Below are positions 1 through 64,000 of a stretch of 64,000 nt of DNA, one piece after another. Location of the stretch: IMG/VR virus record IMGVR_UViG_3300025530_000290; one strand, given 5' to 3'. Each line of letters starts with the position of its first letter. Within the stretch, counting starts at the first letter, position 1. The notes beneath the pieces are model-generated. The model did no database searches, was not told where the DNA came from, and worked only from the letters and a program-made list of their open reading frames with translations. This stretch comes from an uncultured virus (IMG/VR IMGVR_UViG_3300025530_000290) (taxonomy: Duplodnaviria; Heunggongvirae; Uroviricota; Caudoviricetes). Both the position numbers and the translations under genes were made by a program.

Positions 1-285
1 CGTGACCCCCCCCGGCCGGGGCGGCCCGCCGGCGAACCGGGACGGGCCGCCCCGCTTGCGCTGTGTGCTGGCGCGGAAATGCCCGGCCCCGTGGCTGCGG
101 GGCCGGGCGCCGAGAGGAGAACATGCATTTTCTTCGTGTGCCGCTTCCCGGCGGCGGAGAAGGGGATCCGCCGTGCCCGGTCCCGGAGCGTCGGGCGCCG
201 GCGGTCTCCCCTCCTCTGTGCTGCCCAGACTAGCCGCGCCCCGCCGCCACGGCGTGCGGCGGCAAGCCGGCCCTGGCGTAGATGA

Positions 286-597
286 TCAGCCACGGGCGCC
301 TCCCAGCGGGCCGTGGTCGCCGCGTTCGAGCGCGGTGAGTTCGAGCGCGGCGAACATGATGCCGTCGACCAGGATGTGGCCCTCCCGGCTGGTGACCTGC
401 CGGCCGAGGTATCCGCCGAGGTGGAGCAGGACGCGGGCGATGGTGACGTCGCCGAGGTCGGGCAGGTTCCGGCGGAGGTGGTCGGCGAGCGCGGTGGCGT
501 TGCGCCGGTGTGCGGCGGCGAGTTCAGGCGGGTAGGTGGCTGCGGCGGCGGCGACGGCGTTGACGCCGAGGCGTTCGGCGGGGGTGAGACGGCTCAT
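286..597 (-). CDS. Hypothetical phage protein
   Basis: ATG at 597 with upstream GAGGAG; MSRLTPAERLG...; end of the early operon. Confidence 0.6.
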   Translation of the reverse strand: MSRLTPAERLGVNAVAAAAATYPPELAAAHRRNATALADHLRRNLPDLGDVTIARVLLHLGGYLGRQVTSREGHILVDGIMFAALELTALERGDHGPLGGARG

Positions 598-611
598 CGA
601 TCGGGCTCCTC

Positions 612-1601
612 TCAACGATCCGATGGGGCGGGCCGGCGGGCGCCGCTCAACAACCGGTACAGGTACGAATCCGTGAACCCGAGCTCGGCGGCGATCGCCC
701 GCACACTCTCCCCCGCGGCGCGGCGTTGGCGGATCTGTTCGAGCTGGTCGGCGGTGATGCGGCGCCGCGGGCTGACGCCTTTGGCGCGGCGCCGCGCGGC
801 GGCGGCCTCGGCTTGGGCGCGGGTGCAGGGTTCGCACCGGCAGCCGTGGTTCGTGTAGGTCGACACGCGGCCGTGCACGGGCTGCTGTCTGGGGCGGCCC
901 TTGCGCTTTTTGACCAGGCGGGTCACGGGCTGCCGATTCCCCTTCCCAGGCAGGGTGCCGGTGCGGGCGCGGGCGCCGACACGCCGGTCGGTCCCCCACG
1001 CCCCCCGCGGGGTCTCGCCCTCGTGCCAGAAGGCGAAAAACCGGCGGCGAGCCCGGCGCACGTTGACGATGAACGTGCTCGGGTTGGCGTCGAGCGCGGC
1101 GGCGGCCTCGGCGTAGTCACCGGTGGCTGCCAAAGCGAGCAGCACCTGCCGTTCCCGGTCGGTGAGGCGGGGCCAGATCTGCCACAGCGCGGTCCGGTCG
1201 ACCACCACGTCCTCGAGCGGGTCGCCGGCGGGCGGATTCCACCAGTAGGCGGCGTACCGGCGCATGGTTTGGCCGGCGTTGTGGTGGTCGTGGCCGTGCT
1301 GCCGCATCTCCTGGTAGGCGTGCCGGGCCAGTTCGCGCTGGGCGGCGTGGATGAGCTCGGAGGGTGTGGGCGGCTGGTCGCTGGCGTAGAGGGTTTCGGC
1401 GATCGCCGACCAGGCGGTCTCGTAGCGGGTGCGGTGGTCGAGGGTGCCGCCGATGATCCGCGTGAGGGCCATGCGGGTGAGGCGGTCGAGGTCGGCGAGG
1501 TTGTAGCCGTGCCGGAGGGTGTGGACGTCGTCCGGGGCGGGCTGCCAGGCCGGCACGTCGCCGGCTTGGGGGAGGTCGGTGGTGTGGTAGGTGAGCTGCA
1601 T
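612..1601 (-). CDS. Sigma-70 region 4-like/HTH regulator with HG..TY..HGCRCxxC zinc motif and C-terminal HTH
   Basis: LTDRERQVLLAL...YAEAAAAL...RRARRRF; HGRVSTYTNHGCRCEPC; GESVRAIAAELGFT; start overlaps upstream stop. Confidence 0.65.
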   Translation of the reverse strand: MQLTYHTTDLPQAGDVPAWQPAPDDVHTLRHGYNLADLDRLTRMALTRIIGGTLDHRTRYETAWSAIAETLYASDQPPTPSELIHAAQRELARHAYQEMRQHGHDHHNAGQTMRRYAAYWWNPPAGDPLEDVVVDRTALWQIWPRLTDRERQVLLALAATGDYAEAAAALDANPSTFIVNVRRARRRFFAFWHEGETPRGAWGTDRRVGARARTGTLPGKGNRQPVTRLVKKRKGRPRQQPVHGRVSTYTNHGCRCEPCTRAQAEAAAARRRAKGVSPRRRITADQLEQIRQRRAAGESVRAIAAELGFTDSYLYRLLSGARRPAPSDR

Positions 1602-2275
1602 CAGCCGACCCCCGCCAGGGTGCCGGGCCGCCAGCGCGCGGCGAGCTTGGGGAAACGTTTCGGCAGGTCTTCGGCGAGGGCGTCGGCGACGATGATGTTG
1701 CCGTCCATGAACGTGATGGGGGCGCGGCCGCCGGTCTCGAGCCAGCAGGCTGCGCGGGCCACCTCGACGGCGACGGGGTCGAGGTCGATGCCGTAGACGC
1801 ACTCGTGCATCACCAGCGGCATCACCGCGGTGATGACACCGGTGGGCGGGTTCGGGCCGACCAGCCATGCGGCGTACCAGGCGGCGAGGTGGCGGGCCAC
1901 GTGCACGGGGAAGATGCCGCAGCCGCAGGCGGGGTCGACGATCGTGATCTGGGAGAGCGGGTTGGGGTGGTCGTCGAGCCGGTCGAGGTGGGCGGCGTCG
2001 AGGGCTGCGCTGACCATGTATTCGACCACTTCGGGCGGGGTGTAGACGACGCCGTGGGCGCCGCGGCGGTGGGTGGGGATGAGCTGCTGCCGGATTTCGC
2101 CGAGCTGGACGACGTCCCAGGTGGCGGGGCTGTTGGTGAGGCGTCGGTGGAGCCAGCCGGGCAGGTCGGTGGTGGTGTGGGCGGGCCATGGTGGGGTGAG
2201 GCCGCGGGCTGTGGCGATGTGGTTGATGACGGTGCGCATCACGGCGCGCTCGTAGTCGATGTCTGTGGTGGTCAT
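1601..2275 (-). CDS. N6-adenine DNA methyltransferase-like protein, SAM-binding part only
   Basis: GVVYTPPEVVEYMV, IVDPACGCGIF, YGIDLDPVAVEVAR, NIIVADAL; no NPPY motif before the stop. Confidence 0.7.
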   Translation of the reverse strand: MTTTDIDYERAVMRTVINHIATARGLTPPWPAHTTTDLPGWLHRRLTNSPATWDVVQLGEIRQQLIPTHRRGAHGVVYTPPEVVEYMVSAALDAAHLDRLDDHPNPLSQITIVDPACGCGIFPVHVARHLAAWYAAWLVGPNPPTGVITAVMPLVMHECVYGIDLDPVAVEVARAACWLETGGRAPITFMDGNIIVADALAEDLPKRFPKLAARWRPGTLAGVG

Positions 2276-2414
2276 GGGTGTTTCGGTTCCGGTGGTTTGC
2301 TGCGGTTTCCGTGGCGGGGATGTGCAGTGATCGCTCCTGAGCGCTCAGAGCGCTCCTGAGGACCGATCGCGGGGTGGGGTGATGGATGAGACTCGGGGCG
2401 GGTGTTCAACGCCC

Positions 2415-2774
2415 CTACGGGGCTCCTAGGGGCGTTCCCGGGGTGTCTGCGGCCAGACGCTGCACCCACCGGCGGGCGTCAGGCAGCCACTCCTCCCACC
2501 CGGGCGGCCGCCACCCGGAGCGCAGCAGCCCCTCGTAGCGCACCGCGGTCCGCACGCTGATGCCGAGCCGCGCGCAGGCGGTCTCTCGTGTCTCGCCCAG
2601 GCTGCGCACCTCGGCGTAGTCCTGCACCCGGGCCGCGATCCGCGGCACCCGGCCGGCGGCGAGGGCGGCGCGGCGGCGCCACCGGGTGTAGCAGGTCCGG
2701 CATAGGCCGTGCGCCTCGTGTTCGCGCTCGCGGCCGCATTCGGCGCAGACGCGGATCGGTCCTGGGCGCTTCAC
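2415..2774 (-). CDS. Zn-finger/HTH phage protein
   Basis: CAEC...GLCRTCY and ARLGISVRTAVRY; GTGA coupling. Confidence 0.6.
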   Translation of the reverse strand: MKRPGPIRVCAECGREREHEAHGLCRTCYTRWRRRAALAAGRVPRIAARVQDYAEVRSLGETRETACARLGISVRTAVRYEGLLRSGWRPPGWEEWLPDARRWVQRLAADTPGTPLGAP

Positions 2775-3010
2775 GGCTCCCCCTCGGCCGTGCTGGCGAG
2801 GGCGCGGCGGGTGCGCGCGGTACGCGCCTCGGCGATCACATCCGGCGCCACCTCGAGCGGCGGCCGCCAACCCGGCCCGGCTATGTGCTCGGCCACGATC
2901 TCGTCGGCCAGGTCGTAGACCTTCGCCTCCTGCACATACGGCCGCAGCGTGCGGGCGATCCCGTTCCGCAGCTGCCGCCACTTCGCGGCGATCTCCGGGG
3001 TGGTGGTCAT
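2771..3010 (-). CDS. Hypothetical phage protein
   Basis: ATGA-coupled ORF MTTTPEIAAKW... Confidence 0.55.
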   Translation of the reverse strand: MTTTPEIAAKWRQLRNGIARTLRPYVQEAKVYDLADEIVAEHIAGPGWRPPLEVAPDVIAEARTARTRRALASTAEGEP

Positions 3011-3612
3011 GACGCGTGCTCCAGGTTCTTCATCACGGCCCGCGGCACACCGTTGACCGTCACCCACTCCGCCAATCCGGCCTTCACCAGCCGACCGTCG
3101 TGGGCGGGTGCCTTCAGCCTGCGTCCTGCCGCGTCCACGCACGCCGCCCCGGCATGCGCGCGGCACGGGGGCCACGGGCACGGAACCTGCATCGCGGCGA
3201 TCCGCACGGGGTCGCGGTCGCGGCCTCGGGCCTGGTTGTACTCGGGCGGGGGCTCGCTGCCCTGGCCGCGGGTGAGCGCCTTGGTGACGGTGCGGCCGTC
3301 GGCGATGTTCCGGATGGCCGCGCCGAGCTCGGCCCGGTAGGCCGTGGTGTCGTCGGCGGCCTCCGGCCGTGGGCTCGGCACGGGGTAACGCTCGAGCCGC
3401 TCATGTCGCATCTGCCGCACCCGCTGGCGAACATGCGCGGGCATCAGCCACTCGGTGGACTCCGAGTAGTGCGCGACGACCGCGGCGCGGGCGTCATCGA
3501 ACGGGAGATCACCCAGCGCAAGGAGCCAGGCGGCGACGTCGGCCTGACCGATGGTGCGCCGGTCGTAGGCGGCGGCACACGACAGCAGGTCGATGATCTC
3601 GTCACGGTTCAT
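3007..3612 (-). CDS. Helicase loader/inhibitor-like protein with C-terminal Zn finger
   Basis: LLSCAAAYDRRTIGQADVAAWLLALGDLPFDDARAAVVAHY...WLMPAHV; immediately after rep; CPWPPCRA. Confidence 0.65.
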   Translation of the reverse strand: MNRDEIIDLLSCAAAYDRRTIGQADVAAWLLALGDLPFDDARAAVVAHYSESTEWLMPAHVRQRVRQMRHERLERYPVPSPRPEAADDTTAYRAELGAAIRNIADGRTVTKALTRGQGSEPPPEYNQARGRDRDPVRIAAMQVPCPWPPCRAHAGAACVDAAGRRLKAPAHDGRLVKAGLAEWVTVNGVPRAVMKNLEHAS

Positions 3613-4804
3613 TGGCGACTTCTCCGATGATCGTGATCGGGTGGGTGAATTCACCCGTAGGCGGCTGGTGCTTGAGCGCCTGGATGGCGGCGACGCGCTC
3701 GTCGGTGGTGGACCGCCGCGCCGCGGCGGCTGGCGCGGACCCGGTGCGCGCGACCGCGGGGGCGGCGTTCATGACCTCGTTGACCACCGGTGGCAGCGAG
3801 GAAGGATGGAGGCCGCGCGCCATCCACTGGGCCATGCCGCGGCGGATGTCGTCAGGCGCGATGCCCTCGCCGAGCATCTCCTTGATCAGCTTGGCGACGT
3901 GGCCGATGACGCGCTGAGGCGGGCGCTTGCTGCAGCGGTCGAGCCACTCGCCGACGAGCGTCTGCGCCGTGGCCTCAGGGGCGTCGCGGCGCGGCGCGGC
4001 CGTGCCCGCTGGAAGCGGAACGGGAAGGGGTCTGGGGAAAGGGGAATCCTCTACTTCACCACCGTAACTATTCCCCTTTCCCCTGGGCTCGCTCGGAACC
4101 CTCTTGGAAGTGGTTCGGGAAGGGGTTCGGGAAGGGGTTTCGGCAGCTTCGCTACCTGCGGAAACGTCAAAAGGGGGTGCAGGGTCGTTCAAGACGCCGC
4201 CGCCGGTGGCCGTGTCACCTGCCGTCGCGCTGGCGGGGGTGCCGTCGCCCGGTTCCGAGCCGCCGGGATCAGGGTCGCAAGTGGCAGCCGAAGGAGGTGC
4301 GGAACCCCCTGCGGAAGGGGTTCTGGAAGGGGTTCCGACGATTCGCTCCAAGTCCTCAATGAGCTTGGCGAGCTCCCGGTGGGTCTCCTTCTTCATCTCC
4401 TCCACCGGGAGCCGGCGCAGCTCCTCCAAGATCGCGGCCTTCAGAACCCGGGACGACAGCATGTGGATCTGCTCGACCGCGGCCTTGAAAACGTTCGGCT
4501 GGGCGTACACCTTGTCGCGCCGCATCAACGAACGGACCAAAAGCTCCTCGGCGTCCTCGTCGATGACCACGAACGGCCTGGGCTTGGCCGTTGCGAGCTC
4601 TCGCAGATCCCGTTCAATATCCTCGACCGTCAAGCCTCGGGCCTTCTTCGACCATCGGCGCACACGGAGAGGGATCACGCCGCAGTGCTGCAGGTCGTTC
4701 TGGGAGAGCAGGAACATATAAAGACGCTGGCTGCCAGGGCCGAGGTTGAGGAAGTCTTCGTCTTCCCAGATGGAGGCCATCAGCCGAGCGTGGCTACGCG
4801 CCAT
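3602..4804 (-). CDS. Phage replication initiator (RepA-like)
   Basis: MARSHARLMASIWEDEDFLNL...QRLYMFLLSQ...CGVIPL typical actinophage Rep N-terminus; low-complexity linker with iteron-like repeats. Confidence 0.75.
   Translation of the reverse strand: MARSHARLMASIWEDEDFLNLGPGSQRLYMFLLSQNDLQHCGVIPLRVRRWSKKARGLTVEDIERDLRELATAKPRPFVVIDEDAEELLVRSLMRRDKVYAQPNVFKAAVEQIHMLSSRVLKAAILEELRRLPVEEMKKETHRELAKLIEDLERIVGTPSRTPSAGGSAPPSAATCDPDPGGSEPGDGTPASATAGDTATGGGVLNDPAPPFDVSAGSEAAETPSRTPSRTTSKRVPSEPRGKGNSYGGEVEDSPFPRPLPVPLPAGTAAPRRDAPEATAQTLVGEWLDRCSKRPPQRVIGHVAKLIKEMLGEGIAPDDIRRGMAQWMARGLHPSSLPPVVNEVMNAAPAVARTGSAPAAAARRSTTDERVAAIQALKHQPPTGEFTHPITIIGEVANEP
4106..4335. repeat. Iteron-like GGAAGGGGTT(C) direct repeats inside rep (candidate origin)
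   Basis: Copies at 4106 (1 mismatch), 4118, 4130, 4313, 4325; 12-bp period within each cluster. Confidence 0.6.
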
Positions 4805-4887
4805 ATGATTCCCCCCGGGGTTCTTTAGAAAGGGATATTCGCGGGGTGGTCACTGGTTTCCTTGAGGAAACGCACGATGATTTACAG

Positions 4888-6252
4888 TCATCTGCCACCC
4901 GCCAACGTTTCGACTTGTTCGACTGCCAGGATCTCGCCGCCAACTGCCACGCGGCCGCCAACGAGGAGCTCTCGATGGCCCTCACAGACCTGGTGATCGA
5001 ATGTGCATTCACCTGAACATCTAGGACAGTTGCCGATCTTGACGCGGCTACTCGCCCGGTTGAAACACGCTCCAATCTCGTTGCGGTCCCCCATGCAGCA
5101 CATTCCCGGCGGGACAGTCGCGTTGTGCTTGAACTCGTAGGCGATCCTGGCAGCCTCTTCGAAAATCCTTGACTTGTCCCAGGACGAACTTTCTGGGTAA
5201 ACAACCTTGCAGTACTCTTCCCAGCTTCTCTGCTGACTGTCCGTCAACCCGAAGAAGCCGCCCACTATCTCGTCTTCGAGCTTTTCCTCTTCTTGGACGA
5301 TCTTGATAGCCCGCAAAAGCAGTTCCGTTTCGCTCGGCTCGCGGCCCGGGTGGGTTTCCTCCCACTCCTGACGCACGAGCTCGAAAGCTCGCTCCCCGCC
5401 GTCTGGAAGGTCTTGAAGGTGCTTCCTCATCAGATCGAGCCGACGCCCATAGGTGCCGATCTCGGTTACAGCGATGGCGACTGCCAGGACTAGCTCATTG
5501 GCAACCGGTTTGCCGATCCAGCGGTTAACTCCTTCAGCGAGGGTCATGTAGTACGCGACCTCGGTATCGCTGATGTCGAGTTCCTCACTCGTTTTGCACG
5601 CTCGGTCGTACAGAGCTGCGTCGTCTTCTGACGTTCCATCTGAGTAGTGCGTGCCAGCGCCGACCAGTTCTCGCGCCTGTTCCTGCAGCTCGGAGACCTT
5701 CCGCCATGCGATGCCGCACATGTAGCGGAACACGTCGCCGGACTTGACCTTCTTAGTGGTCATGGCCTTGTTGAGGCAGTCGATGAGGATTTCGGCGGGA
5801 AGGCCGGCGGCGATGAAGCGGTCGACGGCGGTCTCCCAGTCATCGGGCCTGGGGATGGGCGTCTTGTTGCGGCCGCCGGTGGTGTGCCAACGGTTCCAAG
5901 CTTCGTCGAAGGCTCGCCGTGCGCGCTGGCGCTTGGCGAGGTCGTTGAGCATCCGGTCAGCGGCGACGGAGATGGCTTTGGCCCAGCGGAGTGCGTCGGC
6001 TTCGACTTGGGCGACCAGTGGAGCGTCTGGTGGGATGGCGGCTTTGCCGGTGTTGCAGTCTCGGCAGGAGGCCACGAGGTTGGACGGCTCGTCTTTGCCG
6101 CCTAGGGCGACGGGGACGACGTGTTCGATGACGAGTTCTGTTTCGGCTGCTTTCAGTCCGCAGTACCGGCACTTGAAGCCGTCCCGCCGGAGGATCTGGA
6201 AGCGGAGTGATTTGGAGATGGCCAATGAGGGCTCCGGGGGTTTAGCGATCAA
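4888..6252 (-). CDS. HNH endonuclease with long C-terminal extension
   Basis: RFQILRRDGFKCRYCG...EHVVPVALGGKDEPSNLVASCRDCNTGK. Confidence 0.85.
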   Translation of the reverse strand: MIAKPPEPSLAISKSLRFQILRRDGFKCRYCGLKAAETELVIEHVVPVALGGKDEPSNLVASCRDCNTGKAAIPPDAPLVAQVEADALRWAKAISVAADRMLNDLAKRQRARRAFDEAWNRWHTTGGRNKTPIPRPDDWETAVDRFIAAGLPAEILIDCLNKAMTTKKVKSGDVFRYMCGIAWRKVSELQEQARELVGAGTHYSDGTSEDDAALYDRACKTSEELDISDTEVAYYMTLAEGVNRWIGKPVANELVLAVAIAVTEIGTYGRRLDLMRKHLQDLPDGGERAFELVRQEWEETHPGREPSETELLLRAIKIVQEEEKLEDEIVGGFFGLTDSQQRSWEEYCKVVYPESSSWDKSRIFEEAARIAYEFKHNATVPPGMCCMGDRNEIGACFNRASSRVKIGNCPRCSGECTFDHQVCEGHRELLVGGRVAVGGEILAVEQVETLAGGR

Positions 6253-6257
6253 AGTTT

Positions 6258-6295
6258 GTGTACACCAATGTACACCAAGAAGCCCATGGGTACAC
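6258..6295. promoter_or_regulatory. GTGTACAC-type operator repeats between divergent HNH and phd-like genes
   Basis: GTGTACAC 6258-6265, TGTACAC 6269-6275, GTACAC 6290-6295. Confidence 0.55.
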
Positions 6296-6302
6296 TGGCG
6301 CC

Positions 6303-6479
6303 ATGGTCCAGGCAGCTCAGGAACTCAGCACGCGCGATGTCCGTGCCAACCTGGCACAGGTCATCAATGACGCCGCAGCCCGCGGTGTAGTCACCTTCAT
6401 TACGTCTAGAGGCCGGCGCATAGCAGCCGTCGTACCTGTACACGTTGCGGAGGCCGTGGTAGAGGGGAAATCCCTTTGA
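6303..6479 (+). CDS. Phd/YefM family antitoxin (orphan)
   Basis: ELSTRDVRANLAQVINDAAARGVVTFITSRGRRIAAVVP. Confidence 0.8.
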   Translation: MVQAAQELSTRDVRANLAQVINDAAARGVVTFITSRGRRIAAVVPVHVAEAVVEGKSL

Positions 6480-6516
6480 CACGCCGCCCATAGGCCCGGT
6501 CACGACAAGAGCAGCT

Positions 6517-6816
6517 CTAGCCACCGCTCAGGTCCTCCTCTTCGCCGTTTTCCTCGAGGCCGAGCGGCAGTTCGGCCTGCCCCGGAACCGGCCGCCGCGG
6601 CACCGACACGGGCCGGGCCGGCGCACGCACCCAGCGCTGCCCTGACTGGGTGGTGATACCGAGGAGCTCTCGGCAGCGGGGGCCGATGTGGTAGCCGAGG
6701 GAGGTTTGGTCGGTGAGACGGCGGTGGCAGCGGCGGCACCGCGCCTCTCCCCCGCCGCTGTGCTCGACCGGCCCGTCCGGCTGCTGCGGGGCGGGCACCG
6801 GGAACAGTGTGCTCAT
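6517..6816 (-). CDS. DUF6011-like Zn-binding phage protein
   Basis: CRRCHRRLTDQTSLGYHIGPRC. Confidence 0.65.
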   Translation of the reverse strand: MSTLFPVPAPQQPDGPVEHSGGGEARCRRCHRRLTDQTSLGYHIGPRCRELLGITTQSGQRWVRAPARPVSVPRRPVPGQAELPLGLEENGEEEDLSGG

Positions 6817-7070
6817 GGCGTCACGTCGCCTCCCGGCCGCTGCTCGGCGAGGCGCTCGACCACCCGCGCACACGCTTCGACGGCGCGGTTGAAAACGGCC
6901 ACCCGCCCGTCGCCGCCGGTGGTGGTCATCTTGAGCTCGCGGATCTTCGCGGCTGCCTCGGCGGCGAACTCGCGGCGGACATGCTCCCGATGCCTGTCGA
7001 ACTCGGCGGCGACGAGGCGGGCGATGCGGAGCGCCTCGTCAGGGAGCCGGAGCGGTTCTGGTGTCGTCAT
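6813..7070 (-). CDS. Hypothetical phage protein
   Basis: ATGA-coupled ORF in early operon. Confidence 0.5.
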   Translation of the reverse strand: MTTPEPLRLPDEALRIARLVAAEFDRHREHVRREFAAEAAAKIRELKMTTTGGDGRVAVFNRAVEACARVVERLAEQRPGGDVTP

Positions 7071-7232
7071 GGGTGGGATGCTCGGGTGTGTCGGGCTGGT
7101 CGGGGTCGAACAGCGGTATCTGGCCGGGTATGACGTCCCGGGTCTGGCAGTAGCGGCAGGCGCGGCGGTGGGAGGTGAGCGCCGGCTCGCCGTCGACGAT
7201 CGCCGCCGCGCACGGTTCGGGGAGCGGCCGGC

Positions 7233-7469
7233 TCATGAGCGGCCTCCCCGGCGCCTGGCCACGTTTCTGGCGATGAGGGCCATGGCGATGACCGGCCACA
7301 GCAGGGTGACGAAGACCAGGAGCATGGCCCGGTAGACGCCCGGGGGGATCCCGGCGTCGCGTGCCGTATCCTCGACCAGCTGGTGCCGGAGGATGATGAG
7401 GGCGGCGTAGAGCAGGCCGAAGGCGTAGGCGCCGTACACGTACAGGGCGGCGAGCGGGTGGCCCGGCAT
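7233..7469 (-). CDS. Small membrane protein
   Basis: Two hydrophobic segments; coupled to neighbours. Confidence 0.55.
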   Translation of the reverse strand: MPGHPLAALYVYGAYAFGLLYAALIILRHQLVEDTARDAGIPPGVYRAMLLVFVTLLWPVIAMALIARNVARRRGGRS

Positions 7470-7864
7470 CAGATGCTCCCCAGCGCGCCGAAATCGGGCA
7501 GGACACGAGCCCCGTCCGCTCTCCCCCACAGGTGGAGCGCGTGGGGGTGGTGGTTGATGTGGCGGTCGGCGGGCGGGAACACCTGGTACGCCTCACGCTC
7601 GGGGCCGAACACGCCGTCCTTGAGCGCCTTCAGCTCGGCGTAGGTGGGCATGCGGTCCTCGAGCGCGATGGAGGCGTGGATCCATTCGGCGCCGTCAAAC
7701 GGGGCTTGGGTGACGATGACGGAGCCGGCGGGCCGCTGGCCGGGTGGGCGTAGCTGTATGGCGACACCGGCCGTGCCGAACGGCATCGGCGGCCGCGGAT
7801 GGTGTCCGGCGCGGCGCAGCACGGTGGCGAGGCGCGCCAGGTCGCAGTCGAGTATGGGTGTCAT
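7469..7864 (-). CDS. Conserved phage protein
   Basis: WIHASIA...RMPTYAELKALKDGVFG...QVFPPADRHINHHPHALHLW. Confidence 0.65.
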   Translation of the reverse strand: MTPILDCDLARLATVLRRAGHHPRPPMPFGTAGVAIQLRPPGQRPAGSVIVTQAPFDGAEWIHASIALEDRMPTYAELKALKDGVFGPEREAYQVFPPADRHINHHPHALHLWGRADGARVLPDFGALGSI

Positions 7865-8451
7865 GACGCGAGCTCCCGGGTCTGCTGGTTGCGTTGGCGG
7901 GCGAGGCGGCGCCGGATGGTTTTGCGTTCGTCCTCGTTCGAGGCGCCCCAGATGCCGTGTTCGGCGTGGGTGATGGCGCGGGCGAGGCAGTTCTTGGTGA
8001 CAGGGCAGGTGCGGCAGATGCGTTTGGCCGCGTCCTCGCGCAGCTTGCGGTCGGCCGGGCGTTCGTTTTCGGGGCCGAAAAAGAGGCGGAGGTCTGCTCT
8101 GCGGCAGGCGGCGCGGTCGGTCCACGTCCAGTCGTAGCCGCCGCTGGTTGCTGGCCTGGGCGGCGGGGGCGCGGCGGGTGGTGTGGCCGGTTCCGGTTCG
8201 GGTTCGGGCGGGTCGAGTAGGCCGAGCGCGTCGAGGACACGGCGAAGCTGCTCACGGTCCCCGGGGTGGTGGGGGTGGGGGCAGCCGCCGGGGTGGCCGG
8301 GCTGGCAGGGGTGGGTGAGGGCGACACCGGCCAGGCGGAGCGCGGCAGCGTTGCGCTGCTGCTCGCTGGGCGGATCGTCGGCTCCGAGCAGGGAGACGAG
8401 CTCGTTGAGCTCAGGGTCCTTGCTGCGGTTGGGGGTGCGGCGGCGTGCCAC
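7861..8451 (-). CDS. whiB: WhiB family transcription factor with N-terminal extension
   Basis: AACR..DLRLFF...AKRICRTCPVTKNC...HGIWGASNEDER. Confidence 0.9.
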   Translation of the reverse strand: MARRRTPNRSKDPELNELVSLLGADDPPSEQQRNAAALRLAGVALTHPCQPGHPGGCPHPHHPGDREQLRRVLDALGLLDPPEPEPEPATPPAAPPPPRPATSGGYDWTWTDRAACRRADLRLFFGPENERPADRKLREDAAKRICRTCPVTKNCLARAITHAEHGIWGASNEDERKTIRRRLARQRNQQTRELAS

Positions 8452-8520
8452 GGGTGCTGCTCTCCTGTGGTGCGTGCTCGGGCGGTGCGCGGGGCCGGGC
8501 CGGTCGGGCCCGGCCCGAGG

Positions 8521-9648
8521 CTAGGAGGCGAGGCGGACCGGCATGAGCAGATGCCTGTAGACCTGCTCCCCACCGTCCTCGCCTCCGCTGGTCTCGCCAC
8601 CGGTGCCGGGGGTGACGACGGCCGGTTTCGCCGGTTCGGTCATGCGTAGCGTCACCGTCTTGGTCTTGCAGCCGGTGACGGCGTCCGTCAGATACAGCGG
8701 CTGGAAGGCGATCTCGATATCGCCGCTGTGCTTGACCTCGAGCGTCTCCGCGGCGCGTGTTTCGTCGCTGTTGACCCGGACGGTGACCGCACCGGCGGTG
8801 AAGGTGAGGCGCACAGGGGTGTGTTCTCTGGCGGCGGCGAGGGAGACGCGCCGGACGGCGTCGGCGAACTCCTGGGCGGGAAGCTCGGCCGACACCGTGT
8901 AGGCGTCCGCCTGGGCGAGGAGTTTCCGCCATTCGGGGAACTGGGTGTCGACCGCGCGCAGGGTGATCGTGCGGGTGCCGGTGGCGACGGCGAGGAGGTT
9001 TTCGTCAGCGCCGATGGTGGCCTCGCCGGTCAGGCCCTTGGTGAGGGCGGTGAGGGTTTTGGCGTGGGCGACGATCCGAAGCCGGTCGCTGGTGTGGGGC
9101 TGCCAGGGGAGGGTGCGGGCGGCGAGCCGGTAGCGGTCGGAGGCGGCGAGGGCGATCTGGCCGCTCTCGGTTTCGACGAGGATGCCGGTGAGCATGGGCA
9201 GGGTGCCGTCGTTGGAGGCGGCGACCGCGGTCTGGGCGATGGCGTTGTGGAGCTCGGCGGCATCAACGGTGCCGGCCGCGTCCGGCACGGCGGGGAGCGT
9301 CGGGTATTCGTCGGCGGGCAGGGTTTGCAGTCCGAACTCGAACCGGCCGCAGACGATCGTCGCCTCGGTGCCGCCGAGGGCGAGGTTGATGGGCTGGTCG
9401 GCGGGGAGGGCTTTGACGATTTCGGCGAGGACGCGGCCGGGGAGGATAACCCGCCCGGGCTGGCTGATGTGGGCGGGGAGGGTGGCGCGGGCGGAGGTGC
9501 TGGTGTCGAACGCGGCCACCGTCAGCCGGTCGCCGCCGGCGTCGAGGACGAGCCCGGTCAGGACGGGGATGTGGGGTTTGGCGGGGAGGACGCGGGCGGC
9601 CCAGGTGACCGCGTCGCGGAGGTCCGTCGGGTCGAGCACGATTTTCAC
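8521..9648 (-). CDS. dnaN: DNA polymerase III beta sliding clamp
   Basis: 375 aa; LPAKPHIPVLTG, LPMLTGILVE, ASDRYRLA, IAFQPLYL, YRHLLMPVRL. Confidence 0.92.
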   Translation of the reverse strand: MKIVLDPTDLRDAVTWAARVLPAKPHIPVLTGLVLDAGGDRLTVAAFDTSTSARATLPAHISQPGRVILPGRVLAEIVKALPADQPINLALGGTEATIVCGRFEFGLQTLPADEYPTLPAVPDAAGTVDAAELHNAIAQTAVAASNDGTLPMLTGILVETESGQIALAASDRYRLAARTLPWQPHTSDRLRIVAHAKTLTALTKGLTGEATIGADENLLAVATGTRTITLRAVDTQFPEWRKLLAQADAYTVSAELPAQEFADAVRRVSLAAAREHTPVRLTFTAGAVTVRVNSDETRAAETLEVKHSGDIEIAFQPLYLTDAVTGCKTKTVTLRMTEPAKPAVVTPGTGGETSGGEDGGEQVYRHLLMPVRLAS

Positions 9649-9661
9649 GGCGTGTGTCCTT

Positions 9662-10063
9662 TCAGTTGTGGATGGCGTCCTCGTAGGCGGCGATCAGCTC
9701 GGCCGAGAGCCGCCCGCGGACGGGCACGTCGATCCCCTGCTCGCGGGCCCAGGCGCGGACCCCGGCGGCGTCGTACGTCCCTGTGGGCTTGCTGCGGCTG
9801 CGGCGCTGGGCGCGGAGCTGCCTGATGCGCGTCTGTAGCTGCTTGATTTCGCGGTCGATCGCGGCGATCGTCTCGCGTCTCCGGGCCACCTCGTCGTGGC
9901 GCCGCTGCGCCTCGGTGATCTTGCCGCGTAGGCGGTTGATCTGCTGGGTGGTGCGGCGCAGCGTCTGCTGGACGTCGCGGTCTGGCAGGGCGGCGGCGAC
10001 GGCGAGGAGCGCATCGACGCTGTCGATCTCTGTGATGTTCGGGCTATTCGGGCTATCGGTCAT
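9662..10063 (-). CDS. Lsr2-like DNA-binding protein (coiled coil + Lsr2 C-terminal domain)
   Basis: VRAWAREQGIDVPVRGRLSAELIAAYE. Confidence 0.85.
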   Translation of the reverse strand: MTDSPNSPNITEIDSVDALLAVAAALPDRDVQQTLRRTTQQINRLRGKITEAQRRHDEVARRRETIAAIDREIKQLQTRIRQLRAQRRSRSKPTGTYDAAGVRAWAREQGIDVPVRGRLSAELIAAYEDAIHN

Positions 10064-10464
10064 GCGTTCTCCTCTTGCGGGTGGACGGTGATCGTGCAGT
10101 TGAGGGCGTCGGCGTAGTCCTCGACGGTGGAGGCGCGCACGACGGCCGGGCGGGAGCGGGCGTAGACGCAGAACATGTAGACGGCGCCGAAGGCGACACG
10201 GCGTGCGTCGGCGACTGTTTTGTGTCCGCGGCGCTCGGCGCGTTCTGCGAGCGCCGCGGGTATGTCCAGGCCGGTGGCGATGATGGTGCCGCTGCTGTCG
10301 CGCAGGGCGATGGTGTGGCCGATGGCGTGGGCGTAGTCGACAGCGCGGCCCCAGCGGGGGCTGCATGCGCCGCGTTCCCAGCGGGAGACCTGGGGTTGGG
10401 CGGCGCCGAGGGATTCCGCGAGTTGCTGCTGGGTGATGTCGCGTGCGGCACGAAGCTGGGGCAT
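10060..10464 (-). CDS. XRE-family HTH protein
   Basis: LRAARDITQQQLAESLGAAQPQVSRWERG. Confidence 0.75.
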   Translation of the reverse strand: MPQLRAARDITQQQLAESLGAAQPQVSRWERGACSPRWGRAVDYAHAIGHTIALRDSSGTIIATGLDIPAALAERAERRGHKTVADARRVAFGAVYMFCVYARSRPAVVRASTVEDYADALNCTITVHPQEENA

Positions 10465-10477
10465 GACGGTTCCGGGT

Positions 10478-10822
10478 CTAGGCACTGTGCAGCTCCTGGC
10501 TGGCCTGTTGCTGTAGTGCAGTGAGGGCGGCGGCGTAGCGCTGGACCTGGCGGACGGTGACGCCGAGCTCGAAAGCGATCGCCTCGTTGCTCGGGCGGGG
10601 GCGGAGGGCATCGAGCTGGGCGTACCGCTCGAGCATGCGCCGACCGCTCGGGCTGGTGGGGACCCAGATCCGTTCGGCGGGCTGGACGGTGCGGGGGAAC
10701 TTTTCGAGCGTGCCGTGGACGCTGTGCCACTGGTGGCAGCTCGCCCTCAGACCCCGGCCCTTGTGCGTGCCCGGGCGCCCGCAGCAGACGCAGTTGACGG
10801 TGCGGTACCGCCTGGCCATCAC
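10478..10822 (-). CDS. Zn-finger/HTH phage protein
   Basis: CVCCGR...CHQ; SNEAIAFELGVTVRQVQRY. Confidence 0.6.
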   Translation of the reverse strand: MMARRYRTVNCVCCGRPGTHKGRGLRASCHQWHSVHGTLEKFPRTVQPAERIWVPTSPSGRRMLERYAQLDALRPRPSNEAIAFELGVTVRQVQRYAAALTALQQQASQELHSA

Positions 10823-11373
10823 GCATCCACCTCCGGCCAGCGGACCGAGCCGAGCGCGGCACGATGCGTCGACGGCATGGCCGCGAGCGGGCAGCCCAGG
10901 TAGTCGGCGCCCATCGCGGCCAGCACCACCGCGTCGGCCAGGTTGTCGTCCCCGCCGGTTTCGTACTGGGGGAAGCGGCGGGTGACGGCCTCGATGACCG
11001 CGCCCTTACCGCTGGCTGCTCCTCCGGCGCGGCCGAGGGCGTACCGCTTGAGCGCGGTGGGGGTGACCTCGGCGACGGGCACGTTGGCGGCGCGGGCGAG
11101 GTGGACGATGCGCCACCACAGGCCGGCCCGCTCGTTAGCCCCGCCGTATGCCTTGGAGAGCGCCGGCTGCTCGACGACGAGCAAGGCAGGCATCGGGTTG
11201 AGGATGCCGGTGATGATCGTGTCGGCGAGGTCGAGCAGCGCGTCGGCCCGTTCGTGCAGATGGAGTTTGAGGATGCCGGTTCGGCCGACCCGGTGGCACC
11301 AGCCGTGGTTGTCGGCGAGGCCGGTGCCGGTGAGGGAGATGTCGGCACCGACGATGCGGGGCGTGCTGGTCAC
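10819..11373 (-). CDS. RuvC-like Holliday junction resolvase
   Basis: IVGADISLTGTG, VVEQ, VTPTALKRYALG, DDNLADAVVL. Confidence 0.85.
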   Translation of the reverse strand: MTSTPRIVGADISLTGTGLADNHGWCHRVGRTGILKLHLHERADALLDLADTIITGILNPMPALLVVEQPALSKAYGGANERAGLWWRIVHLARAANVPVAEVTPTALKRYALGRAGGAASGKGAVIEAVTRRFPQYETGGDDNLADAVVLAAMGADYLGCPLAAMPSTHRAALGSVRWPEVDA

Positions 11374-11717
11374 TGCTGCTCCTCGATGGCTCGGCTGCGG
11401 GCACGGTCGGCCCAGTCCGCGGCCGCCAGGAACGCCATGCCGATCCGCCGCGCCGTGCCCGGCTCGAGCGAGATGACGTCTCCGCCCCAGACGTGGGGGT
11501 GGTCGACGAACACGCACGAGCTGGTGTCGGAGGGGTCGTCGACGCGGATGGTCCACGTCTCCGCGGGCTGCCAGACCGGGCCGGGCAGGCTGTCCGACGG
11601 TGGGGCGATACGGTCCGGCCGCGGCTTGACGGCGGTGTCGATGTCGGCGACCAGCCCAGCGGCTTCGCGGCGGACCGCTGCGAGGGCAGCAACCAGCGTG
11701 TGGTGCGGGGTCGTCAC
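11370..11717 (-). CDS. Hypothetical phage protein
   Basis: GTGA-coupled ORF. Confidence 0.5.
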   Translation of the reverse strand: MTTPHHTLVAALAAVRREAAGLVADIDTAVKPRPDRIAPPSDSLPGPVWQPAETWTIRVDDPSDTSSCVFVDHPHVWGGDVISLEPGTARRIGMAFLAAADWADRARSRAIEEQQ

Positions 11718-11977
11718 GGCTTCTTCTCCCCGCTTCCGCTGATGCTGGTGATGGTGACGTGCATCTTGGGAGGGCGGCCCCAGTCGACGGCGCGCACGAG
11801 CCTCGCCCGCGGCACCACCGGGTAAAAGGTCACGTCGGTGTCGCCGCAGGAGCACCTCCACTGGCCGCGCGCCAGGCCGACGGTGTGGGTGGTGCCGCTG
11901 GTGGTGACGTGGGCGCGCATGACGTGCGGCCCGGCGGCGCCGGGTTCGGTCCCGGCGTAGACGACGGTGATTCTCAT
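11714..11977 (-). CDS. Hypothetical phage protein
   Basis: ATGA-coupled ORF with WRCSCG motif. Confidence 0.5.
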   Translation of the reverse strand: MRITVVYAGTEPGAAGPHVMRAHVTTSGTTHTVGLARGQWRCSCGDTDVTFYPVVPRARLVRAVDWGRPPKMHVTITSISGSGEKKP

Positions 11978-12369
11978 CGGTCGGTGTCCGTGGTCGTGGT
12001 CGTGGTGGTGGTGAGTTCGCCGAGGCGGTCACGCAGCGCCGCGTTCTCGGCAGCGACGATCTCCAGGGCGCGGCGTGTGCGCAGCAGATCGCCCTCGTAG
12101 CTCGACAGGCCCAGTGCCCGCTCGGCGGCGACGGCGGCGTCCCCCGGACGTCCCTCGCGGAGGTGCGTGGTGACCTCGTTGAGGCCGTCGGCGAGACGGT
12201 CGGCGAGCTGCCGGGCATGGTCGCGTTCCCGGCGGTACCGGTCGCGGTCGGCCCGCGCCTTGGCCAAATTGGCGTTCAGGCGCCGCCGGTAGCACCAGTG
12301 CTGGGCGGCGGTGATGCAGCCGACCGCGAGCGGCACCACGACGAGGGTGACGGTGGCGAGCACGCTCAC
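11974..12369 (-). CDS. Membrane-anchored coiled-coil protein
   Basis: N-terminal hydrophobic helix then coiled coil; GTGA coupling. Confidence 0.5.
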   Translation of the reverse strand: MSVLATVTLVVVPLAVGCITAAQHWCYRRRLNANLAKARADRDRYRRERDHARQLADRLADGLNEVTTHLREGRPGDAAVAAERALGLSSYEGDLLRTRRALEIVAAENAALRDRLGELTTTTTTTTDTDR

Positions 12370-12581
12370 CCGCGGGCCTCCTGCGCCTGGCCGTCGCCGC
12401 TGTCCCAGGGCCAGCATTCGCGGGCGGCGCGGTACAGCGTGTAGACCGCGCCCAGCCACGAGACGCCGGCGGTGAGCAGATCAGCCGACAGGTTGCCGGG
12501 GATCAGGAACGCGGCGCCGGTGCACCAGAGGGTGATGGTGACGAACATGAGGGTGATGCCGAGGTAGATCCGGTAGATCAC
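12366..12581 (-). CDS. Small membrane protein
   Basis: Two hydrophobic segments; GTGA coupling. Confidence 0.5.
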   Translation of the reverse strand: MIYRIYLGITLMFVTITLWCTGAAFLIPGNLSADLLTAGVSWLGAVYTLYRAARECWPWDSGDGQAQEARG

Positions 12582-12916
12582 GCGTTGCCTCCCATCAGCG
12601 AGCCGAACAGAAGCGCGGCGGGGCGGCCCGCCCACCCGTTGCCCTCGGCACGCCGGTCCTGCTCGAGCTGGTCGGCGATGTGGTCGGGCAGGGTGATGCC
12701 GTGCCGGTCGAGCAGGGCGCGCAGATCGTCGATGGTGGTGATCTCGCCGCGGGTGGTGCCGTGCCAGAACACCTCGATGTCGTCGCCGTCCGGGTCGTCC
12801 GCCGGCGGCCGGTCGAACGCCATCGCGAAGAAGGTCTCGAGGGGCCGGTCCCAGCCGACGGTGATTTCCCGGCCGTCCGGGGTGCCGGGCGGGTTGGGGA
12901 TGGTGTGGCGGCTCAT
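12578..12916 (-). CDS. Conserved hypothetical protein
   Basis: ITVGWDRPLETFFA motif; RBS upstream. Confidence 0.6.
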   Translation of the reverse strand: MSRHTIPNPPGTPDGREITVGWDRPLETFFAMAFDRPPADDPDGDDIEVFWHGTTRGEITTIDDLRALLDRHGITLPDHIADQLEQDRRAEGNGWAGRPAALLFGSLMGGNA

Positions 12917-12983
12917 TTGGCGTCTCCCTTGGGTTTGGCGTGGCGGGGCTTGTACGGGCGGAACAGCCGCCAGATCCGGCGGA

Positions 12984-13511
12984 TCACTGGTTCGGTCCTT
13001 TCTCGACGGGGTCCCAGACCGGGTTCCGCGGTTCCCCCGGCGGCGGCGCCATCAGCCGGTCGATCCGCTGCTGCAACTGGTCCGCATCGGGGGGGATGTC
13101 GAGGGGACGGGTGAGCCCGTCCCGCGCCTGCGCCTCGATCGGCTGCAGCGGCTGCGTCCCCGCGTCCGCTGGCGCAGGCCACACCTGCACCCCCGGCGCA
13201 GGATCGGGCGGCAGCGGCGGCAGCTCGGCGCCGATCCGCGCCAGCAGCTGGGCGAACCCCTCGGCGAGGGCGCGCTGCTCACCGGCGTGGTGCTCCTCCT
13301 GCGCCGCCTCACGCTCGAGCTGGGCAACCTCGTTTTGCAGGGTGTGGATCTGGGTGAGCTTGCGCTGGATTTCGTCGCGCAGGGCGGCGGCCCGCGCCAG
13401 ATGCGCGCGCTCTGCGGTGGCGTGCGCGACGAACGAAGCGCTGTTGGTCTCGACGACGGCGCGCCGGGCCGCCTCGTTCGGGAACTCGACTAACGGGTTG
13501 TCCTTGAACAT
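12984..13511 (-). CDS. Coiled-coil phage protein
   Basis: MFKDNPLVEF..., heptad-rich. Confidence 0.55.
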   Translation of the reverse strand: MFKDNPLVEFPNEAARRAVVETNSASFVAHATAERAHLARAAALRDEIQRKLTQIHTLQNEVAQLEREAAQEEHHAGEQRALAEGFAQLLARIGAELPPLPPDPAPGVQVWPAPADAGTQPLQPIEAQARDGLTRPLDIPPDADQLQQRIDRLMAPPPGEPRNPVWDPVEKGPNQ

Positions 13512-13595
13512 GCGTGGTCTTTCTGGTCGTTGGGGCTGGGGTGTGTCCCGGGCCGGGCCCCCGATGCCGGCCCGGGACACACGCGGAACTGGCGA

Positions 13596-13979
13596 TCAGC
13601 CGTCTAGGCAGGTGTGGGCGACGCGGGCGGCGTTCACCTCGGCCCAGGTGCGGCCGCCGACATCGCTCACGCGGCCGCGGCAGGCGGCGCAGCGCAGCAC
13701 CGCGTCGTCGAAATACATCGCGGCCACCGCCAGCTCGGCACCGCCGTCCGCGCGCTCGAACACCGCGCGCATCGCGCGCGCCTCCCGCTCAGCGCTGTCG
13801 GCGCGCCGCCGAGCCAGCTGGTAGTCGATCCGCGCCTGGTGGGCGTCGCGGCGGGCCTCCACCAGCTCCGCCTGGAGCCGCTCGACCTCGGCGCGGAGCA
13901 GCTCCGCCTCGCCGCCGAGGAGCATGCGGAGGCGGGCGGCGGCGGCGCGGACCTTCTGGCCGATGGTGCGCTCACGCAT
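13596..13979 (-). CDS. Hypothetical phage protein
   Basis: RBS GGAGG, coupled ORF, CAAC motif. Confidence 0.5.
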   Translation of the reverse strand: MRERTIGQKVRAAAARLRMLLGGEAELLRAEVERLQAELVEARRDAHQARIDYQLARRRADSAEREARAMRAVFERADGGAELAVAAMYFDDAVLRCAACRGRVSDVGGRTWAEVNAARVAHTCLDG

Positions 13980-14229
13980 CGCCCACCTCCTCGCCGAGGA
14001 TGGCGCGGGCTACGGGGAGCCCGGCCGCGGCGCTGGGGCAGTCCGTCCAGTCCTGCGTCCAGTACTCGTCGGCGGCCGCCTCGAGCCAGCCGGCGATCAG
14101 CTCCGCAACATCCGGCCGGAACACCACCGACACGTCTAAGGCACCGGTCATGCGCTGCGTGGACGCGGCGACGAGCTCCCGCAGGTGCGCGGCGGCGGCG
14201 CGCATGGTTTCTACCTGGGACGGCATCAC
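13972..14229 (-). CDS. Hypothetical phage protein
   Basis: Coupled ORF in early operon. Confidence 0.45.
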   Translation of the reverse strand: MMPSQVETMRAAAAHLRELVAASTQRMTGALDVSVVFRPDVAELIAGWLEAAADEYWTQDWTDCPSAAAGLPVARAILGEEVGDA

Positions 14230-14465
14230 TCACCGTCCCATTCGGCCGCGGCCTCACGATCGATGATGGCCTCACCCTCCGCGTAGCCGATCCCGGCCGC
14301 GCGCAGCGGCGGGCACGGCCACGTCACCACCTGCCCAGGCTCATTGACCTCGACCGGCGTGCAGGCCTGGCAGAAGGGGTCGCCGCCGAGGAGGGGCAGC
14401 TCAAACGGGTGCTGCGCGAGCAGAGCGGCCTGCTCTGCCGACGGGGTGAAGGCGGGCTGGCTCAC
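14226..14465 (-). CDS. Hypothetical phage protein
   Basis: Coupled ORF, CQAC...WPC motif. Confidence 0.5.
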   Translation of the reverse strand: MSQPAFTPSAEQAALLAQHPFELPLLGGDPFCQACTPVEVNEPGQVVTWPCPPLRAAGIGYAEGEAIIDREAAAEWDGE

Positions 14466-14740
14466 CGCTCCTCACCTCCTGCGTCGAGGACCACCCGGGC
14501 GACATCCACGGCCCGGTCGAGCGACAGCAGCGCGTCACACTCCTCGACCTCACACGCGGTGCACCACCGGTGGTCCGGCGCCCGCGGATGATCGGGGTCA
14601 ACCGTGTGTGCCTCGGCGAGGACCGCCGCCTGCTCCAGCCAGGCCGCGAGCGGACCGGCCAGGCGGCCGAGGCCAGCGCGGTGGTGCCGCAGGGAGTCAG
14701 CCGCGGCACGCAGCAGCACCTCAGGCGAGGTGATACTCAT
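14462..14740 (-). CDS. Hypothetical phage protein
   Basis: Coupled ORF in early operon. Confidence 0.45.
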   Translation of the reverse strand: MSITSPEVLLRAAADSLRHHRAGLGRLAGPLAAWLEQAAVLAEAHTVDPDHPRAPDHRWCTACEVEECDALLSLDRAVDVARVVLDAGGEER

Positions 14741-14819
14741 TTCCAGTAACGCTCCAGGTAGGCGAGGGTGATCAGGGCGGCGGCCCAGATCACGGCCTGG
14801 GCCGCCAGCTCTCCGGTGC

Positions 14820-15983
14820 TCACGCAGGCTCCTCGCCCGGCACGTCGCCGGCGCTGAGCCTGCGCAGGAACTGCTCCAGGTCCTGCTCCGATGCGGTCTC
14901 CGGCGTCACACCGCCGCTGTACCGCAGGAACGCCTCCTGCAGCTGGGGCATGGTGCCGGGCCAGGCGGCGACGATCTGCTGCCACAGCTCGCCCCGCCGC
15001 CCGTCATCGGGGACGGCCAGCTCGGCCGCCTCAGCCGCCTCGAGCTCGGCGCGCCGGGCCGCGATCGCCGCAGCCACCGGATCATCGTGGTCGTCCAGCG
15101 GGACCCCGGCGCGCTGGGCGCGGCGCCACACCTCCCGCAGCTCATCCAGCGTCGCCGCGCCGTGGGCGGCGGCGACGAGATCCTCGCTGTCCTGGCCGCC
15201 GGTGTCAGGGTCAGGCCGCGGCCCCTCAATCGCGGCCTGCCCCTCACCCGACCCGCCGACAGCGGCCACCGGAACACCAGCCCCCGTCGCCAGCACCCGC
15301 ACCGCGCCCGACAGCACCTGGCCGGCCGTCGCCCCCCGCAGCTCGACCGCCACCACCGGGAAATGCTTCGTCTGGCCATTCGCGACACGGGTACGCTGCT
15401 CGATCCGCAGCCGCACCGGGATCAGCGCATCAGCACCGATCGACCCCTTCAGCACGTCGACCGCCGCGGCCATCTCATTCGCCGCGTAGTACGAATGCGT
15501 CTCAACCCGCCACGCACCGATGTCCGGCATCTCCGGCAGGATCACGTTGAGCCGCGTAGTGATCTTGCAGGCCGCGTCCCGCGGAGCGGTCTCCCAGAAC
15601 GCATCACCCCACTTGGCGCGGCACACGCACGGCTGATCCGTGATCGTCTCGGTCATGCCGTCGCAACGGCGCTGCGCACCACCGCGCGTCCAGTACTCAT
15701 ACGACTGCGACAGAGGGTCCCCCGGCGGCAGAAGCGCATCCAGGCAGGTGGCCTCCGTGATCACCCGGTACTGCTGGGCGCCGTTCCCGAGCGGCTGCCA
15801 CGCCTCCACCTGGCCGCCCCACACCTTGGCCGCGGCCTCCAGGTAGTGCTTGGCGTGGCTGGTGATGATCCACGTTGAGGAGCGCACCGGCCGCGGCTTG
15901 GGCCCGGAGCAGTCCGTGTAGCCGGTGCGGAGGCGGCCGAGCTCGCGCGCCTGCCGCTGCAGAGTGAGGATTCGTCCTGCCAT
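14820..15983 (-). CDS. Actinophage recombination protein (Gp3/RDF-like family), partner of the adjacent exonuclease
   Basis: ILTLQRQARELGRLRTG...YEYWTRGGAQRRCDG...CKITTRLNVILPE...WRVETHSYYAANE. Confidence 0.7.
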   Translation of the reverse strand: MAGRILTLQRQARELGRLRTGYTDCSGPKPRPVRSSTWIITSHAKHYLEAAAKVWGGQVEAWQPLGNGAQQYRVITEATCLDALLPPGDPLSQSYEYWTRGGAQRRCDGMTETITDQPCVCRAKWGDAFWETAPRDAACKITTRLNVILPEMPDIGAWRVETHSYYAANEMAAAVDVLKGSIGADALIPVRLRIEQRTRVANGQTKHFPVVAVELRGATAGQVLSGAVRVLATGAGVPVAAVGGSGEGQAAIEGPRPDPDTGGQDSEDLVAAAHGAATLDELREVWRRAQRAGVPLDDHDDPVAAAIAARRAELEAAEAAELAVPDDGRRGELWQQIVAAWPGTMPQLQEAFLRYSGGVTPETASEQDLEQFLRRLSAGDVPGEEPA

Positions 15984-15985
15984 GC

Positions 15986-16975
15986 TCAGGCCACCTCCTG
16001 GGCCTGGGAAGTCCGTGTGGGCGGGGTCAGGGCCTGGCCGACGACGTTCTTGGCCAGGCCGCTGTGGAACTCGGCAACCTGCCGAATGTGAAGAAAGGCC
16101 TCGAAGACCTCGTCACCGCACCGCAGCGGGTACAGCCTGTACCCCTCCGGGCGCAGGTGCAGCACGACACCGATCTCGTACGCGCGGGGCAGCTCGACGC
16201 GGGTGCCGTCGCGCAGCCACCCGTATTCGGCGCGGCGGTAGGCGGCCATCTGCACGCCGGCCTCCGGGTAGACGCCTTTGATGCCGCCGCCGTAGGTGCG
16301 CTCGCCCAAGGCACCGCCAGTCTTGGTGTCGCCGAGCAGCACCGCGTCGGCGGGGGCGCCGATCGCCTCGGCGATCAGCTCCGAGCGGAGCATGTAGTCG
16401 AGCGTCCCGGCGTACCCCTCGGTGTAGTTGGCGACCACCATCTCGGACGCCTCGAACTCCACCCGCCAGTCCCGCACGAACGCCTCGAAATTGGTGGTGT
16501 ACGGCGCCAGCTCGGGGTCGGCGAGGATCTCCTCCGGGACCGGCTTGCCGAGGACCTTGGCCTCGATCAGCTGGTGCACCGCTGATCCGATCGCGGCCCG
16601 CTCGTCCTTCTTGCGGGTGTGGGCGTGGCGCAGCCAGTCGTAGGCTTCCTTGGCCTTGACGGGGTCCATGGACGCCTGCACCAGGCGGGGCAGGTTGTCC
16701 ATGGCGGTCTGGGCGACGATGTTCCCGGCCCAGTGCGTGACCGCTTCTTTGGGCGAGCCCTGGCCGATGATCGTGGTCACCGACTTGAGGTATCGGCCGG
16801 TGACAGGGCACAGGTAGTAGCCCGACGCGGAGCGGCGGGGGATGCGGGCCGGGCCGACGGGCTGGCCGGAGCCGGTGCAGGGCACCGGCCCGGCCGCATG
16901 CTTGCGGATCGTCCCGGTCTTGTTGACCCGCTGCTGGGTGCCGCACGCGGGGCAGGCGGCACGCTCGGCGCTCAC
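15986..16975 (-). CDS. PD-(D/E)xK Cas4/RecB-like exonuclease
   Basis: SVTTII, GSAVH, YAGTLD...GDTKTG...QMAAY. Confidence 0.85.
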   Translation of the reverse strand: MSAERAACPACGTQQRVNKTGTIRKHAAGPVPCTGSGQPVGPARIPRRSASGYYLCPVTGRYLKSVTTIIGQGSPKEAVTHWAGNIVAQTAMDNLPRLVQASMDPVKAKEAYDWLRHAHTRKKDERAAIGSAVHQLIEAKVLGKPVPEEILADPELAPYTTNFEAFVRDWRVEFEASEMVVANYTEGYAGTLDYMLRSELIAEAIGAPADAVLLGDTKTGGALGERTYGGGIKGVYPEAGVQMAAYRRAEYGWLRDGTRVELPRAYEIGVVLHLRPEGYRLYPLRCGDEVFEAFLHIRQVAEFHSGLAKNVVGQALTPPTRTSQAQEVA

Positions 16976-17388
16976 TTGGCGGCCTCCTGCCTGGCCGGGC
17001 GGGTGGCCGGCACCAGACCGGTGATCACCACATCACGGTCCGGCAGGTGCAGCACGTCACCCACCTTCAGCTCGCGCACCTTCACCGGCCACCCCCGTAC
17101 GGCGGGCGGTAGTCGCTGACCAACGGCCGCAGCCAGAGCCGCGCTTCACGCGCGGCCGCGCGCTCGGCGTCCCGCCACCGCTGGCGGCTACGCCACCAGC
17201 CGGCGATACGGCGACGAACCGGGCCCATCTGCTCGACGGGGCGCGGGGCGCTCACACTCACGCCACCTCACCCCCAACCGTGTCCTCGGCAGGCTCCTCG
17301 GCGCGGTCAGCGATGGCGAGCTCGGCGCACCGGCGCTGCCAGGCCGCGCACAGCTCCTCGACCCACTCGGCAGGAGGCATGGGTGTGG

Positions 17389-18021
17389 TCACTCCCCCAC
17401 CCCCTCGGCCACCGGCGCCGGCCGGTACTCCAAAACCAGCGGGCCGCGCGCCTTATTGACGTCCTCCCAGCGGGTCAGCTCGCCGTCGGAGCTGGCGCCC
17501 ACGAGGTACAGGCCCCGCAGGGCGCGGCCGGCGACCCGGACCGCATGCCAGCGGAAACCCCGGCCGTCCCTCCAGATGTCGCCCGGCTGCGGGGTGCCGT
17601 CGGCCGGCACCAGCCGGTCGACGGAGACGGCGCCGGTGCGGCGGGGGATGCCGATCAGGTGTCCCTGCAGGTCGACCACGAACCGGTCGCCGCGAACCTC
17701 CACGACCGTGGTGTCGTGCAGGGTGATGTTGGCCGTCTCGCCGATGACCAGGGGGTTGTCCAGCCGCCGGGGGGCGCCGGCGCGGGTGGGGGTGGTTTCG
17801 GCCAGCAGCGCATCGGCGCGCTCGGCCGCGGCGATAGCCCGCTCGTCGATGGGATCGGCGGCGACCCGGGCGGCCTCGGCCGGGGTCAGGTTTGGGTGGT
17901 CGGCGGCGACGAGCGCCGCGGTCAGCGCGGTGCGGGCGAGCGGCGGCAGCGGTCGCAGGGCGTGGGCGACGGCGTGCAGGACTCGGTCGCCGGGCTGTGG
18001 AGGGGGTACTGTAGGGGTCAA
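17389..18021 (-). CDS. Hypothetical phage protein
   Basis: RBS AAAGGAG upstream; PQPGDIWRD motif. Confidence 0.55.
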   Translation of the reverse strand: MTPTVPPPQPGDRVLHAVAHALRPLPPLARTALTAALVAADHPNLTPAEAARVAADPIDERAIAAAERADALLAETTPTRAGAPRRLDNPLVIGETANITLHDTTVVEVRGDRFVVDLQGHLIGIPRRTGAVSVDRLVPADGTPQPGDIWRDGRGFRWHAVRVAGRALRGLYLVGASSDGELTRWEDVNKARGPLVLEYRPAPVAEGVGE

Positions 18022-18102
18022 CGTCCCAGCTCCTTTCGATGGGTGAGGTGCTGGATGTCGTGGCCCCCGTCTACGGGCGGGGGCCTATGCACGTCGCGGG
18101 TT

Positions 18103-18630
18103 TCAGGTGGCGCTGGGAGCGCGCCGCCGGCCGCGGCCAGATGTCTTGGCGGGTGTGCGCTTCTTGCCGGCGGGGCTGGGCAGCTCGCGGATGGACCGCA
18201 CTCCCCACGCGTCGGCGATCTCTTTGATCTGCTGCAGGGTGAAGCCGTAGGCGCGGCCACGCCAGGTGAAGGGGATCTCGCGCCGCGCGGCCTTCTTCTC
18301 CAGCACGGCGACCCCGACGCGGAGCATGTATGCGGCTTCATGCTTGTCGTAGATGACCCGGGGTAGCCGGTGGACGCAGTCGCAGACGTTCTGCTCCTCG
18401 TCGAGGAGATCGTCGAGCTTCACGCCGAGCGCTTTGACGATGGCGTGGAGGGCTTTGGGGGTGGGGCCGAACGTTCCCCGTTCGATCCGGCTGATGATCG
18501 TCCGGTCCATGGGGTGGCCGTTCTTGGTGCACAGCTGGGCCAGATCGTCCTGGCTTAGGCCCTGGCGCTCCCTCAGCTCTCGCAACCGGTGGCGCGAGAA
18601 GGGGAGACCGAGGCGCGCTCTTCCTGCCAT
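18103..18630 (-). CDS. Cro-like XRE HTH fused to an excisionase-like HTH
   Basis: LRELRERQGLSQDDLA...ISRIERG; second domain YDKHEAAYMLRVG...ARREIP...FTLQQI; divergent from repressor. Confidence 0.75.
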   Translation of the reverse strand: MAGRARLGLPFSRHRLRELRERQGLSQDDLAQLCTKNGHPMDRTIISRIERGTFGPTPKALHAIVKALGVKLDDLLDEEQNVCDCVHRLPRVIYDKHEAAYMLRVGVAVLEKKAARREIPFTWRGRAYGFTLQQIKEIADAWGVRSIRELPSPAGKKRTPAKTSGRGRRRAPSAT

Positions 18631-19008
18631 GACCGCACACTAACGCTCGGTATCGAAATCGTGCAACATGCTCGCTCATCATGCCCGCAATCGATACTGA
18701 CATGCGACTTTTCCGGCAACAAAGTCACCGGTAGACGTGCACGCGTGGCCACTTACGGCCTCCGAGCTGCCTCCGCGGCCCAACACGACCGCTCATCATG
18801 CACGCTTCCAGGACACTAGTTGCGATCTTCAGCGTGTACACAGCGCCCACGATGTGCACTTGGTCCTCATGAGCGACTTTCTTGCAGGTCAGACCGGAGT
18901 TCCTTTAGGGCTAACAGGGGTCCCCAGCGAGCGGTTATGTGCGGTACAGTGCGGTACAGTGCGGTCGGTCGTTGCCGTAAATCTGCCGTACATGCCCTGG
19001 AGGTCCGC
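18631..19008. promoter_or_regulatory. Divergent immunity control region with repeated motifs
   Basis: CGCTCATCATGC at 18673 and 18790; tandem GTGCGGTACA at 18939, 18949 plus partial at 18959. Confidence 0.55.
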
Positions 19009-19428
19009 TTGCGAAACCCGCGAGACGACACACCCCTCGGCTACCACCTAGACAAGCGGCGCCAGGAACTGCAGCTGTCGTGGGAAGAGGTCGCTGACCG
19101 GGTTGGTGTCACCACCGGGCACCTCCGGCGCATCCGCAAAGGGCTAGCCCGCTTCTCCGCACCTGTAGAGGCCCGGCTGGAGGACGTGATGGGCTGGCAG
19201 CCCGGCAGCATCCGGGAGATCATGAAAGGCGGCCGGCCAACACTTCGCGCCCCCCAACCGGCGGGCCAGCTCGCGATCGAACTCGTCGATCTCGGCGACG
19301 GGAGCACGGTCACCGTCCCAGTGCCGCCTGGGCTCTCAAAGCACGCCAGGAGCATCGTGGTTGAACAGGCGAGGAAAATCGCGGAGCAGCTGGCGGGGAT
19401 TGAGGGATTAAGGCACACACGCCATTAG
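19009..19428 (+). CDS. Immunity repressor (XRE HTH)
   Basis: TTG start after GGAGG; LDKRRQELQLSWEEVADRVGVTTGHLRRIRKG...GWQPGSI; upstream of int. Confidence 0.75.
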   Translation: MRNPRDDTPLGYHLDKRRQELQLSWEEVADRVGVTTGHLRRIRKGLARFSAPVEARLEDVMGWQPGSIREIMKGGRPTLRAPQPAGQLAIELVDLGDGSTVTVPVPPGLSKHARSIVVEQARKIAEQLAGIEGLRHTRH

Positions 19429-19641
19429 CGCATGAAAACCTTGATCACAAAGATTACCAATGTTACAGGTCTTGCGGCAAGATTCGGAAAGGAGCAGTAT
19501 ATACGGGCATCTCTAACGCCTAGTTGCAGGAGGCACAAAGTCGTGCTCCGCGTCCACACCCGGCTGGTCCCTCCGGAGCTCTTAGCAGGATGGCTAACCC
19601 TGTTCCGGCTGTGGCCCTGCTGTGGAACGGTACACACCTAT

Positions 19642-19959
19642 ATGTCTGAAGGCCACATCCACCCGGCGCTCGCCACCGAAATCACCCGCCTCGCCGAACA
19701 GATCAGCGTCAGCGCCAACCTCGTCGCGCTGACAAAGCCGCGCACAACGCCGGCGCTCAACGTCCGGTACCACCGCGTCCGGAACCTGCCCGAAGGCAAG
19801 ATCGCCGTCGCCGAAGTCGACGCCGCCACCGACACCGCGCACTTCCGCGTGGCAGCCGACATGATCACCAAGGAAATGGCCGACGCGCTCGCCGTACACG
19901 CGACCCGGGTGTGCTACCAGCTCGCACCCGCGCACAAGCTCGCACCCGAACTCCAGTAA
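19642..19959 (+). CDS. Hypothetical protein between repressor and integrase
   Basis: MSEGHIHPAL...; start uncertain. Confidence 0.5.
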   Translation: MSEGHIHPALATEITRLAEQISVSANLVALTKPRTTPALNVRYHRVRNLPEGKIAVAEVDAATDTAHFRVAADMITKEMADALAVHATRVCYQLAPAHKLAPELQ

Positions 19960-19998
19960 CGCGCCCCCGCAAAAGGGCATTCAGAAGGGGAGGGCTGA

Positions 19999-21351
19999 AT
20001 GGCGTACGCGGAGAGGCGCGGTAAAACCTGGCGCGCACGCTACAAGGAACCAGACGGAACCTGGGGGTCCGAGTCCGGTTTCCCCACCAAAACCGCTGCT
20101 CTCGCCTACGGCCGCGAACAGGAATCCCGCATCCGCCGCGGCGACTGGACAGACCCCAAAGCCGGGCAGATCACGCTCGCCGACTTCATAGAGCAGAAGT
20201 ACCTGCAGGCGCTCGACGGCGCCCCCAACACGGTCGCCAGGCACGAAAGCCACATCGGCCGCCACATCCTGCCGAAGTGGGGGCGCTGGCAGCTCGGCGA
20301 GCTGGTGATGGCGCACGTGGAAATCAAGGCGTGGCTCAAGGATCTCCGCCAGGAGTACAAGGCGACGACGGTTGCCAGCATCTTCCAGGTGCTCACCGCG
20401 ATCATGGACACGGCTGTGGAGGCGCGGCTCATCCCCGCCTCGCCGTGCCGGAGCATCAAGCTCAAACTCGACGGCTACGAGACCTCGCGCGGGCTGGTCG
20501 CCACGCCCGTGCAGGTGCTACGCGCCGCGATGCGGCTCCACCGGATACGCCACCGAATCCGCCGGCAGGGCGGCCTCACCGAGCTCGTCCTGTGCCTGAT
20601 GGCCTTCTACACCGGCGCACGCTGGGGAGAACTGGTCGGCCAGACCCGGAACGAGTACGACCAGGTCAACAAGGCCATCTGGGTCGTGGAGCCGCTGAAG
20701 GAGGTGTCCGGCCGCCTGTCCAAGGGCGGCCGCCCGCTCGACGCGCCCCCCAGCACGCCGAGAAAACGGCCGGCCCGCGACGGCGGCACCAAAACCCCGG
20801 CGGGCACCCGCTGGATCCACCTGCCGGACTGGCTGGCGGCACTGTATGAGGAGCTGCTGGCCTCACACCAGCATCGGTTCGTGTTCGTGGGGCCGCTGGG
20901 CGGGATGATGTACCGCACCAGCTATCGAGCGGTGTGGCGGCGCGTGTGGGACGGCGACCCCGGCAACCAGGACCCGGCGTTCCACGCGCCGATCCTGCCC
21001 GGCCTGACGTTCCACGAGTCCCGGCACACGCTGCGCACGTGGCTGGCGGAGGACGGCATCCCCGAGGTGGCCCGCGCGGCCCGGCTCGGCCACAAGCTGC
21101 CGGGCGTGGCCGACGTGTATGAGCACGTCACGCCGGCCATGATCGGCCGGACGCTGCGGTGCCTGACCCGGCGCTGGCACCAGTCCATCCGGGATCTGCG
21201 CCCCGACGAGCGGGAGCTGCTGGTGACGCTGGTGCCGTCCCTGGCGGGTGAGGTGGAGCGGGCGATGTCCGCCCGCCGCAGGCGCGGCGGGGAAACGATC
21301 TCCCAGATCTCTCCCATGCAGGTGGGAAGGCGCCCGGTTGTGTCGGCCTGA
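19999..21351 (+). CDS. int: Tyrosine integrase
   Basis: N-terminal arm-binding domain; catalytic TGARWGEL, TKT, HESRHT, RLGH, VYEHV. Confidence 0.93.
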   Translation: MAYAERRGKTWRARYKEPDGTWGSESGFPTKTAALAYGREQESRIRRGDWTDPKAGQITLADFIEQKYLQALDGAPNTVARHESHIGRHILPKWGRWQLGELVMAHVEIKAWLKDLRQEYKATTVASIFQVLTAIMDTAVEARLIPASPCRSIKLKLDGYETSRGLVATPVQVLRAAMRLHRIRHRIRRQGGLTELVLCLMAFYTGARWGELVGQTRNEYDQVNKAIWVVEPLKEVSGRLSKGGRPLDAPPSTPRKRPARDGGTKTPAGTRWIHLPDWLAALYEELLASHQHRFVFVGPLGGMMYRTSYRAVWRRVWDGDPGNQDPAFHAPILPGLTFHESRHTLRTWLAEDGIPEVARAARLGHKLPGVADVYEHVTPAMIGRTLRCLTRRWHQSIRDLRPDERELLVTLVPSLAGEVERAMSARRRRGGETISQISPMQVGRRPVVSA

Positions 21352-21543
21352 CCTGCGGTTTCGCCGCCGCCGGGTGCGGGTGATCACTTCTTCCACAAGA
21401 TGTGGCCGTGCCCTTGGTGAGCTGGGCGGGTTCGCAAAACCGCTGCTCACGTGCGGTTGTGGACCGCCGCTGGCCGCCGTAGACCGCCGCTGACCGCACA
21501 GGTGATCTCCCATTCGTCTCCCATCCGTCTCCCACATGGGAGA
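21299..21543. other. attP-like site with integrase arm-type repeats
   Basis: TCTCCCA at 21299 and 21310, then 21506, 21517, 21528 (11-bp period) and inverted copy 21537-21543, flanking a ~190 bp core region. Confidence 0.7.
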
Positions 21544-21841
21544 CGCCCCGCACCCACGCCGCCACGGCGATCCGCGGCACGCGGGTGCGGGGCGCCTGCA
21601 CGGCCAACGGGCTGGGCTCCGCGCACGGCCATGCGCTCCCTGGAGCCCGCCACCGGCCTGAAACCGGAACCCCTCAACCAGGTAACGAGGTGCGCTACGC
21701 CTGCACGCTCTCGTCTGCGCCGCGACGATACCCGCAGGCAGCACACCAGAGCGCTCGATTCACACCCTTTGACGCGCTTTTACAGGCTTTGACCCGAAAG
21801 GTCGTCGGTTACGATCGAAGATGCTTCTGATCCACGCGAAG

Positions 21842-21870
21842 GGGCCCCAGCCCGCTCCGGCTGGGGCCCC
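21842..21870. terminator. Hairpin between convergent int/attP and DUF397 genes
   Basis: GGGCCCCAGCC-loop-GGCTGGGGCCC. Confidence 0.65.
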
Positions 21871-21899
21871 AACGCTCTACCGCGTCTGCCTCGAGTCCG

Positions 21900-22100
21900 T
21901 CAGGCCGCCGGCCAGTTTCTCACCTGGTCGAGGAACTCCCGCCACTCCCCCGGCGTGACCGTCAGGTACGGCGCGCTCGGGTTCTTCGAGTCCCGGATGG
22001 CCACCCCGCCGCCGGGCAGGGCCGCCGCTTCCACGCAGTTCTCCTTGGTTCCGCTGTAGCTGCTCTTACGCCAGTTGAGCCTGTTGTGCTTCTGATCCAT
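21900..22100 (-). CDS. DUF397 protein
   Basis: WRKSSYSG...NCVE...VAIRDSKNP...WREFL. Confidence 0.92.
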   Translation of the reverse strand: MDQKHNRLNWRKSSYSGTKENCVEAAALPGGGVAIRDSKNPSAPYLTVTPGEWREFLDQVRNWPAA

Positions 22101-22103
22101 TGC

Positions 22104-22952
22104 TCATGCTTCCATCTGCTGATACTTGCCTTGCAGCTCCGCCAGATAACCCACCGTCTCCTCAGGGGCCAGCGCCGACTTCACTGCCTGCTCGAAGAGC
22201 AAGTTATAGCTTTGAACATCATCCGGGTCTTCCACAAAAAGCGACTTTGTTCCTCCTTCGAGATAGACCATCGGAGCGTCCCCCTCGCCGGGGAAGTCGA
22301 GGATGACGAACGGCCCGTTGATAGCGGCATGCGCGCCGGCGCTGAACGGGATCACCTGGATCGTGACGTTCGGCCAAGCCGCGGCGTCGATCAGATGCTC
22401 GATCTGGGCACGCATCACCTTGGGCCCGCCGACCTGCCGGTGCAGCGCCGCCTCGTCGATGATGGCCCACAGCGTGGGCGACTGCTCACGTGTCAGGATC
22501 TTCTGGCGGGTCATCCGGGCCTCCACCCTTCGGGCAACCACCTGCGGTGTCAACCCCTGCTCTGCGCGGATTACCGCGGTGGCGTACTCCCTGGTCTGGA
22601 GCAAGCCGGGCACCAGCAGCCCTTCGAATGTCCGGATGGTTGAAGCGCCTTCCTCGTATCCGGGCAGTGCCGTGGGGAAGACGTCGCGGTAGGACGTCCA
22701 CCACGCCTTTTCGTGGGTCTGGCGGACAAGTTCGAGGATGGCCTCCCGGTCCTTGCCAGTCACGCCGTACAGGTCCAAGAGCGCTACGACGTTGGCCTCT
22801 TTGGCCTTCTTCCATCTGTTGAGCTCAATGTAGGACAAGCTGCCTTTGGACCAGCCCAGGCGTTCGGTGACCTGCTCGACGGTGAGGCCAGCTTCCTTGC
22901 GTCGTTTGACCAGCTCCTGGGCGAGATAGCGGAGCCGGATCGTGGAGGTCAT
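22104..22952 (-). CDS. XRE HTH + DUF5753 regulator (WhiJ/Scr1-like)
   Basis: HTH N-terminus; VPGLLQTREYA, WAIIDEAAL, PNVTIQVIPF, ALAPEET. Confidence 0.9.
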   Translation of the reverse strand: MTSTIRLRYLAQELVKRRKEAGLTVEQVTERLGWSKGSLSYIELNRWKKAKEANVVALLDLYGVTGKDREAILELVRQTHEKAWWTSYRDVFPTALPGYEEGASTIRTFEGLLVPGLLQTREYATAVIRAEQGLTPQVVARRVEARMTRQKILTREQSPTLWAIIDEAALHRQVGGPKVMRAQIEHLIDAAAWPNVTIQVIPFSAGAHAAINGPFVILDFPGEGDAPMVYLEGGTKSLFVEDPDDVQSYNLLFEQAVKSALAPEETVGYLAELQGKYQQMEA

Positions 22953-22982
22953 CGGTGTGCGGCCTTCCTTGCTGCGGGGGTG

Positions 22983-23028
22983 GTAGGCGGTCGTGTAGGC
23001 GGTCGCAGACAAATTGACTTTCAATTTG
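22983..23028. promoter_or_regulatory. Operator-like direct and inverted repeats upstream of XRE-DUF5753
   Basis: GTAGGCGGTCG x2 (22983, 22995); CAAATTGA-CTT-TCAATTTG (23010-23028). Confidence 0.5.
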
Positions 23029-23114
23029 GTCTTGAAATGATTGTGCCTCACCGACACGATGGGAGGGAACCCATCACGTCCAGCGAGGCAACGATGACGC
23101 TCCCCAACCGCAGC

Positions 23115-23381
23115 CTACCCATCCGCCCCACCCGGAGGGCGCTCTTCGGGACGACGCACGAACGTCCCAAGCCCAGGCACCTTCTTCACCAGCCCCTCGT
23201 CCTCCAGGTGACCCAGCACCTTCCGCGCCGTGTTCAGCCCGATGCCGAACTCCTGCATCAGCTGCTGGAGGGACGGCACCGGGAAACCCGGCTTGTAGTC
23301 CCCGGCGGCAATCCGCTCCTTGATGATCTCGGCCACCTGTACCCAGAGTGGCCGGTCCAGGTCCGGCGTCCATTCGCGCAT
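23115..23381 (-). CDS. GntR-family wHTH regulator (KorA/TraR-like)
   Basis: PLWVQVAEIIKERIAAGDYKPGFPVPS...EFGIGLNTARK...GLGTFV; divergent from transfer genes. Confidence 0.85.
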   Translation of the reverse strand: MREWTPDLDRPLWVQVAEIIKERIAAGDYKPGFPVPSLQQLMQEFGIGLNTARKVLGHLEDEGLVKKVPGLGTFVRRPEERPPGGADG

Positions 23382-23518
23382 GCGGAGGAACCTAACCAGC
23401 CCTACCAGGGCTTATTCAGCCTGGACCAGTCAGGCCCAGGCGCACCCAGGCAGGGCAGGGTGGGGCATGCCCAGACAGAGTCGCAACTCTGTGTAACCGT
23501 CGTGGGGGGTGGAGAGCG

Positions 23519-23905
23519 GTGATCGAGCTCACCTGGGAGATCCCCCGCCAGTGGGAGGCCGTCGGCATCGTCCGGCGGGACGTCTGCAAGCTCCTCGCCG
23601 ACTGGGGCATGGAGAGCGACGCGCCAAGCGTCGCGGTGATCATCTCCGAGCTGCTCACCAACGCGCTCCGGCACGGGGCGGGGACCGTCACCCTCTGCCT
23701 GGCCCGGCACGGTGAGGGCATCCGGGGGGCTGTCTCCGACCACGGGGCAGGGACGCCCCGCAAGATCGAGGCCGCGGGCGACGCCGAGCACGGCCGCGGC
23801 CTCGCGATCGTCGACGCCTACACCACCGCCTGGGGCGTCCACCCGCTCGCCTGCGGCGGCAAGCAGGTGTGGTTCGACTACAAACCAGCAGGGAGCCCGG
23901 CATGA
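23519..23905 (+). CDS. HATPase_c / RsbW-like ATP-binding protein
   Basis: SELLTNALRHG, VSDHG, EHGRGLAIV, GKQVWF. Confidence 0.88.
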   Translation: MIELTWEIPRQWEAVGIVRRDVCKLLADWGMESDAPSVAVIISELLTNALRHGAGTVTLCLARHGEGIRGAVSDHGAGTPRKIEAAGDAEHGRGLAIVDAYTTAWGVHPLACGGKQVWFDYKPAGSPA

Positions 23906-24117
23906 ACGAGGAGAGGCTCCTGCAGATCATCCAGGTTGATCACCCGGGCTGGAGCATCAGCCGCAGCAGCTCCGGCTGGGTGGCCACCCGCCTCACCCCG
24001 GCATCGCCCAGGGCCCGCGCACACGGCGCGGTCGACACCGTGAGCTCTGCCACCCTCGCCGGCCTTGCTGGCCTGCTGAGCCAGCAGCTGGCGATCGACC
24101 AGCGGCACCGTACCTGA
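23902..24117 (+). CDS. Small hypothetical protein
   Basis: ATGA-coupled; HPGWSISRSSSGWVATR. Confidence 0.6.
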   Translation: MNEERLLQIIQVDHPGWSISRSSSGWVATRLTPASPRARAHGAVDTVSSATLAGLAGLLSQQLAIDQRHRT

Positions 24118-24414
24118 GACTCCCGGCGGCAGCCACTGCCACCGGGCGCGGGGCGCGGCGGCGCAGACACCAGCCCACGTGGGGAGGGCCAGGGCGGCGC
24201 CGCCGCAGCCCCGTCCAACCAGACCGCCCGGCCGGGCCCCACACCCGACCCCAGCCCGGCCGGGCTCAACCACGAAAGGGGAGAGGGGAGAAACGATGGT
24301 CCACCGCAAACCCGGCCCAAGCCCCGGGCCCCGCCTGCTCGCGGCGATCGTGATCTGCGCCCTGGCGATCGCCGCCACCGCCGCCATCCTGACCAAGATC
24401 ACCTAGGGAGAGTT

Positions 24415-24693
24415 TTGTCCACCCTCCGCACCCCGAGCACCTGCCGCATCTGCGGCACGGACTACCACCAGCACCCAGACACCCCCCGCATCCCGCACCA
24501 GCGCGGGCAGGCATGCGCGGCCTGCGTCCCAGTGGAGGACGCGCTCGCCCACGTCGCCGTGGAACTGCGCCGCCTGGAGCGCGTGCTGGACGTGGTGGTG
24601 GAGCGCGTCATCCGCACCGCCACCGCACCGGCGGTCGTCCTCGCGCGGGCGCTGATCCGCACGGCCCGCGCCGAACTCGCCCCACCCCAATAA
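24415..24693 (+). CDS. Hypothetical Zn-binding protein
   Basis: CRIC...CAAC; TTG start after GGGAG. Confidence 0.45.
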   Translation: MSTLRTPSTCRICGTDYHQHPDTPRIPHQRGQACAACVPVEDALAHVAVELRRLERVLDVVVERVIRTATAPAVVLARALIRTARAELAPPQ

Positions 24694-24782
24694 CGCGCGC
24701 GGCCCCCGAGCGGCGATCACAGCGCCACACGGGGGCCGGGCCCACCACGGGCCGCCACCCCTGACCTGACCAGGAGTGACCA

Positions 24783-26225
24783 GTGACACACAATAACTAC
24801 CCCATCACTCCGCCGCTAGCCCCGGCGGAGACCAGCACCCTCCCCGACTGGGTCACCAACCCCCCGATCCTCCTCATCATCGCCACCGCCACGGTGGCCC
24901 TCGCCGTCCTCATCACCGCCGCCGCGCTCACCGCACGGCTCGTGCGGCGCATCCGCCGGCCCGCCGAGGACATGCTCACCCTCGGCGTCGCCGCCCTCGC
25001 CACCGGCGTGTCCGCCCAGGGCATGTGGCGGTTCTTCGAGGACAAACTGGGCATAGACGGGCCGCTGCGGATCATGCTGTTCGCCTTCATCGAGCTGGCC
25101 GTCGCCGCATCCGCCATCCGGGCCCGCCGGAACATGCGGGACACCGGCTCCGCCGGCATCGACGGCATCGCCGTCTGGGCGCTCGCCTCCCTCACCGCGA
25201 CGCTGTCCGCCATGGACGCGCGCAGCACCGCCGAGGCGCTGTTCCGGCTCGCCGCCCCGCTGGTTGCCGCCTGGCTGTGGGAGCGCGGCATGGCCGTCGA
25301 GCGGCGCCGCATCACCGGCCGCCGCCGCATCAACTGGCGGATCACCCCCGAGCGCATCCTCGTCCGCCTCGGCCTCGCCGAGGCCACCGAGCGCACCGTG
25401 GGCGAGGTCGACACCCAGCGCCGGATCACCCTGGTGGCGCTGGCCGCCGAGCGGCTGCGCTACCTGCGCACCATCCAGGCCGCCCACTGGCGGATCCGCC
25501 TGGCCACCTGGCGGCTGCGCCGCCGCTACACCGCCGCGGCGCTCAACACCGGCATCGCCGGCAACACCGAGCTGCAGGCCGCGCTCCGCCGCGAGGTGGC
25601 GGGTCTGCTCGCGGTCGACCAGCTGGCGGACATCCAGCCGCTGGCCGCATGGTCGCAGGCCGACCAGCCGCGGCCGGTCGACGACCACTCCGCGACCGCG
25701 ACCGCCGAGGACGTGGACGCGTCCACCGGCCGCGACCGCGGCCAGGACGCGACCGCGACCGACCAGCTGCTCGTCAGCTACACCTCCGGCCGCCGCGGCC
25801 GCACCGTACGGTGGGCGGACGCCGAGCTCGACGAGCCGACCACCCCGACCGTCCCGGTCGCCGAGATGCCGACCGCGACCACCCCGGCCGCGACCGGCGC
25901 GCACGACCAGAGCGACCAGGACGCGGCCACGGCCGGCACCGCCACGGACGACACCGCATGGAGCGAGCTGGTCGGCCAGCTCGACTCCCACGAGCAGCGG
26001 CCGCAGTCCGACCACGAGCGCGGCATCGAGATCATCATCGACTACTACCGCGCGAACAAGACCTACCCGAGCAAGCGCCGGCTCGCCGACGAGCTCGGCC
26101 CCCAGCATGGGCTCACCTACAAGGCCACCTGGTGGCACGAGCGGCTCAGGGACGTCCGCGCGATGCGCGAGAGCGCCGGCTCTGAGCCTGCCCTCAACGG
26201 CTCGCAGCACCTGGGCCACGGGTGA
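24783..26225 (+). CDS. Multi-TM plasmid transfer/spread-type protein (DUF2637/Spd-like) with C-terminal HTH
   Basis: Several TM helices (FAFIELAVAASAIRAR, LAAPLVAAWLWE), low-complexity linker, PSKRRLADEL. Confidence 0.65.
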   Translation: MTHNNYPITPPLAPAETSTLPDWVTNPPILLIIATATVALAVLITAAALTARLVRRIRRPAEDMLTLGVAALATGVSAQGMWRFFEDKLGIDGPLRIMLFAFIELAVAASAIRARRNMRDTGSAGIDGIAVWALASLTATLSAMDARSTAEALFRLAAPLVAAWLWERGMAVERRRITGRRRINWRITPERILVRLGLAEATERTVGEVDTQRRITLVALAAERLRYLRTIQAAHWRIRLATWRLRRRYTAAALNTGIAGNTELQAALRREVAGLLAVDQLADIQPLAAWSQADQPRPVDDHSATATAEDVDASTGRDRGQDATATDQLLVSYTSGRRGRTVRWADAELDEPTTPTVPVAEMPTATTPAATGAHDQSDQDAATAGTATDDTAWSELVGQLDSHEQRPQSDHERGIEIIIDYYRANKTYPSKRRLADELGPQHGLTYKATWWHERLRDVRAMRESAGSEPALNGSQHLGHG

Positions 26226-26517
26226 CCGCCATGATCGCCGTACACGACCACGACCGCCCCGGCCGCGACCACGCGACCGGGGCAATGCCCTGCCGCGACC
26301 ACTACCGGTCGCGGCCGCACCCGACCGGCCGGACGCCGCGACCGCACCGCGACCACACCCCCGACCGGCCGGTCGCGACCCCGACCATCACGACCCCGGC
26401 CGCGGTCGCGACCGCCGACCACGACCGGGTCGCGACCGGCGACCAGCGACCGGACGCGACCAGCCGAACCAGCCGCGACCGCGACCGCCGGGGACGTGGA
26501 CGCGTCCAGCGGCCGCG
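25690..26517. repeat. 45-bp direct repeat pair and CGACC-rich tract (candidate clt)
   Basis: 25690-25734 vs 26473-26517 match at 43/45; 26225-26530 is packed with (CG)CGACC units. Confidence 0.7.
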
Positions 26518-26547
26518 GCCCACCGACCACCCCGAAAGGACCACCCA

Positions 26548-27018
26548 ATGAGCGACACCTGGCGCGGCGAGATGCTGCGCAGCCCGGAGCTGGTGGAGGC
26601 GTTCGCCGGCCAGCTCCGGCGCGTCCTCGACGACGTCGAGCGGCTCGTCGCCCACGTCCGCCGGGACGCCGAGCCGATGTGGCGGGAGAACATGCCTGCC
26701 GAGTACAGCGCGATTGAGGCCGCGCTCAAGCGCCGCAAGCTGACCAAACCGCTGCGCGAGATCCAGCGCCACTTGGACGCCGCGATTGAGCAGACGTTCG
26801 CGCTGGACGCGCGCTACCGGCGCATCATGCACGAGATCCCGCAGGAGCGGCGCACCGGCCGTATGGAGCTCGAACGCGGCACTCAGCGCCGCCCCATCAC
26901 GCCGGGCCGTCCCCGGCCCGTACAGCGCGCCTCAGACACGCCTGAGCACCAGCAGCCGGAGGCCACCGAGGTGTCATTCCTCGACCTCGTACGGCAGCAG
27001 AAGCGGGGGTCGGCATGA
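26548..27018 (+). CDS. Plasmid transfer accessory protein (TraA-like)
   Basis: RBS GAAAGGA; helical 156 aa protein in the tra operon. Confidence 0.55.
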   Translation: MSDTWRGEMLRSPELVEAFAGQLRRVLDDVERLVAHVRRDAEPMWRENMPAEYSAIEAALKRRKLTKPLREIQRHLDAAIEQTFALDARYRRIMHEIPQERRTGRMELERGTQRRPITPGRPRPVQRASDTPEHQQPEATEVSFLDLVRQQKRGSA

Positions 27019-27287
27019 GCACCCGCGTGACCGTCACCTCGCCGTCACGCCGCCTGGAGAACAAGCGGCGCATGTGGACCGAGCGCGTGGAAGCCGCCCG
27101 AAACCAGGTCGAGGTGGCGCGGATCTGCTTCGAGCGTGCCCGCGCCGCGGCCCGCGCCGCCGAACGCGCCGGGCGGCCGGACGCCTGGGACGAGCTCGCC
27201 AAAACCCTCGCCGAGTGGTCCGCCACCTGGGAGAAGTGGGAGGCCGAGACGCTGCAGGAGCAGGAGGCCGCCAGTGACGCACGGTGA
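27015..27287 (+). CDS. Small helical protein in tra operon
   Basis: ATGA coupling. Confidence 0.5.
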   Translation: MSTRVTVTSPSRRLENKRRMWTERVEAARNQVEVARICFERARAAARAAERAGRPDAWDELAKTLAEWSATWEKWEAETLQEQEAASDAR

Positions 27288-27431
27288 CAGCCGGAAGTTC
27301 ATCTGGGCCTTCATGTTCATGTTCATCCGGGCGTGCGCGCGCGCCTTCCGGGCCCCCTACGCGCGTACGCGCGTACGCGCGAGGCTCGAGGTGGCCGCGC
27401 CGGTCACTCTCTGTGGCCGTGGGGGTGGGCG

Positions 27432-28922
27432 GTGAGCGGCGACGAGAACGTCGTGTCGATCACGCCGACGATCCCCAAGCCGCCGCCGATGGCGCCGCCG
27501 CCGCACCTGCTCCTGCCCGGCCCCGGCGAACCCGGCAAGGACGACAAGAACAGCAAGGACAGCGGGGAGCTGCCGTGGGGCGACGAGCAGCAGCCCGGCG
27601 AGGACGAGCTCACCCCGCCCCCAGTGGACAACCCGGACAACCCCACCCCCAGCGAGGTGCTCGCCACCCTGCTGGCCGTGCTCACCGCCATGGGCGTGGC
27701 CGGGGCCCGGCGCCTGTGGCTGCAGATGGGCGGCAAGGACACCGCAGGCCGCGACCGGCAGAACAAGACCGACCCGCGGACGCCATCGTCCCCGACCGGC
27801 CGGGACAGGTCGCGGTCGCCGCTCGGCGCGACCGGTCGCGACCGCTCCAGCCGCGACCGGACACGACCAGACCGGCGCGACCACGACCGGCCGCCATCCC
27901 GGCCGCGGTCACGCGACCACGACCGCGACCGCCGCAGACGCCGCGACCGGTCAGAGGATCCGGTCGCGACCGCCATCCGCAAGGCGGTCGCCGCCGCCCG
28001 CCGGCGAGCCGCCAAGAAGCGCGCCGAGGAGAAGGACGGCCCCTCCGGCCAGCCGCGACCGGACGACCAGCCGCGACCGGCACGGCGACCACCGCGGCGC
28101 CGCCCCGCCGGCGCGCTCCCCTCGACCCGCCGCCCCGCACTCGACCGCGGCCAGCCCACCCGCAAAACCCGCCGCGAACGAGCCTGGCGGCGCTGGCGGG
28201 CCCGACACCCCTGGTGGAAAGCCGCGACCAGGGCGGCCCGGGCACGCTCCAGCAGAACGACCGGCGCGACCGGCGCGGACGGGGGCACACGCGCCACCAC
28301 ACCACCGCCCCCACCGCCGCCGGGTGGCATGCGGCCACCACCCGGCGCCACCCGTATCTGGGCGGACGCCGAGGTCGTCGGCAAACACCCACACCGACCG
28401 CCGCAGCCGCCCCCGCCCGCGGCCGCCTACCGGCACAAACCCCCGCTACCACCCGGACCAGACGACCACACCGGGCACCCGCCGGCCACACGAGGAGCCC
28501 TCATGACAACCACCGCGCTCGCGCACACCGGTGCGCCGCCACGACACGACGACCCCGAGATCACCGTCCACGACGTAATCGAGGCAGGCCGCGACGCCGC
28601 GCAGGAAATCCAAGACGGCGCGGCGCTCGCAAACCGCCTCGTCGACATGGCCATCGGGCTCGGCGCGCAGTTCGACACGCTCCGCGCCGACGCCGCCGAG
28701 CTCAGCGTGCCCGGCACGCTCGTAGCCGATCTCACCGCGCTTTCCGAGCGTGCCGGCGTCATGCAGGGCATCGCCGCCGAACTCGCCGCTGCACTCATCC
28801 GCGCCGCCGACGCGGTACGCGCCGCGGCCGACACCGCAGAGCAGCACCATCGGCCGCTCGCCGACACCACCGCCGACCACGGACACGACCGCCCCGCCGA
28901 CGCCGACTACCACAAGGACTAG
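27432..28922 (+). CDS. Transfer-region protein: TM helix, Arg/Asp-rich repeat linker, helical C-terminal domain (possible internal start at 28503)
   Basis: GTG start; RDR repeats encoded by CGCGACC tracts; GAGGAG then ATG at 28503. Confidence 0.55.
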   Translation: MSGDENVVSITPTIPKPPPMAPPPHLLLPGPGEPGKDDKNSKDSGELPWGDEQQPGEDELTPPPVDNPDNPTPSEVLATLLAVLTAMGVAGARRLWLQMGGKDTAGRDRQNKTDPRTPSSPTGRDRSRSPLGATGRDRSSRDRTRPDRRDHDRPPSRPRSRDHDRDRRRRRDRSEDPVATAIRKAVAAARRRAAKKRAEEKDGPSGQPRPDDQPRPARRPPRRRPAGALPSTRRPALDRGQPTRKTRRERAWRRWRARHPWWKAATRAARARSSRTTGATGADGGTRATTPPPPPPPGGMRPPPGATRIWADAEVVGKHPHRPPQPPPPAAAYRHKPPLPPGPDDHTGHPPATRGALMTTTALAHTGAPPRHDDPEITVHDVIEAGRDAAQEIQDGAALANRLVDMAIGLGAQFDTLRADAAELSVPGTLVADLTALSERAGVMQGIAAELAAALIRAADAVRAAADTAEQHHRPLADTTADHGHDRPADADYHKD

Positions 28923-28925
28923 CCC

Positions 28926-29351
28926 ATGGCCGACGCCATCGCCACCACCAGCAGCAGAAGGAACGCGGTCTCCGCCGAGCTTGAGCGTGCCCGCTACCAG
29001 CGCATAGTCCAGCGGCTACCCCGCCTCGCCGAGGAGCTGAGCACGCTCGCCGAGCAGATCCGCCAGGGCGCCGCGTTCGTGGCCGGGTGCGCGGAGGCAA
29101 CCCGGCACCGCGCCGAGCAGATGGCCGCCCTGCGCGTTGACACCGACACCGTAGGCCGCCACTACGAGGCCGCCACCGCCATGGAACAGGCGCGTAGCCT
29201 CGTCGACCGGCTGGCCGCGACGATCGCCGAGATAGCCACCGCGGCCAACCACACCGCCGCCGCTCACCGTGGCCAGTACGGGGGCGTCGCCGAGGCCGCC
29301 CGCTCTATGGCGGTGGAGCAGGCCGACCCGAGGTTCTACGCCAACCGGTGA
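28926..29351 (+). CDS. Helical transfer-region protein
   Basis: Ala-rich helical ORF, GTGA-coupled to traB. Confidence 0.6.
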   Translation: MADAIATTSSRRNAVSAELERARYQRIVQRLPRLAEELSTLAEQIRQGAAFVAGCAEATRHRAEQMAALRVDTDTVGRHYEAATAMEQARSLVDRLAATIAEIATAANHTAAAHRGQYGGVAEAARSMAVEQADPRFYANR

Positions 29352-31648
29352 TCGCTGTGACGCTGGCTCACCACCGCACCCGGGACGTCCGCACCTGGCC
29401 CGCCTACACCCGCACCCGCCGCCGGATCGCCCGCCTGCAGGACGTCACCGGCCGTGCCGCCACACTCGCCGGGCTCGCCCTCGGCGGCACCGGCATGCTC
29501 CTGCCCGACGTCGCCCTGCCGGGTCTCGCGGCCGCCGCGCTCACCACCGGGGCCGGGCTGGCCACCTTGCGGGCGTGGCGACCGGCCGGCGTCACCAAAG
29601 CCACCGCGACCGCCATGTACGCGCTGCCGGGCGCGGGACTGTGCGCGCTCCTCGGCTGGGAAGCCCTCGTCGGCGGACCGCACTGGGGCATGGCGCTCGG
29701 CCTGCTCACCTGGGTCACCGGAACCTGGGCGATCCGCCCCGCATGGGCCGCCCGCCGCATGCTCGTCGGCCCACCCCCGCAGCCCGAGCTCGTGCCGCCC
29801 GAACCCGCCGCCGAACTCGAACCACCCGCCACACATAGCGCGGCGCGTTGGTGGGCCGAGCACGCCGCCACCGAGGACGGGCCCGCCCCCGGCACCATGC
29901 TCCGCGAAGTAGAGCCATACGGATCAGGGGTGCGCGCGATCATCACCTCAGCGCACCCCGGCCGCCCCGTACCCGACATCAACATCCCCGCCCTGTCCGC
30001 CCTCCTGGACGTGCCAGAGGACCACATCCACCTCGGCCCCGTCCCCGGCCGCGGCGCCGGAGTCCGCCAGCTCACCATCGGCGCACCACGCCAGAACCAG
30101 CCGGCCACCACAGCCGAGGCGTGGCGCGCCCAAATCGCCCCCGCCGCCATGCGCGACTCCGAGCTCGTCGAGGTGCGGTACGGCACCGGCACCCGCGAGG
30201 GAGTGGTCGAGTTCCACGCCGAAGTCCCCCGCGGAAAAACGATCACCTACGACTTCGGCGCGCTCGTCTCCGCCCTCGACGCCGAGGACGACCCATCACG
30301 AGTCGTCGTGGAGGCCAGCTACCGCAAGGCGATCGTCACCCTCTACCCCCGCAACCCGCTCCTGGACATCCAGCCCGTCACCCTCAACGAGCTGCTGATG
30401 GACGAGCGCGGCTACATCACCGTCGGCCTCTACCACAACGGCCGCCCCGCCCAACTGCGCCTCTACGACCCCGAAACCGGATCGGCCCAGCGTTTCCTGC
30501 TGTTCGGCACCACCGGCGCCGGCAAGAGCCGCACACTCCAACTCCACCTCGCGGCGGAGAAACGCAACGGGATCTGCTCGCTCGTGGCCGACCTCAAGGG
30601 CGGCCAGTCCGTGCCCGAGGCGCTGCAGAACGTGTGCTGGCCCGTCACCAGGCAAGAGGCGGCGATCATGATGCTGCGGTCCGCGGCCGCTGTCGCCGAG
30701 GACCGCATGCGCCGCTACGCCGCCCAAGGCCGCAACGCATTCGAACTCGGCGTCGATCCCCTCATCCACGTCACGATCGACGAGGCCAACCGGCTGCTCG
30801 AGACCGGCGCGCCCTACCGGGACGAGGCCGTCCGCCTCATCAAAGAGATCGCGCGCACCGGCCGCTCGGTTGGTGTCGGCATCCGCCTCGCGGCCCAGGC
30901 ATCCCACCTCGACGAGCTGGGCGGCAGCGACACCATGCGCGGCCTGCTCAAAGAGGGCGAGGTCACGCTGCTGCGCTGGTCGTCCTCGATGATGCGGCAG
31001 CTCGTCGCCGACGGCCTCCTGCCGCCCGGCGTGCAGCTCACCCCGATCCCCAAACGGATCGGCACCACCCCCCTGGTCAGCCAGTTCGACGAGGCCGGCG
31101 CCGAGGACGCCGGCGAGGGCACCCAGGGCATGGCCTATCTGCTGTCGGGCGCTCACCCGACGAGCCTGATGCGCCATTTCAGAGTCGGCGCCGTCGAACC
31201 AACACGCGGGCTCGACCCCGAGATCCTCGCCCTCTACGGGCCCGAGCCGCCGGTCGAGCTCGGCCCGGAGGACGCCGCCGCGGCTGGTGAGGCGTACGCG
31301 CTCCGCCACGACGAGGACGCCGTCGTGCGTCTCTTCTTGGGCCAGACCAGCCAGCCATCTGGCGCTGCGCGGCCTGCCGCGGCGCCGCAGACCACCCCGC
31401 CCGCCCAAACCAGTCAGGCACCCGCTGTGGCGCCGCGGCACCTCAACGACCGCATCCTCGACGCCCTCCGCGCCGCCGGCCGATCCCTCACCGCCGCCGA
31501 GGTGCTCGAGATCGTCAACGCCGACGGCGGCCGCACGGTCGCGCTCGGGTCGATCCGCAACGCGCTCTCCCAGCTCGCAAACCAGGGCCAGGCCGTGCGC
31601 ACCGAGCACGGCCACTACACCATCCCGCAGGAAGGAGACAACAAGTGA
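29348..31648 (+). CDS. FtsK/SpoIIIE-family conjugative DNA translocase (TraB-like)
   Basis: N-terminal TMs; Walker A GTTGAGKS; DLKGG; Walker B VTIDEA; GRSVGV..RLAAQ; C-terminal wHTH. Confidence 0.85.
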   Translation: MIAVTLAHHRTRDVRTWPAYTRTRRRIARLQDVTGRAATLAGLALGGTGMLLPDVALPGLAAAALTTGAGLATLRAWRPAGVTKATATAMYALPGAGLCALLGWEALVGGPHWGMALGLLTWVTGTWAIRPAWAARRMLVGPPPQPELVPPEPAAELEPPATHSAARWWAEHAATEDGPAPGTMLREVEPYGSGVRAIITSAHPGRPVPDINIPALSALLDVPEDHIHLGPVPGRGAGVRQLTIGAPRQNQPATTAEAWRAQIAPAAMRDSELVEVRYGTGTREGVVEFHAEVPRGKTITYDFGALVSALDAEDDPSRVVVEASYRKAIVTLYPRNPLLDIQPVTLNELLMDERGYITVGLYHNGRPAQLRLYDPETGSAQRFLLFGTTGAGKSRTLQLHLAAEKRNGICSLVADLKGGQSVPEALQNVCWPVTRQEAAIMMLRSAAAVAEDRMRRYAAQGRNAFELGVDPLIHVTIDEANRLLETGAPYRDEAVRLIKEIARTGRSVGVGIRLAAQASHLDELGGSDTMRGLLKEGEVTLLRWSSSMMRQLVADGLLPPGVQLTPIPKRIGTTPLVSQFDEAGAEDAGEGTQGMAYLLSGAHPTSLMRHFRVGAVEPTRGLDPEILALYGPEPPVELGPEDAAAAGEAYALRHDEDAVVRLFLGQTSQPSGAARPAAAPQTTPPAQTSQAPAVAPRHLNDRILDALRAAGRSLTAAEVLEIVNADGGRTVALGSIRNALSQLANQGQAVRTEHGHYTIPQEGDNK

Positions 31649-32508
31649 CCAGCAACCCGACGTTCGAACAGGTCGCCCGGCACCTCTTCCAAGACACCCT
31701 GCCCCGCCGCTACACCACCCTCTACCTACTCCCCGCCCTCATGACCGCGGCAGGCGCCGCACTCGGCCTGCTGCTCGGCTGGCTGCCGCACAGCACGATC
31801 ATCGGCACCGCCACCCTCGTCGCCGCCTACACCGCCGCCACCAGACGGGATCAGCGTCCTGCTTTCGCCCCCGCCAGCGCGGCCGCATACCTCCAGCGGC
31901 TCCGAACCGAACTCCCCGGCGACGCCATGGACGCCATCGCGGACGCGGTCGCCGAGTGCAAGACCCGCGGGATCGAGGCCGACGTGTACCGGATCACCTG
32001 TGCCTGCGGCCAGATCATCTGCACGTGTGAGAACCGGGTCCGCGCCGCCGTCGCCCCCTTCGGCCCGCGGTACGCGATCATCGCCGTCGGCGACCGCCTC
32101 GCCGACACCACCGGCCAGCTGCGGTTCGTGCTCGCCCACGAGCTCGGCCACCTCGCCGGCTTACACCGCGTCTCCCAGAACGCGTGGCATGCCGCCAACA
32201 CGCTCGGCTTCGCGATCATCGGCCTCCACGCCACCGGCTGGACGCTAGTCACCGCGTTCATCACGTGGAGGCTCGTCTGCAGTCTCTGGTACGCGGTCAA
32301 CGAGGCGGCGTGCGACATCCGCGCCGCACGGCGCTACGGCTATGAGGCCGCCGCCTACTGGAAGCGCCGCGTCGAAGCCGCGCGGCTGGCGCGCTCGGCC
32401 CGGCCGGTGTGGCATCGGCTGGTGGCGTTGCCGGTGCAGGTGCTGCCGATGCATCCGCCGCTGCGGGTGCGCGCCTGGTACTGCCGGATCGTCGGCACCC
32501 GGCGCTAA
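31645..32508 (+). CDS. Membrane Zn metallopeptidase (M48/M56-like)
   Basis: FVLAHELGH, NEAACD, MHPPLRVR; TM helices. Confidence 0.8.
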   Translation: MTSNPTFEQVARHLFQDTLPRRYTTLYLLPALMTAAGAALGLLLGWLPHSTIIGTATLVAAYTAATRRDQRPAFAPASAAAYLQRLRTELPGDAMDAIADAVAECKTRGIEADVYRITCACGQIICTCENRVRAAVAPFGPRYAIIAVGDRLADTTGQLRFVLAHELGHLAGLHRVSQNAWHAANTLGFAIIGLHATGWTLVTAFITWRLVCSLWYAVNEAACDIRAARRYGYEAAAYWKRRVEAARLARSARPVWHRLVALPVQVLPMHPPLRVRAWYCRIVGTRR

Positions 32509-32665
32509 GCCGGGGACCGCACCCGCGGGCGTGGCCCTGGCACGTCACACACCGGGGCCACACACCACCCACGACATATAGCCGATTCGGCGAACTCCAA
32601 GCCGTCATCTTGTGCATCGTGGACAATAAGAGCGTTCCCCTTTCTCCCCTTCAGGAGATCACTCC

Positions 32666-33271
32666 ATGCCACAGCAGCCCGTGCTGTCGATTCTCCGGAT
32701 GCCACCCGGAGACCCGCTCACCGAACGCACCTGGCACGACACCCACCTCGCCCACGCCAAAGTGCTGGAATGGGCCGCAGACAGCCAACGCGTCCTGTGG
32801 GCCCGCCCCGCCAAGCAAATCCTGCTGATCCAATCCACCCGCCACGTCACCCCCAGCAACCTCCCCGCCGGCCACCACGTCACCTGGCGGCAGGTACGCA
32901 CCGACTGGGAACCCGGCACCCAAATCCGCTGGTCCCTCATCGCCAACCCCGCCAAAGCCCAACCCCGGCGCGACGGACCCGACGGGCGCTGCACCAGGCC
33001 GAGCCCCCGCGTGCCACTCCCGCCCGCCCAGCGCGACCAGTGGCTTCACCGCAAACTCGGCGCCGCCCTCACCATCACCCACATGACCGGGCAGCCACTC
33101 GGCCGCCGCACCGGCAACCGGGCCGGGCACCACATCGTCCACGAACTGCACTGCTGGGCAGGCCACGCCGTCGTCGCCGACAGCCACGCCCTCGCCGCCC
33201 TGATCACCCTCGGCGTCGGCCCCGGCAAGGCCTACGGCGCCGGGCTCCTCATCGTCCAGGAGGCCGCATGA
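32666..33271 (+). CDS. cas6e: Cas6e/Cse3-like crRNA processing endoribonuclease
   Basis: HLAH N-terminal His, RVLW...LLIQS, LIANPAK, QWLHRK, Gly-loop GVGPGKAYGAGLL; RBS AGGAG. Confidence 0.88.
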   Translation: MPQQPVLSILRMPPGDPLTERTWHDTHLAHAKVLEWAADSQRVLWARPAKQILLIQSTRHVTPSNLPAGHHVTWRQVRTDWEPGTQIRWSLIANPAKAQPRRDGPDGRCTRPSPRVPLPPAQRDQWLHRKLGAALTITHMTGQPLGRRTGNRAGHHIVHELHCWAGHAVVADSHALAALITLGVGPGKAYGAGLLIVQEAA

Positions 33272-34164
33272 CCTACCCATCCGGACCGGTGATGGTGTGG
33301 GAACTCGCCGGGCGCCCCAGCCGCGCCTCCATCCGCGTCGAACCCATCCCCGCCCCGTGCGCCATGTGCGGCCAGCACGCCGCCGAAACCGCCGCCACCA
33401 AAACCGCCATCGGCGGCAACTTCACCGACCAGTACCTGCTCGCCCGCCCCGACTCCCCGCGGATCTGCTACGCCTGCACCTGGGTGTGCTCCGGCAAACC
33501 ACCCGACACCATCCGCATGTGGACCGTCGCCGCTGCCCCCGGCCGCGGCTTCGGCCCCTCCCACCCCAAATCCCCCGGCTGGGGCAACAGCGACCTGCTG
33601 CTGACCGCCCGCAACGACATGCGGGAGGTGGTCGCCCTGCTCGCCGACCCACCCGACGGGCCATGGCTGGTGTCCATCGCCGAGACCGGGCAGAAACACC
33701 ACCTGCCGTACGCGCGGATCAACCACGGGCAGGCCCGGTGGACGGTGCGGATGGACGCCGTCGACATCACCGCGACCCCCGCCCAGTTCCGGCACGTGTT
33801 CGGCCACACCGTGGCCCTCCGCACCGCGGGGTTCACCGCCGCCGAGATCGAGCAGCTGGCCCCGCCGGTCCACAAACTCACCGCCGGCAACCTGCCCATC
33901 TGGCGGCACCACGCCCAGCAGCTGGCCCCCTACAAGGGCAGCGCGCTCCTCCACCTGACCAACTTCGTGATCAACAAGGAGCACCTCAATGAATACGCCA
34001 CCGCCTACGGCGCCCCCGGACCTCGACACGATGATCAGCTGGGGCAGCCAGCTCATCAACGCCCTGCTGGACACCCCCGGCGTGGCCCAGACCCTCGGCC
34101 GGGACCTGTGGACACGGGCCCGCACCGCGCTGGAGACGGGCTGCTCGACGGCGTCCTTTTCTGA
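33268..34164 (+). CDS. csf1: Type IV large subunit Csf1 (Cas8-like)
   Basis: CAMC...NFTD...CYAC zinc finger, GQKHHLPYA; ATGA-coupled to cas6. Confidence 0.8.
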   Translation: MTYPSGPVMVWELAGRPSRASIRVEPIPAPCAMCGQHAAETAATKTAIGGNFTDQYLLARPDSPRICYACTWVCSGKPPDTIRMWTVAAAPGRGFGPSHPKSPGWGNSDLLLTARNDMREVVALLADPPDGPWLVSIAETGQKHHLPYARINHGQARWTVRMDAVDITATPAQFRHVFGHTVALRTAGFTAAEIEQLAPPVHKLTAGNLPIWRHHAQQLAPYKGSALLHLTNFVINKEHLNEYATAYGAPGPRHDDQLGQPAHQRPAGHPRRGPDPRPGPVDTGPHRAGDGLLDGVLF

Positions 34165-34408
34165 AGCCGTCTCCAAAACCGCGGCGAAACTGCAGATCGA
34201 CGGCGCCCTGCCCGCCAAGACCAGCGAGGAGATCGTACGGCTCGGCCGCCACCTCGCCGACCCGGCCGTCTTCGGGGCGTGGGCCGAGCTCATGCGACGC
34301 GACGCCGTCTACGTCATCGCCATCGCCCGCGTCGACCGCAAAACCCGCAAACCCGCCACCAGCACCGTCACCAGCGCCGACGACGACACCGAAAGGGTCC
34401 CGTTCTGA
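33989..34408 (+). CDS. cas11: Type IV-B small subunit Cas11-like
   Basis: 139 aa all-helical (FSEAVSKTAAKLQI); RBS AAGGAG; sits between csf1 and csf2. Confidence 0.72.
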   Translation: MNTPPPTAPPDLDTMISWGSQLINALLDTPGVAQTLGRDLWTRARTALETGCSTASFSEAVSKTAAKLQIDGALPAKTSEEIVRLGRHLADPAVFGAWAELMRRDAVYVIAIARVDRKTRKPATSTVTSADDDTERVPF

Positions 34409-35358
34409 TGACCAGCGACCTGCACGCCCTGCACGCCCTCCCCGACCTTCACCTGCCGCTCACCCTCACCGCCCTCGACCCCATCTCCCACGGCGCCGGC
34501 ACCAGCGGAAACACCCAGCTCCTGCGCGTCCAAGACGTGCTCCAGCCGGACGGGCGGCGCGTGTCGGTGCCCTACATCTCCGGAAACAGCCTGCGGCACA
34601 CCCTCCGTGCCGCCCTCGCCTGGCACCTGGTCCGCACCCTCGACCTGCCCGACCGGGCCCTCCCCAAGAACGTCGTCGACCTGCTGTGGTCCGGCGGCGC
34701 CTTGTCGGAGACCGGCAACCAGGTCGACCTGGAGACCGCCCGCCGTGTCTCCGCGACACTCCCGGCGCTGTCGCTGCTGGGCTACTCCGCCCGCAGCGAC
34801 ATCGTCGCCGGCACCCTGTGGGTGGACAACGTCCACCTGGTGTGCGCCGAGAACGTCTTCCGCCTCCCCGACCGCCTCACCGGCCACCCCCACGCCGACC
34901 TGCCCGCGGGGGCGATGCGCGGCGAGGCGTTCGGCACCCGCCACGACGTGCGCGGCACAGCCGTCGACCGGTACATCGCCATGCTCGCCGACCACGGCGA
35001 GACCGGCATGCTCGGCCTCAACACCGCGGCGGACGCCGAACCGGCCACCACCCAGATGATCTACGACATGCAGGTGATCAAACCCGGCGCTGTCCTGTGG
35101 ACCGGCCTGCACCTGCTCACCCCCACCCCCGGCCACATCGCCGCGCTCGCCGTCGCCATCGACGAAGCCATGCCCATCGTCGACGGCCGCCGCATCCTCG
35201 CCCTCGGCGGCAAACGCTCCACCGGGTACGGCTCCTGCGCGGCCGACGTCGACCTTGCGCCGCTCGGGGACCTGGCCGCGCTGCGCGCCGCCTACGAGGC
35301 GCACCTGCGCGAGCACCGCGACACCATCATCACCATGCTCAAGGACGTGGTGGGCTGA
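34408..35358 (+). CDS. csf2: Type IV Cas7-like backbone Csf2
   Basis: LTALDPISHG, VPYISGNSLRHTLR, LWSGGAL, QMIY, LGGKRSTGYG. Confidence 0.92.
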   Translation: MTSDLHALHALPDLHLPLTLTALDPISHGAGTSGNTQLLRVQDVLQPDGRRVSVPYISGNSLRHTLRAALAWHLVRTLDLPDRALPKNVVDLLWSGGALSETGNQVDLETARRVSATLPALSLLGYSARSDIVAGTLWVDNVHLVCAENVFRLPDRLTGHPHADLPAGAMRGEAFGTRHDVRGTAVDRYIAMLADHGETGMLGLNTAADAEPATTQMIYDMQVIKPGAVLWTGLHLLTPTPGHIAALAVAIDEAMPIVDGRRILALGGKRSTGYGSCAADVDLAPLGDLAALRAAYEAHLREHRDTIITMLKDVVG

Positions 35359-36095
35359 TGCTCGTCGAACCCGGCACCATCGTCGACACCACCACCGACA
35401 GCCGGTGGACACCCGTCCGGGTGACCGCACACCTGGCCGAGCCGATCATCAACCTCGACGGGCACGCCTGCCACCTGGACGGCCCGGCCGCATTCGCCGC
35501 CTACCTCGCCTACACCGACCGCCACGGACACCACTCGCTGCCACCGATGGGCCGCGACAGCGTCGTGGATTTCGCCCTCCCCCTGGCCACCTGGACCGCG
35601 CCCGCCCCAGGCCCGGTGCACCAGCTCGCCCGCGCAGCCACACCCGGCCACGTGTGGGGGTGGGCATGCTCGGCCGCCGCCGCCGACCCCGCCGCGTGGA
35701 CGGTGGTCGAGGTCCGGCGCAAGCCGGACTCCGAGGCGATGCACCGCTACGCCCCCGACCGCAAGGTCCACCTGGCCACGGGCCCGCTCAAGGCCCGCAA
35801 CGCCACCCACCCGGCCACCATCGTCCGCACCATCACCTGGTGGGCGCTGGCCGACCCCGACCGGCTGCACGCCCTGCTCTCCCGCGTCCCCGGCCTCGGA
35901 CGGCACACCCGCCACGGCAACGGCCGCGTCCACCGCTGGGAGGTCACCCCAGACCCGCGCGCCGCCACCCTGTGGCGGCGCCGCGTCTGGCCCGACCCGG
36001 ACGGCACACCCGACACGATCCGCGCCCCCTACCACCACCACACACGGCTCATGCCCTGCACCCCGCCACCACAGCGGGAGGAGGAGCGGTGCTGA
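35358..36095 (+). CDS. csf3: Type IV Cas5-like Csf3
   Basis: PVRVTAHL...HLDG, LPLA, WGWACS, GPLKA, LGRHTRHGNGRV..WEV, IRAPYHH. Confidence 0.85.
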   Translation: MLVEPGTIVDTTTDSRWTPVRVTAHLAEPIINLDGHACHLDGPAAFAAYLAYTDRHGHHSLPPMGRDSVVDFALPLATWTAPAPGPVHQLARAATPGHVWGWACSAAAADPAAWTVVEVRRKPDSEAMHRYAPDRKVHLATGPLKARNATHPATIVRTITWWALADPDRLHALLSRVPGLGRHTRHGNGRVHRWEVTPDPRAATLWRRRVWPDPDGTPDTIRAPYHHHTRLMPCTPPPQREEERC

Positions 36096-36880
36096 TCGAC
36101 TCCCCGCGCATCACCACCCGGGACCGCGCCCACTGGGCACGCATGGAGCACTACGACGACGTGCTGTCCCGCTCCCCGCGCCTCGACCGGCTCGCCGAGC
36201 AGGCCCGCGCAGCGGTCACCCGCTTCGCCGACGCCGGCGACTTCTACATCAGCGTCTCGTGGGGCAAAGACAGCGTCGCCGCCGCACACCTCGCGCTGCA
36301 GGTCGTCCCCGGCGCGCGCCTGGTGTGGGTGCGCTCCAAGCACTTCGAGATGCCCGAATGCGAGCAGGTCCGCGACGCCTTCCTCGCCACCCACCCCCAG
36401 GCCCGGTACGAGGAGATCGAGGTCGAACTGCGGAATCCCAAGCGGGGCGAGCCCGGATTCGACGAGCGGCATCTCGACCCGCACGCCGACCACCAGGACG
36501 TCCTGAAGGAGAACCTGACCGGCCGCTACGTCTCCGGGGTGCGCGCCGAGGAATCCCGCATCCGCCGCATCAGCGTCGGCCACCGCGGGCTGGTCACGCC
36601 GAACACCTGCCGACCGCTGGGCCGGTGGGAGGCGACCGACGTGTTCGCCTACCTGCACCGGGAAGGGCTCCCCGTGCACCCGGCCTACGCGATGACCATG
36701 GGCGGCGCCCTCGACCGGCGGTGGATCCGCGTCCACCCGCTGTGCTCGGCCCCGCCCGCCCAATCTGCCGTGCACCGCCACGACCCCGCCTACTGGGAGG
36801 ACACCTACTACCCGGACGTGATCGCCGCCGCCCGGGACGCCCGGGCACACATGTGGGGCAAGAACGGTGTGGCCGGCTGA
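36089..36880 (+). CDS. cysH: CysH/PAPS reductase-like protein of type IV-B loci
   Basis: PP-loop SVSWGKDS, SGVRAEESRIR, PLGRWEATDVFAYL...LPVHPAY. Confidence 0.88.
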   Translation: MLIDSPRITTRDRAHWARMEHYDDVLSRSPRLDRLAEQARAAVTRFADAGDFYISVSWGKDSVAAAHLALQVVPGARLVWVRSKHFEMPECEQVRDAFLATHPQARYEEIEVELRNPKRGEPGFDERHLDPHADHQDVLKENLTGRYVSGVRAEESRIRRISVGHRGLVTPNTCRPLGRWEATDVFAYLHREGLPVHPAYAMTMGGALDRRWIRVHPLCSAPPAQSAVHRHDPAYWEDTYYPDVIAAARDARAHMWGKNGVAG

Positions 36881-37547
36881 CCGCTGCCCGGTGGCGATCC
36901 CCACCATCACCGCCCGCGCCGAATCCGCCGCCCGCGTCACCGGCTGGTGGCGTGCCCGCGGCGTCGAGCCCGTGGTCGAACTCCAGGACCCCGCCCTCCC
37001 GGTCGGCCCCGCCTCGCACGTGGCCACCTGCATGACGGTGATCCGCCGCGCCCTCGACGCCTTCCCGCAGGCGCGGCACCTGCTTTTGTGCGAGGACGAC
37101 GTCGAGCTCGACCCGGCCCTCCCGGGCCTGGCTTCCATGCTGCTGTGCGGCCGGGTCGTCACCCTGTGGACGACCCGGCTGGCGCACCTTCCGGCGTGGA
37201 TGGTGCGCACCGTCCAGCGAGGTGACCCGCTGCCGTCCCGCACGCTGGTGCGGGCGGTCGGGCTGCGGTCCTGGCACGGCAGTCTCGGCCTGATCCTTCC
37301 CCGGGATGTCGCCGAGCGGGTGCTCGCCGCGCCGGTACGGCGCGGCGGGTTCGACATGCATCTGAAGGACTGGCTGATCGAGCACGATGTGCCGCTGTGG
37401 GTGGCGGTGCCGAACTTGGTGCAGCATCTGCCGCTGCCGCGGCAGGCGACCAGGGGCGGTCCGCGGTGGGTGCGGTCAGCCACGTTCGGCTGGCCTGTCA
37501 CCGGTGAGAACACGCCGCGGGGCGCATCGGCTAGGGAGGAGCGGTGA
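36867..37547 (+). CDS. GT-A fold glycosyltransferase-like protein (GT25-like)
   Basis: HLLLCEDDVEL, GSLGLILPR, FDMHL..W, VPNLVQH; overlaps cysH stop. Confidence 0.65.
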   Translation: MWPADRCPVAIPTITARAESAARVTGWWRARGVEPVVELQDPALPVGPASHVATCMTVIRRALDAFPQARHLLLCEDDVELDPALPGLASMLLCGRVVTLWTTRLAHLPAWMVRTVQRGDPLPSRTLVRAVGLRSWHGSLGLILPRDVAERVLAAPVRRGGFDMHLKDWLIEHDVPLWVAVPNLVQHLPLPRQATRGGPRWVRSATFGWPVTGENTPRGASAREER

Positions 37548-37819
37548 CGCGGGCGGACGCGCAGGGCTTGGAGCGGAGGCTCTGGGAGCTTCTGCCTGGG
37601 CGTGCGGACCGGAACCGTGTGGCCGACGCTGCCGTCCTCGCGGCCAGGCTGGGTGTCCCGGTCGGCGAGGTGGTCGCTGCTCTCGACCGTATGGAGAGGT
37701 CCGGTCATGCTGTCCGGGACCGGGCCACGGGGAGGCGGTCGCAGCGGTGGCATCGCGGCTTGCCCTACCCGGATGCCGTTTCGGCGGGCGGTGGGGTCTG
37801 CCAGCCGGGCTTGTGGTAG
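37544..37819 (+). CDS. Small wHTH-like protein
   Basis: AVLAARLGVPVGEVVAALDRMERSG; GTGA coupling. Confidence 0.5.
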   Translation: MTRADAQGLERRLWELLPGRADRNRVADAAVLAARLGVPVGEVVAALDRMERSGHAVRDRATGRRSQRWHRGLPYPDAVSAGGGVCQPGLW

Positions 37820-37859
37820 CCGGCGTGGAACACGGTTGAGGCGGATCGAACCAAACCAC

Positions 37860-37888
37860 TTGTGCTTCCTAAGTTAGGAAGCTAATGT
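37860..37888 (+). promoter_or_regulatory. Sigma70-type promoter with palindromic operator in the spacer
   Basis: TTGTGC-17 nt-TAATGT; GCTTCCTAA-G-TTAGGAAGC at 37864-37882. Confidence 0.75.
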
Positions 37889-37940
37889 GGTTGTCACAGG
37901 TCAGGGGAACGGCCCCAGACCACGACCGGAAGGAACCGGC

Positions 37941-38264
37941 ATGACGCCCACCACCACGCTCGCCCGCGGATACAAGCTCGGCAAGGACTACCAGGCCGAC
38001 GGCTGGTACGGCTACATCAACGGGGGTTGCTACACCAACGAGCAGGCGGACGCCCTCGTCGACGCCCTCCTGGACGCGATGGAGCGCGAGGTCGACAAGC
38101 TCCTCCCCGCGGGCTGCCACTGGTACCCGACCCTGGCCGAGATCCAGGGGCCGATCACCGCCACCCTCGAGGGCATCGACCTCGACGACCTGCTCGAGGA
38201 GGCCGCCGAGGCGGTCGCCGAGCGCTTCGAGGAGATCGAGGCCGAAGTCACCGGCCGCAAGTAG
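37941..38264 (+). CDS. Small acidic protein, candidate anti-CRISPR/anti-defence
   Basis: 107 aa, D/E-rich; RBS AAGGA; first gene after operator-promoter, upstream of aca2-like gene. Confidence 0.65.
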   Translation: MTPTTTLARGYKLGKDYQADGWYGYINGGCYTNEQADALVDALLDAMEREVDKLLPAGCHWYPTLAEIQGPITATLEGIDLDDLLEEAAEAVAERFEEIEAEVTGRK

Positions 38265-38325
38265 ACCCGTCCGAACCGGTTGCCCCCGGCCCGCCGCCGG
38301 GGGCACGTCCATGTCTGGAGCCACC

Positions 38326-38766
38326 ATGCCCGAACGCACATACAGCGACCCGCCGGGGATGCCGGAGGACGAGCGGATGACCCCTGCCGAACTCAAGGTC
38401 GTCCGCGAATACCTGGGCCTGTCCGGCTCCGCCCTGGCGAAGCTACTTCAGGTCTCCGACCGGACCGTGCGCCACTGGGAGGAGGGGAAATACCCCATCC
38501 CTGACGGGGTGAGGCTGGAGATCGAAAACCTTGAGCGGATCACGGCGGAGTTCGTCAGCGGCGTGATCGCAAAGCTCATGGACTACCCAGGGGACCCCGT
38601 CGTGGTGACATACCGGAACGACAAGGAGTACCACGCCGCCCACCCGGAGAGCCCGTTCCCGGCATCCTGGCACCGCGCGGTGATCGCCCGGGTGGCGCAA
38701 GAGGTGCCGGCGCTGAGCATCGTGTACGCGAGCGACATCCCCAAGACAGTCCGGCCGCAGCTGTAG
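38326..38766 (+). CDS. Aca2/YdiL (DUF1870)-like HTH regulator
   Basis: MTPAELKVVREYLGLS...VSDRTVRHWEEGKYPIPDGV...TYRNDKEYHAAHP...WHRAVIARV. Confidence 0.75.
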   Translation: MPERTYSDPPGMPEDERMTPAELKVVREYLGLSGSALAKLLQVSDRTVRHWEEGKYPIPDGVRLEIENLERITAEFVSGVIAKLMDYPGDPVVVTYRNDKEYHAAHPESPFPASWHRAVIARVAQEVPALSIVYASDIPKTVRPQL

Positions 38767-39076
38767 GCCAGCGACCGCCATGACCATCGAGGCGATCAAC
38801 AGAGGGCAGGTGTCCCACAAGGACAAGGTTCGCCTCGGCGCGCTCTTCAACTCCCGCATGGCCTTTCTCCAGGCCACCACCGGGCAGGAAACCCCCGAAT
38901 CCGCCCAGGCACCCGAGACCAAGCAACCCGCGCTCACCTGAGGACCCCGATGACCACCAACCAGCAGAACCCGGCGGCGGGCACCCTGCCCGCCGCCCCG
39001 GCGGACCGGCCGCGTAGCTACCTCCGCGACACAACCGCCCCCGCTCTTCGTGTGGAGGAGCGGGGGCTCCAACTTT

Positions 39077-39129
39077 TAAACCCTAGGGCTTACGAACCCT
39101 AGACACTCGTAAACCCTAGGGTTTATATT
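39077..39129 (+). promoter_or_regulatory. Promoter with repeated palindromic operators
   Basis: TAAACCCTAGGGTTTA 39110-39125, near-copy 39077-39092; TAGACA-18 nt-TATATT. Confidence 0.7.
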
Positions 39130-39153
39130 AGGGGTGTCGAAAGGAGCACCCCG

Positions 39154-39507
39154 ATGACCTGGAACAAGCTCACCCGCCGCCAGCAGGACTACGCGCGCCG
39201 GCTCTCCGCCCTCATCCCGCACACCCAGTGCCCCAGCGCGACCGTCTCCCAGGTCGCCAAGCACCTCGACGCCGTCGCGCAGGCCGCGCGGGAGACCGGG
39301 CACGGCCCGATCGAGGGCGAGGTCCTCCGCCGCCTGTGCGAGCGCACCGGCTGGGCATACATCGCCCCCGCCCGCAAGATGACGGCCCGGGAGCTCGCCG
39401 CCGAGCTCGGCGTGTCGATCACCACCATCTACCGCCGCTGCCGCCAGCACCTGCTGGACGCCGTCAAGGACGCGCAGGGCCGCTGGGTCATCACCGTCAC
39501 CGCCTGA
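39154..39507 (+). CDS. Small protein with C-terminal HTH
   Basis: MTARELAAELGVSITTIYRRCR...GRWVI; RBS AAAGGAG. Confidence 0.7.
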   Translation: MTWNKLTRRQQDYARRLSALIPHTQCPSATVSQVAKHLDAVAQAARETGHGPIEGEVLRRLCERTGWAYIAPARKMTARELAAELGVSITTIYRRCRQHLLDAVKDAQGRWVITVTA

Positions 39508-39522
39508 CAAGAGAAAGCGACA

Positions 39523-40137
39523 ATGAGCGAGATCCTCGCCACCGACGACTACGACGACATCGAGGCATACATCGCCGAGCACGCCCCCGACGCCCGTCTC
39601 CTGGAGGAGATCACCGCCGAGCTCGACGCCGCCTACCACACCGTCTGGTTGCACGGCAACACCGTCTTCCACGCCTGGGCATACCCGGGCGAGGACACCT
39701 GGCACCTGGACAAAGAGCCCGCCCGCGAGGCCCTGGCGTGGCTGCGCGAGCAGCTGGTGTGCGTCTTCGACCGGCTCGCCGACCCCGACAGCTACACCGG
39801 GGACCCCCGCGGGCCCCGCCTCGTCGAGCGAGACGAGGCCGTCATGGCGGAGTACCACGACGTGGAGCTGGCCGCCTGGGGCATCGCCGACGACCCGGTC
39901 GCCACCGACCGGCTCATCGTCCGCCGTATCGCCGCAGCCCGCGCCGAGGTCGCGCGCCTGTCGAGCCTGCGCGCGCACCACCTGCGCCGCGCGTGGCAGG
40001 GGGACGGAGACCGCGGCTGGCAGACCAGAGCCGCACAGTCCCTGGGCATCTCGCCGCAGGCAATAACAAAGATCCTGGCTGGCGACGACCGGCGGGCTTC
40101 GGCCCGCCGCAGGGCCGCCAGGCAGGACCACAGCTGA
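39523..40137 (+). CDS. Acidic hypothetical protein with possible C-terminal HTH
   Basis: D/E-rich N-terminus; QTRAAQSLGISPQAITKIL. Confidence 0.6.
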   Translation: MSEILATDDYDDIEAYIAEHAPDARLLEEITAELDAAYHTVWLHGNTVFHAWAYPGEDTWHLDKEPAREALAWLREQLVCVFDRLADPDSYTGDPRGPRLVERDEAVMAEYHDVELAAWGIADDPVATDRLIVRRIAAARAEVARLSSLRAHHLRRAWQGDGDRGWQTRAAQSLGISPQAITKILAGDDRRASARRRAARQDHS

Positions 40138-40325
40138 GACCCGCTGTCAACCGCCCTCGCCGATCTCCAGCCTCCACGCCGCGGCCTGGCCGCCCGGCTG
40201 CGGGGCTGGCTGAGCGGCTGAGCACCTGAAGCAGAACGCCCCCGCCCCTCAACGGAAGGGGCGGGGGCGACGCGTGTTCCAGGTCTCCCGACAGGGGAAA
40301 CACCAACACCCAGCCTAGATGCGCC

Positions 40326-41678
40326 TCAGGTGTGCCGATGACCGATCACCGCGGCCACCTCGCCCACACCATCGGCGCGCGGGTACCGCTCCACCAGCTC
40401 CACCGCGATCGCGCGCACACTCGGCCGGTCCCGCACCTCGGCCGGCGCATACGCGCACGCCGCGCGCAACGCCTGCACCGTCTGCTCCACATCTCCGACC
40501 GGCCAGGCGACCCGGGCGATATCCGTCCAGAACCTGCCCCTGCGCTCCGGCGTCGGATACATCTCCTCCCTCAGCCGCAGACCGGCGCGCAGCCCCGCCC
40601 CCGGATCCCCGAGCACACGGTTGAGGGTGACCTGGTACAGCTTCACGAACGGCAGCGCCACCTCGGCCTGCCCCGGCGGCAGGCGGCGTGCCGCGCGCTC
40701 CGCCTCGCCGAGCCGCTCAAACGCCCGCGGCCGGTCCCCGGCGCCGCCCAGCGTGTAGGCGGCGGTGCACATCAGCCGCACATACATCCCCACCTCGCCC
40801 GGGGTGCGCAGCCCCGCCGACTCCAGCCGCCCGGCCGCGCCGTCGACCACCCGCAGCGCCTGCGGGAACCGGCCCGTGGTGCGCAGCATCATCCCAAGCG
40901 CCCGCGCCGACGCGCCCATAGCCACTGCGTTGTCCGACCGGGCCGACATCATCACCGACCGGTCCGCCGTGATCCGCGCCGCCGGCTTGTGGCCGATCTT
41001 GTTGAGCAGGTCCGTGGCCACATCGTGTACCGCGGCCGCGAGCGCCCACGCCGCCGGCGTGTCCAGCCGCTCCGCGGCCTCCCGCGCCACCGCCAGCGTC
41101 CCCGGCAGCGCAGCCATCAGCGCCGTCAGCGCGCTCGCCTCCCACAGCCGCCGCGCCTCAGCCAGACGGCGCCGGATCTGCGGCAGATCCTCCGGCCGCT
41201 CCACCTCCGGCGGCACATCCAGCGCGTCATCGAACGCCAGCAGCAGGCTCGCCGGAATCGTCGTGGCCGCCGTGGCCAGCACAACGCGGCGCCTCATCGG
41301 ATCATCCCCCCCGTCCTGCCCCGGCCCGACCCCGTGCCGGAGCTGGTCACGCTCCACCCCGTACACGCGGCACAGCGCGGCCTCATACTCCGCCGACGGC
41401 GAGCGCACACCGTGCTCCCACCGGCACAGCATCTGCTCCGTCAACCCCGGCGCAGGCAACCCGCGCCCGGTGAACACCGCCCGCACCCGCTCCACCACCT
41501 GCGCACGCGTCCAGCCGTGCGCCAGACGCCACACCTCAAGCGGCAGCAGATGCGGCAACTGCGCGGCGATCTCCGCGGCAATCCGCCCCGGCGTGTCCCC
41601 CGCACGCGCGCGGGCCCGGTAGATGTCGCGGGCGCGGCGCGCCATCTCCGCGCGCTCCCTCCTGCTGATCACCGCCAT
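40326..41678 (-). CDS. XRE-family HTH regulator with TPR-like helical C-terminus
   Basis: WRLAHGWTRAQV...LCRWEHG...ALCRVYG; PMRRR; YAPAEVRDRPSV. Confidence 0.8.
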   Translation of the reverse strand: MAVISRRERAEMARRARDIYRARARAGDTPGRIAAEIAAQLPHLLPLEVWRLAHGWTRAQVVERVRAVFTGRGLPAPGLTEQMLCRWEHGVRSPSAEYEAALCRVYGVERDQLRHGVGPGQDGGDDPMRRRVVLATAATTIPASLLLAFDDALDVPPEVERPEDLPQIRRRLAEARRLWEASALTALMAALPGTLAVAREAAERLDTPAAWALAAAVHDVATDLLNKIGHKPAARITADRSVMMSARSDNAVAMGASARALGMMLRTTGRFPQALRVVDGAAGRLESAGLRTPGEVGMYVRLMCTAAYTLGGAGDRPRAFERLGEAERAARRLPPGQAEVALPFVKLYQVTLNRVLGDPGAGLRAGLRLREEMYPTPERRGRFWTDIARVAWPVGDVEQTVQALRAACAYAPAEVRDRPSVRAIAVELVERYPRADGVGEVAAVIGHRHT

Positions 41679-41845
41679 CGGCCCCTCCCCGCGGCCGCGT
41701 GACCTGTGCCACGTGGAGAGTAACCCTGCGGGCACGCTCCGCGCATTGCCCCACGCGGCAATAACCCGCTCCCGGCATTGATCCACCCGCCGCCGCGGGC
41801 GGATCGTCGAAACGCAAACCATCCCATACCGAGCAAGGAGGGCAC

Positions 41846-42319
41846 ATGACGGCCACCATCGCCACCCCGGCCGACGTCCGCACCCTCATCACCCCGCAGC
41901 TGTTCACCCGCCTCACCAGCCGAATTGCCGCAGACCACCCCGACCACGCCCACCACGCCGACCAGATCATGGAGCAGGCCCTGGCGTTCCTCGCCGCCTG
42001 CGCCGCCCGCCCCGGCCTCGGGCTCGCCCCGTCTGAGCTCGTGGACATCGGCTGGCACACCTTCATCCTCTACACCCGCGAGTACGCCGAGTTCTGCCAC
42101 CGGATCGCCGGCCGGTTCATCCACCACGCCCCCAACGACATCCCCGGGATGCCGGGCGAGGGGCTGACCGCCTCGGCTACGGTGCAGGTGATGCGGGACC
42201 TCGGCCTCCCCGTCGCAGAGGAGCTGTGGACCTGCAGCGGCAGCTGCAACCAGCAGTGCCAGTCCGGCAAATGCCACCAGTGCCACGCCGGCTGTTACGA
42301 CAGCCCGCTCGGGAAGTGA
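41846..42319 (+). CDS. Glycine-rich-domain (GRDP)-like protein with Cys-rich tail
   Basis: PSELVDIGWHTFILYTREYAEFC...FIHHAP; tail CSGSCNQQCQSGKCHQCHAGCYDSP. Confidence 0.75.
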   Translation: MTATIATPADVRTLITPQLFTRLTSRIAADHPDHAHHADQIMEQALAFLAACAARPGLGLAPSELVDIGWHTFILYTREYAEFCHRIAGRFIHHAPNDIPGMPGEGLTASATVQVMRDLGLPVAEELWTCSGSCNQQCQSGKCHQCHAGCYDSPLGK

Positions 42320-43194
42320 GTGTGCCCAGATTCCAGTGGTGTGACCTGCCCGCCGCCGCACGGGACGCGGTGGAGGACCGGTTCGGCCCGGTACGCCGCG
42401 CCGTGTCCGCCGGGCCCGGACTCACCCCAGGCGTCGCCGCCCACCTGATCACCGCCTCGGGCGGCGTCTTCCTCAAAGCAATTCCGCTGCGCTCACCCGC
42501 GCTCGGCCACTACGAGGCCGAGCGCGGCGTCAACACCGCCCTGCCCGCCGGCGTGCCCGCCCCACGGCTGCTGTGGAGCGGCCGCGCCGGCGGCTGGCTG
42601 CTCCTGGTGTTCCGGCACCTCGCCGGTGCTCGCCACGCCGACCTCACACCCGGGTCGCCGGACATCCCCCGGGTGCTCGACACCATCACCGGACTCGCCG
42701 CGGCACTGACCCCCTGCCCGTACCCGGACGCACCAGACATCACCGGCAAGATCAGCGGCATGCGTCGCCGGGCGCTGCAGCTCGGCGGTGCCGACGCCGA
42801 GCTGCAGCACCTCGAGCTCGGCGTGCTGCGCGGCACCACCCTGCTGCATGCCGACCTCCACGACGGCAATCTCCTCGTCGCCGGCGGCCGGGTGCACGTG
42901 ATCGACTGGTCGCTCGCCTGCCGCGGCGCGGCGTGGGTCGAGCTGGCGCTGCTCGCGCCGCGGCTCGTCGCCGCCGGCCACCCGCCGCGCCAGGTCGAGG
43001 CGCTCCTGTCCAGCGCCCCGGCGTGGCGGGACGCACCGGCCGACGCCGTGGCCGCCCTCGCTGCCGTCAGCTGGGCGTTCTCGACCGCGATGGCCGAGCG
43101 CGGCCCGCACGAGCTGCGCGCGCGGCGCCGGCGCGCCGCCGACGCCGCCGCCGCGTGGCTCACCTACCGCCGCGAGCTCAGCGGACACCTCTGA
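42316..43194 (+). CDS. APH-family phosphotransferase
   Basis: VFLKA, LLHADLHDGNLL, VIDWS; GTGA coupling. Confidence 0.85.
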   Translation: MSVPRFQWCDLPAAARDAVEDRFGPVRRAVSAGPGLTPGVAAHLITASGGVFLKAIPLRSPALGHYEAERGVNTALPAGVPAPRLLWSGRAGGWLLLVFRHLAGARHADLTPGSPDIPRVLDTITGLAAALTPCPYPDAPDITGKISGMRRRALQLGGADAELQHLELGVLRGTTLLHADLHDGNLLVAGGRVHVIDWSLACRGAAWVELALLAPRLVAAGHPPRQVEALLSSAPAWRDAPADAVAALAAVSWAFSTAMAERGPHELRARRRRAADAAAAWLTYRRELSGHL

Positions 43195-43283
43195 GCTCGC
43201 GCGCGAGCACATCCTCGCGGGTGATCATCGTTTCCGTTTGACATCCTCCCCCGCCTGAAGGCGGGGGATTCCAACCCGTCGCT

Positions 43284-44474
43284 CTACACAGAGAGGAGGA
43301 CGGGCTGAGGTTCGCGGTGCATCGGCCTGGCAACCCGAAGCCCTTCCCGCGCAGCCACCGCATGCCCTGCGGCGGTATCCCTGATGTTCCTGGCCGCGTT
43401 CACATCAGCGTTGGCGGCGTATCCGCAGGACCGGCACCGGTAACGTGCTTGGCTCTCGCGCGCTTCCCGGTCCACGATCCCGCACGCCGAGCAACGCTGG
43501 CTCGTGTACGCGGGATTGACCTTCACGACCCTTCCCGGAGCCTTGTGCTCCAGGCGGGTTACGAGCTGTCCCCACCCGGCGGCGAGGATGCTCCGGTTGA
43601 GCCCAGACTTCTGCCGGACGTTACGGCCCGGCGCGTCGAGGGTGCCTTTCGCCGAGCGGATCATGTTGGAGATCTTCAGGTCCTCGACGACGATCATGTC
43701 GAACCGGCGCGCGAGGTCGGTGGAGGTCTTCTCCACCCAGTCCTTGCGCCGATCGCTCTCACGGGCCCTCAGCCGGGCGATGGCCAGCTTGACCCGCGCC
43801 CGCCGGTTAGATCCTCGCTTAGCTCGGGCGAGTTTCCGCTGCAACCGGCGCAGCCGTGCTTTCTCCGTCTCGCGCAGGCCTGGCGCGGTCAGCAGTTCCC
43901 CGGTGGACAGCGCCACCGACACGGCGACACCCCGGTCCACCCCGACTATCTCGCCCGTGCCCGGCGCGGGGATCGGGTGTGGCGCGACGGCGAACGCCAC
44001 GTGCCAACGGCCCGCACGGTCCCGGGTGATCCGGTACGACTTCGCTTCCGGTGGAAGCGGGCGTGACAGGCGGAACCGCACCCATCCCGCTTTGGGCACC
44101 CAGACCTCGCCGACCTTCCGGGATACCTTGCGTACGCGGTAATCCTTGCCGACGACACGGAATCCCTCATGCCGTCCCGCCTTGCGCCAGGTCGGCCGCC
44201 TGTGCGTCCCGGCGAAGTAGTTCGCCATCGCCTGGGCGAAGTCCCTGAGCGCCTGCTGCTGGATGTTCACCGACCCGGCGCGCAGCCAGTCGAACACGGC
44301 GCGGGCCTCGGTGAGCTGGCGGCACTGCTCGGCGAACCCTGGCGCGGACCTGCGGCCCGGACGCCAAAACGACTGCTGTTCGACAGCGAGGTTCCACACG
44401 TACCGGGCGTGCGCGCAGTGCAGAAGCATCTGCTGCTCCTGCTGCGGCGTGGGGTACATCCGAAACCTCGACAT
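43284..44474 (-). CDS. tnpB: RNA-guided endonuclease TnpB
   Basis: RFRMYPT, VGVDRG, VVEDL, YTSQRCSACG, CRSCG, NADVNAARNI. Confidence 0.93.
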   Translation of the reverse strand: MSRFRMYPTPQQEQQMLLHCAHARYVWNLAVEQQSFWRPGRRSAPGFAEQCRQLTEARAVFDWLRAGSVNIQQQALRDFAQAMANYFAGTHRRPTWRKAGRHEGFRVVGKDYRVRKVSRKVGEVWVPKAGWVRFRLSRPLPPEAKSYRITRDRAGRWHVAFAVAPHPIPAPGTGEIVGVDRGVAVSVALSTGELLTAPGLRETEKARLRRLQRKLARAKRGSNRRARVKLAIARLRARESDRRKDWVEKTSTDLARRFDMIVVEDLKISNMIRSAKGTLDAPGRNVRQKSGLNRSILAAGWGQLVTRLEHKAPGRVVKVNPAYTSQRCSACGIVDREARESQARYRCRSCGYAANADVNAARNIRDTAAGHAVAAREGLRVARPMHREPQPVLLSV

Positions 44475-44502
44475 GGGACCATCTTAGCATCACAATGATC
44501 CC

Positions 44503-44703
44503 ATGAAGCATGTGAACCTGAGACTGCCCGACGATCTGCACGAGCGCGCCAAGGCCGCTGCCGCCGCCGACGACCGCTCCCTGAACTCCTGGTTGATCGC
44601 CGTAGTGCGGCGTGCCGTCGAAGAGGCTGAACGCCGTTCCGCCCAAGAGCGTAACGGCTTTCCTTGCCCTGCTCCGCAGGGGTCGCATTCACCCCCGGCC
44701 TGA
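44503..44703 (+). CDS. Ribbon-helix-helix (Arc/HicB-like) protein
   Basis: MKHVNLRLPDDLHERAKAAAAADDRSLNSW. Confidence 0.8.
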   Translation: MKHVNLRLPDDLHERAKAAAAADDRSLNSWLIAVVRRAVEEAERRSAQERNGFPCPAPQGSHSPPA

Positions 44704-44742
44704 AGGCCGGGGCACCCTGCGAAAGACCCTGTGGTCGTGGAA

Positions 44743-44779
44743 AAGGCCCCCGGCTCCAGATTCCGGAGCCGGGGGCCTT
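44743..44779. terminator. Rho-independent terminator-like hairpin
   Basis: AAGGCCCCCGGCTCC-loop-GGAGCCGGGGGCCTT. Confidence 0.7.
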
Positions 44780-44813
44780 ACCCGAGTGTGAGCGACGAGA
44801 GTGAGTGGCTAGG

Positions 44814-45302
44814 TCAGCTGGCGTCCCGCGGGCCGCGCGGGTTGGCCGGCGTGGTGCGGGTCGACTGCGGCGCCGGGCTGGCGGTCTGCGACGGCTCCGG
44901 GGTGGCGGTCTGCGACGGCACCGGGGTGGGCACCGGCTTGACGCCGACCTGCTTGCACTCTACGACCCAGGTGCCGCGCCACTTGCCCGTGGCCGCGCAG
45001 TGCTTGGTGACGGAGCCGTCCCGCAGGTAGTACGGCGCCGGCCGCACGTCGGCCGGCTTCGGCTGGGGCTTCGGCTGGGCGGGGGCGACCACGATGCGCT
45101 CCTCCCGCCAGGTGCACGGGCGGCGCTTGGTGGCGAGGCGGACGGTGCCCTTGGTCTTGTGCGCGCACAGCGTCCAGGTCGTGACGGCGGGCTTGTGCGG
45201 CTTCGGCTTGGCGGGGGCGGTGGCGGCCGCGGCGGAGGGGACGGTGGCGATCAGAGCCGCGGCACCAAAAACCGCGGCGAGGATACGCTTACGGGACATC
45301 AT
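44814..45302 (-). CDS. Secreted Pro-rich protein
   Basis: Signal peptide MSRKRILAAVFGAAALIATVPSAAAA; 4 Cys; PTP-rich tail. Confidence 0.65.
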   Translation of the reverse strand: MMSRKRILAAVFGAAALIATVPSAAAATAPAKPKPHKPAVTTWTLCAHKTKGTVRLATKRRPCTWREERIVVAPAQPKPQPKPADVRPAPYYLRDGSVTKHCAATGKWRGTWVVECKQVGVKPVPTPVPSQTATPEPSQTASPAPQSTRTTPANPRGPRDAS

Positions 45303-45557
45303 GGTGAATCTCCAGAGAAAAGGGGATCCCCGAGCCATCTGGGCTCGATGTGACAATCATGCCACGGCCCAACCCCACACGTCCGGCATTTCCCGAAATA
45401 CACAAACCCGCTACCGGCACGCCAGAAAATGATCACAGCCTGCCCGGCGAAATAGACATACGGCGCACAAAACAAAAAAGGCGCCCTGCCCGCCCCACAA
45501 GGGGCAGGCAGGGCACACCACATCACCCCCGCAGAGGAGGCGACGCGGACCCGGTCA

Positions 45558-45830
45558 TCACGAGCCGGGCAGGCGGACCACCGTCGAATCCTCACTCTTC
45601 TGGTAGGTCGGCTGAGCCTTCCACCCGAGCAGGGTGCCGACCCACGGCCAGCGGGCCTCCAGCAGCCTGACCACCGTGTAGTAGCCGCTGATCAGAGCGG
45701 CGACGACCACCGCGGTGGCCGGCTCGACCGGCACCTCGACACCGAAGCTGGCGAGCCAGCTCACGGCAACGGGCACCCAGACAGCGACCCAGGTACGGAT
45801 CAGCGACGCGATCACGTCAGACAGGGACAT
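45558..45830 (-). CDS. Holin-like membrane protein
   Basis: SLIRTWVAVWVP...YYTVVRLLEARWPWVGTLLG; 2 TM; near endolysin. Confidence 0.75.
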   Translation of the reverse strand: MSLSDVIASLIRTWVAVWVPVAVSWLASFGVEVPVEPATAVVVAALISGYYTVVRLLEARWPWVGTLLGWKAQPTYQKSEDSTVVRLPGS

Positions 45831-45853
45831 GCGCCCCTCCTAAAAGCAGGGAA

Positions 45854-46417
45854 TTACCGGAGGTAGTAGCCGTGGCGGAAGTCGTAAGCCTTGGACTTCT
45901 CACTGTCACCGAGCTTGATCCACACCCGGTCGTGGGTGTTGTTCAGGAAATGGCCGTTGTAACCGCAGCCGGCGGTGTCACCCACGCCGTGGTTCATGTA
46001 CACGGCGTGAATCCGGTTGCCGAAACCGAAGGTGCGCGGGGTGCCCTGGCCGACGTAGACGCGGATCGTGTGCCGCGGCTGCAGCATCAGCTTGCCGTCG
46101 ACCTCGTCGACACCGGGCAGCGAGTTCACCGTGAAGGTGTTGCACCCCTTGTCGTTGGTGGCCCGGTTCGCTCGAGCCCACGAGTCCTCCACGACCAGGC
46201 CCTTGACGTTGACCGCAGACGGGCCGACGTTGCTGACGTCGACGTGCTCCTGGTTACGGTTCCAGAGCCGGTCGGGCCCGACGGCGTTGTAGCCGACCTG
46301 CCCGATCACCAGGCCATCGATGTCCCGCCGCGCCGCCGCGTGGGCGGTGGGCGCGGTCAGAGCCACCAGCAGCACAGCGGTAACGGCGAGCACGACGCCG
46401 CTGAGAATGCGTCTCAA
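45854..46417 (-). CDS. Secreted lamin-tail-domain-like protein
   Basis: TTG start after GGAGGA; signal peptide ...TAHAA; NQEHVDVSNVGPSAVNVKG, TIRVYVGQG, FLNN. Confidence 0.65.
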   Translation of the reverse strand: MRRILSGVVLAVTAVLLVALTAPTAHAAARRDIDGLVIGQVGYNAVGPDRLWNRNQEHVDVSNVGPSAVNVKGLVVEDSWARANRATNDKGCNTFTVNSLPGVDEVDGKLMLQPRHTIRVYVGQGTPRTFGFGNRIHAVYMNHGVGDTAGCGYNGHFLNNTHDRVWIKLGDSEKSKAYDFRHGYYLR

Positions 46418-46487
46418 AACTCCTCCAACACACAAAACAGCGCCCCCACCTTGAGGGCGCGTCCCAGGGAAGAAAGCCAATCTCCGA

Positions 46488-47351
46488 TCAGGACGTCTCG
46501 TCCTCGGGCGGCCCCCCATAGGCCACCAGCCGGACCTGAATCGAGGAGATCTCGGAGCGGATCCGCGCCATCAGCGCATCCGCGTCAATCGCCGCGTCCC
46601 GCGCGGCGAGCGCCTCGACGAGCGCCTTAATCGTGGCGTCCTGCGCCTCCAGCTTCGCCAGAATCTGCCGCGACAGGGACAGGAGCTCGCGCAGCCGCTG
46701 GTAGGCATCCTTGCAGTAGGCCCAAATCTGGCGGAACGCCGACCGCGGATCGATACGGTGCCCCTCGGCGAAAATGCCCTCACGCTCGGCCCACACACCC
46801 TTGGCGACCGTGTGGGTGAGCCGCTTATAGACTTCCTCGGCGATCTCCTTCGCGCTGGGCATGCCGTCGTCCTCCTTATAAACCGGATATCCGTAGCCGT
46901 AGATCCGCGAGCTCGACCGGGCGACAGTCTTGCTGTAGACGCCGTCACCGTTGAAATAGGCCCCATTCAGCGTGCCAGAGGTGTTCCCGCCGATCGTGAC
47001 GATCGAATCCGCGGTGACCCTTTCCACCCACTCCACGTGGGTGCCGCCGTCCGGCCCGTAATAGACCATCGCCCCGGGCTTAGGCGTTTTACCGAACTGG
47101 CCGCGTTTTTTGAACCAGTCGACGCCGTTGAGGCAGCTTGCGGTCCACGGGAAATCCTCGCCCGGCTTCAGCCCGGCGCGTTTGAGGCAGACCGACAGGA
47201 AGCTGTGGCACCAGGGGTAGCCGTAGCCGTCATGCGGGTAGCCGGGGATCCGCCCGAATTCACGGTTGAAAACGGTGTCGTTCGTCCCCGTCTCCCGATA
47301 CCCGATATGCCGCTTGAGCTCTCTGCGGACGGCTTCCACAGTGGGCATCAC
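46488..47351 (-). CDS. Endolysin, CHAP domain
   Basis: YPWCHSF...PKPGAMVYY...THVEWVE...IGGNTS...YGYGYP. Confidence 0.85.
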   Translation of the reverse strand: MMPTVEAVRRELKRHIGYRETGTNDTVFNREFGRIPGYPHDGYGYPWCHSFLSVCLKRAGLKPGEDFPWTASCLNGVDWFKKRGQFGKTPKPGAMVYYGPDGGTHVEWVERVTADSIVTIGGNTSGTLNGAYFNGDGVYSKTVARSSSRIYGYGYPVYKEDDGMPSAKEIAEEVYKRLTHTVAKGVWAEREGIFAEGHRIDPRSAFRQIWAYCKDAYQRLRELLSLSRQILAKLEAQDATIKALVEALAARDAAIDADALMARIRSEISSIQVRLVAYGGPPEDETS

Positions 47352-47656
47352 GCGCCTCCCTGCAAGCGCAGCGCGATCATCAACGCCGCACCCACAACCG
47401 TCACCACCAGCGATAACGCGGCCGTCAACAGCGCACCCGTCACCATCCGCCGATCTGCTGCGCGCCGCTCCCGCTCCGTCCGCAGATCGTCACGGATCTG
47501 CGCGATCGCCTCCTGCGTCGCAGCCAGGTGCGCGTTATGCAGATCGCGGGTGATCATGTGGCTCATCTGCTCGCAAATCTGGTCAAGCCGCCGCGACACC
47601 TCCGCCTCGAGGCGCTCCAGCGTGCGGGCGAGCTCGCCGAGGGTGGGCTGCTGCAC
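47348..47656 (-). CDS. Coiled-coil membrane protein of lysis cassette
   Basis: TLGELARTLERL..., C-terminal TM. Confidence 0.6.
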   Translation of the reverse strand: MQQPTLGELARTLERLEAEVSRRLDQICEQMSHMITRDLHNAHLAATQEAIAQIRDDLRTERERRAADRRMVTGALLTAALSLVVTVVGAALMIALRLQGGA

Positions 47657-47774
47657 GGGGACCTCCAACACGCCTCCCCTGAGAAACAAGAGGGCCGCCC
47701 GCGCTCCCCTCTACTGACGCACCCGGACAGCCCAGCCCAGGCGCACGCGGGCGGCACGACCCGAAAGCCAAAGA

Positions 47775-48206
47775 TCAGGAACCCAACAAGATCCCCGCGT
47801 TACGCAGCGACGTCTTCAACTCGATCAGATTCGCCCTCAGCCCCGACTGGCAGTCATCACGCAACGACCGGTACGCCGAGTGCAGCCCCTCAACCGTCTG
47901 AGGGGGATTGGACGGGGACTGAAACACCGGCACATCCGACACCGGGGCCGCCGGCTCGAACGGAATCTCCGGAGCCGGCTCCACCGGGAACGTGGTCCCA
48001 TCAGACTGGCGCACCATCAACTGACCGTTCGCCGCATACAGGTGCGCACCGCTCTCCGGAGCCGACGGTGTCGACCGGTTAGGGATGACCCACCCGGCCG
48101 ACGCCGTAGTCAGCGCCGACCGCCGCTGCACCAGGGCGGAGAGCTGGTCAACCCTCCGCCTGAGATCGGCGAGCTCCTTGAGGAGGTCGTCACGGTATTC
48201 AGGCAC
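47775..48206 (-). CDS. Minor tail protein
   Basis: Follows minor tail gene; DLLKELADLRRRVDQL; PSAPESGAHLYA. Confidence 0.6.
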   Translation of the reverse strand: MPEYRDDLLKELADLRRRVDQLSALVQRRSALTTASAGWVIPNRSTPSAPESGAHLYAANGQLMVRQSDGTTFPVEPAPEIPFEPAAPVSDVPVFQSPSNPPQTVEGLHSAYRSLRDDCQSGLRANLIELKTSLRNAGILLGS

Positions 48207-50064
48207 CCGGCATCTCCTCCTCTTCCTCGAACGTGAGGGTGCATTCCTCGATGTCGCTGCCGCGGGACGGCGGCTTGATCTGCATGCCGACCACCCGCCA
48301 TGCTTTCGCGAAGCTGGCGACGCCGTTCTCGACCGGCCACCACGGGTTAACCAGCATCAACGTCACCTTGTCGCCGAGGTTGCCGGGCCCGAACGTGGTG
48401 TTCGCCGGCAGGCGGACGGTGGCCTCGTGCAGCCGCGTCGCACCCGCACGATTAGCCGCACCCCACCTGGCGTACGCGTTCAACGTCTCCACGTCGCTGA
48501 CATTCGAGTGGTCGGTCGTCACATCCAGCCCCGGCCACCCGGCGTCAAGATGGGCCTGGGCGAGGATCACATCCGACACCGGCGCCTGCGTCTCCTCCGA
48601 GGCGTCATCGCTCGACGCCTGCCCGCGGGCTTGGAACGCCGTGCCACCCCGCACATCGATCGACTCCGACCAGGACAGCACGTTGCCGGGCTGCAAGAAC
48701 TTGTGGTCGGTGGCGTCCGACCCGATGTGCGGGTACCCCCACACCCAATGCCTGGTGCGGGTGCCGTCACCATTGTCGACGACGACGATCATCCACTCGA
48801 ACCCGTCATCGACATCGGCGAGCTCACGCAGCCGCTCACCGACCGACGCCGCATCCGAGGCGAGGAAATGCGCATCCCGCGTCACCCCGGACGTCCCGGA
48901 GGTGAGCACCAGCCCGATGTTGTAGCGCGGCGTCAGCTGCATCGTCGCCAGCAGATCCCGGGCGATCTCAATCTGGTCGACGCCCTCGTACGGGCCCATG
49001 TCCTCGCGGATCTTGACCCGGAACAGGTACGACTCCAGGCTCGAGCCCTCCAGCCGCACCTGGATCGGCTGATCCCGGCCACCCCAGGAGATGCTGGCGG
49101 ACCAGATGATGTAGCTCCCCCAGACCACACCGTTGCGGTACACGTGGCAGACGGTCCGGCCCGGCCCGGTCGACAGGTCCTCCGGATGCCGTGGCACCAC
49201 GCGGGCGACCTTGGCCGCGGTCACCTCGTCGACGACGCTCACCGTAGCCGAGAAGCTCCCGGGCTCGCCGATCCGCCGCTCATATGTGACGTCCTGCAGA
49301 TCCAGGTCATTCGCCACCAGCTCATCCGTCAGCAGGTCGGCGAAAACATAGGTGTAGTGGACGACCTGCTCGCTGGAGTCGATGGCCGGGATCGTCGGCG
49401 CCGGCGCGGGCGGAGGCGTCGGCCCCGACTGCGACGGCGGCGGCACAATGACCGTGAAGCTCTGCCAGACGTCAACCCAGGGGTCGACCTCGAACCACGC
49501 CGTACCAATCGGGCTGTTCGACGGCAGCTGCCGCACGGCCAGCGCCGCGGACGCGAAATCCCGCGACTGCAGCTGCGTGACGCCCTGATGCCCCGCCGGG
49601 TAGAACCAGTCGACATCGCCGCCGGGCAGGTACTGGGTGCCCGCGGCCCACCGCAGCGCCAGGCATCCGGGCTGTCTCGGCGTGGCCGCCGGCACCCGGA
49701 CAGCCCAGGTGAACGGCTCCTCCGCCCCGTCGCCGACCGCGATGATGCCGCTGGCTGAGGCATCCCGCAGCGCGACGATGATGACCACACCGTCCGCACC
49801 GGAGTGCTGCGACACGGTGTACGAGGTGGGCTCGCTCGCGGTGGCGACACGCCGCCACACCTTCGACCCGGCCCACGCGTCTATGAACCCGCCCTGCTGG
49901 CTGATCAGCGTCCACCCGCCGCTGATCTGCAGATCCGACACACTTCCCTGGTCGGAGCCCATGAAAGCGATCAGCAGATCGCCCGGCTGGACACCGGAGG
50001 GCCGCTGGATGGTGGCGCTCGAGCCGGCGAACGCGCGCTGCGAGATGCTGCGGATGGAGGGCAC
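48199..50064 (-). CDS. Minor tail protein (Tal/hub-like) with N-terminal beta-rich domain
   Basis: YTYVFADLLTD...PGSFSATV...RNGVVWGSYIIW; position after Dit. Confidence 0.75.
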   Translation of the reverse strand: MPSIRSISQRAFAGSSATIQRPSGVQPGDLLIAFMGSDQGSVSDLQISGGWTLISQQGGFIDAWAGSKVWRRVATASEPTSYTVSQHSGADGVVIIVALRDASASGIIAVGDGAEEPFTWAVRVPAATPRQPGCLALRWAAGTQYLPGGDVDWFYPAGHQGVTQLQSRDFASAALAVRQLPSNSPIGTAWFEVDPWVDVWQSFTVIVPPPSQSGPTPPPAPAPTIPAIDSSEQVVHYTYVFADLLTDELVANDLDLQDVTYERRIGEPGSFSATVSVVDEVTAAKVARVVPRHPEDLSTGPGRTVCHVYRNGVVWGSYIIWSASISWGGRDQPIQVRLEGSSLESYLFRVKIREDMGPYEGVDQIEIARDLLATMQLTPRYNIGLVLTSGTSGVTRDAHFLASDAASVGERLRELADVDDGFEWMIVVVDNGDGTRTRHWVWGYPHIGSDATDHKFLQPGNVLSWSESIDVRGGTAFQARGQASSDDASEETQAPVSDVILAQAHLDAGWPGLDVTTDHSNVSDVETLNAYARWGAANRAGATRLHEATVRLPANTTFGPGNLGDKVTLMLVNPWWPVENGVASFAKAWRVVGMQIKPPSRGSDIEECTLTFEEEEEMPGA

Positions 50065-50169
50065 CGGCACCTCCCCGCACATCTATCTAATGTCTGAGGA
50101 TCGAGAGGGATGGGCTAACCCCACGGCTGAAGCCGGGGTGCTGCGCCCAAGAATTTCGATCAGACGAGG

Positions 50170-51249
50170 TCAGGTGTAGGACGAGCGGAACAGGATCTCG
50201 CACCCTGCGGTGCCGCCGCTATCAGCCGCGAAAGACACCACGTTGGGGCCGGCGGCGAGGATCCACTCCTCCGGCGGCACACTCTGCGTCGACAGGCTGT
50301 CCATCTTCGACTGGCCGCCGATCACCGCAGTGCCACGCTTGGTGTCGATATCCAGCCGGTCCCCGTCACCCACCGTGATGTCGAACCGCAGCACCCGGCC
50401 GAGCGTGACGTTGGTGATCACCGGGTTTACGACCGGGCCGCGGATCCGCAGCAGCGGACAGGCCTCCATGTCGCCCTCGTTGTCGCAGGTGCGCTGCCCG
50501 CCGACCGGCACGAGCACCGACTGCTGCCGCACATCCAGCCGGGTCGGGTCCGAGCAGCGCCACCGCAGCTGCACCGGGGTGAAGTATTGCCCGTAGTGCT
50601 GGGTGGGCATGATCCGGCCGTCGGGTTTGGCCTCCACCATCAGCGTTTCGCCCGCGGTCCGGATCGTCAGAAAAGACTCCGTGCCGGACGCGGAGATACC
50701 CATCGCTCGGCGGAGATTACGGCTGGCCAGGGTGAACGCCTCCGAGTCGGTGGGCCCGCTGATAGCCACGGTGACCGACACGACCCGCTCGTTCAGCCAG
50801 TCACGGCCGGGCCACGACCCGTGCCGCGCACCCCGGGGGGCGTTGCCGCTGATGAGCTCGGGCATGTCATCCCAGCCCTCCAACGTCCCGTTGATGATCT
50901 GGTAGACGTTGCCCGGCCCGCCGAAGACCAGCCCGGCCCACTCGATCTGGAAGTCCCCGGTGATCAGGTCGCCGGGGCGGACCGGCACGGTGACCTGCAG
51001 GTCCGGCCACTCGGACTCCGTCTCCCAAACACCCTTGGGGTAGGCGTGTTTCCGCAGGTCGAGCGCCGGCCACTCCGCCGCCGTCTCCCACACCGGCAGG
51101 AACAGCCGCGCATCCGGGGTCTCAACCAGCAGCGGAGGCCACTCGGATGCCGTCTCCCAGGCCGGCAGCTGCTGCCGCGCATGGATCTGCCCCAGCCGGG
51201 GGTGGGCGAAGACGAACCGGTTCGGGCGTCCGCGCCCCAGACGAGCCAC
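50170..51249 (-). CDS. Distal tail (Dit)-like protein
   Basis: LEGWDDMP, HGSWPG, WRCSDP, NEGDM...IRGPVVNP; three WETxxEWP repeats at N-terminus. Confidence 0.75.
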   Translation of the reverse strand: MARLGRGRPNRFVFAHPRLGQIHARQQLPAWETASEWPPLLVETPDARLFLPVWETAAEWPALDLRKHAYPKGVWETESEWPDLQVTVPVRPGDLITGDFQIEWAGLVFGGPGNVYQIINGTLEGWDDMPELISGNAPRGARHGSWPGRDWLNERVVSVTVAISGPTDSEAFTLASRNLRRAMGISASGTESFLTIRTAGETLMVEAKPDGRIMPTQHYGQYFTPVQLRWRCSDPTRLDVRQQSVLVPVGGQRTCDNEGDMEACPLLRIRGPVVNPVITNVTLGRVLRFDITVGDGDRLDIDTKRGTAVIGGQSKMDSLSTQSVPPEEWILAAGPNVVSFAADSGGTAGCEILFRSSYT

Positions 51250-51264
51250 AGCGCCACCCCCCTG

Positions 51265-51936
51265 CTACCAGGACCAGGCCCGGTGCACCGCCGCCGCAGA
51301 CACCACAGCCCGCCGCCCGCCACCCGGCGGCGGGTACACGATCAATGTGATCCCGAGCCGGACAACGGAATCAAAAATTACCCCCGAAACCGTGAAGCTG
51401 GCCGCGGCCACGCTCCCCGCCCCCGCCAGCGCATCCTGGGTAGCACACGAGCAGCCGTGAATCTGGCTGATCTCAGCCCGCTCCGTATGGCCGCTGGGCG
51501 GTGTCCACGTCGAGGCCGGGTTCGTCGCCACCAGGCCGAACCTGACCACCAGCGCGCTGTCCCGCTCCGCCGTGGCGGCCGGCGCGGTCACCGTATTGGT
51601 GGACCCCGCGTTACCGGACTGCAGCGTCCGGGTATCCGGGTCAGCGTCCGCGATCGCGATCAGAATTACGTTGTGGCGGGCGCCGCCGCTCCCCCCGCCA
51701 AACGAGTAGCTGCTCGGCTCGCCAGCCCCGGCGACCCGGTAGGACAGGCGCGCCGCAAACCCAGAGCCGCCGCTGTAGATCTGCGTCCACCCCGACGGCA
51801 AACCGCCGCTCAAGCTGTACTCGCTCTGCTGCAGCGCGAACATCAGGTCACCCGACACGACGCCAGTGGGCCGGGTGACATTGAGGCTCGCCGTGGTGCC
51901 GGTGGCCGTGGTCGCATTGCCACGCAGAGAGGGCAT
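51265..51936 (-). CDS. Virion structural protein (beta-rich)
   Basis: RPTGVVSGDL...PSGWT...AGEPSSYSF, similar to the N-terminus of 48199-50064. Confidence 0.6.
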   Translation of the reverse strand: MPSLRGNATTATGTTASLNVTRPTGVVSGDLMFALQQSEYSLSGGLPSGWTQIYSGGSGFAARLSYRVAGAGEPSSYSFGGGSGGARHNVILIAIADADPDTRTLQSGNAGSTNTVTAPAATAERDSALVVRFGLVATNPASTWTPPSGHTERAEISQIHGCSCATQDALAGAGSVAAASFTVSGVIFDSVVRLGITLIVYPPPGGGRRAVVSAAAVHRAWSW

Positions 51937-51949
51937 TGGCGCCCTCCTC

Positions 51950-52426
51950 TCAGCACCGCTCGAAATACATGGTGGCGCGCACGTTCACCGCGGCGCCGGC
52001 CGTGCATCGGATCACGAACCCCTCACCCAGCGGCGAGTCCGGCGACGTGCCGAGCGGCCAGTCATAGATCACCAGGCCCCCGTTCGGGGTGAGCAGCCAC
52101 TCCTCGACCACCGTCAAGACGGTCGGCTCAGTAGTCCAGTTCTTGGCGGCCGTAAACCCGGTGCCCGCGAGCCTGCCGTACCGCTGCCGCACCGCCACCG
52201 AGGTCGAGTTCGTGCCCGGTGCGTTGGTCGCGAACGTCGCCGCGCACAGCTCCACCAGCACCGGTGTCGCCGACGCGGTCACCCCATCGAACGCGACACG
52301 GATGCCCAGCAAGTCGACGCCGTGGTTGGCGGTGGTCGCACCCGACTTGACGCCGAGGATGCTCTTGGGGGCTGTGGACAGGGCGACAGCACCATCAGTA
52401 GTGATCGCGTAACCCGACTTAGCCAC
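51950..52426 (-). CDS. Putative virion structural protein
   Basis: In tail operon; beta-rich. Confidence 0.55.
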   Translation of the reverse strand: MAKSGYAITTDGAVALSTAPKSILGVKSGATTANHGVDLLGIRVAFDGVTASATPVLVELCAATFATNAPGTNSTSVAVRQRYGRLAGTGFTAAKNWTTEPTVLTVVEEWLLTPNGGLVIYDWPLGTSPDSPLGEGFVIRCTAGAAVNVRATMYFERC

Positions 52427-52435
52427 GGTCTGCTC

Positions 52436-52903
52436 CTAGGGGGTGTTGCGGAGGGTGTTGCGCCACGCCCCACCCTCAGGATCGAACGTGATCTCGAAAT
52501 CACCGGCCTCAGTGCTGTACGTCTGGCCGAACGCGCGCAGGATCACGCACCGGTCCGACAGCGACGGGCAGTAGACCAGCAGCCCAGCCGCCGAGATCGT
52601 CGAGTCGGCCCAGGTCACCGTGTCAAAGCTCCACCCCACCCTGTGGGCATCGCTCAGCTGTCCCCACCCGGTCACCGTCAAATCCGCCCCACCCGGCGTG
52701 TAGCCGGTGCCGGACGCCTCGTTCGCATCCCACGGCGACGACCCGTACGCCGGGTCCTCCTGGTCGAAATCCGGCGTCACACCGTCCGTGAACAGGGCGC
52801 CTTTGAACGCGCCGGGAGTGGTGTCACCCAGGTCGAGCGCGATGTCATCGGCCAGGGCTTTGACGAACGTGTCGACGAACCAGCCGTCCTGATCGATGGC
52901 CAC
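52436..52903 (-). CDS. Putative virion structural protein
   Basis: FKGALFTD...NEASGTGYTPGG...VTW motif typical of phage tail-region proteins. Confidence 0.6.
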   Translation of the reverse strand: MAIDQDGWFVDTFVKALADDIALDLGDTTPGAFKGALFTDGVTPDFDQEDPAYGSSPWDANEASGTGYTPGGADLTVTGWGQLSDAHRVGWSFDTVTWADSTISAAGLLVYCPSLSDRCVILRAFGQTYSTEAGDFEITFDPEGGAWRNTLRNTP

Positions 52904-52906
52904 GCC

Positions 52907-53152
52907 TCACACCCCCGTCCGGAGGTTGATCCGCACATCCTGCACCTCGACCCAGCGGCCGCCGACACGGCGCATGCGCCGCCGCACCCGGTTGCCCAGC
53001 TGGTCCAGCACCTCCTGCACGAGCTGGCCGTTCGCATCCCGGTACTCGCGGACCTGGTCACGTGTGGCGTTCGTCCACCCGCCGGCCGGCGGCGTGTGGA
53101 TCGACCGGAGACGAGCCAGGTCAGCGGCCGTATACGCCTGGATTCGGGACAT
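52907..53152 (-). CDS. Hypothetical phage protein
   Basis: RBS AAGGGG; coupled to downstream gene. Confidence 0.45.
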   Translation of the reverse strand: MSRIQAYTAADLARLRSIHTPPAGGWTNATRDQVREYRDANGQLVQEVLDQLGNRVRRRMRRVGGRWVEVQDVRINLRTGV

Positions 53153-53278
53153 ATCGCCCGCCCCTTTCAGACAACAAGCACAAACAACTGGGTCACGAGG
53201 GGATCGAGGTGCGCGCCGAGGCGGCCGTGAGCAGGCGATGATGGCACCGCACACCTGACCTCGATCACGGAGGACCGA

Positions 53279-53854
53279 ATGCGAGCACGATTCACACTCG
53301 CCGTTGCGCTGTTAGCCGCAGCCCTGACCGCCTGCGGCGCGCCGACCGTCACCAGCACCGAGGACACCGAGGCGAGCGGCACGTCCGCTCAGGCCGCAAG
53401 CGGCGACACCCAGCGCAAGGAGCAGAAGAAGAAGCCGGCAGAGGCCACGATCGGCAGCGTCATCACCCTGCGCGGGTTCGACGACGCCAAGATCGCCGTG
53501 AAGGTCAGCCGCGTACTCCCCGATGCCACCGCCGACGGCTTTTTCAAGCCGGACGCCGGCAAACGCTACTACGGGGTCGAGCTCGTCCTCAAAAACGTCG
53601 GCGACACCGCCTACGAGGACTCCCCCTCCAACTGCGCCCTCGTGATCGACAGCGAGGGCCAGCAGTACAGCACCACCATCGTGGATCTCAAGGGCGGCGC
53701 GTCGTTCGGCGGCACCGTCACCCTCGCCCCCGGCGACGTCCGCAAGGGCGTGATCGGGTTCGAGGTGCCGAAGAACGCCAAGATCACCCGGCTGCAGTTC
53801 GCGCTCAACAGCGGGATGGCCGACCACAAGGGCATCTGGCACCTCACCAAGTAG
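53279..53854 (+). CDS. DUF4352-like lipoprotein, antisense to tail operon
   Basis: Lipobox LTAC; VELVLKNVGD...LVIDSEGQQY...LAPGDVRKGVIGFEVPK. Confidence 0.8.
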   Translation: MRARFTLAVALLAAALTACGAPTVTSTEDTEASGTSAQAASGDTQRKEQKKKPAEATIGSVITLRGFDDAKIAVKVSRVLPDATADGFFKPDAGKRYYGVELVLKNVGDTAYEDSPSNCALVIDSEGQQYSTTIVDLKGGASFGGTVTLAPGDVRKGVIGFEVPKNAKITRLQFALNSGMADHKGIWHLTK

Positions 53855-53877
53855 GCGCCGCGCCAGACCCCTTGTGG

Positions 53878-56800
53878 TCAGCGCATCCGCAGCTGCGCGC
53901 CGAGCATGTGCCGCAGCTCCTGCGCGATCGCGAACGGCGACTGCTCGGGTGTGGCGTGGAACTCCTCGATCTGCACCAGCGGCCCACCGCCAGAGCGCAG
54001 ATCCCGCCACTGCTGATCAGTAAGAACCGGCTCCGGCCTACCGGTGCCGTTGTAGACCAGGCTCGTGCCCGGCATCAGCCAGCCACCCTGGTCATAGTGG
54101 CCGAACCGGACCGGGATGTCCTCGTTCTTGCTGACCAGCACCACCACGTCCTGCTGCTGCCGGACCGAGGCCAGCATCGCCGACGACTTGATCTTGTCCA
54201 CGGGAGCCGCCGCGGACTTCGCGGACGTCTTGCCCGCGCCCGCGGCGGCCTTCCCCGCCGTCGCCGCCACCTGCACCAGCGTCGCCTGCAGCTCACCGGT
54301 CGCCTTGGCGACCGTCTCGCCGAGGTTCGTGGTGGCGACCACCAGCTTTGAGGCCGCCTCGGTCTCCGCCTCCGCGACCTGCGTGATGCTCTGGGCCGTC
54401 GCCTCCGCCGCCTGGTCCCACGCCGCCGAGAGCGTCTGCGACGTGGACGTCAACCCGGCCGAGGCGCGCTGCCACGCGTCACCGACCGCGCCGGTCAGCA
54501 CCGTCGTGCCCTCGGCGAGCGCCTCCCGCAGCATCTCGCTCGACTTGACCAGCGTCGCCGAGATCGTGCCGGTGGACTGGGACACCGTGGCCGACACCTG
54601 CCGCACCGCCGCGGACGCGGCCGACCCCGAGCCTGTGGGCGGGATCACCCCGCCCGCGGCCATGAACGCGGCCGCCTGCAGCGCCTCGAGATAGCCGCCG
54701 CCGGCGAGGCTGGACGCGGGGACCACGGCCTGGCCCATCGCCGCCGCTGCCTGCCCCAGCACCCGCAGACTCCGCCGATCCCGCCGCAGCGGAATGAAAG
54801 CCTCCGGCCCTGCCTCACCGAACAGCACCGTCGGAGTGTCGGTGATGTGAGCCCTCGGCCGTCTGATCCCGCCGCGCGCGTACCCGACGATCCCGCCGCG
54901 GGCGAACGCCTGCGGCGGGCGGCCGATCAGCTGCGCCGCACGCGCCGGCACCTCACGCACAAAAGCGCCCGTGTAGGGCGCCTCGATGATCGTCGTCGGC
55001 GACGAATACAGCCACACGTGCCCCGGGTGCGGGAACCCCAGGTCACCGGGCGACGGGGACTGGACCGGTTTGACCCACGCCATCTGCTGCTGGCTCGTGC
55101 GCGGGATGTCCTTCACCCCGGCCGCCTGCCAGGCCCGCATCACTAGACCCGAGCAGTCGAACGCGTCCGGGCCCGTGCCGCCCCACTGGTACGGCTTGCC
55201 GATCTGCGCACGCGCGTAGGCGATCGCCTTCCCCGCCCCGGCCGTCATCTCCTTCTCGCCGAGGAAGTTGATGACCTCGCTGATCATCTTGCGGGGGATG
55301 CCGACGAGCATACGGCCCCACGCGCTGTCCCCCATCGCCCGCTCCGCCGCATCCAGCAGCGGATTCAGCAGCTTCTCGGCACCGATCTTGATACCGCCCG
55401 CGAGGACCTTCTTCACATCGCCGACGATGCCGCCTTCGGCGAAAGCCCCCGCAAACCCGGACGGGTCGCCGGCGATACCGAGCGCGCGGGCCACACCGGC
55501 CACACCGCCCCGGCGCGCGGCCGCGTTCATCTTGTGGACGTATTCCTCGCCGACAACCTTCGTCCACTCGGGGCGCATGATCGCCTCACCGCCGGACACG
55601 GCGGCCAGCGCGACGTCCTTACCCGGGGTGTAGCCGGGCACCACGCCGCCGCGCGCGAACGCCAGCGTCGACAGCTTCGGCAGCTTCAGGAAATCGGCGA
55701 CGGTGTTCCAGACCTTGACGATGCCGTTGTTGTAGACGACATCGACGATGAACTTCACCGGGGCGCGGGCGGCTTCCTTGACCTTGTCCCAGGCGGTCCG
55801 GATGAGCTCGACACCCTTTTTGAAGCCGTCCGGGATGGTCTTGAAGATCACCTCATACAGCTTGTCGAAGACAGGCTTGAGGAATTTTTCCCAGACCGTC
55901 GTGATCGTCGACTTGATGCCGTCCCAGGCCGGGACGATGATGTTCTTCCAGATCCAGGTGAACACCGGCCCCAGCGTGTTCTTGATGAAGTTCCAGATGG
56001 CCTGGAGCGCGGGCTTGATGACGTTCTCCCACGCGGCCTTGATGGCCGTCTGGATGCCCTGCCAGGCTGGGACGATGATGTTCTGCCAGATCCACGTGAA
56101 GACAGGGCCGAGCGTGTTCTTGATGAAATTCCAGATCGCTTGCAGCGCGGGCTTGATGAAGTTGTTCCACGCCGTCTGAATAGCGGTCTGGATGCCCTGC
56201 CAGGCTGGGACGATGATGTTCTGCCAGATCCATTCGAAGACCGGCCCCAGCGTGTCTTTGATAAACGACCACAAAGCCTCGAGGGCGGGCTTGATAAAGC
56301 CCTCCCACGCGGTCTTGATGGCCGTCTTAATGGCCTCCCACGCCGCCGTGACAATGTTCCGGAACGTTTCGGAGTTGTTCCAGGCGTAGACCAGCCCGGC
56401 GACCAGCAACCCAATCGCGGTGACGATCAGGCCGATCGGGTTGGCCTTGAGCGCGATGTTGAGGACCTTCTGCGCGGCGGCCCACGCCAGCGTCGCCCCG
56501 CGGATCACCGCCTGCGTCGCCGCAAACGCCAGCGTCCGGGCCCGCGCCAACGCAGCCTGCGCGGCGATCTTGCCGTACTCGAGCGCGGCCCGGCCAAGCG
56601 ACGCCGCCGCGCCGGCCGCAGCCCGCGCACCGTTCGCGATCGCCGTCCCGGCCGTGCGGGCCGCCGCGCCGGCGCGCTGCGCCGCCGTGCGGATCCCGTC
56701 CCACGCCGCGGTCGCGCCGCGCGCAGCGACCGACCCGGCGGTACGCGCCGCGTTCGCGATCGCCGACCCCGCCGACCGGGCCACCTGCGCGGCCTTCGAC

Positions 56801-59322
56801 GCCGCGGTCTGGATCCCCGACCACACCGCGGCCGCACCCTTGCCGATCCCCCGGGCCGCGGCAGCAATACCGCGGGCGGCCAGGCTGACCCCCTTGGCCG
56901 CCAGCGACGCCGCCTTCGACAGCCCCGACCAGACCGTCTGAGCGATCTGAATCGCCCGGCGCACACCGTCGACCGTGGTCTTGATGATCTTCCACGTTTT
57001 GAACGCGGCGACCACGCCGAGCACGGCGAGGGTGAACGCCCGCAGCGTCTCCGGCGACAAACTGGCCAGCCAGCCCGTAATGCTCTTGACGATGTCGAGC
57101 GCGGTCGCGCCGTCCCCAGCCAGCCCCGACAGCAGATTCGTCAGGACCGTCCAAATGTCCTTGAAGATCCCGATGACCGTCGGGGCGGTCTGCCGGACAT
57201 AGTCCATGAAGGCCTTGAAACCCTCGGACTTCCCGAGATCCTGGCCCCACTTAGCGAAAGCCGCGGTCGCCTGCTCCAGCCCGCCGACGAACGTCGGCAC
57301 AAACGGCAGAAACGCCCGGATGAGCCCGGCGATACCGGTCGTGATGTTCCCTATGCTCTTGCCGAGCCCGGTCACAGCGTCGGGCGCCTGGGCGGACAGG
57401 TCCCGGAAAAACCCCTGCCAAAAGTCACCGCCGAGCGCACGCCCCGCACTCTTCTCGAGCTCGACGAGCGCGCCGGCCGTGCCCTGCACCAGCGGCGTCA
57501 ACGGCTTGAACGCCTTCTGCAGCAGACCCAGCGCACCGGTGATCGCCGGCAGCACGCTCGGCGCCAGCGCCTTCTGGAAATCCTCGTAGGCGTCCTTGAA
57601 CGCCTTGATCTGCTCGGCGGCCGCGCGCTCCGCCGGCGTCAAGGCGCGGGTCTTCTCCGTCGCCTTCGCCTGAGCGGCAGCCGCCGCCTGCGCGGCACGC
57701 GCGGCCGCCGCGGCCTGCGCCTTGGCCTGCTCCCGCTCCCGGATCTTCTGGATCTTCTCCTGAAGCTTTTGGATCTGCTGCTGCCGCTTCAGCGCCTCGA
57801 GCGCACGCTTGGCGTCGTCAACGCGTTCCTCGGCCTGCCGGACCGCCTTCCGCGCCTCCGCCACACGACGGGCGGCCTCCTCACCCGCCTTCCCGGCGTC
57901 CTCGTACGCCTTCGCAAGCGCCTTCTCCTGGTCGAGCACCCGCTGGCTGGCCTGCTCGAGCCGCTCCTTGGCGGCGACAACGGCGTCCTGGCCCTCAACC
58001 CCCTTGGCCTGCTGCTCCTGCAGCTCCTGCTCCTGGACCTGCAGCTCCTCGATCCGCAATTTGATCCGCTCGTAGGCGATCTCGGCCCGCTCGATCGCCT
58101 CCGGGTCGCCCTTCTCGCGGGCCTTGGCCAGCTCCGCCTCGGCCTCCCGCAGGTCCAACGCCGCTTCACGCTGATCGAGCGCGTTGCCGCGGAGACTGCG
58201 CCCCAGGTCGGCGAGGGTTTTGATCGCCTGCTGCCTGGCCCTGTTCAAGTCCTCTTGAGCGCGGATCGCTGCCTTCTGCGCGTCCGCCAGCGCACGCTCG
58301 GCCTGCGCCACCCGCTGCGCGGCCGCGGCCTGCGCCTGCGCCGCCGACTGGGCCGCCTGCTTGAGCCTGTCTTTCGCCGCGGCAACCCCGGCAACGGCGT
58401 CTTTGACCCGGTCTTGGGCGTTCCGTAGCTGGTCGGCGGCGTTGGCGGCCTGCAGCTGCCGGATCTGCGCCTGCAGCGACTCAATCGCCAGATTCCGGGT
58501 CGCACCAGCGGCAGCAGTCAGCCCGGACGCGGCCCGCTGCCCGGCCTTCTCCTGCTCCTCCAGCGCCTCATTGATCCGGCCAATGCTGGGGATCGCCACC
58601 GCCGCAAGCCCCGCGAACCCGGCGCCGGCGGCGGCGAGCGGGCCGAGCATCCCGGCGATCCCCGCCGTCAGCGACGCACCGACCGGGATCGCCGCCAAAC
58701 CGGCCAGCGCCATCGACAGCGTCCCGATCGCCGCCAGCGCGCCGGAGATGTCCACATCCACGCGGACGTGCGCCGTCCGGCCATCCAACCCGGACAGCGC
58801 CGTCTCCGCCGCGGCGAGCTGCGCAAGCGCCTGGCCGATGTCCGCACGGACATCAACGGACGCGTCCTTGCCGTCGAGCTGCTCCAGCTCGCGCCGGATC
58901 GCCGCCACCTCGGCCAGCGCGGCCCCGGCATCGATGTCGATGCCGACCGTCTTGCCGGAGAGGGTCTCGATCCGGGCACGAAGCTCCTGGACCTTGCGCT
59001 GCGCCTCGCTCGCGTCGGCGTCGAGCTCGATCTTCGGCAGCGAACGGAACGCCGCCTCAAGCTGGGCTTTCACCCCGCGGGCGAACGCGCCACCGACCTG
59101 CGCACCGTCCTGCCCCGCACGCGCCTGCTCCCGCCGAGCCGCCTCACGCAGCGGCGCATACACATCCCCCAGCTGCGCCTGCACACCCCGGGCGATCTGC
59201 GCACCGACCTCCCGGCCGATCTGCTCCGCACCGGGAACCAGGCTCTTGCGCAGCTCCCGGTGGAAACCCCGCGCGTCCGGGACGACGGGGACGACGACCT
59301 CACCGGCGACGAACTGGGCCAC
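53878..59322 (-). CDS. Tape measure protein with NlpC/P60 peptidoglycan hydrolase domain
   Basis: ~1800 aa Ala-rich; Trp-spaced 40-aa repeats; GKPYQWGGTGPDAFDCSGL...GHV. Confidence 0.92.
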   Translation of the reverse strand: MAQFVAGEVVVPVVPDARGFHRELRKSLVPGAEQIGREVGAQIARGVQAQLGDVYAPLREAARREQARAGQDGAQVGGAFARGVKAQLEAAFRSLPKIELDADASEAQRKVQELRARIETLSGKTVGIDIDAGAALAEVAAIRRELEQLDGKDASVDVRADIGQALAQLAAAETALSGLDGRTAHVRVDVDISGALAAIGTLSMALAGLAAIPVGASLTAGIAGMLGPLAAAGAGFAGLAAVAIPSIGRINEALEEQEKAGQRAASGLTAAAGATRNLAIESLQAQIRQLQAANAADQLRNAQDRVKDAVAGVAAAKDRLKQAAQSAAQAQAAAAQRVAQAERALADAQKAAIRAQEDLNRARQQAIKTLADLGRSLRGNALDQREAALDLREAEAELAKAREKGDPEAIERAEIAYERIKLRIEELQVQEQELQEQQAKGVEGQDAVVAAKERLEQASQRVLDQEKALAKAYEDAGKAGEEAARRVAEARKAVRQAEERVDDAKRALEALKRQQQIQKLQEKIQKIREREQAKAQAAAAARAAQAAAAAQAKATEKTRALTPAERAAAEQIKAFKDAYEDFQKALAPSVLPAITGALGLLQKAFKPLTPLVQGTAGALVELEKSAGRALGGDFWQGFFRDLSAQAPDAVTGLGKSIGNITTGIAGLIRAFLPFVPTFVGGLEQATAAFAKWGQDLGKSEGFKAFMDYVRQTAPTVIGIFKDIWTVLTNLLSGLAGDGATALDIVKSITGWLASLSPETLRAFTLAVLGVVAAFKTWKIIKTTVDGVRRAIQIAQTVWSGLSKAASLAAKGVSLAARGIAAAARGIGKGAAAVWSGIQTAASKAAQVARSAGSAIANAARTAGSVAARGATAAWDGIRTAAQRAGAAARTAGTAIANGARAAAGAAASLGRAALEYGKIAAQAALARARTLAFAATQAVIRGATLAWAAAQKVLNIALKANPIGLIVTAIGLLVAGLVYAWNNSETFRNIVTAAWEAIKTAIKTAWEGFIKPALEALWSFIKDTLGPVFEWIWQNIIVPAWQGIQTAIQTAWNNFIKPALQAIWNFIKNTLGPVFTWIWQNIIVPAWQGIQTAIKAAWENVIKPALQAIWNFIKNTLGPVFTWIWKNIIVPAWDGIKSTITTVWEKFLKPVFDKLYEVIFKTIPDGFKKGVELIRTAWDKVKEAARAPVKFIVDVVYNNGIVKVWNTVADFLKLPKLSTLAFARGGVVPGYTPGKDVALAAVSGGEAIMRPEWTKVVGEEYVHKMNAAARRGGVAGVARALGIAGDPSGFAGAFAEGGIVGDVKKVLAGGIKIGAEKLLNPLLDAAERAMGDSAWGRMLVGIPRKMISEVINFLGEKEMTAGAGKAIAYARAQIGKPYQWGGTGPDAFDCSGLVMRAWQAAGVKDIPRTSQQQMAWVKPVQSPSPGDLGFPHPGHVWLYSSPTTIIEAPYTGAFVREVPARAAQLIGRPPQAFARGGIVGYARGGIRRPRAHITDTPTVLFGEAGPEAFIPLRRDRRSLRVLGQAAAAMGQAVVPASSLAGGGYLEALQAAAFMAAGGVIPPTGSGSAASAAVRQVSATVSQSTGTISATLVKSSEMLREALAEGTTVLTGAVGDAWQRASAGLTSTSQTLSAAWDQAAEATAQSITQVAEAETEAASKLVVATTNLGETVAKATGELQATLVQVAATAGKAAAGAGKTSAKSAAAPVDKIKSSAMLASVRQQQDVVVLVSKNEDIPVRFGHYDQGGWLMPGTSLVYNGTGRPEPVLTDQQWRDLRSGGGPLVQIEEFHATPEQSPFAIAQELRHMLGAQLRMR

Positions 59323-59366
59323 CGGCTCACCCCCTTTCGCAAGGTGAGCCGGGGCCACCCCGGCGA

Positions 59367-59890
59367 CTACCGGACAGGACGAGTAACCAGACCAGGCGGG
59401 GACTGCACCCACATGCCGCGGCCAAGCGGCACCCGCTCCCCGCGGATCCGCGCCAGCACCAGAGCCGTCTGCTCAGGAGTCAGCTGCCGGCGCTTCTTGC
59501 GCTTCTTGGAGGGCACACCCGGCCGCGGGATCGGCTCCGGCGCCTTGACCTTGACGCCGTTGACCCGCTGCAGCACGAACGTGTTGGTGCGCACCGCGTC
59601 GATCAGCGACGCGATCAGCATCTCCGTGTGTGACCACTGACCCTGCGACGGGTCGGCCTCCTCGGCGAGCCGTTTGATCTCGGCGTCGCTCATCGCGTTC
59701 CGCAGCTCGGTCTTGACCGCGGACTCCGGCGGCAGATGCCGGATCAAATTGCCGAGCAGCCGCCACGTCAGCGCCGAGCGGCCGCCGCCTGGGCGCCACA
59801 GATCCCGCACATCCAGCTGGTAGTAGCGCCACAGGTCGGCCTCGACCGCGTCATAGTGCTCGCCGAGCAGGCGGGCCAGGCCGGCTATTC
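59367..59890 (-). CDS. Tail assembly chaperone, frameshifted C-terminal part (gpT-like)
   Basis: -1 frame reads GIAGLARLLGEHYDAVEADLWRYYQLDVRDLWRPG... Confidence 0.8.
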
Positions 59891-60199
59891 CCCCCGGCCG
59901 ACCCCCTGGTAGTGGCGGGTGGCGGCCTCGATCAGCGCGTTGATGTCAGCGCTGCTGATGCCGCGGATCTTGGCGAACTCCTCGTAATCGTCGCCGAGGA
60001 GCTCGCGCATGAACTCGCGCAGGTCACCCTCGCCCCTGCCGAGCGCCGCGGTGACCTGCCAGTCGGCCTCGGTCGGGTCCCTCATCGTGAAAATCTTGCC
60101 GTCCACATCGAACGTGAACGGCTCCTTCTTGGCCTCCTGCGCACGCCGGCGAAGCGAGAACAGGCTGACCGGCTCCTGGGCGATCTTGTTGGTAGTCAT
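59885..60199 (-). CDS. Tail assembly chaperone (gpG-like)
   Basis: Between major tail and TMP; ends CGG GGG GAA TAG. Confidence 0.85.
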   Translation of the reverse strand: MTTNKIAQEPVSLFSLRRRAQEAKKEPFTFDVDGKIFTMRDPTEADWQVTAALGRGEGDLREFMRELLGDDYEEFAKIRGISSADINALIEAATRHYQGVGRGE

Positions 60200-60783
60200 C
60201 AGGACAGGTGATCCTCCACCTGAGGCGCAAAGTAGCTGTGGTAGACCAGGTTCCCGGCCGAGTCGGGGTAGGTGGAGATCGTCCACTCGTACCCGACCAT
60301 CTCACCCTGCTGGTAGGTCACCTCGCCACGCTCGGTGATCTCACCCTCGGGGATGTAGAAACGCTCCCACACCTGGCCGTCATACACGTCGATCAGCCAG
60401 CTGCGGCGGTCCGGCTCCGCCGTGCCGGACTCGGCGTACCGGACGATCCCGTCCAGATCCGGCTGCAGGTCATCCACCTCGAGCCGGTTCTGCAGGGCCC
60501 GCACGATCGGGCGATTGATCTCCCACGCCGTGAAGCTGAAAGTCCGCACCGAGCTCGTCACAACCGTGCGGAAAGGCGAGGTCAGACCCCACGGAGTGAA
60601 CTGCTCGGTGTCCTCCTCAACACCATTCGTCAGACCATCAGTGGAGATCGCGCCGATGGCCAGCCACGGCGCAGGCGGCTGCTCCTCGGGGTCCGACGGC
60701 TGCGCCGTACCCAGCGGCGCCACCCAGACACCGCCGTTGGTGCCGACCACCGCGAGCTTGGCGTCCCGGTAGATAGTGGGCAT
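60199..60783 (-). CDS. Major tail protein
   Basis: GGVWVAPLGT...GAISTDG...GEITERGEVTY...GYEWTISTYPD. Confidence 0.88.
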   Translation of the reverse strand: MPTIYRDAKLAVVGTNGGVWVAPLGTAQPSDPEEQPPAPWLAIGAISTDGLTNGVEEDTEQFTPWGLTSPFRTVVTSSVRTFSFTAWEINRPIVRALQNRLEVDDLQPDLDGIVRYAESGTAEPDRRSWLIDVYDGQVWERFYIPEGEITERGEVTYQQGEMVGYEWTISTYPDSAGNLVYHSYFAPQVEDHLS

Positions 60784-60862
60784 GATGTGCTCCTCACATG
60801 CTGGGGCAGCAAAAAGCCCCCGCGACCGGCGGCCCCGGGGGGCGAACAGGAAAAAAGTGCTG

Positions 60863-61246
60863 CTAGACGGGGTGCACCACCAGGCTGTAGCTCGCCTCGT
60901 AGCGGCGCAGAGCCGGGTTGTCGTACGGCACCCGGTGCGGCCGCACCGACGTGCGCACCCGGTTGACCGACACCCCGTCGTAGACCGATTCGGCCAGCTG
61001 CTCATGCAGCAGCCAGTGGATCCGGCCGGCCCAGTCGGCCGCCTCCACCGTCGTGGCCGCGAATACGCTGATGTCCACGCTGGGCTCATCCCGGCGGTAC
61101 CCGTCATGGTCGCCGCCTGTGCCGGTCACCTGCACAAACGGCACCCGCGACTCCAGATCCGCCGGTGTCTCCGTGCTCGCCGGCAGCCTGACCACATCCG
61201 TGACCCAGGCCACCATCAGCGCCTCAATATCAACCACGACGCTCAT
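60863..61246 (-). CDS. Tail terminator
   Basis: DIEALMVAW...PFVQVTGTGG...DISVFA...RRYEASY. Confidence 0.8.
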   Translation of the reverse strand: MSVVVDIEALMVAWVTDVVRLPASTETPADLESRVPFVQVTGTGGDHDGYRRDEPSVDISVFAATTVEAADWAGRIHWLLHEQLAESVYDGVSVNRVRTSVRPHRVPYDNPALRRYEASYSLVVHPV

Positions 61247-61560
61247 AGGGCACTCTCCGCGGCCCGGCCCATCACCCTGTAGCGGGGCGTACGGCTCGTG
61301 CCCCACTCCACATACGGCGCCGCCACATCGTCGTTGATCACCAAGGCCACGGCGCGCGGCCGCGGACCCTCCCGCACACCGACCTCGACACGGAACGACC
61401 GGGCGTACTCGCCGGTGTCCACCGGCGCCAGCTCGCGGGCGCGGCGCGCGACCCGCTCGGCACGCTGCCGCATCTCCTCCTGCATCTGCCGGGAGGCCAG
61501 GACACGGCCAAAACCGCGGATGTCCGGCCGATACCGTGCACGAGCCGCCGCCACCGCCAT
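61243..61560 (-). CDS. HK97 gp10-like neck protein
   Basis: APVDTGEYARS...APYVEWGT...MGRA. Confidence 0.82.
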   Translation of the reverse strand: MAVAAARARYRPDIRGFGRVLASRQMQEEMRQRAERVARRARELAPVDTGEYARSFRVEVGVREGPRPRAVALVINDDVAAPYVEWGTSRTPRYRVMGRAAESAL

Positions 61561-61584
61561 CCCCTCCCTCAAGGACGCGCTGCG

Positions 61585-61911
61585 CTAGCCGGTGACCTTC
61601 ACCCCGCGGGCCAGCACACCGGCCCGCCACCCGGTAAACGGCGAGCTCCACTGCTCCGGTGTGCCGTCCACCTCATACAGCTCGCCGCGGACCCGCATCC
61701 GCGACACCGCCGAGAGATCCGTCCCATACGGGAACGAGACGTTGATCCGGTCGGTGACCGTGTCCCGCGCCTCGGTCTGCTCGCTGCTCCCGCTCGGCCA
61801 GACGATGCAGCCCGCCACGTCCCGCTCAGCCCACGTCCAGATCTCGTTGCCGTGGGCGTCGCGCCCGGCCGGCGAGCGGGTCAGCACCGTCACGGTCTCA
61901 CCCCTGGTCAT
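61585..61911 (-). CDS. Head-to-tail stopper/closure protein
   Basis: GETVTVL...DAHGN...VRGELYEVDGTP..WSSPFTG. Confidence 0.8.
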   Translation of the reverse strand: MTRGETVTVLTRSPAGRDAHGNEIWTWAERDVAGCIVWPSGSSEQTEARDTVTDRINVSFPYGTDLSAVSRMRVRGELYEVDGTPEQWSSPFTGWRAGVLARGVKVTG

Positions 61912-62897
61912 CGCCGGCCCAGCCTCTCGACCGCCTCAACCCACCGCGCCAGGTCCGCGGCAGGGTCGAGCTGACGCACCCGGGCCTTAGCCTGCTTCGA
62001 CGCGGCCTGCCACGCCTCCGCGTCGTCGAGCGCGGTGAGCGCCGCCACCCAGCCGTCCAGGTCATCACGCTCGACGAAAATCCCGGCCTCACCGAGGGAC
62101 TCGCACAGGCCCGGGGTGGGGGTGGCCACGACCGGGATACCGGAGGCCATCGCCTCCACCCCGACCCGACCCCACGACTCATACTCGCTCGGCATGATCA
62201 GCACACGGGTGCGCGCATACACCCGCTCGGCCATCTGCGCCGGCGGCACATGCTCGACCACCTCAACATTCGGCGCCTGCCCGACGATCTGCTCACCGTA
62301 GGCGCCCTTGACGGCGAGGAACCGGTGGTTCGGCATGCGCTCGGCGAGCCGCCACAGCACATCCCCGCCCTTGGGCTTGTGCAGGTTGACCAGCGTGATG
62401 TGGTCGCCGGGGGTGGTGCGGTAGTCGGCTGCGCGCACCGGCGGCCGGACCACCACACTCGCCAGCGGACGCGCGGCCTTAGGGTTCTCCGCGAACCATC
62501 GCTCGGCTTCCGCCGCCATCCACTGGCTGTTGTAGACCGCCAGCGCGGTCGTGCCAGACCCGACCGCGGAGAAGGTGGCGGGGAAAGTGTTGTGGCACAA
62601 CACCACCAGCGGGCGGCCCCAGCCGCGCGCGGCCGCCGCCGCTGCCCGCACGTTCTCCAGATGCGAGACCACCACATCGCTATCCCGCGCCAAGCGCAGG
62701 AAATCCTGCCGCGCCTTGACCGGGATCACCTCGACCCCGTCCACCCGGTACGGCTCGCGCCGCCCGTTGTGCTGGGACAGCCACACCCGCACCTGGTGGC
62801 CACGCGCCACCAGCTCACGCAGGAGCGTGTGCGCCATCACCTCCGCCCCGCCGCCGTGCTCCGGCACGTAGGCGTGGAACCGCGCCAAAACCCGCAT
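61908..62897 (-). CDS. GT4 family glycosyltransferase
   Basis: GGGAE, KGG, MPSEYESWGRVGVEAMASGIPVV. Confidence 0.9.
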   Translation of the reverse strand: MRVLARFHAYVPEHGGGAEVMAHTLLRELVARGHQVRVWLSQHNGRREPYRVDGVEVIPVKARQDFLRLARDSDVVVSHLENVRAAAAAARGWGRPLVVLCHNTFPATFSAVGSGTTALAVYNSQWMAAEAERWFAENPKAARPLASVVVRPPVRAADYRTTPGDHITLVNLHKPKGGDVLWRLAERMPNHRFLAVKGAYGEQIVGQAPNVEVVEHVPPAQMAERVYARTRVLIMPSEYESWGRVGVEAMASGIPVVATPTPGLCESLGEAGIFVERDDLDGWVAALTALDDAEAWQAASKQAKARVRQLDPAADLARWVEAVERLGRR

Positions 62898-63515
62898 CTA
62901 GATCCTCACTGTGATCGTGCCGGTGGTCGTCCGGTACCGGTCCAGCACCCGCCGCTCGGCATCCGTCAACGTCACCGCCAGCCCCTGACCGGGCGTCTCC
63001 GACCGGTAGCTGTAGGGGCCCACCGTCTCGCTCGTCACCCCGCCGACCATCGCCGGGGAGGTCAGCGTGCGCAGCGTCATCTGGCACGCCACCGCCACCA
63101 CATCCGGCGGCACCTGCGCATACCCGTGCGTGTAGGTCACCCGGTAGGTGCCGGGGAAGCCGTCATCGTCCCACCAGATCTCCGGCAGGTTGATGATCCA
63201 ATTGCCCTCGCCGAGCCGGATCTGGTCGATCCCGTCGAACAGCCAGTCGGCGAGCGTGATGTCGGGGGCGCCGCTGACGCCGATCGCCTCCACCCGCTTG
63301 ACCTCGATCACGGGCCGCTGCGGCAGCCGGAGCGTCCCCCCGGTCGCGCGCAGCACCACCGTGTCATCCACAGCCTGGGTGAAATCGCGGCCGGTATAGC
63401 CCCGGATCAGCGCAGAGGCGTCCGCCAGCAGCGCGCACACCCGCACCCGCTCATCGTCGGTCAGGTCCCGGCCGAGCCGCGCGACCAGGTCGGCCTCAGT
63501 CGCCAGACTCTCCAC
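62898..63515 (-). CDS. Head-to-tail adaptor
   Basis: LATEADLVARLGRDLT...LLADASALIR...YTHGY..VPPDV...SETVGPYSY. Confidence 0.82.
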   Translation of the reverse strand: MESLATEADLVARLGRDLTDDERVRVCALLADASALIRGYTGRDFTQAVDDTVVLRATGGTLRLPQRPVIEVKRVEAIGVSGAPDITLADWLFDGIDQIRLGEGNWIINLPEIWWDDDGFPGTYRVTYTHGYAQVPPDVVAVACQMTLRTLTSPAMVGGVTSETVGPYSYRSETPGQGLAVTLTDAERRVLDRYRTTTGTITVRI

Positions 63516-63530
63516 CGGACACCCCCCCTT

Positions 63531-64000
63531 TTAGTGCGTCAGCCGGGCGAGCATGCGCATCCGGTCACGCTGCGCCGCGACCATCTCCGCGGCCGCCACC
63601 CACCGCTCCAGATCCGGCGCCGGATCCAGCTCCGCCGACCGCGCCTTCGCCTTCTTGGAGGCGGTGCCGTAGGCGCGCGGCGTCAGCAGCCGGCGGATCT
63701 CCCGCTCCCAGCCGTCCAAATCGTCGCGGTCCACAAAGATCCCGGCCTCACCGAGGGACTCGCACAGGCCCGGGGTGGGGTGCGCGATCACCGGGATACC
63801 GGAGGCCATCGCCTCCACCCCGACCCGCCCCCACGACTCATACTCCGACGGCATGAGCAGGATCTTGGTGCGGGCATACACCTCATCCCGCATCCGCTGG
63901 CCCGGCACGTTCGGCACGACCTCCACGTTCGGCAGCTCCCGCACGTCCTGCGGGCCGTAGCCGCCGATCACCGCCAAAAACTTCACGTCCGGCATCCGCT
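63531..64000 (-). CDS. GT4 family glycosyltransferase (5' part outside the window)
   Basis: MPSEYESWGRVGVEAMASGIPVIAHPTPGLCESLGEAG. Confidence 0.88.
   Translation of the reverse strand, partial: RMPDVKFLAVIGGYGPQDVRELPNVEVVPNVPGQRMRDEVYARTKILLMPSEYESWGRVGVEAMASGIPVIAHPTPGLCESLGEAGIFVDRDDLDGWEREIRRLLTPRAYGTASKKAKARSAELDPAPDLERWVAAAEMVAAQRDRMRMLARLTH

Follow-up and report, generated by a model that had tools for sequence, protein, structure and literature searches.

Does a block of plasmid-type transfer genes inside a tailed-phage genome belong to that phage, and could it move phage DNA through hyphae? These questions are raised by positions 23115-32508 of a 64,000-nt stretch of DNA (hereafter, the window). 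The explanation we favor, with a probability of roughly 0.6, is that this segment is a dsDNA transfer and spreading module of the Streptomyces-plasmid/AICE type and is integral to a temperate siphovirus of a mycelial actinomycete. This explanation is based on a gene-for-gene correspondence with plasmids, an ATPase of the FtsK/HerA type, a strand-biased array of a 7-base repeat, and continuity with phage genes on both sides. The identity and location of the module are highly probable; actual movement of the phage genome by the module, be it between hyphae or within them, is a more tentative reading of the sequence, to which we give slightly less than even odds.

The transfer genes in their phage context

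The phage is a temperate siphovirus of about 74 kb, and its host is probably a mycelial actinomycete of the Streptosporangiales. The window includes early and replication genes (0.3-18.6 kb), cI/cro-like genes, an integrase, and lysis and tail genes (45.5 to 64 kb), while terminase, portal, scaffold and capsid genes are carried by an overlapping 31-kb contig (G002) that is 99.8% identical to the window. Genes were called from third-position GC (GC3) and domains from Pfam, and the features of the module and its integrase side are as follows:

19999..21351, plus strand: tyrosine integrase of the phage, 450 aa (PF00589, E 1.3e-8; phrog_1 integrase, E 8.5e-50)
21352..21899: non-coding gap of ~550 nt, candidate attP, with short repeats and hairpins
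21900..23057, minus strand: DUF397 (66 aa) and Sco1979-family HTH/DUF5753 (317 aa) gene pair (PF04149, E 2e-23; PF19054, E 4e-64; NF058600, E 1e-72)
23115..23381, minus strand: GntR-family regulator, 88 aa, candidate Kor/TraR-like repressor (PF00392, E 2e-16)
23382..23518: divergent intergenic region, 138 nt, presumed promoter and operator (from position only)
23519..24693, plus strand: operon leader genes (PF13581, E 6.5e-10; phrog_12354, E 3e-20; hydropathy)
24783..26225, plus strand: 480-aa membrane protein, SpdB2/DUF2637-like (hydropathy, BLASTP, cluster links)
25691..28271, plus strand: three CGCGACC clusters, candidate clt or TraB docking repeats (31 plus-strand and 7 minus-strand copies)
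26222..27287, plus strand: 109-aa repeat-rich ORF, then 156-aa and 90-aa helical proteins (the latter two conserved in plasmids)
27432..28922, plus strand: 496-aa protein with one hydrophobic segment, a Pro/Arg-rich middle and a conserved helical C-terminus (GC3-confirmed frame)
28926..29351, plus strand: 141-aa helical protein (38-39% identity to genes of plasmids L001 and L002)
29348..31648, plus strand: TraB-like DNA translocase, 766 aa (FtsK-type profiles, plasmid homology, motifs)
31645..32508, plus strand: M48-like metallopeptidase, 287 aa, with HELGH and hydrophobic segments (PF01435, E 2.3e-6)

As the first-pass annotation had described, the module lies within the genome of a tailed temperate phage, between the integrase with its candidate attP and the lysis-tail genes, and itself encodes neither integrase nor Rep; Pfam, NCBIfam and PHROG profiles revealed no gene for these, nor for a relaxase, within 23115-32508. 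Gene calls, Pfam and FtsK-type profiles also agree with its account of a GntR gene (minus strand) divergent from an operon of membrane proteins and an FtsK-family ATPase. The 12 genes of this plus-strand operon (23519-32508) are all intact and are translationally coupled through six 4-nt start/stop overlaps (23902/5, 26222/5, 26548/51, 27015/18, 29348/51 and 31645/8), their products measuring, 5' to 3', 128, 71, 36, 92, 480, 109, 156, 90, 496, 141, 766 and 287 aa. A meaningful Pfam match was obtained for four of the 13 module proteins (GntR, HATPase_c, a weak AAA_22, and Peptidase_M48). The leader genes encode, in order, a HATPase_c anti-sigma-like protein (128 aa), a 71-aa protein, a 36-aa protein with a hydrophobic segment, and a Cys-rich 92-aa protein. 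An ORF at 27284-28984 that overlaps the 496-aa gene was judged spurious by GC3, and no sigma-70-like site was found within 23382-23518.

Hairpins are visible in the gap next to the integrase, as are repeats of GACCGCCGCT (3.6 copies, 21462-21497) and TCTCCCATCCG (2.6 copies, 21506-21534); no tRNA or other Rfam match was obtained there (21352-21899), and no partition genes were found in the window. The surrounding cargo region holds other plasmid-type passengers, namely type IV CRISPR-Cas genes, a TnpB element and an APH-like kinase.

Alternatively, the segment might be a separately integrated element or an assembly chimera that lies outside the phage genome. In one run, a contig departs from the window at 21582, with unitig breaks at 21630-21659 and 21915, and over 21.6-23.5 kb, a piece bounded by unitig breaks, depth is roughly double that of the flanks; therefore, this piece is also present in some second context. 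Further, contig G002 ends at 43089, beside the TnpB element, and for the module-to-lysis junction (38.8-43.1 kb) there is a single supporting assembly. Against this alternative, however, one contig has phage genes on either side of the cargo, no att-like direct repeats were found flanking the module, which itself has no integrase or Rep, and contigs of three independent runs bridge the integrase, the gap and DUF397, at depths that match across the junction (17.1, 12.4 and 18.1 on the integrase side; 18-27, 12-15 and 17-23 over the transfer genes). Own att sites and a break in coverage were the signs of a separate element for which the first-pass annotation had called, and neither appeared in the repeat search around the module or in the depths on the two sides of the integrase-side junction. 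Two independent contigs (L018 and L019) match 25869-38784 with 99.9-100% identity, and at least 0.88 of the sampled words of 19500-29400 were found in 14 runs dated 2016-2025 (bioreactor, manure and compost metagenomes, and two runs with no organism on record). Hence, we consider a separate element or chimera very improbable.

Correspondence with plasmid transfer regions and related proviruses

The proposal that the module is of the plasmid/AICE type, with TraB-style transfer, is borne out by both gene order and sequence when compared with the transfer regions of small Streptomyces plasmids. In NZ_CP109021 (22.8 kb) and pFP12 (NC_023068), as in the window, a GntR gene faces an operon of homologues in conserved order (the 156-aa, 90-aa, 496-aa (C-terminus) and 141-aa proteins, the N-part of the ATPase and its C-part). 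Identities to the same-position genes of plasmids L001 and L002 are 41-45% for the 156-aa and 42-50% for the 90-aa protein, and the C-terminal ~125-140 aa of the 496-aa protein are 37-40% identical to proteins of 650-700 aa in the same plasmids. Among 26 genomic loci, the ATPase is accompanied by homologues of the 496-aa (23/26), 141-aa (22/26), 156-aa (20/26), GntR (14/26) and 90-aa (9/26) proteins. Plasmids of the NZ_CP109021/pFP12 type differ from the window in having Prim-Pol, Rep-like genes and iterons, in lacking the M48 gene, and in encoding the ATPase as two overlapping genes (308 and 483 aa) rather than one fused gene. The M48-like peptidase is a lineage-specific addition, missing from all 26 genomic loci and almost wholly missing from a relative (L020).

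These plasmids also encode a full-length GntR, whereas the window protein, being only 88 aa long, consists of the winged-helix domain without an effector domain. Its identity is 33-39% to pZL12.80 and to the N-terminal portion of the GntR genes divergent from the L001 and L002 transfer operons. Thus, of the earlier suggestion of a Kor/TraR repressor, the family assignment stands, but the truncated form departs from the full-length plasmid Kor/TraR. The 480-aa protein has no direct Pfam match; its four N-terminal hydrophobic segments (peaks at 29-47, 64-82, 94-112 and 126-144), its BLASTP match (E 6e-12) to a PF10935-positive 476-aa protein of a related provirus (G003), and its Atlas links to DUF2637 and SpdB clusters are consistent with an SpdB2-like protein.

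The sequence of the 766-aa protein identifies it as a P-loop ATPase of the FtsK/HerA type with an N-terminal hydrophobic part (residues ~33-124), Walker A at 387-394, Walker B at ~476-481 and a short C-terminal domain (~700-757). It matches NCBIfam EccCa (E 1.5e-7) and PHROG 1358 'FtsK/SpoIIIE-like' (E 7.6e-7) as well as plasmid genes annotated 'DNA translocase FtsK' (tblastn, E 6e-28), and is 52-56% identical to the 'transfer protein' of small Streptomyces plasmids. The motifs GTTGAGKS and IDEAN are invariant in 35 homologues, and the alignment also contains RTGRSVGVG...AQAS. With 8000 candidates scored, 279 relatives were found at E<=0.001, the named ones being called 'transfer protein', 'major plasmid transfer protein TraA', 'DNA/RNA helicase domain-containing protein' or 'hypothetical protein'. 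Databases thus give the name TraA to homologues of the ATPase, and the 'TraA-like' label of the first-pass annotation could not be matched to a particular gene. Matches were found in 235 PLSDB plasmids (218 of them from Streptomyces) and in none of 50,697 phage records. The fusion of two adjacent plasmid genes recurs in the eight further members of alignment A3, which holds the long form (66-100% identical). The family aligns with a second TraB-like family (hhalign probability 97.5%, E 7e-12), some members of which have FtsK names or PF01580 and some C-terminal HTH Pfam matches; against one bona fide FtsK, hhalign aligned the Walker A region only (probability 13%). The C-terminal winged helix previously assigned to the ATPase remains putative, the sequence hints being weak (E 0.17-0.47; hhalign probability 5%).

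Related proviruses offer a further comparison, with borders set by an automatic caller that could include a neighbouring element. The tail proteins of G003 are 50-72% identical to those of the window phage, and at the same cargo position it has a different TraB-like gene (724 aa, hydrophobic N-terminus) accompanied by DUF2637, GntR and DUF397/DUF5753 genes, the latter pair adjoining the GntR as in the window. Its product has homology to the window family in the ATPase core, P-loop-like and DE-box motifs seen by eye, and a putative C-terminal winged helix, which we infer solely from Pfam HTH matches on homologues. The G003 cargo contains an XerC-like integrase, so that this copy could be a neighbouring element, a point in favor of the separate-element alternative above. 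A second provirus (G004) has a 47%-identical copy of the G003 gene, with its lysis genes on one side and, on the other, the end of the record opposite the integrase.

It is also conceivable that the module is passive cargo, a piece captured from a plasmid or AICE that has ceased to benefit the phage, or that benefits the host, for example through mobilisation of chromosomal DNA or exclusion of competing elements. Its sharing of a variable region with the passengers listed above, the truncated GntR, and the variation of the right-hand cargo between samples (L019 departs from the window after 38784) would fit such a view. However, all 12 coupled operon genes are intact, none of the indels listed for three runs, and thus three populations, breaks a frame in the transfer genes, and the ATPase is under purifying selection (dN/dS 0.38 against a 73%-identical relative; overall range 0.38-0.77, only moderately low). 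In addition, the corresponding position in related proviruses is still occupied by a TraB-like gene, albeit one of a different subfamily, a pattern that fits selection for function. Therefore, we regard passive carriage as unlikely, and favor a module that serves the phage.

A candidate transfer site

Known clt sites are described as arrays of direct repeats, 7-9 bp long, to which the TraB/TraA winged helix binds (PMC3583192). The CGCGACC array may represent such a site: the plus strand carries 31 copies in 2.7 kb compared to 3.3 expected (500 local shuffles: mean 3.3, maximum 9), and copies in the operon occupy all three reading frames. In the relative L020, CGCGACC is also clustered, with 10 of 10 plus-strand copies within 313 nt, every one of them in frame. 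The array could nonetheless be a by-product of repetitive coding sequence, since most copies fall within coding regions of low complexity, in-frame Arg-Asp is encoded by 8 of the 13 in the 496-aa gene, and the count across the window (60 vs. 49.9 expected) is not above chance. Hence, we treat the array as a candidate clt.

Possible function and known precedents

A model for how the ATPase might work is provided by TraB of pSVH1 and pSG5, Tra of pIJ101 and TraA of pWTY27, to which it is likened by description rather than by direct sequence. The window protein has no match to PF01580 at any listed E-value. In this model, a membrane-anchored FtsK-like hexamer reads 7-9-bp direct repeats through its C-terminal winged helix and pumps unprocessed dsDNA, and in the same plasmids the GntR repressor and the spd genes belong to a translationally coupled operon (PMC3583192, PMC2440964, PMC4447253). 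The window repeats differ in position, being found not at the 3' end of the ATPase gene but before it, within other genes. AICEs resemble the window in that attP immediately follows the integrase and that they encode a GntR-family regulator and an FtsK-type transfer protein (PMC2440964), but they are 9-24 kb long, with their own Rep and without virion genes, while the window module has its replication, integration and regulation from a phage of ~74 kb.

The first-pass annotation proposed spread both by virions and by hyphal conjugation, which we keep as a possibility. Under the hypothesis we favor, the short GntR would hold the divergent operon shut in the lysogen. Upon derepression, a ring of the TraB-like ATPase would assemble in the membrane, its C-terminal domain would dock at the CGCGACC array in phage DNA that had been excised or was replicating, and the ring would pump this dsDNA into an adjacent hypha; proteins of the operon, the SpdB2-like one among them, would hand the DNA on across septal cross-walls, and the phage integrase would then insert it in the recipient. 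A narrower possibility, which we consider less probable though somewhat more credible than passive carriage, is that the module works within one mycelium only, taking lytic or lysogenic phage DNA across cross-walls with no mating with other mycelia. Spd proteins together with TraB drive the intramycelial spreading of plasmids, and many Spd-like membrane and helical proteins are encoded by the operon. In plasmids, however, one TraB machinery is described as serving both steps (PMC4447253), and the two roles are inseparable from sequence alone.

Finally, it should be noted that the novelty of a phage-conjugative hybrid had been overstated. The plasmid-phages pZL12/phiZL12 (Zhong et al. 2010) and pFP4 (Chen et al. 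2012) have been described as conjugating as episomes and also forming infective particles (PMC4170104), the tra gene of pZL12 is treated in PMC3583192, and SpdB2 homologues have already been noted on actinophages (PMC4447253). Like the window, pZL12 (GQ919031) is a tailed-phage genome in which a GntR gene (.80) faces an operon (.79c-.70c) of membrane proteins and an FtsK-like Tra (.73c, membrane protein;.72c, 766 aa;.71c, FtsK-like), but it is maintained as a plasmid with ParA/ParB, whereas the window phage has an integrase and candidate attP. Of the 91 window proteins, only 5 have a tblastn match in pZL12 (a RuvC-like protein, the GntR and three tail proteins), and the transfer proteins are not among them. 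Because of these published precedents, the window phage represents an integrating variant, not a new principle: plasmid-phages that conjugate and form particles were already known, and what is new here is an integrating phage with a TraB module. Since the module is the gene set that Streptomyces plasmids use for dsDNA transfer between hyphae, the phage may also spread without virus particles, which, if true, would give it a particle-free route alongside infection.

A plasmid-type transfer module among phage genes

Gene calling by third-position G+C gave 91 genes in the window (72% G+C), and scans of their products against Pfam, NCBIfam, PADLOC and PHROGs lay out what reads as a temperate siphovirus genome:

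0.3-18.6 kb, minus strand, early genes (replication initiator, DnaN, RuvC-like, exonuclease, Lsr2, WhiB, HNH, Gp3-like)
18.1-19.96 kb, cro/cI-like pair
19999-21351, tyrosine integrase
21352-21899, non-coding gap of ~550 nt
21.9-45.5 kb, cargo region
45.5-64 kb, minus strand, lysis, tail and connector genes

A 31-kb overlapping IMG/VR contig (G002) matches window 60094-43089 at 99.8% identity and extends past the window with genes for terminase, portal, scaffold and capsid. Its first base falls at position 74,249, a value equal to the length of the longest contig recorded for the transfer ATPase, and the 10 kb past the window contain packaging and head genes only. Joining the window start to the G002 start leaves the reading frame open, which says little at 72% G+C, and the window start may not be base 1 of the contig. 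Searches of IMG/VR with the integrase or the transfer ATPase described below found no close relative, and by megablast neither phage arm had one among 50,697 phage records. The phage encodes, together with its tyrosine integrase, a Gp3-like 'recombination directionality factor-like' protein (14820-15983, PF18897 E 6e-42); Gp3-type factors are known partners of large serine integrases. Group-1 glycosyltransferase genes (phrog_26352; 61908-62897, 63531-63995 and, in L049 coordinates, G002 9700-10719) are interspersed among the head-tail connector genes, which suggests virion protein modification, and the tape-measure gene (1814 aa), which also has an NlpC/P60 domain, contains an internal 138-nt tandem repeat (55874-56327, 3.3 copies, 79% matches).

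Within the cargo region, the first-pass annotation had placed a complete TraB-type conjugation module at 23115-32508, and these coordinates proved exact:

23115-23381, minus strand, GntR regulator (PF00392, E 2e-16), divergent from the operon
23519-32508, transfer operon of twelve genes with six 4-nt start/stop overlaps
29348-31648, TraB-like ATPase gene (766 aa) of the operon

The other operon products are a HATPase_c (anti-sigma-like) protein, three small proteins, proteins of 480 aa (four hydrophobic segments) and 496 aa (one such segment), helical proteins of 90, 141 and 156 aa, the product of a repeat-rich ORF of 109 aa and an M48-like peptidase. Translational coupling by such overlaps is described for spd operons (PMC4447253). 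In line with the first-pass annotation, no integrase or Rep was found within 23115-32508, nor was a relaxase. The 480-aa protein gave no direct Pfam match at E<=1; it matched a PF10935-positive DUF2637 protein of the related provirus G003 by BLASTP (29% identity, E 6e-12), and its protein-atlas leads (DUF2637/SpdB) scored 0.85-0.92. An ORF at 27284-28984, which would couple to the upstream gene, was ruled out as lying in the wrong frame by GC3.

The GntR is only 88 aa long, that is, the DNA-binding (winged-helix) domain alone: a C-terminal effector/oligomerisation domain (UTRA or FCD) is absent and the next gene begins 58 nt downstream. In contrast, its Kor/TraR-type counterparts in the Streptomyces plasmids NZ_CP109021 and pFP12 measure 241 and 284 aa. 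The divergent placement is the same in both plasmids and in the plasmid-phage pZL12. A promoter scan of 21.3-33 kb returned one promoter-like site, within the DUF5753 gene, and terminator counts across the same stretch were at chance level. Of the words of 19.5-29.4 kb, a fraction of 0.71 occurs in RNA library X15 and 0.39 in X16, and several module genes are covered by X15 contigs; such libraries can contain DNA, so that transcription does not follow from this. Between the window and a relative with a 73%-identical ATPase (L020), dN/dS was 0.38 (ATPase), 0.54 (156-aa gene) and 0.77 (141-aa gene), with dS probably underestimated given codon bias.

As judged from homology and gene order, the module is a plasmid-type transfer module, and its proposed plasmid/AICE-type TraB identity is upheld by the homology of the ATPase and by a gene order as in plasmid transfer operons. 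Over its C-terminal 62%, the ATPase shares 53-63% identity with ~480-aa proteins of Streptosporangiales and Streptomyces, which, where named, are called 'transfer protein', 'major plasmid transfer protein TraA', 'DNA/RNA helicase domain-containing protein' or 'hypothetical protein'; the ATPase matched 235 plasmid records at E<=1e-5 (267 at 1e-3) and 0 of 50,697 phage records. In NZ_CP109021 and pFP12, a GntR gene faces an operon with homologues of the 156-aa, 90-aa, 496-aa (C-terminus) and 141-aa proteins, ordered as in the window, except that two overlapping genes (308 + 483 aa) together represent the window's single 766-aa gene. The fused form is common to eight other sequences of the long-form alignment (66-100% identical). 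At 26 loci of species-representative genomes, the ATPase gene is accompanied by the 496-aa gene in 23, the 141-aa gene in 22, the 156-aa gene in 20, GntR in 14 and the 90-aa gene in 9; the M48 and cas genes accompany it at 0 of 26, and the window's phage genes gave stray matches only. Almost the entire M48 gene is missing from L020 (L020 5066-5128).

Directly 3' of the transfer operon, within 32666-37547, lies a type IV CRISPR-Cas set, which we take to be of type IV-B make-up plus a Cas6:

32666-33271, Cas6e-like
33289-34164, Csf1
33989-34408, type IV Cas11, in an overlapping frame
34408-35358, Csf2/Cas7 (PADLOC E 3e-92)
35358-36095, Csf3/Cas5
36089-36880, PAPS-reductase/CysH-like

No CRISPR array was found within the window, and an independent contig likewise carries the cas set together with the ATPase gene. 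Further along, the cargo contains an APH-family phosphotransferase-like gene (42226-43194, PF01636 E 3e-11), with a 47%-identical counterpart at the same place in G003, and an IS200/IS605-type TnpB gene (43284-44474, NF040570 E 6e-79), with no TnpA in the window. G002 terminates at 43089, 195 nt past the TnpB gene, and carries a second element, with both TnpA and TnpB, adjoining its terminase genes (L049 333-1922).

The ATPase and a candidate docking array

PMC3583192, PMC2440964 and PMC4447253 describe the TraB of pSVH1 as a membrane hexamer whose winged helix reads 8-bp repeats, one tra gene plus clt (the TraB docking site) as enough for transfer, GntR-type TraR/KorSA proteins as repressors of the transfer system, and Spd proteins as acting with TraB in plasmid spread through the mycelium. 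In the window ATPase, the Walker A (GTTGAGKS) and Walker B (IDEAN) motifs are invariant across 35 sequences, and RTGRSVGVG...AQAS is conserved in the family at the place of the FtsK third motif, a combination that points to a P-loop ATPase of the FtsK/HerA kind. Profile matches were to NCBIfam EccCa (E 1.5e-7) and the PHROG 'FtsK/SpoIIIE-like' (E 7.6e-7), and tblastn matched plasmid 'DNA translocase FtsK' genes (E 6e-28), other weaker plasmid matches being annotated 'type IV secretory system conjugative DNA transfer family protein' or 'putative TraA'; the nearest named protein-atlas neighbours, as a lead only, are FtsK_SpoIIIE clusters (score 0.93). In hhalign, the profile of the window ATPase family aligned with that of a second TraB-like family, found in the related proviruses, over 236 columns at 97.5% probability, and members of this second family bear FtsK-domain protein names, some with PF01580 or C-terminal HTH domains. 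The window family aligned with one true FtsK around Walker A only, and the second family with a true FtsK over 162 columns (E 1.7e-4). PF01580 (Pfam FtsK_SpoIIIE) had no match in the ATPase even at E<=1; because pZL12.71c and the TraB-like protein of G003 were missed too, this model seems blind to these subfamilies.

Residues 33-124 of the ATPase include four Ala/Gly-rich, weakly hydrophobic stretches (Kyte-Doolittle 1.0-1.4), a putative membrane anchor, with none in the rest of the protein. The C-terminus gave weak winged-helix matches (Fur/Zur-type wHTH, E 0.17-0.47; MCM4_WHD, E 0.18), and its hhalign comparison with the C-terminus of the second family reached E 0.007 at a probability of just 5%. 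Among solved structures, phmmer with the ATPase found nothing at E<=1, and all matches of the family profile were at E 0.03 or weaker.

Published clt sites, according to PMC3583192, are arrays of 7-9-bp direct repeats, partly intragenic, that are bound by TraB/TraA. An array of the word CGCGACC is a candidate clt here: the window's plus strand holds 43 copies, 31 of them in three clusters within 25691-28271. Over the whole window and both strands there are 60 copies vs. 49.9 by chance (6 of 100 shuffles reach 60), compared to 31 plus-strand copies in 25.6-28.3 kb vs. a shuffle mean of 3.3 and maximum of 9 (500 dinucleotide-preserving shuffles); since the local shuffles are exceeded and the whole-window count is near chance, the word is concentrated in 25.6-28.3 kb and not over-abundant window-wide. 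The clustered copies are strand-biased (31 plus vs. 7 minus) and occupy all three reading frames (9, 7 and 15 copies), and in L020 all 10 plus-strand copies fall inside 313 nt of the equivalent gene. Many copies code for Arg-Asp or Ala-Thr runs in low-complexity protein regions, and in the relative all are in frame. Clustered words in the compared plasmids do not favour a clt there, their spacing being in multiples of three and probably reflecting peptide repeats.

Physical continuity with the phage, and the related proviruses

The reported location of the module inside a tailed phage, between the integrase/gap and the lysis-tail genes, holds, with phage genes on both sides of the cargo in the window. 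Short tandem repeats and hairpins in the gap 3' of the integrase are compatible with attP; Rfam gave no match on 21.2-24.8 kb, that is, no tRNA-derived att core was found there. The rival reading, a separately integrated element or a misassembly, would predict att sites of its own or a break in coverage. No att-like direct repeat was found flanking the module, and 19500-29400 is present almost whole in 14 runs dated 2016-2025 (bioreactor, manure and compost metagenomes, and two runs without recorded organism). When contigs of three DNA runs from different studies were compared with window 17500-37499, the integrase, gap and DUF397 gene were bridged in each (X12, 17500-22028; X11, 17500-21915; X8, 19109-21659 then 21630-23522). 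Depths were alike on the integrase side (17.1, 12.4, 18.1) and over the transfer genes (18-27, 12-15, 17-23), a coarse comparison of per-contig means from unitig-like contigs.

The piece at 21630-23522 (DUF397/DUF5753/GntR) had about twice the contig depth of both flanks in the three DNA runs, unitigs broke near 21630-21915 and ~23522 in all runs, and one contig departs from the window sequence at 21582. The doubled depth and the breaks at its ends imply that this piece also exists in a second context, which may be another element or the integrated form. The contig joints in the runs were all short-sided (20-35 letters) at 90% likeness and were put down as artefacts of repeats or of other organisms. 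Two stretches, 25869-33237 (100% identity) and 29621-38784 (99.9%), recur in independent contigs, while 38.8-43.1 kb is supported by the window assembly alone. The latter contig (L019) diverges past 38784, with different genes thereafter (L019 9165-10800), a natural variant.

In its cargo region, G003, whose tail proteins share 50-72% identity with those of the window, follows roughly the same order as the window: past the tail genes come APH-like, 66-aa, 498-aa and HTH homologues, then WhiB and a XerC-like integrase, followed by a 724-aa TraB-like protein, the DUF2637 protein, a toxin-antitoxin pair and, at the record end, DUF5753/DUF397 and GntR. The 724-aa protein is identical to one of a Streptosporangium genome and has a hydrophobic N-terminus and, read by eye, P-loop-like and DE-box motifs; its C-terminal region is a putative winged helix, going by Pfam HTH matches on some homologues only. 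G004 has an integrase at one end and, at the other, past the endolysin, a 47%-identical copy of the 724-aa gene; G005 has no TraB-like gene. That is, a TraB-like gene of one of two subfamilies lies between the lysis genes and the att end in 3 of 4 elements (the window and three distinct related records), although the borders of G003 and G004 are automatic provirus calls that may take in an adjacent element, whereas the window is flanked by phage genes on both sides. G004 also encodes a complete FtsK with alpha, motor (PF01580 E 4e-67) and gamma domains (L048 10075-12222) and an SsgA-like sporulation/cell-division protein (L048 18352-18720).

An integrating counterpart of the plasmid-phages

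The first-pass observation is thus confirmed, the identity and place of the module are supported, and its transfer function is predicted. An AICE is an element of 9-24 kb with an integrase, Rep and Tra of its own and no virion genes, a definition that the window module does not fit: the sole integrase of the window is flanked by immunity and early genes of the phage, and the virion module is complete. With plasmid-phages of the pZL12/pFP4 type, on the other hand, the window phage shares the combination of a virion module and a transfer locus on one replicon. The pZL12 record has the same layout, in which the operon opposite the GntR gene encodes a membrane protein, a protein of 766 aa and an FtsK-like protein, although its transfer proteins have no tblastn match to the window's. 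It also has ParA/ParB, and it is in such autonomous-plasmid upkeep (ParA/ParB, RepA) that the two differ, since Pfam and PHROGs revealed no partition genes among the 91 window proteins and an integrase is present. Published plasmid-phage cases are reportedly episomal, and the element described here is an integrating variant of this known kind. Full-text searches, mostly outside subscription journals, brought up no account of a tailed phage that integrates and also has a TraB module.

We give a probability of roughly one in three to the following joint reading as a whole: integrating temperate phages of mycelial actinomycetes would form a widespread, so far undescribed class with two routes of spread, virions and a TraB pump, complete in itself, that recognises docking repeats in the DNA of the phage itself; the prophage would enter neighbouring hyphae, phage-resistant ones too, without lysis; and the pump module would, in this lineage, be swapped as a cassette between phages and plasmids and be accompanied by a type IV-B CRISPR-Cas set, perhaps directed against rival plasmids. 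Binding and mating tests could start directly from the candidate docking word and from the gene for the fused pump. The combination would prove common if the integrating form recurs in communities of compost, manure and bioreactors as well as in the related proviruses of Streptosporangium. Should the phage genome be moved by the pump, receptors and particles would not be the only determinants of host range and spread, and lysogeny could pass through a colony, or to resistant neighbours, via mating; prophages would then be less sharply set apart from integrative conjugative elements in the bacteria from which most antibiotics come.

Follow-up and report, generated by a model that had tools for sequence, protein, structure and literature searches.

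The window, that is, the whole 64-kb stretch of DNA that was analyzed, carries eight co-directional genes at positions 32666-37819 of the plus strand, delimited by GC3 frame analysis and start-codon mapping. The gene order is a predicted Cas6e-family gene, csf1, cas11, csf2, csf3, a cysH-like gene, a predicted GT-A-fold glycosyltransferase-like gene and a small gene for a probable winged-helix (wHTH) protein. The features are as follows:

32509..32665, plus strand: non-coding gap of 157 nt 5' of cas6, less G+C-rich, where the coding signal drops
32666..33271, plus strand: predicted Cas6e-family endoribonuclease gene, 201 aa (PF08798 and PADLOC Cas6e)
33268..34164, plus strand: csf1, type IV large subunit, 298 aa (PADLOC Csf1_0_IV)
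33989..34408, plus strand: cas11, type IV small subunit, 139 aa (PADLOC typeIV_Cas11)
34408..35358, plus strand: csf2, Cas7 backbone subunit, 316 aa (PADLOC typeIV_Cas7)
35358..36095, plus strand: csf3, Cas5, 245 aa (PADLOC Csf3_0_IV)
36089..36880, plus strand: cysH-like PP-loop enzyme, 263 aa (PF01507, PHROG 2302)
36867..37547, plus strand: predicted GT-A-fold glycosyltransferase-like gene, 226 aa (fold-level matches)
37544..37819, plus strand: small probable winged-helix protein, 91 aa (weak MarR_2)

An ATGA overlap couples cas6 to csf1, TGATG overlaps were found at the cas11/csf2 and csf2/csf3 junctions, and GTGA couples the glycosyltransferase-like gene to the wHTH gene. The csf3/cysH overlap is 7 nt, and that between cysH and the glycosyltransferase-like gene is 14 nt. 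The mapped overlaps, GC3 frames and start codons confirmed the tightly coupled eight-gene operon that had been proposed from the letters of the DNA alone (hereafter the sequence-only reading). The gap upstream of cas6 showed no conservation with the relatives L027-L029; judging from the sequence, it probably holds the operon's own promoter.

The Csf subunits were matched by PADLOC profiles: Csf1 at 1e-37 (residues 14-231), Cas11 at 2e-12, Csf2 at 2.8e-92 and Csf3 at 1.1e-29. Csf3 also matched TIGR03116 (54.7 bits, under its cut-off). The NCBIfam equivalogs for casE, csf1, csf2 and csf3 each matched under their cut-offs, and these products are therefore regarded as divergent members of their families. 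A detail absent from the sequence-only reading is that the csf1 frame extends 176 nt (its last ~55 codons) into cas11, out of frame. The cas11 ATG is preceded by AAGGAG, and GC3 switches to the cas11 frame near 33960. Homology of Csf1 to its relatives stops near residue 243. Most Csf1 proteins terminate in a conserved ...LLDLALW.ITK... segment, and the window subclade carries the out-of-frame tail ending in LF, which is common to the window, L003, L026 and L027. A clamp-binding tail on Csf1 was considered and rejected because neither tail type shows a clear clamp motif.

The cysH-like product matched PF01507 (PAPS_reduct) with 38.7 bits (1.4e-9; cut-off 22.5) and PHROG 2302 at 3e-31. It contains the segment SWGKDS, which we take to be the PP-loop motif, and it shows no visible C-terminal cysteine motif of what we assume to be the ECGLH type. 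The product of 36867-37547 had no sequence-family match in the Pfam, NCBIfam, PADLOC and PHROG searches. Its AF2 model, of moderate quality (mean pLDDT 68.5, pTM 0.71), yielded 49 PDB matches at E<=0.001 in Foldseek (top E 2e-6, TM about 0.5), and among the matches listed nearly all were GT-A glycosyltransferases or related nucleotide-sugar enzymes. In the alignment of this gene, E76-D77-D78 was invariant. Together, the modeled fold and this DXD-type EDD motif point to a GT-A-fold product. A homologue is located between csf3 and cysH in L026. The 91-aa product had only a weak MarR_2 match (E 0.0017, under the cut-off) and is a probable winged-helix protein; L003, L033, L036 and L041 have homologues inside the operon or directly behind it. 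The profile searches for Csf1, Csf2, Csf3, the Cas6e family and PAPS_reduct, which had been suggested as a check, thus all gave matches, and the gene identities first proposed, that of the glycosyltransferase included, agreed with them and with the model.

The operon contains the IV-B core genes csf1, csf2 (Cas7) and csf3 (Cas5), together with a cas11-like small subunit and an associated cysH-like gene. A DinG/RecD helicase, adaptation genes and a CRISPR array were all without match in the window. When the Csf2 profile was compared with solved structures, the best match was the IV-B Csf2 of 7JHY (2.3e-20) and the second was IV-C, and no IV-A chain was matched at E<=0.01. These results supported the earlier assignment to the array-less subtype IV-B. 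The usual description of IV-B is without Cas6, whereas here csf1 overlaps the end of a Cas6e-family gene that precedes it; for this reason the operon is filed as an IV-B variant.

To cover arrays and adaptation genes, we searched the 64-kb window with TRF, a repeat finder, an I-E stem pattern, Rfam (E<=1) and a custom scan, and no CRISPR array was found. The 10.4 kb past the right end of the window (L053) also held none, nor did cas1/cas2, cas3 or dinG turn up there. The absence of an array noted by the sequence-only reading therefore stood for these spans. A Pfam scan of the 8 operon proteins and 76 other window proteins gave no match to the Cas1, Cas2, Cas3 and DinG families, in agreement with that reading. 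Beyond the window, no array was found within 10 kb of any related locus (23 sources scanned) or anywhere in a complete relative of 99,865 bp with 127-bp terminal repeats, and L002 and L023 contained no host-like solitary repeat (<=3 mismatches). The sole Rfam CRISPR match was CRISPR-DR9-like (25 bits, E 0.28), at a hairpin just 3' of the IS605 tnpB gene. It was rejected as a CRISPR repeat and read as part of the IS or a terminator.

The window Cas6 matched PF08798 over residues 10-197 (68 bits, cut-off 25) and PADLOC Cas6e (E = 2e-21), and its profile matched the structures of E. coli CasE and T. thermophilus Cse3 at 7e-15 to 1e-12. The Cas6e identity first proposed was thus borne out at the level of family membership, as predicted from profiles. 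His30 is aligned to the His in the E. coli CasE segment YQLHQG, which we take to be the catalytic His20, and the protein contains the glycine-rich loop GVGPGKAYGAGLL. The aligned His was kept in 18 of the 19 Cas6 rows of the alignment and was invariant among 13 database homologues, and the loop was found in 19/19 rows. With these conserved residues, the phage Cas6 looks like an active RNase. It shares the PF08798 family, the aligned His and the C-terminal glycine-rich loop with the type I-E Cas6e (CasE/Cse3); however, it scored under the NCBIfam casE cut-off (TIGR01907, 26.7 against 45.2 bits), is encoded with Csf rather than Cascade genes and groups apart in the tree. A single branch (SH-aLRT 100) separated 20 IV-B-linked Cas6 rows from 11 I-E Cas6e rows, the latter including the carrier hosts' own copies. 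Local alignments between the phage Cas6 and the Cas6e of the same host genome reached 43% over 35 residues and 29% over 119 residues. A recent capture of Cas6 from the host was rejected on the basis of the tree split and these distant alignments; Cas6 appears to have joined IV-B by a single, old acquisition. Since the phage Cas6 is only distantly alike, a repeat specificity shared with the host Cas6e is unreadable from the sequence, and sequence likeness to the host enzyme adds no support to the processing of host I-E crRNA.

The linkage of cas6 to IV-B, for which a survey had been suggested, was common among the relatives. In the viral contigs recovered by the Csf2 profile, cas6 was immediately upstream of csf1 in 16/18; of the two exceptions, one is cut within csf1 and one is without a cas6 match. 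The same layout was found in five actinobacterial genomes (G002, G003, G346, G642 and G713). By contrast, an adjacent cas6 was found in 0/14 fetched loci of classical IV-B, the form known from the Mycobacterium sp. JS623 megaplasmid (PDB 7JHY), whereas in the window clade a Cas6e-family gene comes first. The two forms share the csf1-cas11-csf2-csf3 and cysH-like families and the lack of an array, adaptation genes, helicase and nuclease. They differ in that classical IV-B is carried on plasmids and the window clade on phages, and in the position of cysH. In the window, this gene is co-directional with the csf genes and follows csf3 as the last of the shared families; of the 14 classical loci, 8 have it divergent from csf1 and 2 have it co-directional, 1 has it ~3 kb away on the same strand, and 3 showed none. 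A quick Csf2 tree placed classical IV-B and the window clade on opposite sides of a branch with an SH-aLRT of 98. The tree that had been suggested as a check thus separated the clade from classical IV-B, but its rows include no IV-A, IV-D or IV-E; the L023 row is unreliable because L023 csf2 matches two overlapping frames. Among 50,697 records of isolated phages, only Skermania phage SPI1 had a relative of Csf2 (34% identity); no Cas6 is recognizable in this phage, and its Csf2 falls on the classical IV-B side of the tree.

The operon lies in a Streptomyces-like phage region: it has an integrase and early phage genes to one side, and genes for lysis and the tail to the other. However, the public provirus record G001, which is the same DNA and corresponds to window 43089-74249, leaves the operon outside. 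The earlier description as phage-borne was therefore upheld for the relatives, which clearly are, and by the phage genes on both sides, but not by the provirus call; for the window operon it is likely rather than proven. The operon might instead belong to host DNA, or to an integrated island of its own, with a prophage-derived block to either side. Consistent with this, the provirus call has its edge near 43.1 kb, the integrase is directed toward about 21.4 kb, the expected position of an attachment site, and the 21.4-45 kb region carries genes that are not phage-like (DUF397, GntR, an anti-sigma-like ATPase, a 766-aa FtsK/HerA-like ATPase, an M48-like peptidase, an APH-like kinase and IS605 TnpB). 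The order of late genes, lysis, cargo, integrase, repressor and early genes, however, matches the map of a temperate phage that is not integrated, the 64 kb contain neither a tRNA nor a housekeeping gene of the host, and all relatives examined lie in virus records or prophages. We regard an island or host location as improbable.

The sequence-only reading had put the locus forward as an undescribed system. This was overstated, as Pinilla-Redondo et al. 2020 (PMC7038947) had already described IV-B carried by prophages as well as the rare presence of cas6 next to IV-B loci. They list cas6 within about 1 kb of IV-B in 12 instances in the text and 10 in Supplementary Data S1. In the available material of that study, such loci are treated as exceptions, whereas the window case belongs to a clade; none of the 10 putative Cas6 proteins in its sheet has the KAYG[AC]GL loop of the window clade, as compared by eye. 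On plasmids, IV-A3 similarly has a type IV effector served by a Cas6e-lineage Cas6 and tied to host I-E (PMC7038947, PMC11656645). That system, however, combines its recruited Cas6e-like enzyme with I-E-like repeats, carries an array of its own as well as a DinG helicase, and is without Cas11 and CysH, whereas the window operon lacks the array, the helicase and a Csf2 match to any IV-A chain at E<=0.01. The atypical IV-B of Fuxivirus, a Bathyarchaeia virus, is likewise virus-encoded with a CysH-like gene (PMC10848311); it belongs to an archaeal virus and has a two-repeat mini-array, and Cas6 goes unmentioned in the available text, whereas the window has Cas6 and no array. Our literature search found no published phage clade with a Cas6e-like gene as a constant part of IV-B.

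To place the operon in its hosts, we compared the occurrence of type I-E. Cse1 was detected in 5/6 carrier genomes, representing about three or four lineages, and the five positive carriers have a canonical Cas6e (192-211 bits); the sixth, without an I-E match, is a MAG. Long I-E arrays were present in both carrier hosts inspected (n=2). Cse1 was found in 2/14 carriers of classical IV-B (Fisher test, p = 0.007) and in 45/401, 31/301 and 49/201 of the sampled genomes (10-24%). The probability of at least 5 of 6 carriers with Cse1 was 3e-4, or 0.009 after lineages were collapsed. These results are circumstantial support for the use of host I-E crRNA, which the sequence-only reading had offered as one possibility. 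Counted against such a mechanism, no meaningful match was found between 67 spacers of G002 and G003 and related loci; the only one was a 19-nt match to an unrelated Cse1 region.

Our preferred reading, which we hold tentatively and at somewhat less than even confidence, is that the locus is an intact IV-B effector operon of a phage-specific actinobacterial clade, with a Cas6e-family RNase as its constant first gene, no array on the element and host RNA supplied in trans. As to RNA substrate, complex assembly and outcome, we infer that Cas6 would bind and cut a hairpin RNA supplied in trans, most likely repeat hairpins in host type I-E CRISPR transcripts, and would remain on the 3' hairpin. Csf3 (Cas5), the Csf2 filament, Cas11 and Csf1 would assemble onto the cut RNA. 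The resulting complex would either keep crRNAs from the host Cascade or use them to find nucleic acid, on which the CysH-like PP-loop enzyme and a variable partner (the GT-A-like transferase in the window, a DNA methyltransferase in relatives) may act. Against loading with I-E crRNA, the available text of Zhou et al. 2021 (PMC7937560) reports that classical IV-B took no I-E crRNAs despite a co-expressed I-E Cas6.

The setting of the operon in relatives bears on two other explanations. There it forms part of the module for phage replication/recombination, and coupling to genes for SSB or a DNA methyltransferase is frequent; a function in phage DNA metabolism would suit this setting no less well. 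Cas6 may process an unrecognized, non-CRISPR phage hairpin RNA into a fixed guide or scaffold, with Csf serving replication or gene control. The element is without an array, a long distance separates the phage Cas6 clade from host Cas6e, and in relatives the operon lies between recombination/SSB genes and replication or origin-like elements, such as the four iterons after the wHTH gene in L034 and L037. On the other hand, a shallow search found no conserved non-coding element 5' of cas6 across the window, L027, L028 and L029, and Rfam at E<=1 yielded only the hairpin beside TnpB. Moreover, cas6 starts at or a few bases past the end of the SSB gene in several relatives, e.g., L034 and L039, which leaves no room there for such an RNA. 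We consider a phage-encoded hairpin doubtful.

Alternatively, Csf could coat RNA non-specifically as part of an unguided modification machine, in which phage DNA or RNA is modified by the CysH-like enzyme together with a methyltransferase or glycosyltransferase, and Cas6 serves as a general RNase or structural cap. Classical IV-B binds heterogeneous RNA (PMC7937560), and CysH-like proteins have been proposed as ATP alpha-hydrolases with the potential to modify nucleic acid that is bound (PMC8175902). In L002, L023/L038, L034, L039, L041 and L043, a gene for a DNA methyltransferase is found inside the operon or immediately behind it, and the GT-A-like gene occupies this slot in the window and L026. 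These methyltransferase-adjacent loci, however, are only 6 of about 19 distinct loci, and methyltransferases are common phage early genes, so the adjacency may be incidental. An unguided machine would also leave unexplained the near-constant retention of a catalytic-looking Cas6 (18/19 rows) and the I-E enrichment among carrier hosts, and we judge it unlikely.

Subtype IV-B has had no settled function from its definition onward; the main gap is the identity of the RNA that its complex is meant to carry (PMC8175902, PMC7937560). A clade with a catalytic-looking Cas6 but never an array offers a direct handle on this RNA, and the natural hosts of the clade point to I-E repeats as a candidate Cas6 substrate. 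The variable enzyme slot beside CysH, filled by a DNA methyltransferase or a GT-A-like transferase, is a lead on the action that follows binding. A 2024 review found it enigmatic that viruses have taken up CRISPR RNAs as inhibitors while Cas proteins have apparently not been put to this use (PMC11656645), and the window clade is a candidate counter-example. In the boldest form, which is possible but speculative, actinobacterial phages would have repurposed Cas proteins such that a Cas6e-like RNase captures host I-E transcripts and loads Csf, which starves Cascade or redirects spacer memory against rival elements via the CysH-like and transferase enzymes. If true, this hijacking would be protein-based capture of crRNA by a virus and would give IV-B its first defined RNA substrate.

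At a G+C content of ~72%, the open frames of the window were little informative on their own; the coding frame at each place was chosen by third-position G+C, and the gene starts were then mapped. This frame choice yielded eight consecutive genes between 32666 and 37819:

32666-33271, + strand: Cas6e-family gene (PF08798, 68 bits, cut-off 25; PADLOC Cas6e, 2e-21)
33268-34164, + strand: csf1 (profile match, 1e-37)
33989-34408, + strand: type IV cas11 (profile match, 2e-12)
34408-35358, + strand: csf2 (profile match, 2.8e-92)
35358-36095, + strand: csf3 (profile match, 1.1e-29)
36089-36880, + strand: PAPS-reductase-like (cysH-like) gene (PF01507, 38.7 bits, cut-off 22.5)
36867-37547, + strand: GT-A-like gene (no clear sequence family; fold match)
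37544-37819, + strand: small probable wHTH gene (weak MarR-type match only, E 0.0017)

The junctions were ATGA at cas6/csf1, TGATG at both cas11/csf2 and csf2/csf3, and GTGA between the seventh and eighth genes, with overlaps of 7 nt between csf3 and the cysH-like gene and 14 nt between the cysH-like and GT-A-like genes. The frame analysis, start mapping and profile matches upheld the overlap-coupled eight-gene operon proposed by the sequence-only reading; the operon is real and intact and had been read correctly. The NCBIfam equivalogs casE, csf1, csf2 and csf3 all matched operon proteins below their cut-offs, indicating that these Cas proteins are divergent members. The csf1 frame (...NKEHLNEYATAYG) had no stop at the usual place and continued for ~55 codons into cas11 in another frame. 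This out-of-frame extension (33989-34164) encodes a Pro/Gly/Arg-rich tail ending in LF, which was common to the window and its closest relatives L003 (852-1033), L026 and L027 and was absent from L028 and L029.

The seventh gene had few close homologues, in whose alignment E-D-D was invariant. The AlphaFold model of its product (mean pLDDT 68.5, pTM 0.71) had a well-predicted core and a disordered stretch of 45 residues at the end. It matched 49 PDB chains at E<=0.001 (best E 2e-6, TM ~0.5), and nearly all of the chains listed were GT-A glycosyltransferases or related nucleotide-sugar enzymes. The predicted structure thus supports, at fold level, the "GT" label that this gene had been given. 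Homologues of the eighth gene were located inside the operon or just after it in four loci (L003, L033, L036 and L041).

The window Cas6 had 13 database homologues, in which His30 and the loop GVGPGKAYGAGLL were conserved. In the family profile alignment, His30 falls opposite the His in YQLHQG, a segment of E. coli CasE; we take this His to be the catalytic His20. The aligned His was present in 18 of the 19 IV-B-linked Cas6 rows, with Arg in its place in L036, and the glycine-rich loop was kept in all 19. A scan of species genomes with the Cas6 alignment gave 24 loci, three of which had csf genes adjoining cas6: L002 (Corynebacterium), L003 (a Pseudonocardiaceae MAG, with proteins 65-77% identical) and L023 (Cutibacterium porci). 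The remaining 21 had no tblastn match to the window csf or cysH proteins and were taken as ordinary Cas6e. The Csf2 alignment recovered 18 loci from viral contigs, L038 and L023 being one and the same DNA. HMMs derived from the proteins of the operon placed cas6 immediately upstream of csf1 in 16 of the 18; of the two exceptions, one was cut inside csf1 and the other, L042, had no cas6 match. An identical layout was found in the further carrier genomes G346, G642 and G713, with G713 carrying it twice. A search of 50,697 isolated phage records gave Skermania phage SPI1 as the only Csf2 relative, and no Cas6 was recognisable in it. In the close relative L027, cas6 is separated from csf1 by a small LuxR/GerE-type HTH gene (3937-4497) and is closely preceded by an IS605 tnpB.

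Classical IV-B was represented by 14 loci picked up as weak Csf2 matches, and none of them had an adjacent cas6. Their cysH was divergent from csf1 in eight, co-directional in two, on the same strand ~3 kb away in one and unseen in three. A quick 38-row Csf2 tree, from which five duplicate loci were excluded, set the 15 cas6-less rows (the 14 classical loci and SPI1) apart by a branch with an SH-aLRT of 98 and placed L042 among the cas6-linked rows. The csf2 of L023/L038 (11161-12085, in a Cutibacterium porci prophage) matched in two overlapping reading frames, which a frameshift or an error in sequencing would account for, and the long L023 branch is unreliable because of this. A quick Cas6 tree, made of 31 rows after exclusion of duplicates and rows under 150 residues, had a single branch (SH-aLRT 100) between 20 IV-B-linked rows and 11 I-E rows that included both hosts' own Cas6e. 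Against solved structures, the Csf2 profile best matched the IV-B Csf2 of 7JHY (2.3e-20), followed by IV-C Cas7, and no IV-A chain fell within E 0.01.

No CRISPR array was found in the 64-kb window by TRF, a repeat finder, an I-E stem pattern, Rfam at E<=1 or our own scan, nor in the 10.4 kb past its right end (L053). The Cas1, Cas2, Cas3 and DinG families had no match among the eight operon proteins and 76 other predicted proteins. These five array methods and family scans bore out the earlier statement that no array, cas1/cas2, cas3 or dinG was visible. The sole CRISPR-like Rfam match in the window (CRISPR-DR9, 25 bits, E 0.28) was a GC-rich hairpin (43236-43271) immediately 3' of an IS605 tnpB (43284-44474, - strand). 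The window held no tRNA. No array lay within 10 kb of the locus in any of the 23 sources scanned, and the repeats seen near the loci were 15-nt-period pentapeptide-coding repeats or iterons. Copies of the host I-E repeat, allowing up to 3 mismatches, were absent from L002 and L023. The sequence-only reading had considered an array elsewhere on the element; the genome of a related phage, G884, is complete at 99,865 bp and has terminal repeats of 127 bp, and over this fully checkable length no array-like repeat was present. In summary, we assign the operon, which is probably phage-borne, to a branch of subtype IV-B that bears Cas6e and lacks an array.

The passages seen of Pinilla-Redondo et al. 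(PMC7038947) list 10 Cas6 proteins beside IV-B, none of which, judged by eye, had the loop motif of the window clade. The portions seen of Taylor et al. 2021 (PMC8175902) and of Koonin and Makarova 2024 (PMC11656645) describe IV-B without Cas6 and of unknown function, and the excerpts seen of the 2025 classification update do not list a Cas6-bearing phage variant. A IV-B system from a virus of archaea, with a mini-array, has already been published (PMC10848311). Full-text literature searches found no publication describing a phage clade of IV-B that bears Cas6.

Phage genes lie in three blocks of the window, an early block, the integrase and a late block:

0-18.6 kb, - strand: early genes (exonuclease, Gp3-like factor, RuvC, Lsr2, DnaN clamp, WhiB, methylase, repressor-like HTH)
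8521-9648, - strand: this DnaN (DNA polymerase III beta) clamp of the early region, adjoining Lsr2-like and WhiB-like genes
19999-21351: tyrosine integrase
45.5-64 kb, - strand: late genes (endolysin, minor tail, 1826-aa tape measure, major tail, head-tail connectors)
61908-62897 and 63531-63995, - strand: two GT4-family glycosyltransferases (also Pfam GT4-conflict), interleaved with head-tail connector genes

Between the integrase and the lysis genes (21.4-45 kb), the operon was accompanied by cargo-like genes encoding DUF397, GntR, an anti-sigma-like ATPase, a 766-aa FtsK/HerA-like ATPase, an M48-like peptidase, an APH-like kinase and TnpB. The public provirus record G001 has the identical sequence over window 44001-64000, reaches window 43089 by its length and runs 10 kb past the right end through genes for major head protein, portal and terminase. 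The operon is not contained in G001. From late genes through lysis, cargo, integrase and repressor to early genes, the order matches the map of a temperate phage that has not integrated, and from this order we think that the operon is probably phage cargo; less probably, it lies between two prophage-derived blocks on an island of its own. A second tnpB (L053 774-1922) lies past the terminase end, so that G001 is flanked by two TnpB genes. Upstream, the operon is abutted by a four-gene + strand block (28503-32508) of two small unknowns, the FtsK/HerA-like AAA ATPase and the M48-like peptidase, in which defence-system profiles had no match. A long palindrome (37854-37892; AACCAC ... CTTCCTAA-G-TTAGGAAG ... 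GTGGTT), which follows the operon ahead of the next gene, could be an operator or terminator.

The first two prophage hosts each had a second, canonical Cas6e (207 and 192 bits, versus 69 and 50 for the phage copy), with Cse1 and a long 61-nt-period array of at least 50 and at least 22 repeats in the same cell. Cse1 was found in five of the six genomes carrying cas6-linked IV-B (G002, G003, G346, G642 and G713) and was absent from G004, a MAG. The baselines were 45/401 genomes in the class sample, 31/301 in the family of G002 and 49/201 in that of G003, and two of the 14 classical carriers (G177 and G663) had Cse1. The chance of at least 5/6 was 3e-4 with stratified baselines for six related genomes and 0.009 with one genome per lineage; Fisher's test of 5/6 against 2/14 gave 0.007 on a small sample of related genomes. 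Given so few genomes, and related ones, this co-occurrence is a lead rather than proof. Its direction is contrary to the negative co-occurrence that has been reported for IV-B overall, as cited in PMC7937560.

The best single mechanism, which we hold at somewhat under an even chance, is that the phage Cas6 would process host I-E transcripts and load them into the Csf complex. Counting against it, the phage Cas6 and the host Cas6e found together in one cell resemble each other only remotely, host spacers had no match to the loci compared, and classical IV-B failed to load I-E crRNAs in E. coli (PMC7937560). In the provirus record L030, a Cse1 gene (17365-19236, - strand) lies ~4 kb from the cas6-IV-B operon, and in L072 (from G177) the contig with classical IV-B also has I-E genes (Cse1 and Cas6e matches) a few kb away from it. 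Classical IV-B likewise lies near I-E genes on the Mycobacterium sp. JS623 plasmid.

The setting in the relatives also pulls against processing of host transcripts, since their operon lies within a phage replication/recombination module, with YqaJ, RecT or ERF, and SSB or DnaB upstream, and RusA, dUTPase, a wHTH gene with iterons, and terminase downstream. In L034 (13337-13440) and L037 (13397-13500), four iterons follow the small wHTH gene just 3' of the operon and are followed by ATAAAGACAGTAAGTCAACCAGTAA, common to both phages; together these look like a replication origin. A DNA methyltransferase gene lies inside the operon or right after it in L002, L023/L038, L034, L039, L041 and L043, and this slot is filled by the GT-A-like gene in the window and by its homologue in L026. 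The replication-module setting and the shared slot point to nucleic-acid modification as the probable output of the operon, which would fit either guided or unguided action.

Follow-up and report, generated by a model that had tools for sequence, protein, structure and literature searches.

The 64,000-nucleotide stretch of viral DNA analysed here (the window; IMG/VR record IMGVR_UViG_3300025530_000290) carries a compact two-gene cassette that is, in our judgement, probably an autoregulated operon of the acr-aca2 type, of the actinobacterial kind, with a cargo that most likely inhibits a component of host defence. The regulatory reading is well supported, and the architecture, an acr-aca2 operon with an actinobacterial RNA motif, is of an already published type. 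Since the regulatory design has been published, the gain lies in the cargo and not in the principle. The first gene encodes an uncharacterised protein, P0001, and is a new member among the genes under Aca2 control.

Genomic context of the cassette

The window has a G+C content of 70% and represents a temperate siphovirus-like phage of Streptomyces type, with replication genes, an integrase gene (Table 1) and genes for tail, tape-measure, connector and endolysin proteins at 46-64 kb on the minus strand. The cassette is located in an accessory region with the integrase gene on one side and the lysis genes on the other. Its upstream neighbours encode a protein with a Cas6e-type RAMP match (PF08798, 68 bits), a weak match to Cas7 and a PAPS-reductase (CysH-like) protein; the first-pass annotation regards this neighbourhood as a type IV-B locus. 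The nearest virus record, a 31-kb fragment (G001), lacks both aca2 and the CysH-like gene. Contigs from RNA libraries (runs X9 and X18) have loose ends at 38777 and 38784, which show that related strains diverge directly after aca2.

Table 1. Coordinates of the cassette and of other features in the window.
Feature	Position	Strand	Basis
Replication genes	1.6-18 kb		
Integrase	19999-21348		
Promoter: -35 TTGTGC (37860-37865), 17-nt spacer, -10 TAATGT (37883-37888)	37860..37888	+	Read from sequence; kept in related leaders
Operator: perfect 9+9 inverted repeat GCTTCCTAA-G-TTAGGAAGC, 19 nt, fills promoter spacer	37864..37882	.	Presumed Aca2-like dimer site
Leader hairpin 1: GGTCAGGGG-AACGG-CCCCAGACC (GGTC-A-GGGG / CCCC-A-GACC, loop AACGG)	37899..37921	+	MFE fold; conservation
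Leader hairpin 2: CCGG-AAGGAA-CCGG, Shine-Dalgarno AAGGA in loop, 1 nt before ATG	37926..37939	+	MFE fold; conservation
Cargo gene: 107-aa acidic protein P0001, pI 4.14, candidate anti-defence	37941..38264	+	Translation; relatives; covered by RNA contigs
10-bp GC stem-loop between cargo gene and aca2	38281..38305	+	Sequence fold; similar stems in related loci
aca2-like gene: 146-aa HTH putative autorepressor P0002, ribosome-binding site GGAG 38317-38320	38326..38766	+	PF08965; PDB sequence matches
Right-hand cassette junction	38777..38784	.	Contigs of related strains part here

The regulator and its presumed operator

Judged by its sequence, the protein encoded by the second gene, P0002, is an HTH protein of the Aca2/YdiL family, as the first-pass annotation had proposed. 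It matched the Pfam family Aca2_YdiL (PF08965) with 27.4 bits against a cut-off of 23.8, the match covering profile positions 1-96 of 118. In a search against PDB sequences Aca2 matched best, filling the top four places (8w35, 7vjo, 7b5j and 7ezy; E 5e-7 to 5e-6), and these matches span both the HTH and the C-terminal domain of P0002 (residues 18-116). The protein has 561 relatives at E <= 1e-5 which, where named by their sources, are called DUF1870 or Aca2/YdiL-like.

The residues of Aca2 from Pectobacterium phage ZF40 that are described as contacting DNA are R30, Q33, Y34, W35 and R39, and mutation of Y34 and R39, which contact the operator, abolishes binding (PMC8633003). The five residues align to R46, R49, H50, W51 and K55 of P0002, such that the Arg and the Trp are kept and three residues differ; R46 and W51 are invariant. 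In the ZF40 protein, helix 1 and the C-terminal strand (E5, Y108) hold the homodimer together. The residue aligned to E5 in P0002 is E22, which is invariant in 24 relatives.

Both the promoter (TTGTGC-N17-TAATGT) and the perfect inverted repeat in its spacer were found where the first-pass annotation had placed them, but the description of the promoter as near-consensus had to be abandoned: each hexamer agrees with the sigma-70 consensus at only 3 of 6 positions and a scan for consensus promoters did not list the site. The promoter call is based instead on conservation among related leaders, of which 39 out of 40 distinct sequences keep the TTG of the -35 element and most have TA-N3-T as the -10 element. 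When up to 2 mismatches are allowed, the core of the inverted repeat has a single occurrence in the window (0.06 expected; at least one in 6 of 100 shuffles), and a palindrome is located at the same place in the related loci. A putative inverted-repeat operator overlapping the operon promoter, as in the acr-aca2 architecture, can thus be read from the sequence.

Six loci (L006, L017, L026, L036, L088 and L093) have a variant palindrome, CACCC/GCCC...GGGYG, at the same place. All six regulators carry Arg at the position of K55 and Ser, Ala or Asn, never His, at that of H50. Among the 39 loci with other operators, 37 of which are CTTCC-type, Lys is found at the K55 position in 38 and His at the H50 position in 35. 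The residues H50 and K55, which differ from ZF40, thus covary with the type of operator, a pattern that would fit altered specificity better than lost binding. Because its position is conserved and its sequence covaries with the recognition residues, we take the palindrome to be the presumed operator; this is the strongest evidence in the analysis for that assignment, although the six variant loci may be one clade, so that the link between operator and residues would represent few independent events. The inverted repeat accordingly looks and behaves like the operator of an Aca2-like protein, to which P0002 would be predicted to bind.

A conserved structured leader

The 5' untranslated region contains the stem-loop seen in the first-pass annotation, with one correction: the structure is present (leader hairpin 1), but its stem is interrupted by one A.A mismatch. 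Its sequence has one occurrence in the window and was matched in 0 of 100 shuffles. A second hairpin, which holds the ribosome-binding site, had been overlooked in that annotation. Both hairpins are part of the minimum-free-energy fold, and the leader thereby contains two conserved 5'UTR hairpins of which one is at the ribosome-binding site, the arrangement characteristic of acr-aca2 operons.

The folding energy of the leader is unremarkable (z = -1.8; an equal or better fold in 11 of 200 shuffles), and it is on their conservation that we base the structures. Forty related leaders share a common plan consisting of TTGCGC, a CTTCC...GGAAG palindrome, a -10 element that is mostly TA-N3-T, GGTCAGGGG-loop-CCCCAGACC, CCGG-AAGGA(A/C)-CCGG and ATG. 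Over these leaders 95% of the cells are paired in hairpin 1, in which 2 pairs have changed on both sides, and 96.9% in hairpin 2, in which 2 of the 4 pairs show compensatory changes (CG to UA). For the three helices together, 90.8% of the cells are paired and 5 pairs have changed on both sides, which is reached by 3 of 500 shuffles. RNAalifold on its own recovered the cores of the helices, including that of hairpin 1, with a covariation term of only -0.35, and the number of further pair types in the alignment was no better than in shuffles (146 of 500). The covariation is thin because the leaders are nearly identical, and on balance these data support a structured leader. Rfam contains no family for it and gave only a chance match to a miRNA (E 0.28). 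We also considered whether hairpin 2 mimics an operator half-site, with which it shares GGAAG, and rejected this reading because the leader is unchanged where the operator is of the variant type.

Related loci share the control region and exchange the cargo

Homologues of P0002 were found at 68 genome loci and 37 IMG/VR loci, in 41 records from plasmids of Streptomyces, Prescottella, Gordonia and Mycobacterium and in 10 from actinophages, among them gp87 of Streptomyces phage Gilgamesh with 73.7% identity. As for described acr-aca2 operons, carriage is on mobile elements: phage genes surround the cassette in the window, and its relatives are located on phages, plasmids and IMG/VR contigs. Promoter and leader sequences of six loci were combined into a profile which, applied at E <= 1e-5, retrieved 54 loci, or 45 after removal of 9 exact duplicates (the window and 44 others). 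Each of the 45 has an Aca2-like match on the strand of the site, 244-1231 nt downstream of it.

To characterise the slot between leader and aca2, we parsed the cargo genes in 42 of the 45 loci, which gave 51 proteins, one to two per locus. The genes in front of the Aca2-like genes are exchanged between related loci. The pI is 4.05-4.51 for 43 of the 51 proteins, which fall into several families without detectable mutual similarity. Of these acidic proteins, 33 form one single-linkage cluster that is joined by multidomain proteins and in which four recurring modules can be discerned by eye; the remaining ten make up five small clusters between which no similarity was detectable. One of these five is that of P0001, shared with Gilgamesh gp86 and a protein from one further locus (L007). 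The other 8 cargo proteins are basic (pI 9.5-10.3), HTH-like, 167-176 aa in size and come first in order, before an acidic gene. Three loci (L003, L006 and L101) encode fusions of an acidic domain with the Aca2 domain. Searches of the cargo families against Pfam and PHROGs gave no match. Behind aca2, 11 of the 44 other loci have a gene of about 290 aa that is absent from the window.

The proteins encoded in the flanks of 39 cassette loci are diverse, with integrases, NERD, DUF6233, DNA methylase, GmrSD_C, PIN, a helicase with HA domains and NUDIX represented.

The cargo protein P0001

P0001 is as acidic as first described, with 22 D+E against 8 K+R, and it is encoded within an open frame (37887-38264) with a GC3 of 0.91. 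Searches among 1.84 billion proteins yielded 92 representative relatives with E <= 1e-3, of which 58 reach E <= 1e-10; nearly all are acidic and about 100-120 aa long. Some are fused to an N-terminal Phd/YefM domain (P0041, 39.7 bits), to an N-terminal HTH or to a C-terminal NUDIX domain (P0102). The family is distantly related to the commonest cargo family of about 110 aa (hhalign probability 93%, E 3.3e-7, 56 columns), a relation that is seen with family alignments; comparing the alignment of 59 P0001-family sequences (A4) with the single sequence P0007 gave a probability of 8%. Counted as one superfamily, these proteins occupy the slot in 15 of the 42 parsed loci.

The distribution of the family is sparse: its profile was found in 1 of 401 sampled Streptomycetaceae genomes, and the family alignment A6 matched 2 viral loci. 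The homologue in phage Gilgamesh, gp86 (39% identity, E 5e-21), precedes the Aca2-like gp87, a gene with a palindromic operator. Three relatives (L112, L113 and L114) are located in regions with no Aca2 gene within 2.5 kb. A tblastn search of phage and plasmid collections at E <= 1e-3 gave no hits, but this search is insensitive for P0001 as judged by the homologue gp86, which it failed to retrieve.

No relative of known function was found for P0001 in Pfam, NCBIfam, PHROGs, PADLOC, the PDB sequences or the ESM Atlas. PHROGs contributed one match at E 0.04, and the best hit of the PDB profile search was a designed repeat protein (E 0.0058); the ESM Atlas had no usable match for P0001 or for a family-a cargo. 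Pfam, NCBIfam, PHROGs and the PDB profile search likewise revealed no likeness to a described Acr family. DNA-mimic anti-restriction proteins of the Ocr/ArdA type display an acidic surface array that mimics B-DNA, and P0001 would fit this type by its composition. Its gene is located in the position that acr genes take in such operons, and an anti-defence role is our best guess for it, one that we hold to be somewhat better than even.

RNA-library contigs and the intergenic hairpin

The stretch is present in 6 metatranscriptome runs. Each of the 4 runs that were examined has a contig beginning at 37915, which is about 20 nt past the predicted start of transcription, and the contigs with this start have a depth above that of their flanks. 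Three runs yielded a contig of 360-362 nt (37915-38274/38276) at depths of 43, 9.3 and 22.5, and the next contig, which starts inside or after the intergenic hairpin, had depths of 3.1, 3.1 and 3.5; in 3 of 4 runs the contigs thus break at the hairpin and the depth falls there. The fourth run (X9) contained a single contig, 37915-38784, at a depth of 26.1 compared with about 5 on both flanks (5.55 after 38784). Such contigs give neither strand, transcript ends nor expression level, and may stem from DNA in the RNA libraries, so we take them as a weak hint that the cassette is transcribed as a separate unit and as an equally weak hint that the hairpin marks a step down in RNA abundance. Perfect stems of at least 8 bp are located just upstream of aca2 in 28 of the 45 loci as compared to 24 of 450 control windows. 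The GC stem-loop is possibly an attenuator or a 3' stabiliser.

Comparison with described systems

According to PMC13551039, Aca2 represses transcription at an inverted repeat in the promoter and translation by binding to two conserved 5'UTR hairpins. Among the closest described operons is acrIF8-aca2 of phage ZF40 (7b5j, 7vjo, 7ezy and 8w35), in which, as in the window, a small cargo gene is followed by a gene for an Aca2-family HTH protein; the two also share, as far as the ZF40 operon is described, an inverted-repeat operator in the promoter and two 5'UTR hairpins with the second at the ribosome-binding site, and the residues aligned to R30 and W35 are kept in P0002. They differ in that the regulators have roughly 30% identical residues in the HMMER alignment (counted by eye), the half-site of the operator is CTTCC-type here and GTTC in ZF40, and P0002 has R, H and K in place of Q33, Y34 and R39. 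Moreover, a GC hairpin separates the two genes in the window, and the candidate cargo P0001 is unrelated to AcrIF8.

PMC13551039 credits Birkholz et al. 2024 with the definition of two RNA motifs for acr-aca2 operons, 'proteo' and 'actino'. The cassette agrees with the operons of the actino motif in phylum, regulator family and presence of a conserved leader RNA motif, and is most likely an instance of this motif as it is described there; Streptomyces is not mentioned in one supplement of that 2026 paper (PMC13551039).

Members of the regulator family also occur outside acr contexts (PMC8434428). YdiL (1S4K) and SO3848 (2OX6), which are Aca2-fold proteins without known acr partners, belong to PF08965 as does P0002, but are described as stand-alone chromosomal genes (PMC8434428), whereas P0002 is encoded on a phage next to an exchanged cargo slot and behind a conserved leader. 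The fusions of acidic and Aca2 domains in L003, L006 and L101, and those of P0001-family domains to HTH or Phd/YefM, resemble the self-regulating Acr-Aca fusions AcrIIA1 and AcrIF24 named in PMC8633003. Unlike these, the window has two separate genes, and the fusions found here, of either kind, are putative inhibitors.

Proposed mechanism and alternative explanations

We propose that the promoter would fire upon entry of the phage, giving synthesis of the acidic 107-aa cargo and then, from behind the intergenic hairpin, of the Aca2-like repressor. A dimer of the repressor would bind to the inverted repeat between the -35 and -10 elements and turn transcription off and, by analogy with Aca2 of ZF40, the repressor may also bind to the two leader hairpins and block translation of the cargo. 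The cargo itself is predicted to bind and inhibit a component of the host defence, with CRISPR-Cas being one option among several.

A more specific form of this option, in line with the candidate anti-CRISPR of the first-pass annotation, is that the cargo is an anti-CRISPR that binds to Cascade or Cas3 of a type I-E system in the host. The small and acidic P0001 has the acr position of an Aca2 operon, and a Gordonia plasmid carries an operon of Aca2 type that ends with a lone Cas5 gene (PF09704, 63.8 bits), so at least one such operon is tied to class 1 CRISPR. However, P0001 resembles no solved or catalogued Acr in the databases searched, and PMC13551039, which predicts control by Aca1 or Aca2 for 450 genes, reports that many such genes act against defence without being acr genes and that fewer than half have an assigned function. 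We therefore consider a type I-E anti-CRISPR rather unlikely. Much the same degree of belief is given to a cargo that is a moron with a role outside defence, such as a host-takeover factor, a counter-silencing DNA mimic or an inhibitor of competing elements, placed under an Aca2-like switch for early genes. The occurrence of regulators of this family in contexts without acr (PMC8434428) agrees with such a role, and so does a P. equi plasmid locus (L117) in which the leader directly precedes the regulator with no cargo in between; the fusions to Phd/YefM (P0041), HTH and NUDIX (P0102) fit a general protein-binding module, and the neighbouring genes are heterogeneous. Against it, the rapid exchange of unrelated but uniformly acidic small proteins under one conserved control region is the pattern of an arms race, and the cassette is carried by phages and plasmids alike. 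It is exceedingly improbable that the two genes constitute a toxin-antitoxin-like module, with the HTH protein serving as a HigA-type antitoxin to a toxin encoded upstream. The order of a small gene followed by an HTH gene resembles higBA, the HTH of P0002 matches HigA-2 (5jaa, E 1.2e-4) and models of MqsA- and Y4mF-type antitoxins match it below their cut-offs. Yet the HigA-2 match covers the HTH only (residues 17-69), in contrast to the Aca2 matches that extend through the C-terminal domain, and the genes in the partner position, one to two per locus, encode acidic proteins of unrelated families that match no toxin model.

A separate question is whether the cassette cooperates with the putative type IV-B locus next to it, by controlling it or by sharing a counter-defence task. 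The first-pass annotation had taken the adjacency as support for a counter-defence role of the IV-B locus, and the cassette does lie directly downstream on the same strand, about 120 nt past the last small gene after the CysH-like gene. The comparative data do not bear this out: the Cas7-like gene, the CysH-like gene and the neighbouring small genes (two upstream; on either side) of the window have counterparts in 0 of the 44 other cassette loci, and 0 of 140 neighbour proteins from 39 cassette loci belong to Cas families at E <= 1e-6. The cassette also has its own promoter, the RNA-library contigs are deeper over it than over the upstream genes, and strain variants part right after it. A meaningful adjacency is thus very unlikely, and given the absence of the IV-B genes from the other cassette loci we interpret it as two accessory modules that share a moron region. 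A scan of viral sequences with the CysH-like protein revealed no relatives.

Returning to the acr-aca2-type operon, which we prefer, we tentatively suggest a wider model that is possible rather than probable. The Aca2-controlled slot in phages and plasmids of actinomycetes may be a hypervariable landing site for unrelated families of acidic inhibitors. The P0001 superfamily, as its commonest occupant, could be a new family of inhibitors without a described relative that acts against actinobacterial defence, be it type I-E CRISPR, restriction or BREX/Pgl-type systems. The conserved GC hairpin might then be an attenuator that sets a high ratio of cargo to repressor and, if so, it would be a layer of control that is not described for acr-aca operons in the literature consulted here.

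A literature search identified no report in which an anti-CRISPR, or an anti-defence protein of another kind, had been tested in Streptomyces or in phages of this genus. Together, the conserved promoter, operator and leader provide a very specific search handle, which in a single pass recovered 45 loci and some ten families of acidic proteins of small size. These loci constitute a prioritised list of candidates for anti-defence screens in an industrially important genus in which barriers to phages and plasmids limit genetic work. The covariation between operators and recognition residues furthermore offers a natural set of orthogonal repressor-operator pairs.

Stem-loop between cargo and aca2

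A GC-rich stem-loop lies just 5' of the aca2 gene, and among related loci (L001-L102) its place is kept while its sequence varies. Perfect stems of at least 8 bp just upstream of aca2 were found in 28 of the 45 cassette loci, as compared to 24 of 450 control windows. In three of the four metatranscriptome runs with contigs placed on the window, the contig depth fell 3- to 14-fold with a break at this stem-loop, which may be an attenuator that fixes the ratio of cargo to repressor.

Domain fusions and variant cassettes

Three loci contained one gene each of 329-338 aa, in which a long acidic N-terminal part is joined to the Aca2 domain, and these genes stand behind the same promoter and operator as the cassette. 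In this they resemble self-regulating Acr-Aca fusions. Domains of the family of the acidic cargo protein (P0001) are likewise found in fusions, in which the partner is a DNA-binding domain of antitoxin type, an HTH domain or, in one case, a NUDIX hydrolase. The N-terminal partner was Phd/YefM in P0041, P0044 and P0029 (confirmed by Pfam in P0041 only, the others being read by eye) and an HTH domain in P0022, P0049, P0052 and P0074 (all read by eye), while the single C-terminal NUDIX hydrolase, in P0102, was confirmed by Pfam.

In eight cassettes, the first gene after the leader codes for a basic protein of 163-176 aa with an N-terminal HTH_17-like motif and is followed by an acidic gene. A basic protein of this type also precedes the P0001 homologue of L112, and no Aca2 gene was found within 2.5 kb of that homologue. 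The basic protein may serve as an alternative regulator.

The L116 operator, GCTTCCGACTTAGGAAGC, is of the same type as that of the window and precedes an acidic gene of 137 aa (pI 4.24) and a 286-aa Aca2-related regulator, which extends the range of the cassette to a phage of a thermophilic actinomycete. The pGOR1 operator is a palindrome unlike that of the window (TGTCCTA-TTT-TAGGACA), and the operon codes for an acidic protein of 83 aa (pI 4.05), another of 301 aa whose charge is not part of this description, one that resembles Aca2 (22.5 bits with PF08965, slightly under the cut-off) and a lone Cas5 (PF09704, 63.8 bits), which may be a decoy of a Cas subunit. A second Gordonia plasmid record (H15) matched the Aca2-like gene with an identical score.

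Features of the cassette and of related loci
Feature	Locus and position	Remark
GC-rich stem-loop	window 38281-38305	between last cargo gene and aca2
Acidic-Aca2 fusion genes	L003 6089-7084; L006 3383-4399; L101 2398-3387	
Basic HTH_17-like protein	L008, L016, L022, L025, L076, L078, L082, L084	first in cassette
Basic HTH_17-like protein	L112 1967-2458	directly 5' of P0001 homologue
Cassette-type locus of Thermobifida phage P1312	L116 about 1005-1451	CTTCC-type operator
pGOR1 operon	L118 282-2585	Gordonia plasmid; same design as cassette
phrog_15934 gene (~290 aa)	L002 7109-7987 and 10 other loci	

Right edge and neighbourhood of the cassette

After aca2, and on the same strand, 11 of the 44 other loci contained a phrog_15934 gene of unknown function, which had no match in Pfam or among PDB sequences and is not present in the window. 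Beyond window positions 38777-38784, contigs from two RNA libraries bear different sequences, and related strains of the same habitat therefore have the cassette in common and diverge immediately 3' of aca2.

Further downstream, the sole match to a sigma-70-like promoter in this region, TAGACA-18-TATATT (10 of 12 positions), lies in an AT-richer stretch (39070-39129). It is closely followed by an HTH_17 gene (39154-39507), for which the PADLOC model mad1 was a further match (E = 1.2e-8). The phage accessory region also holds an IS605-family OrfB/TnpB gene (PF07282, PF01385) on the minus strand (43284-44474).
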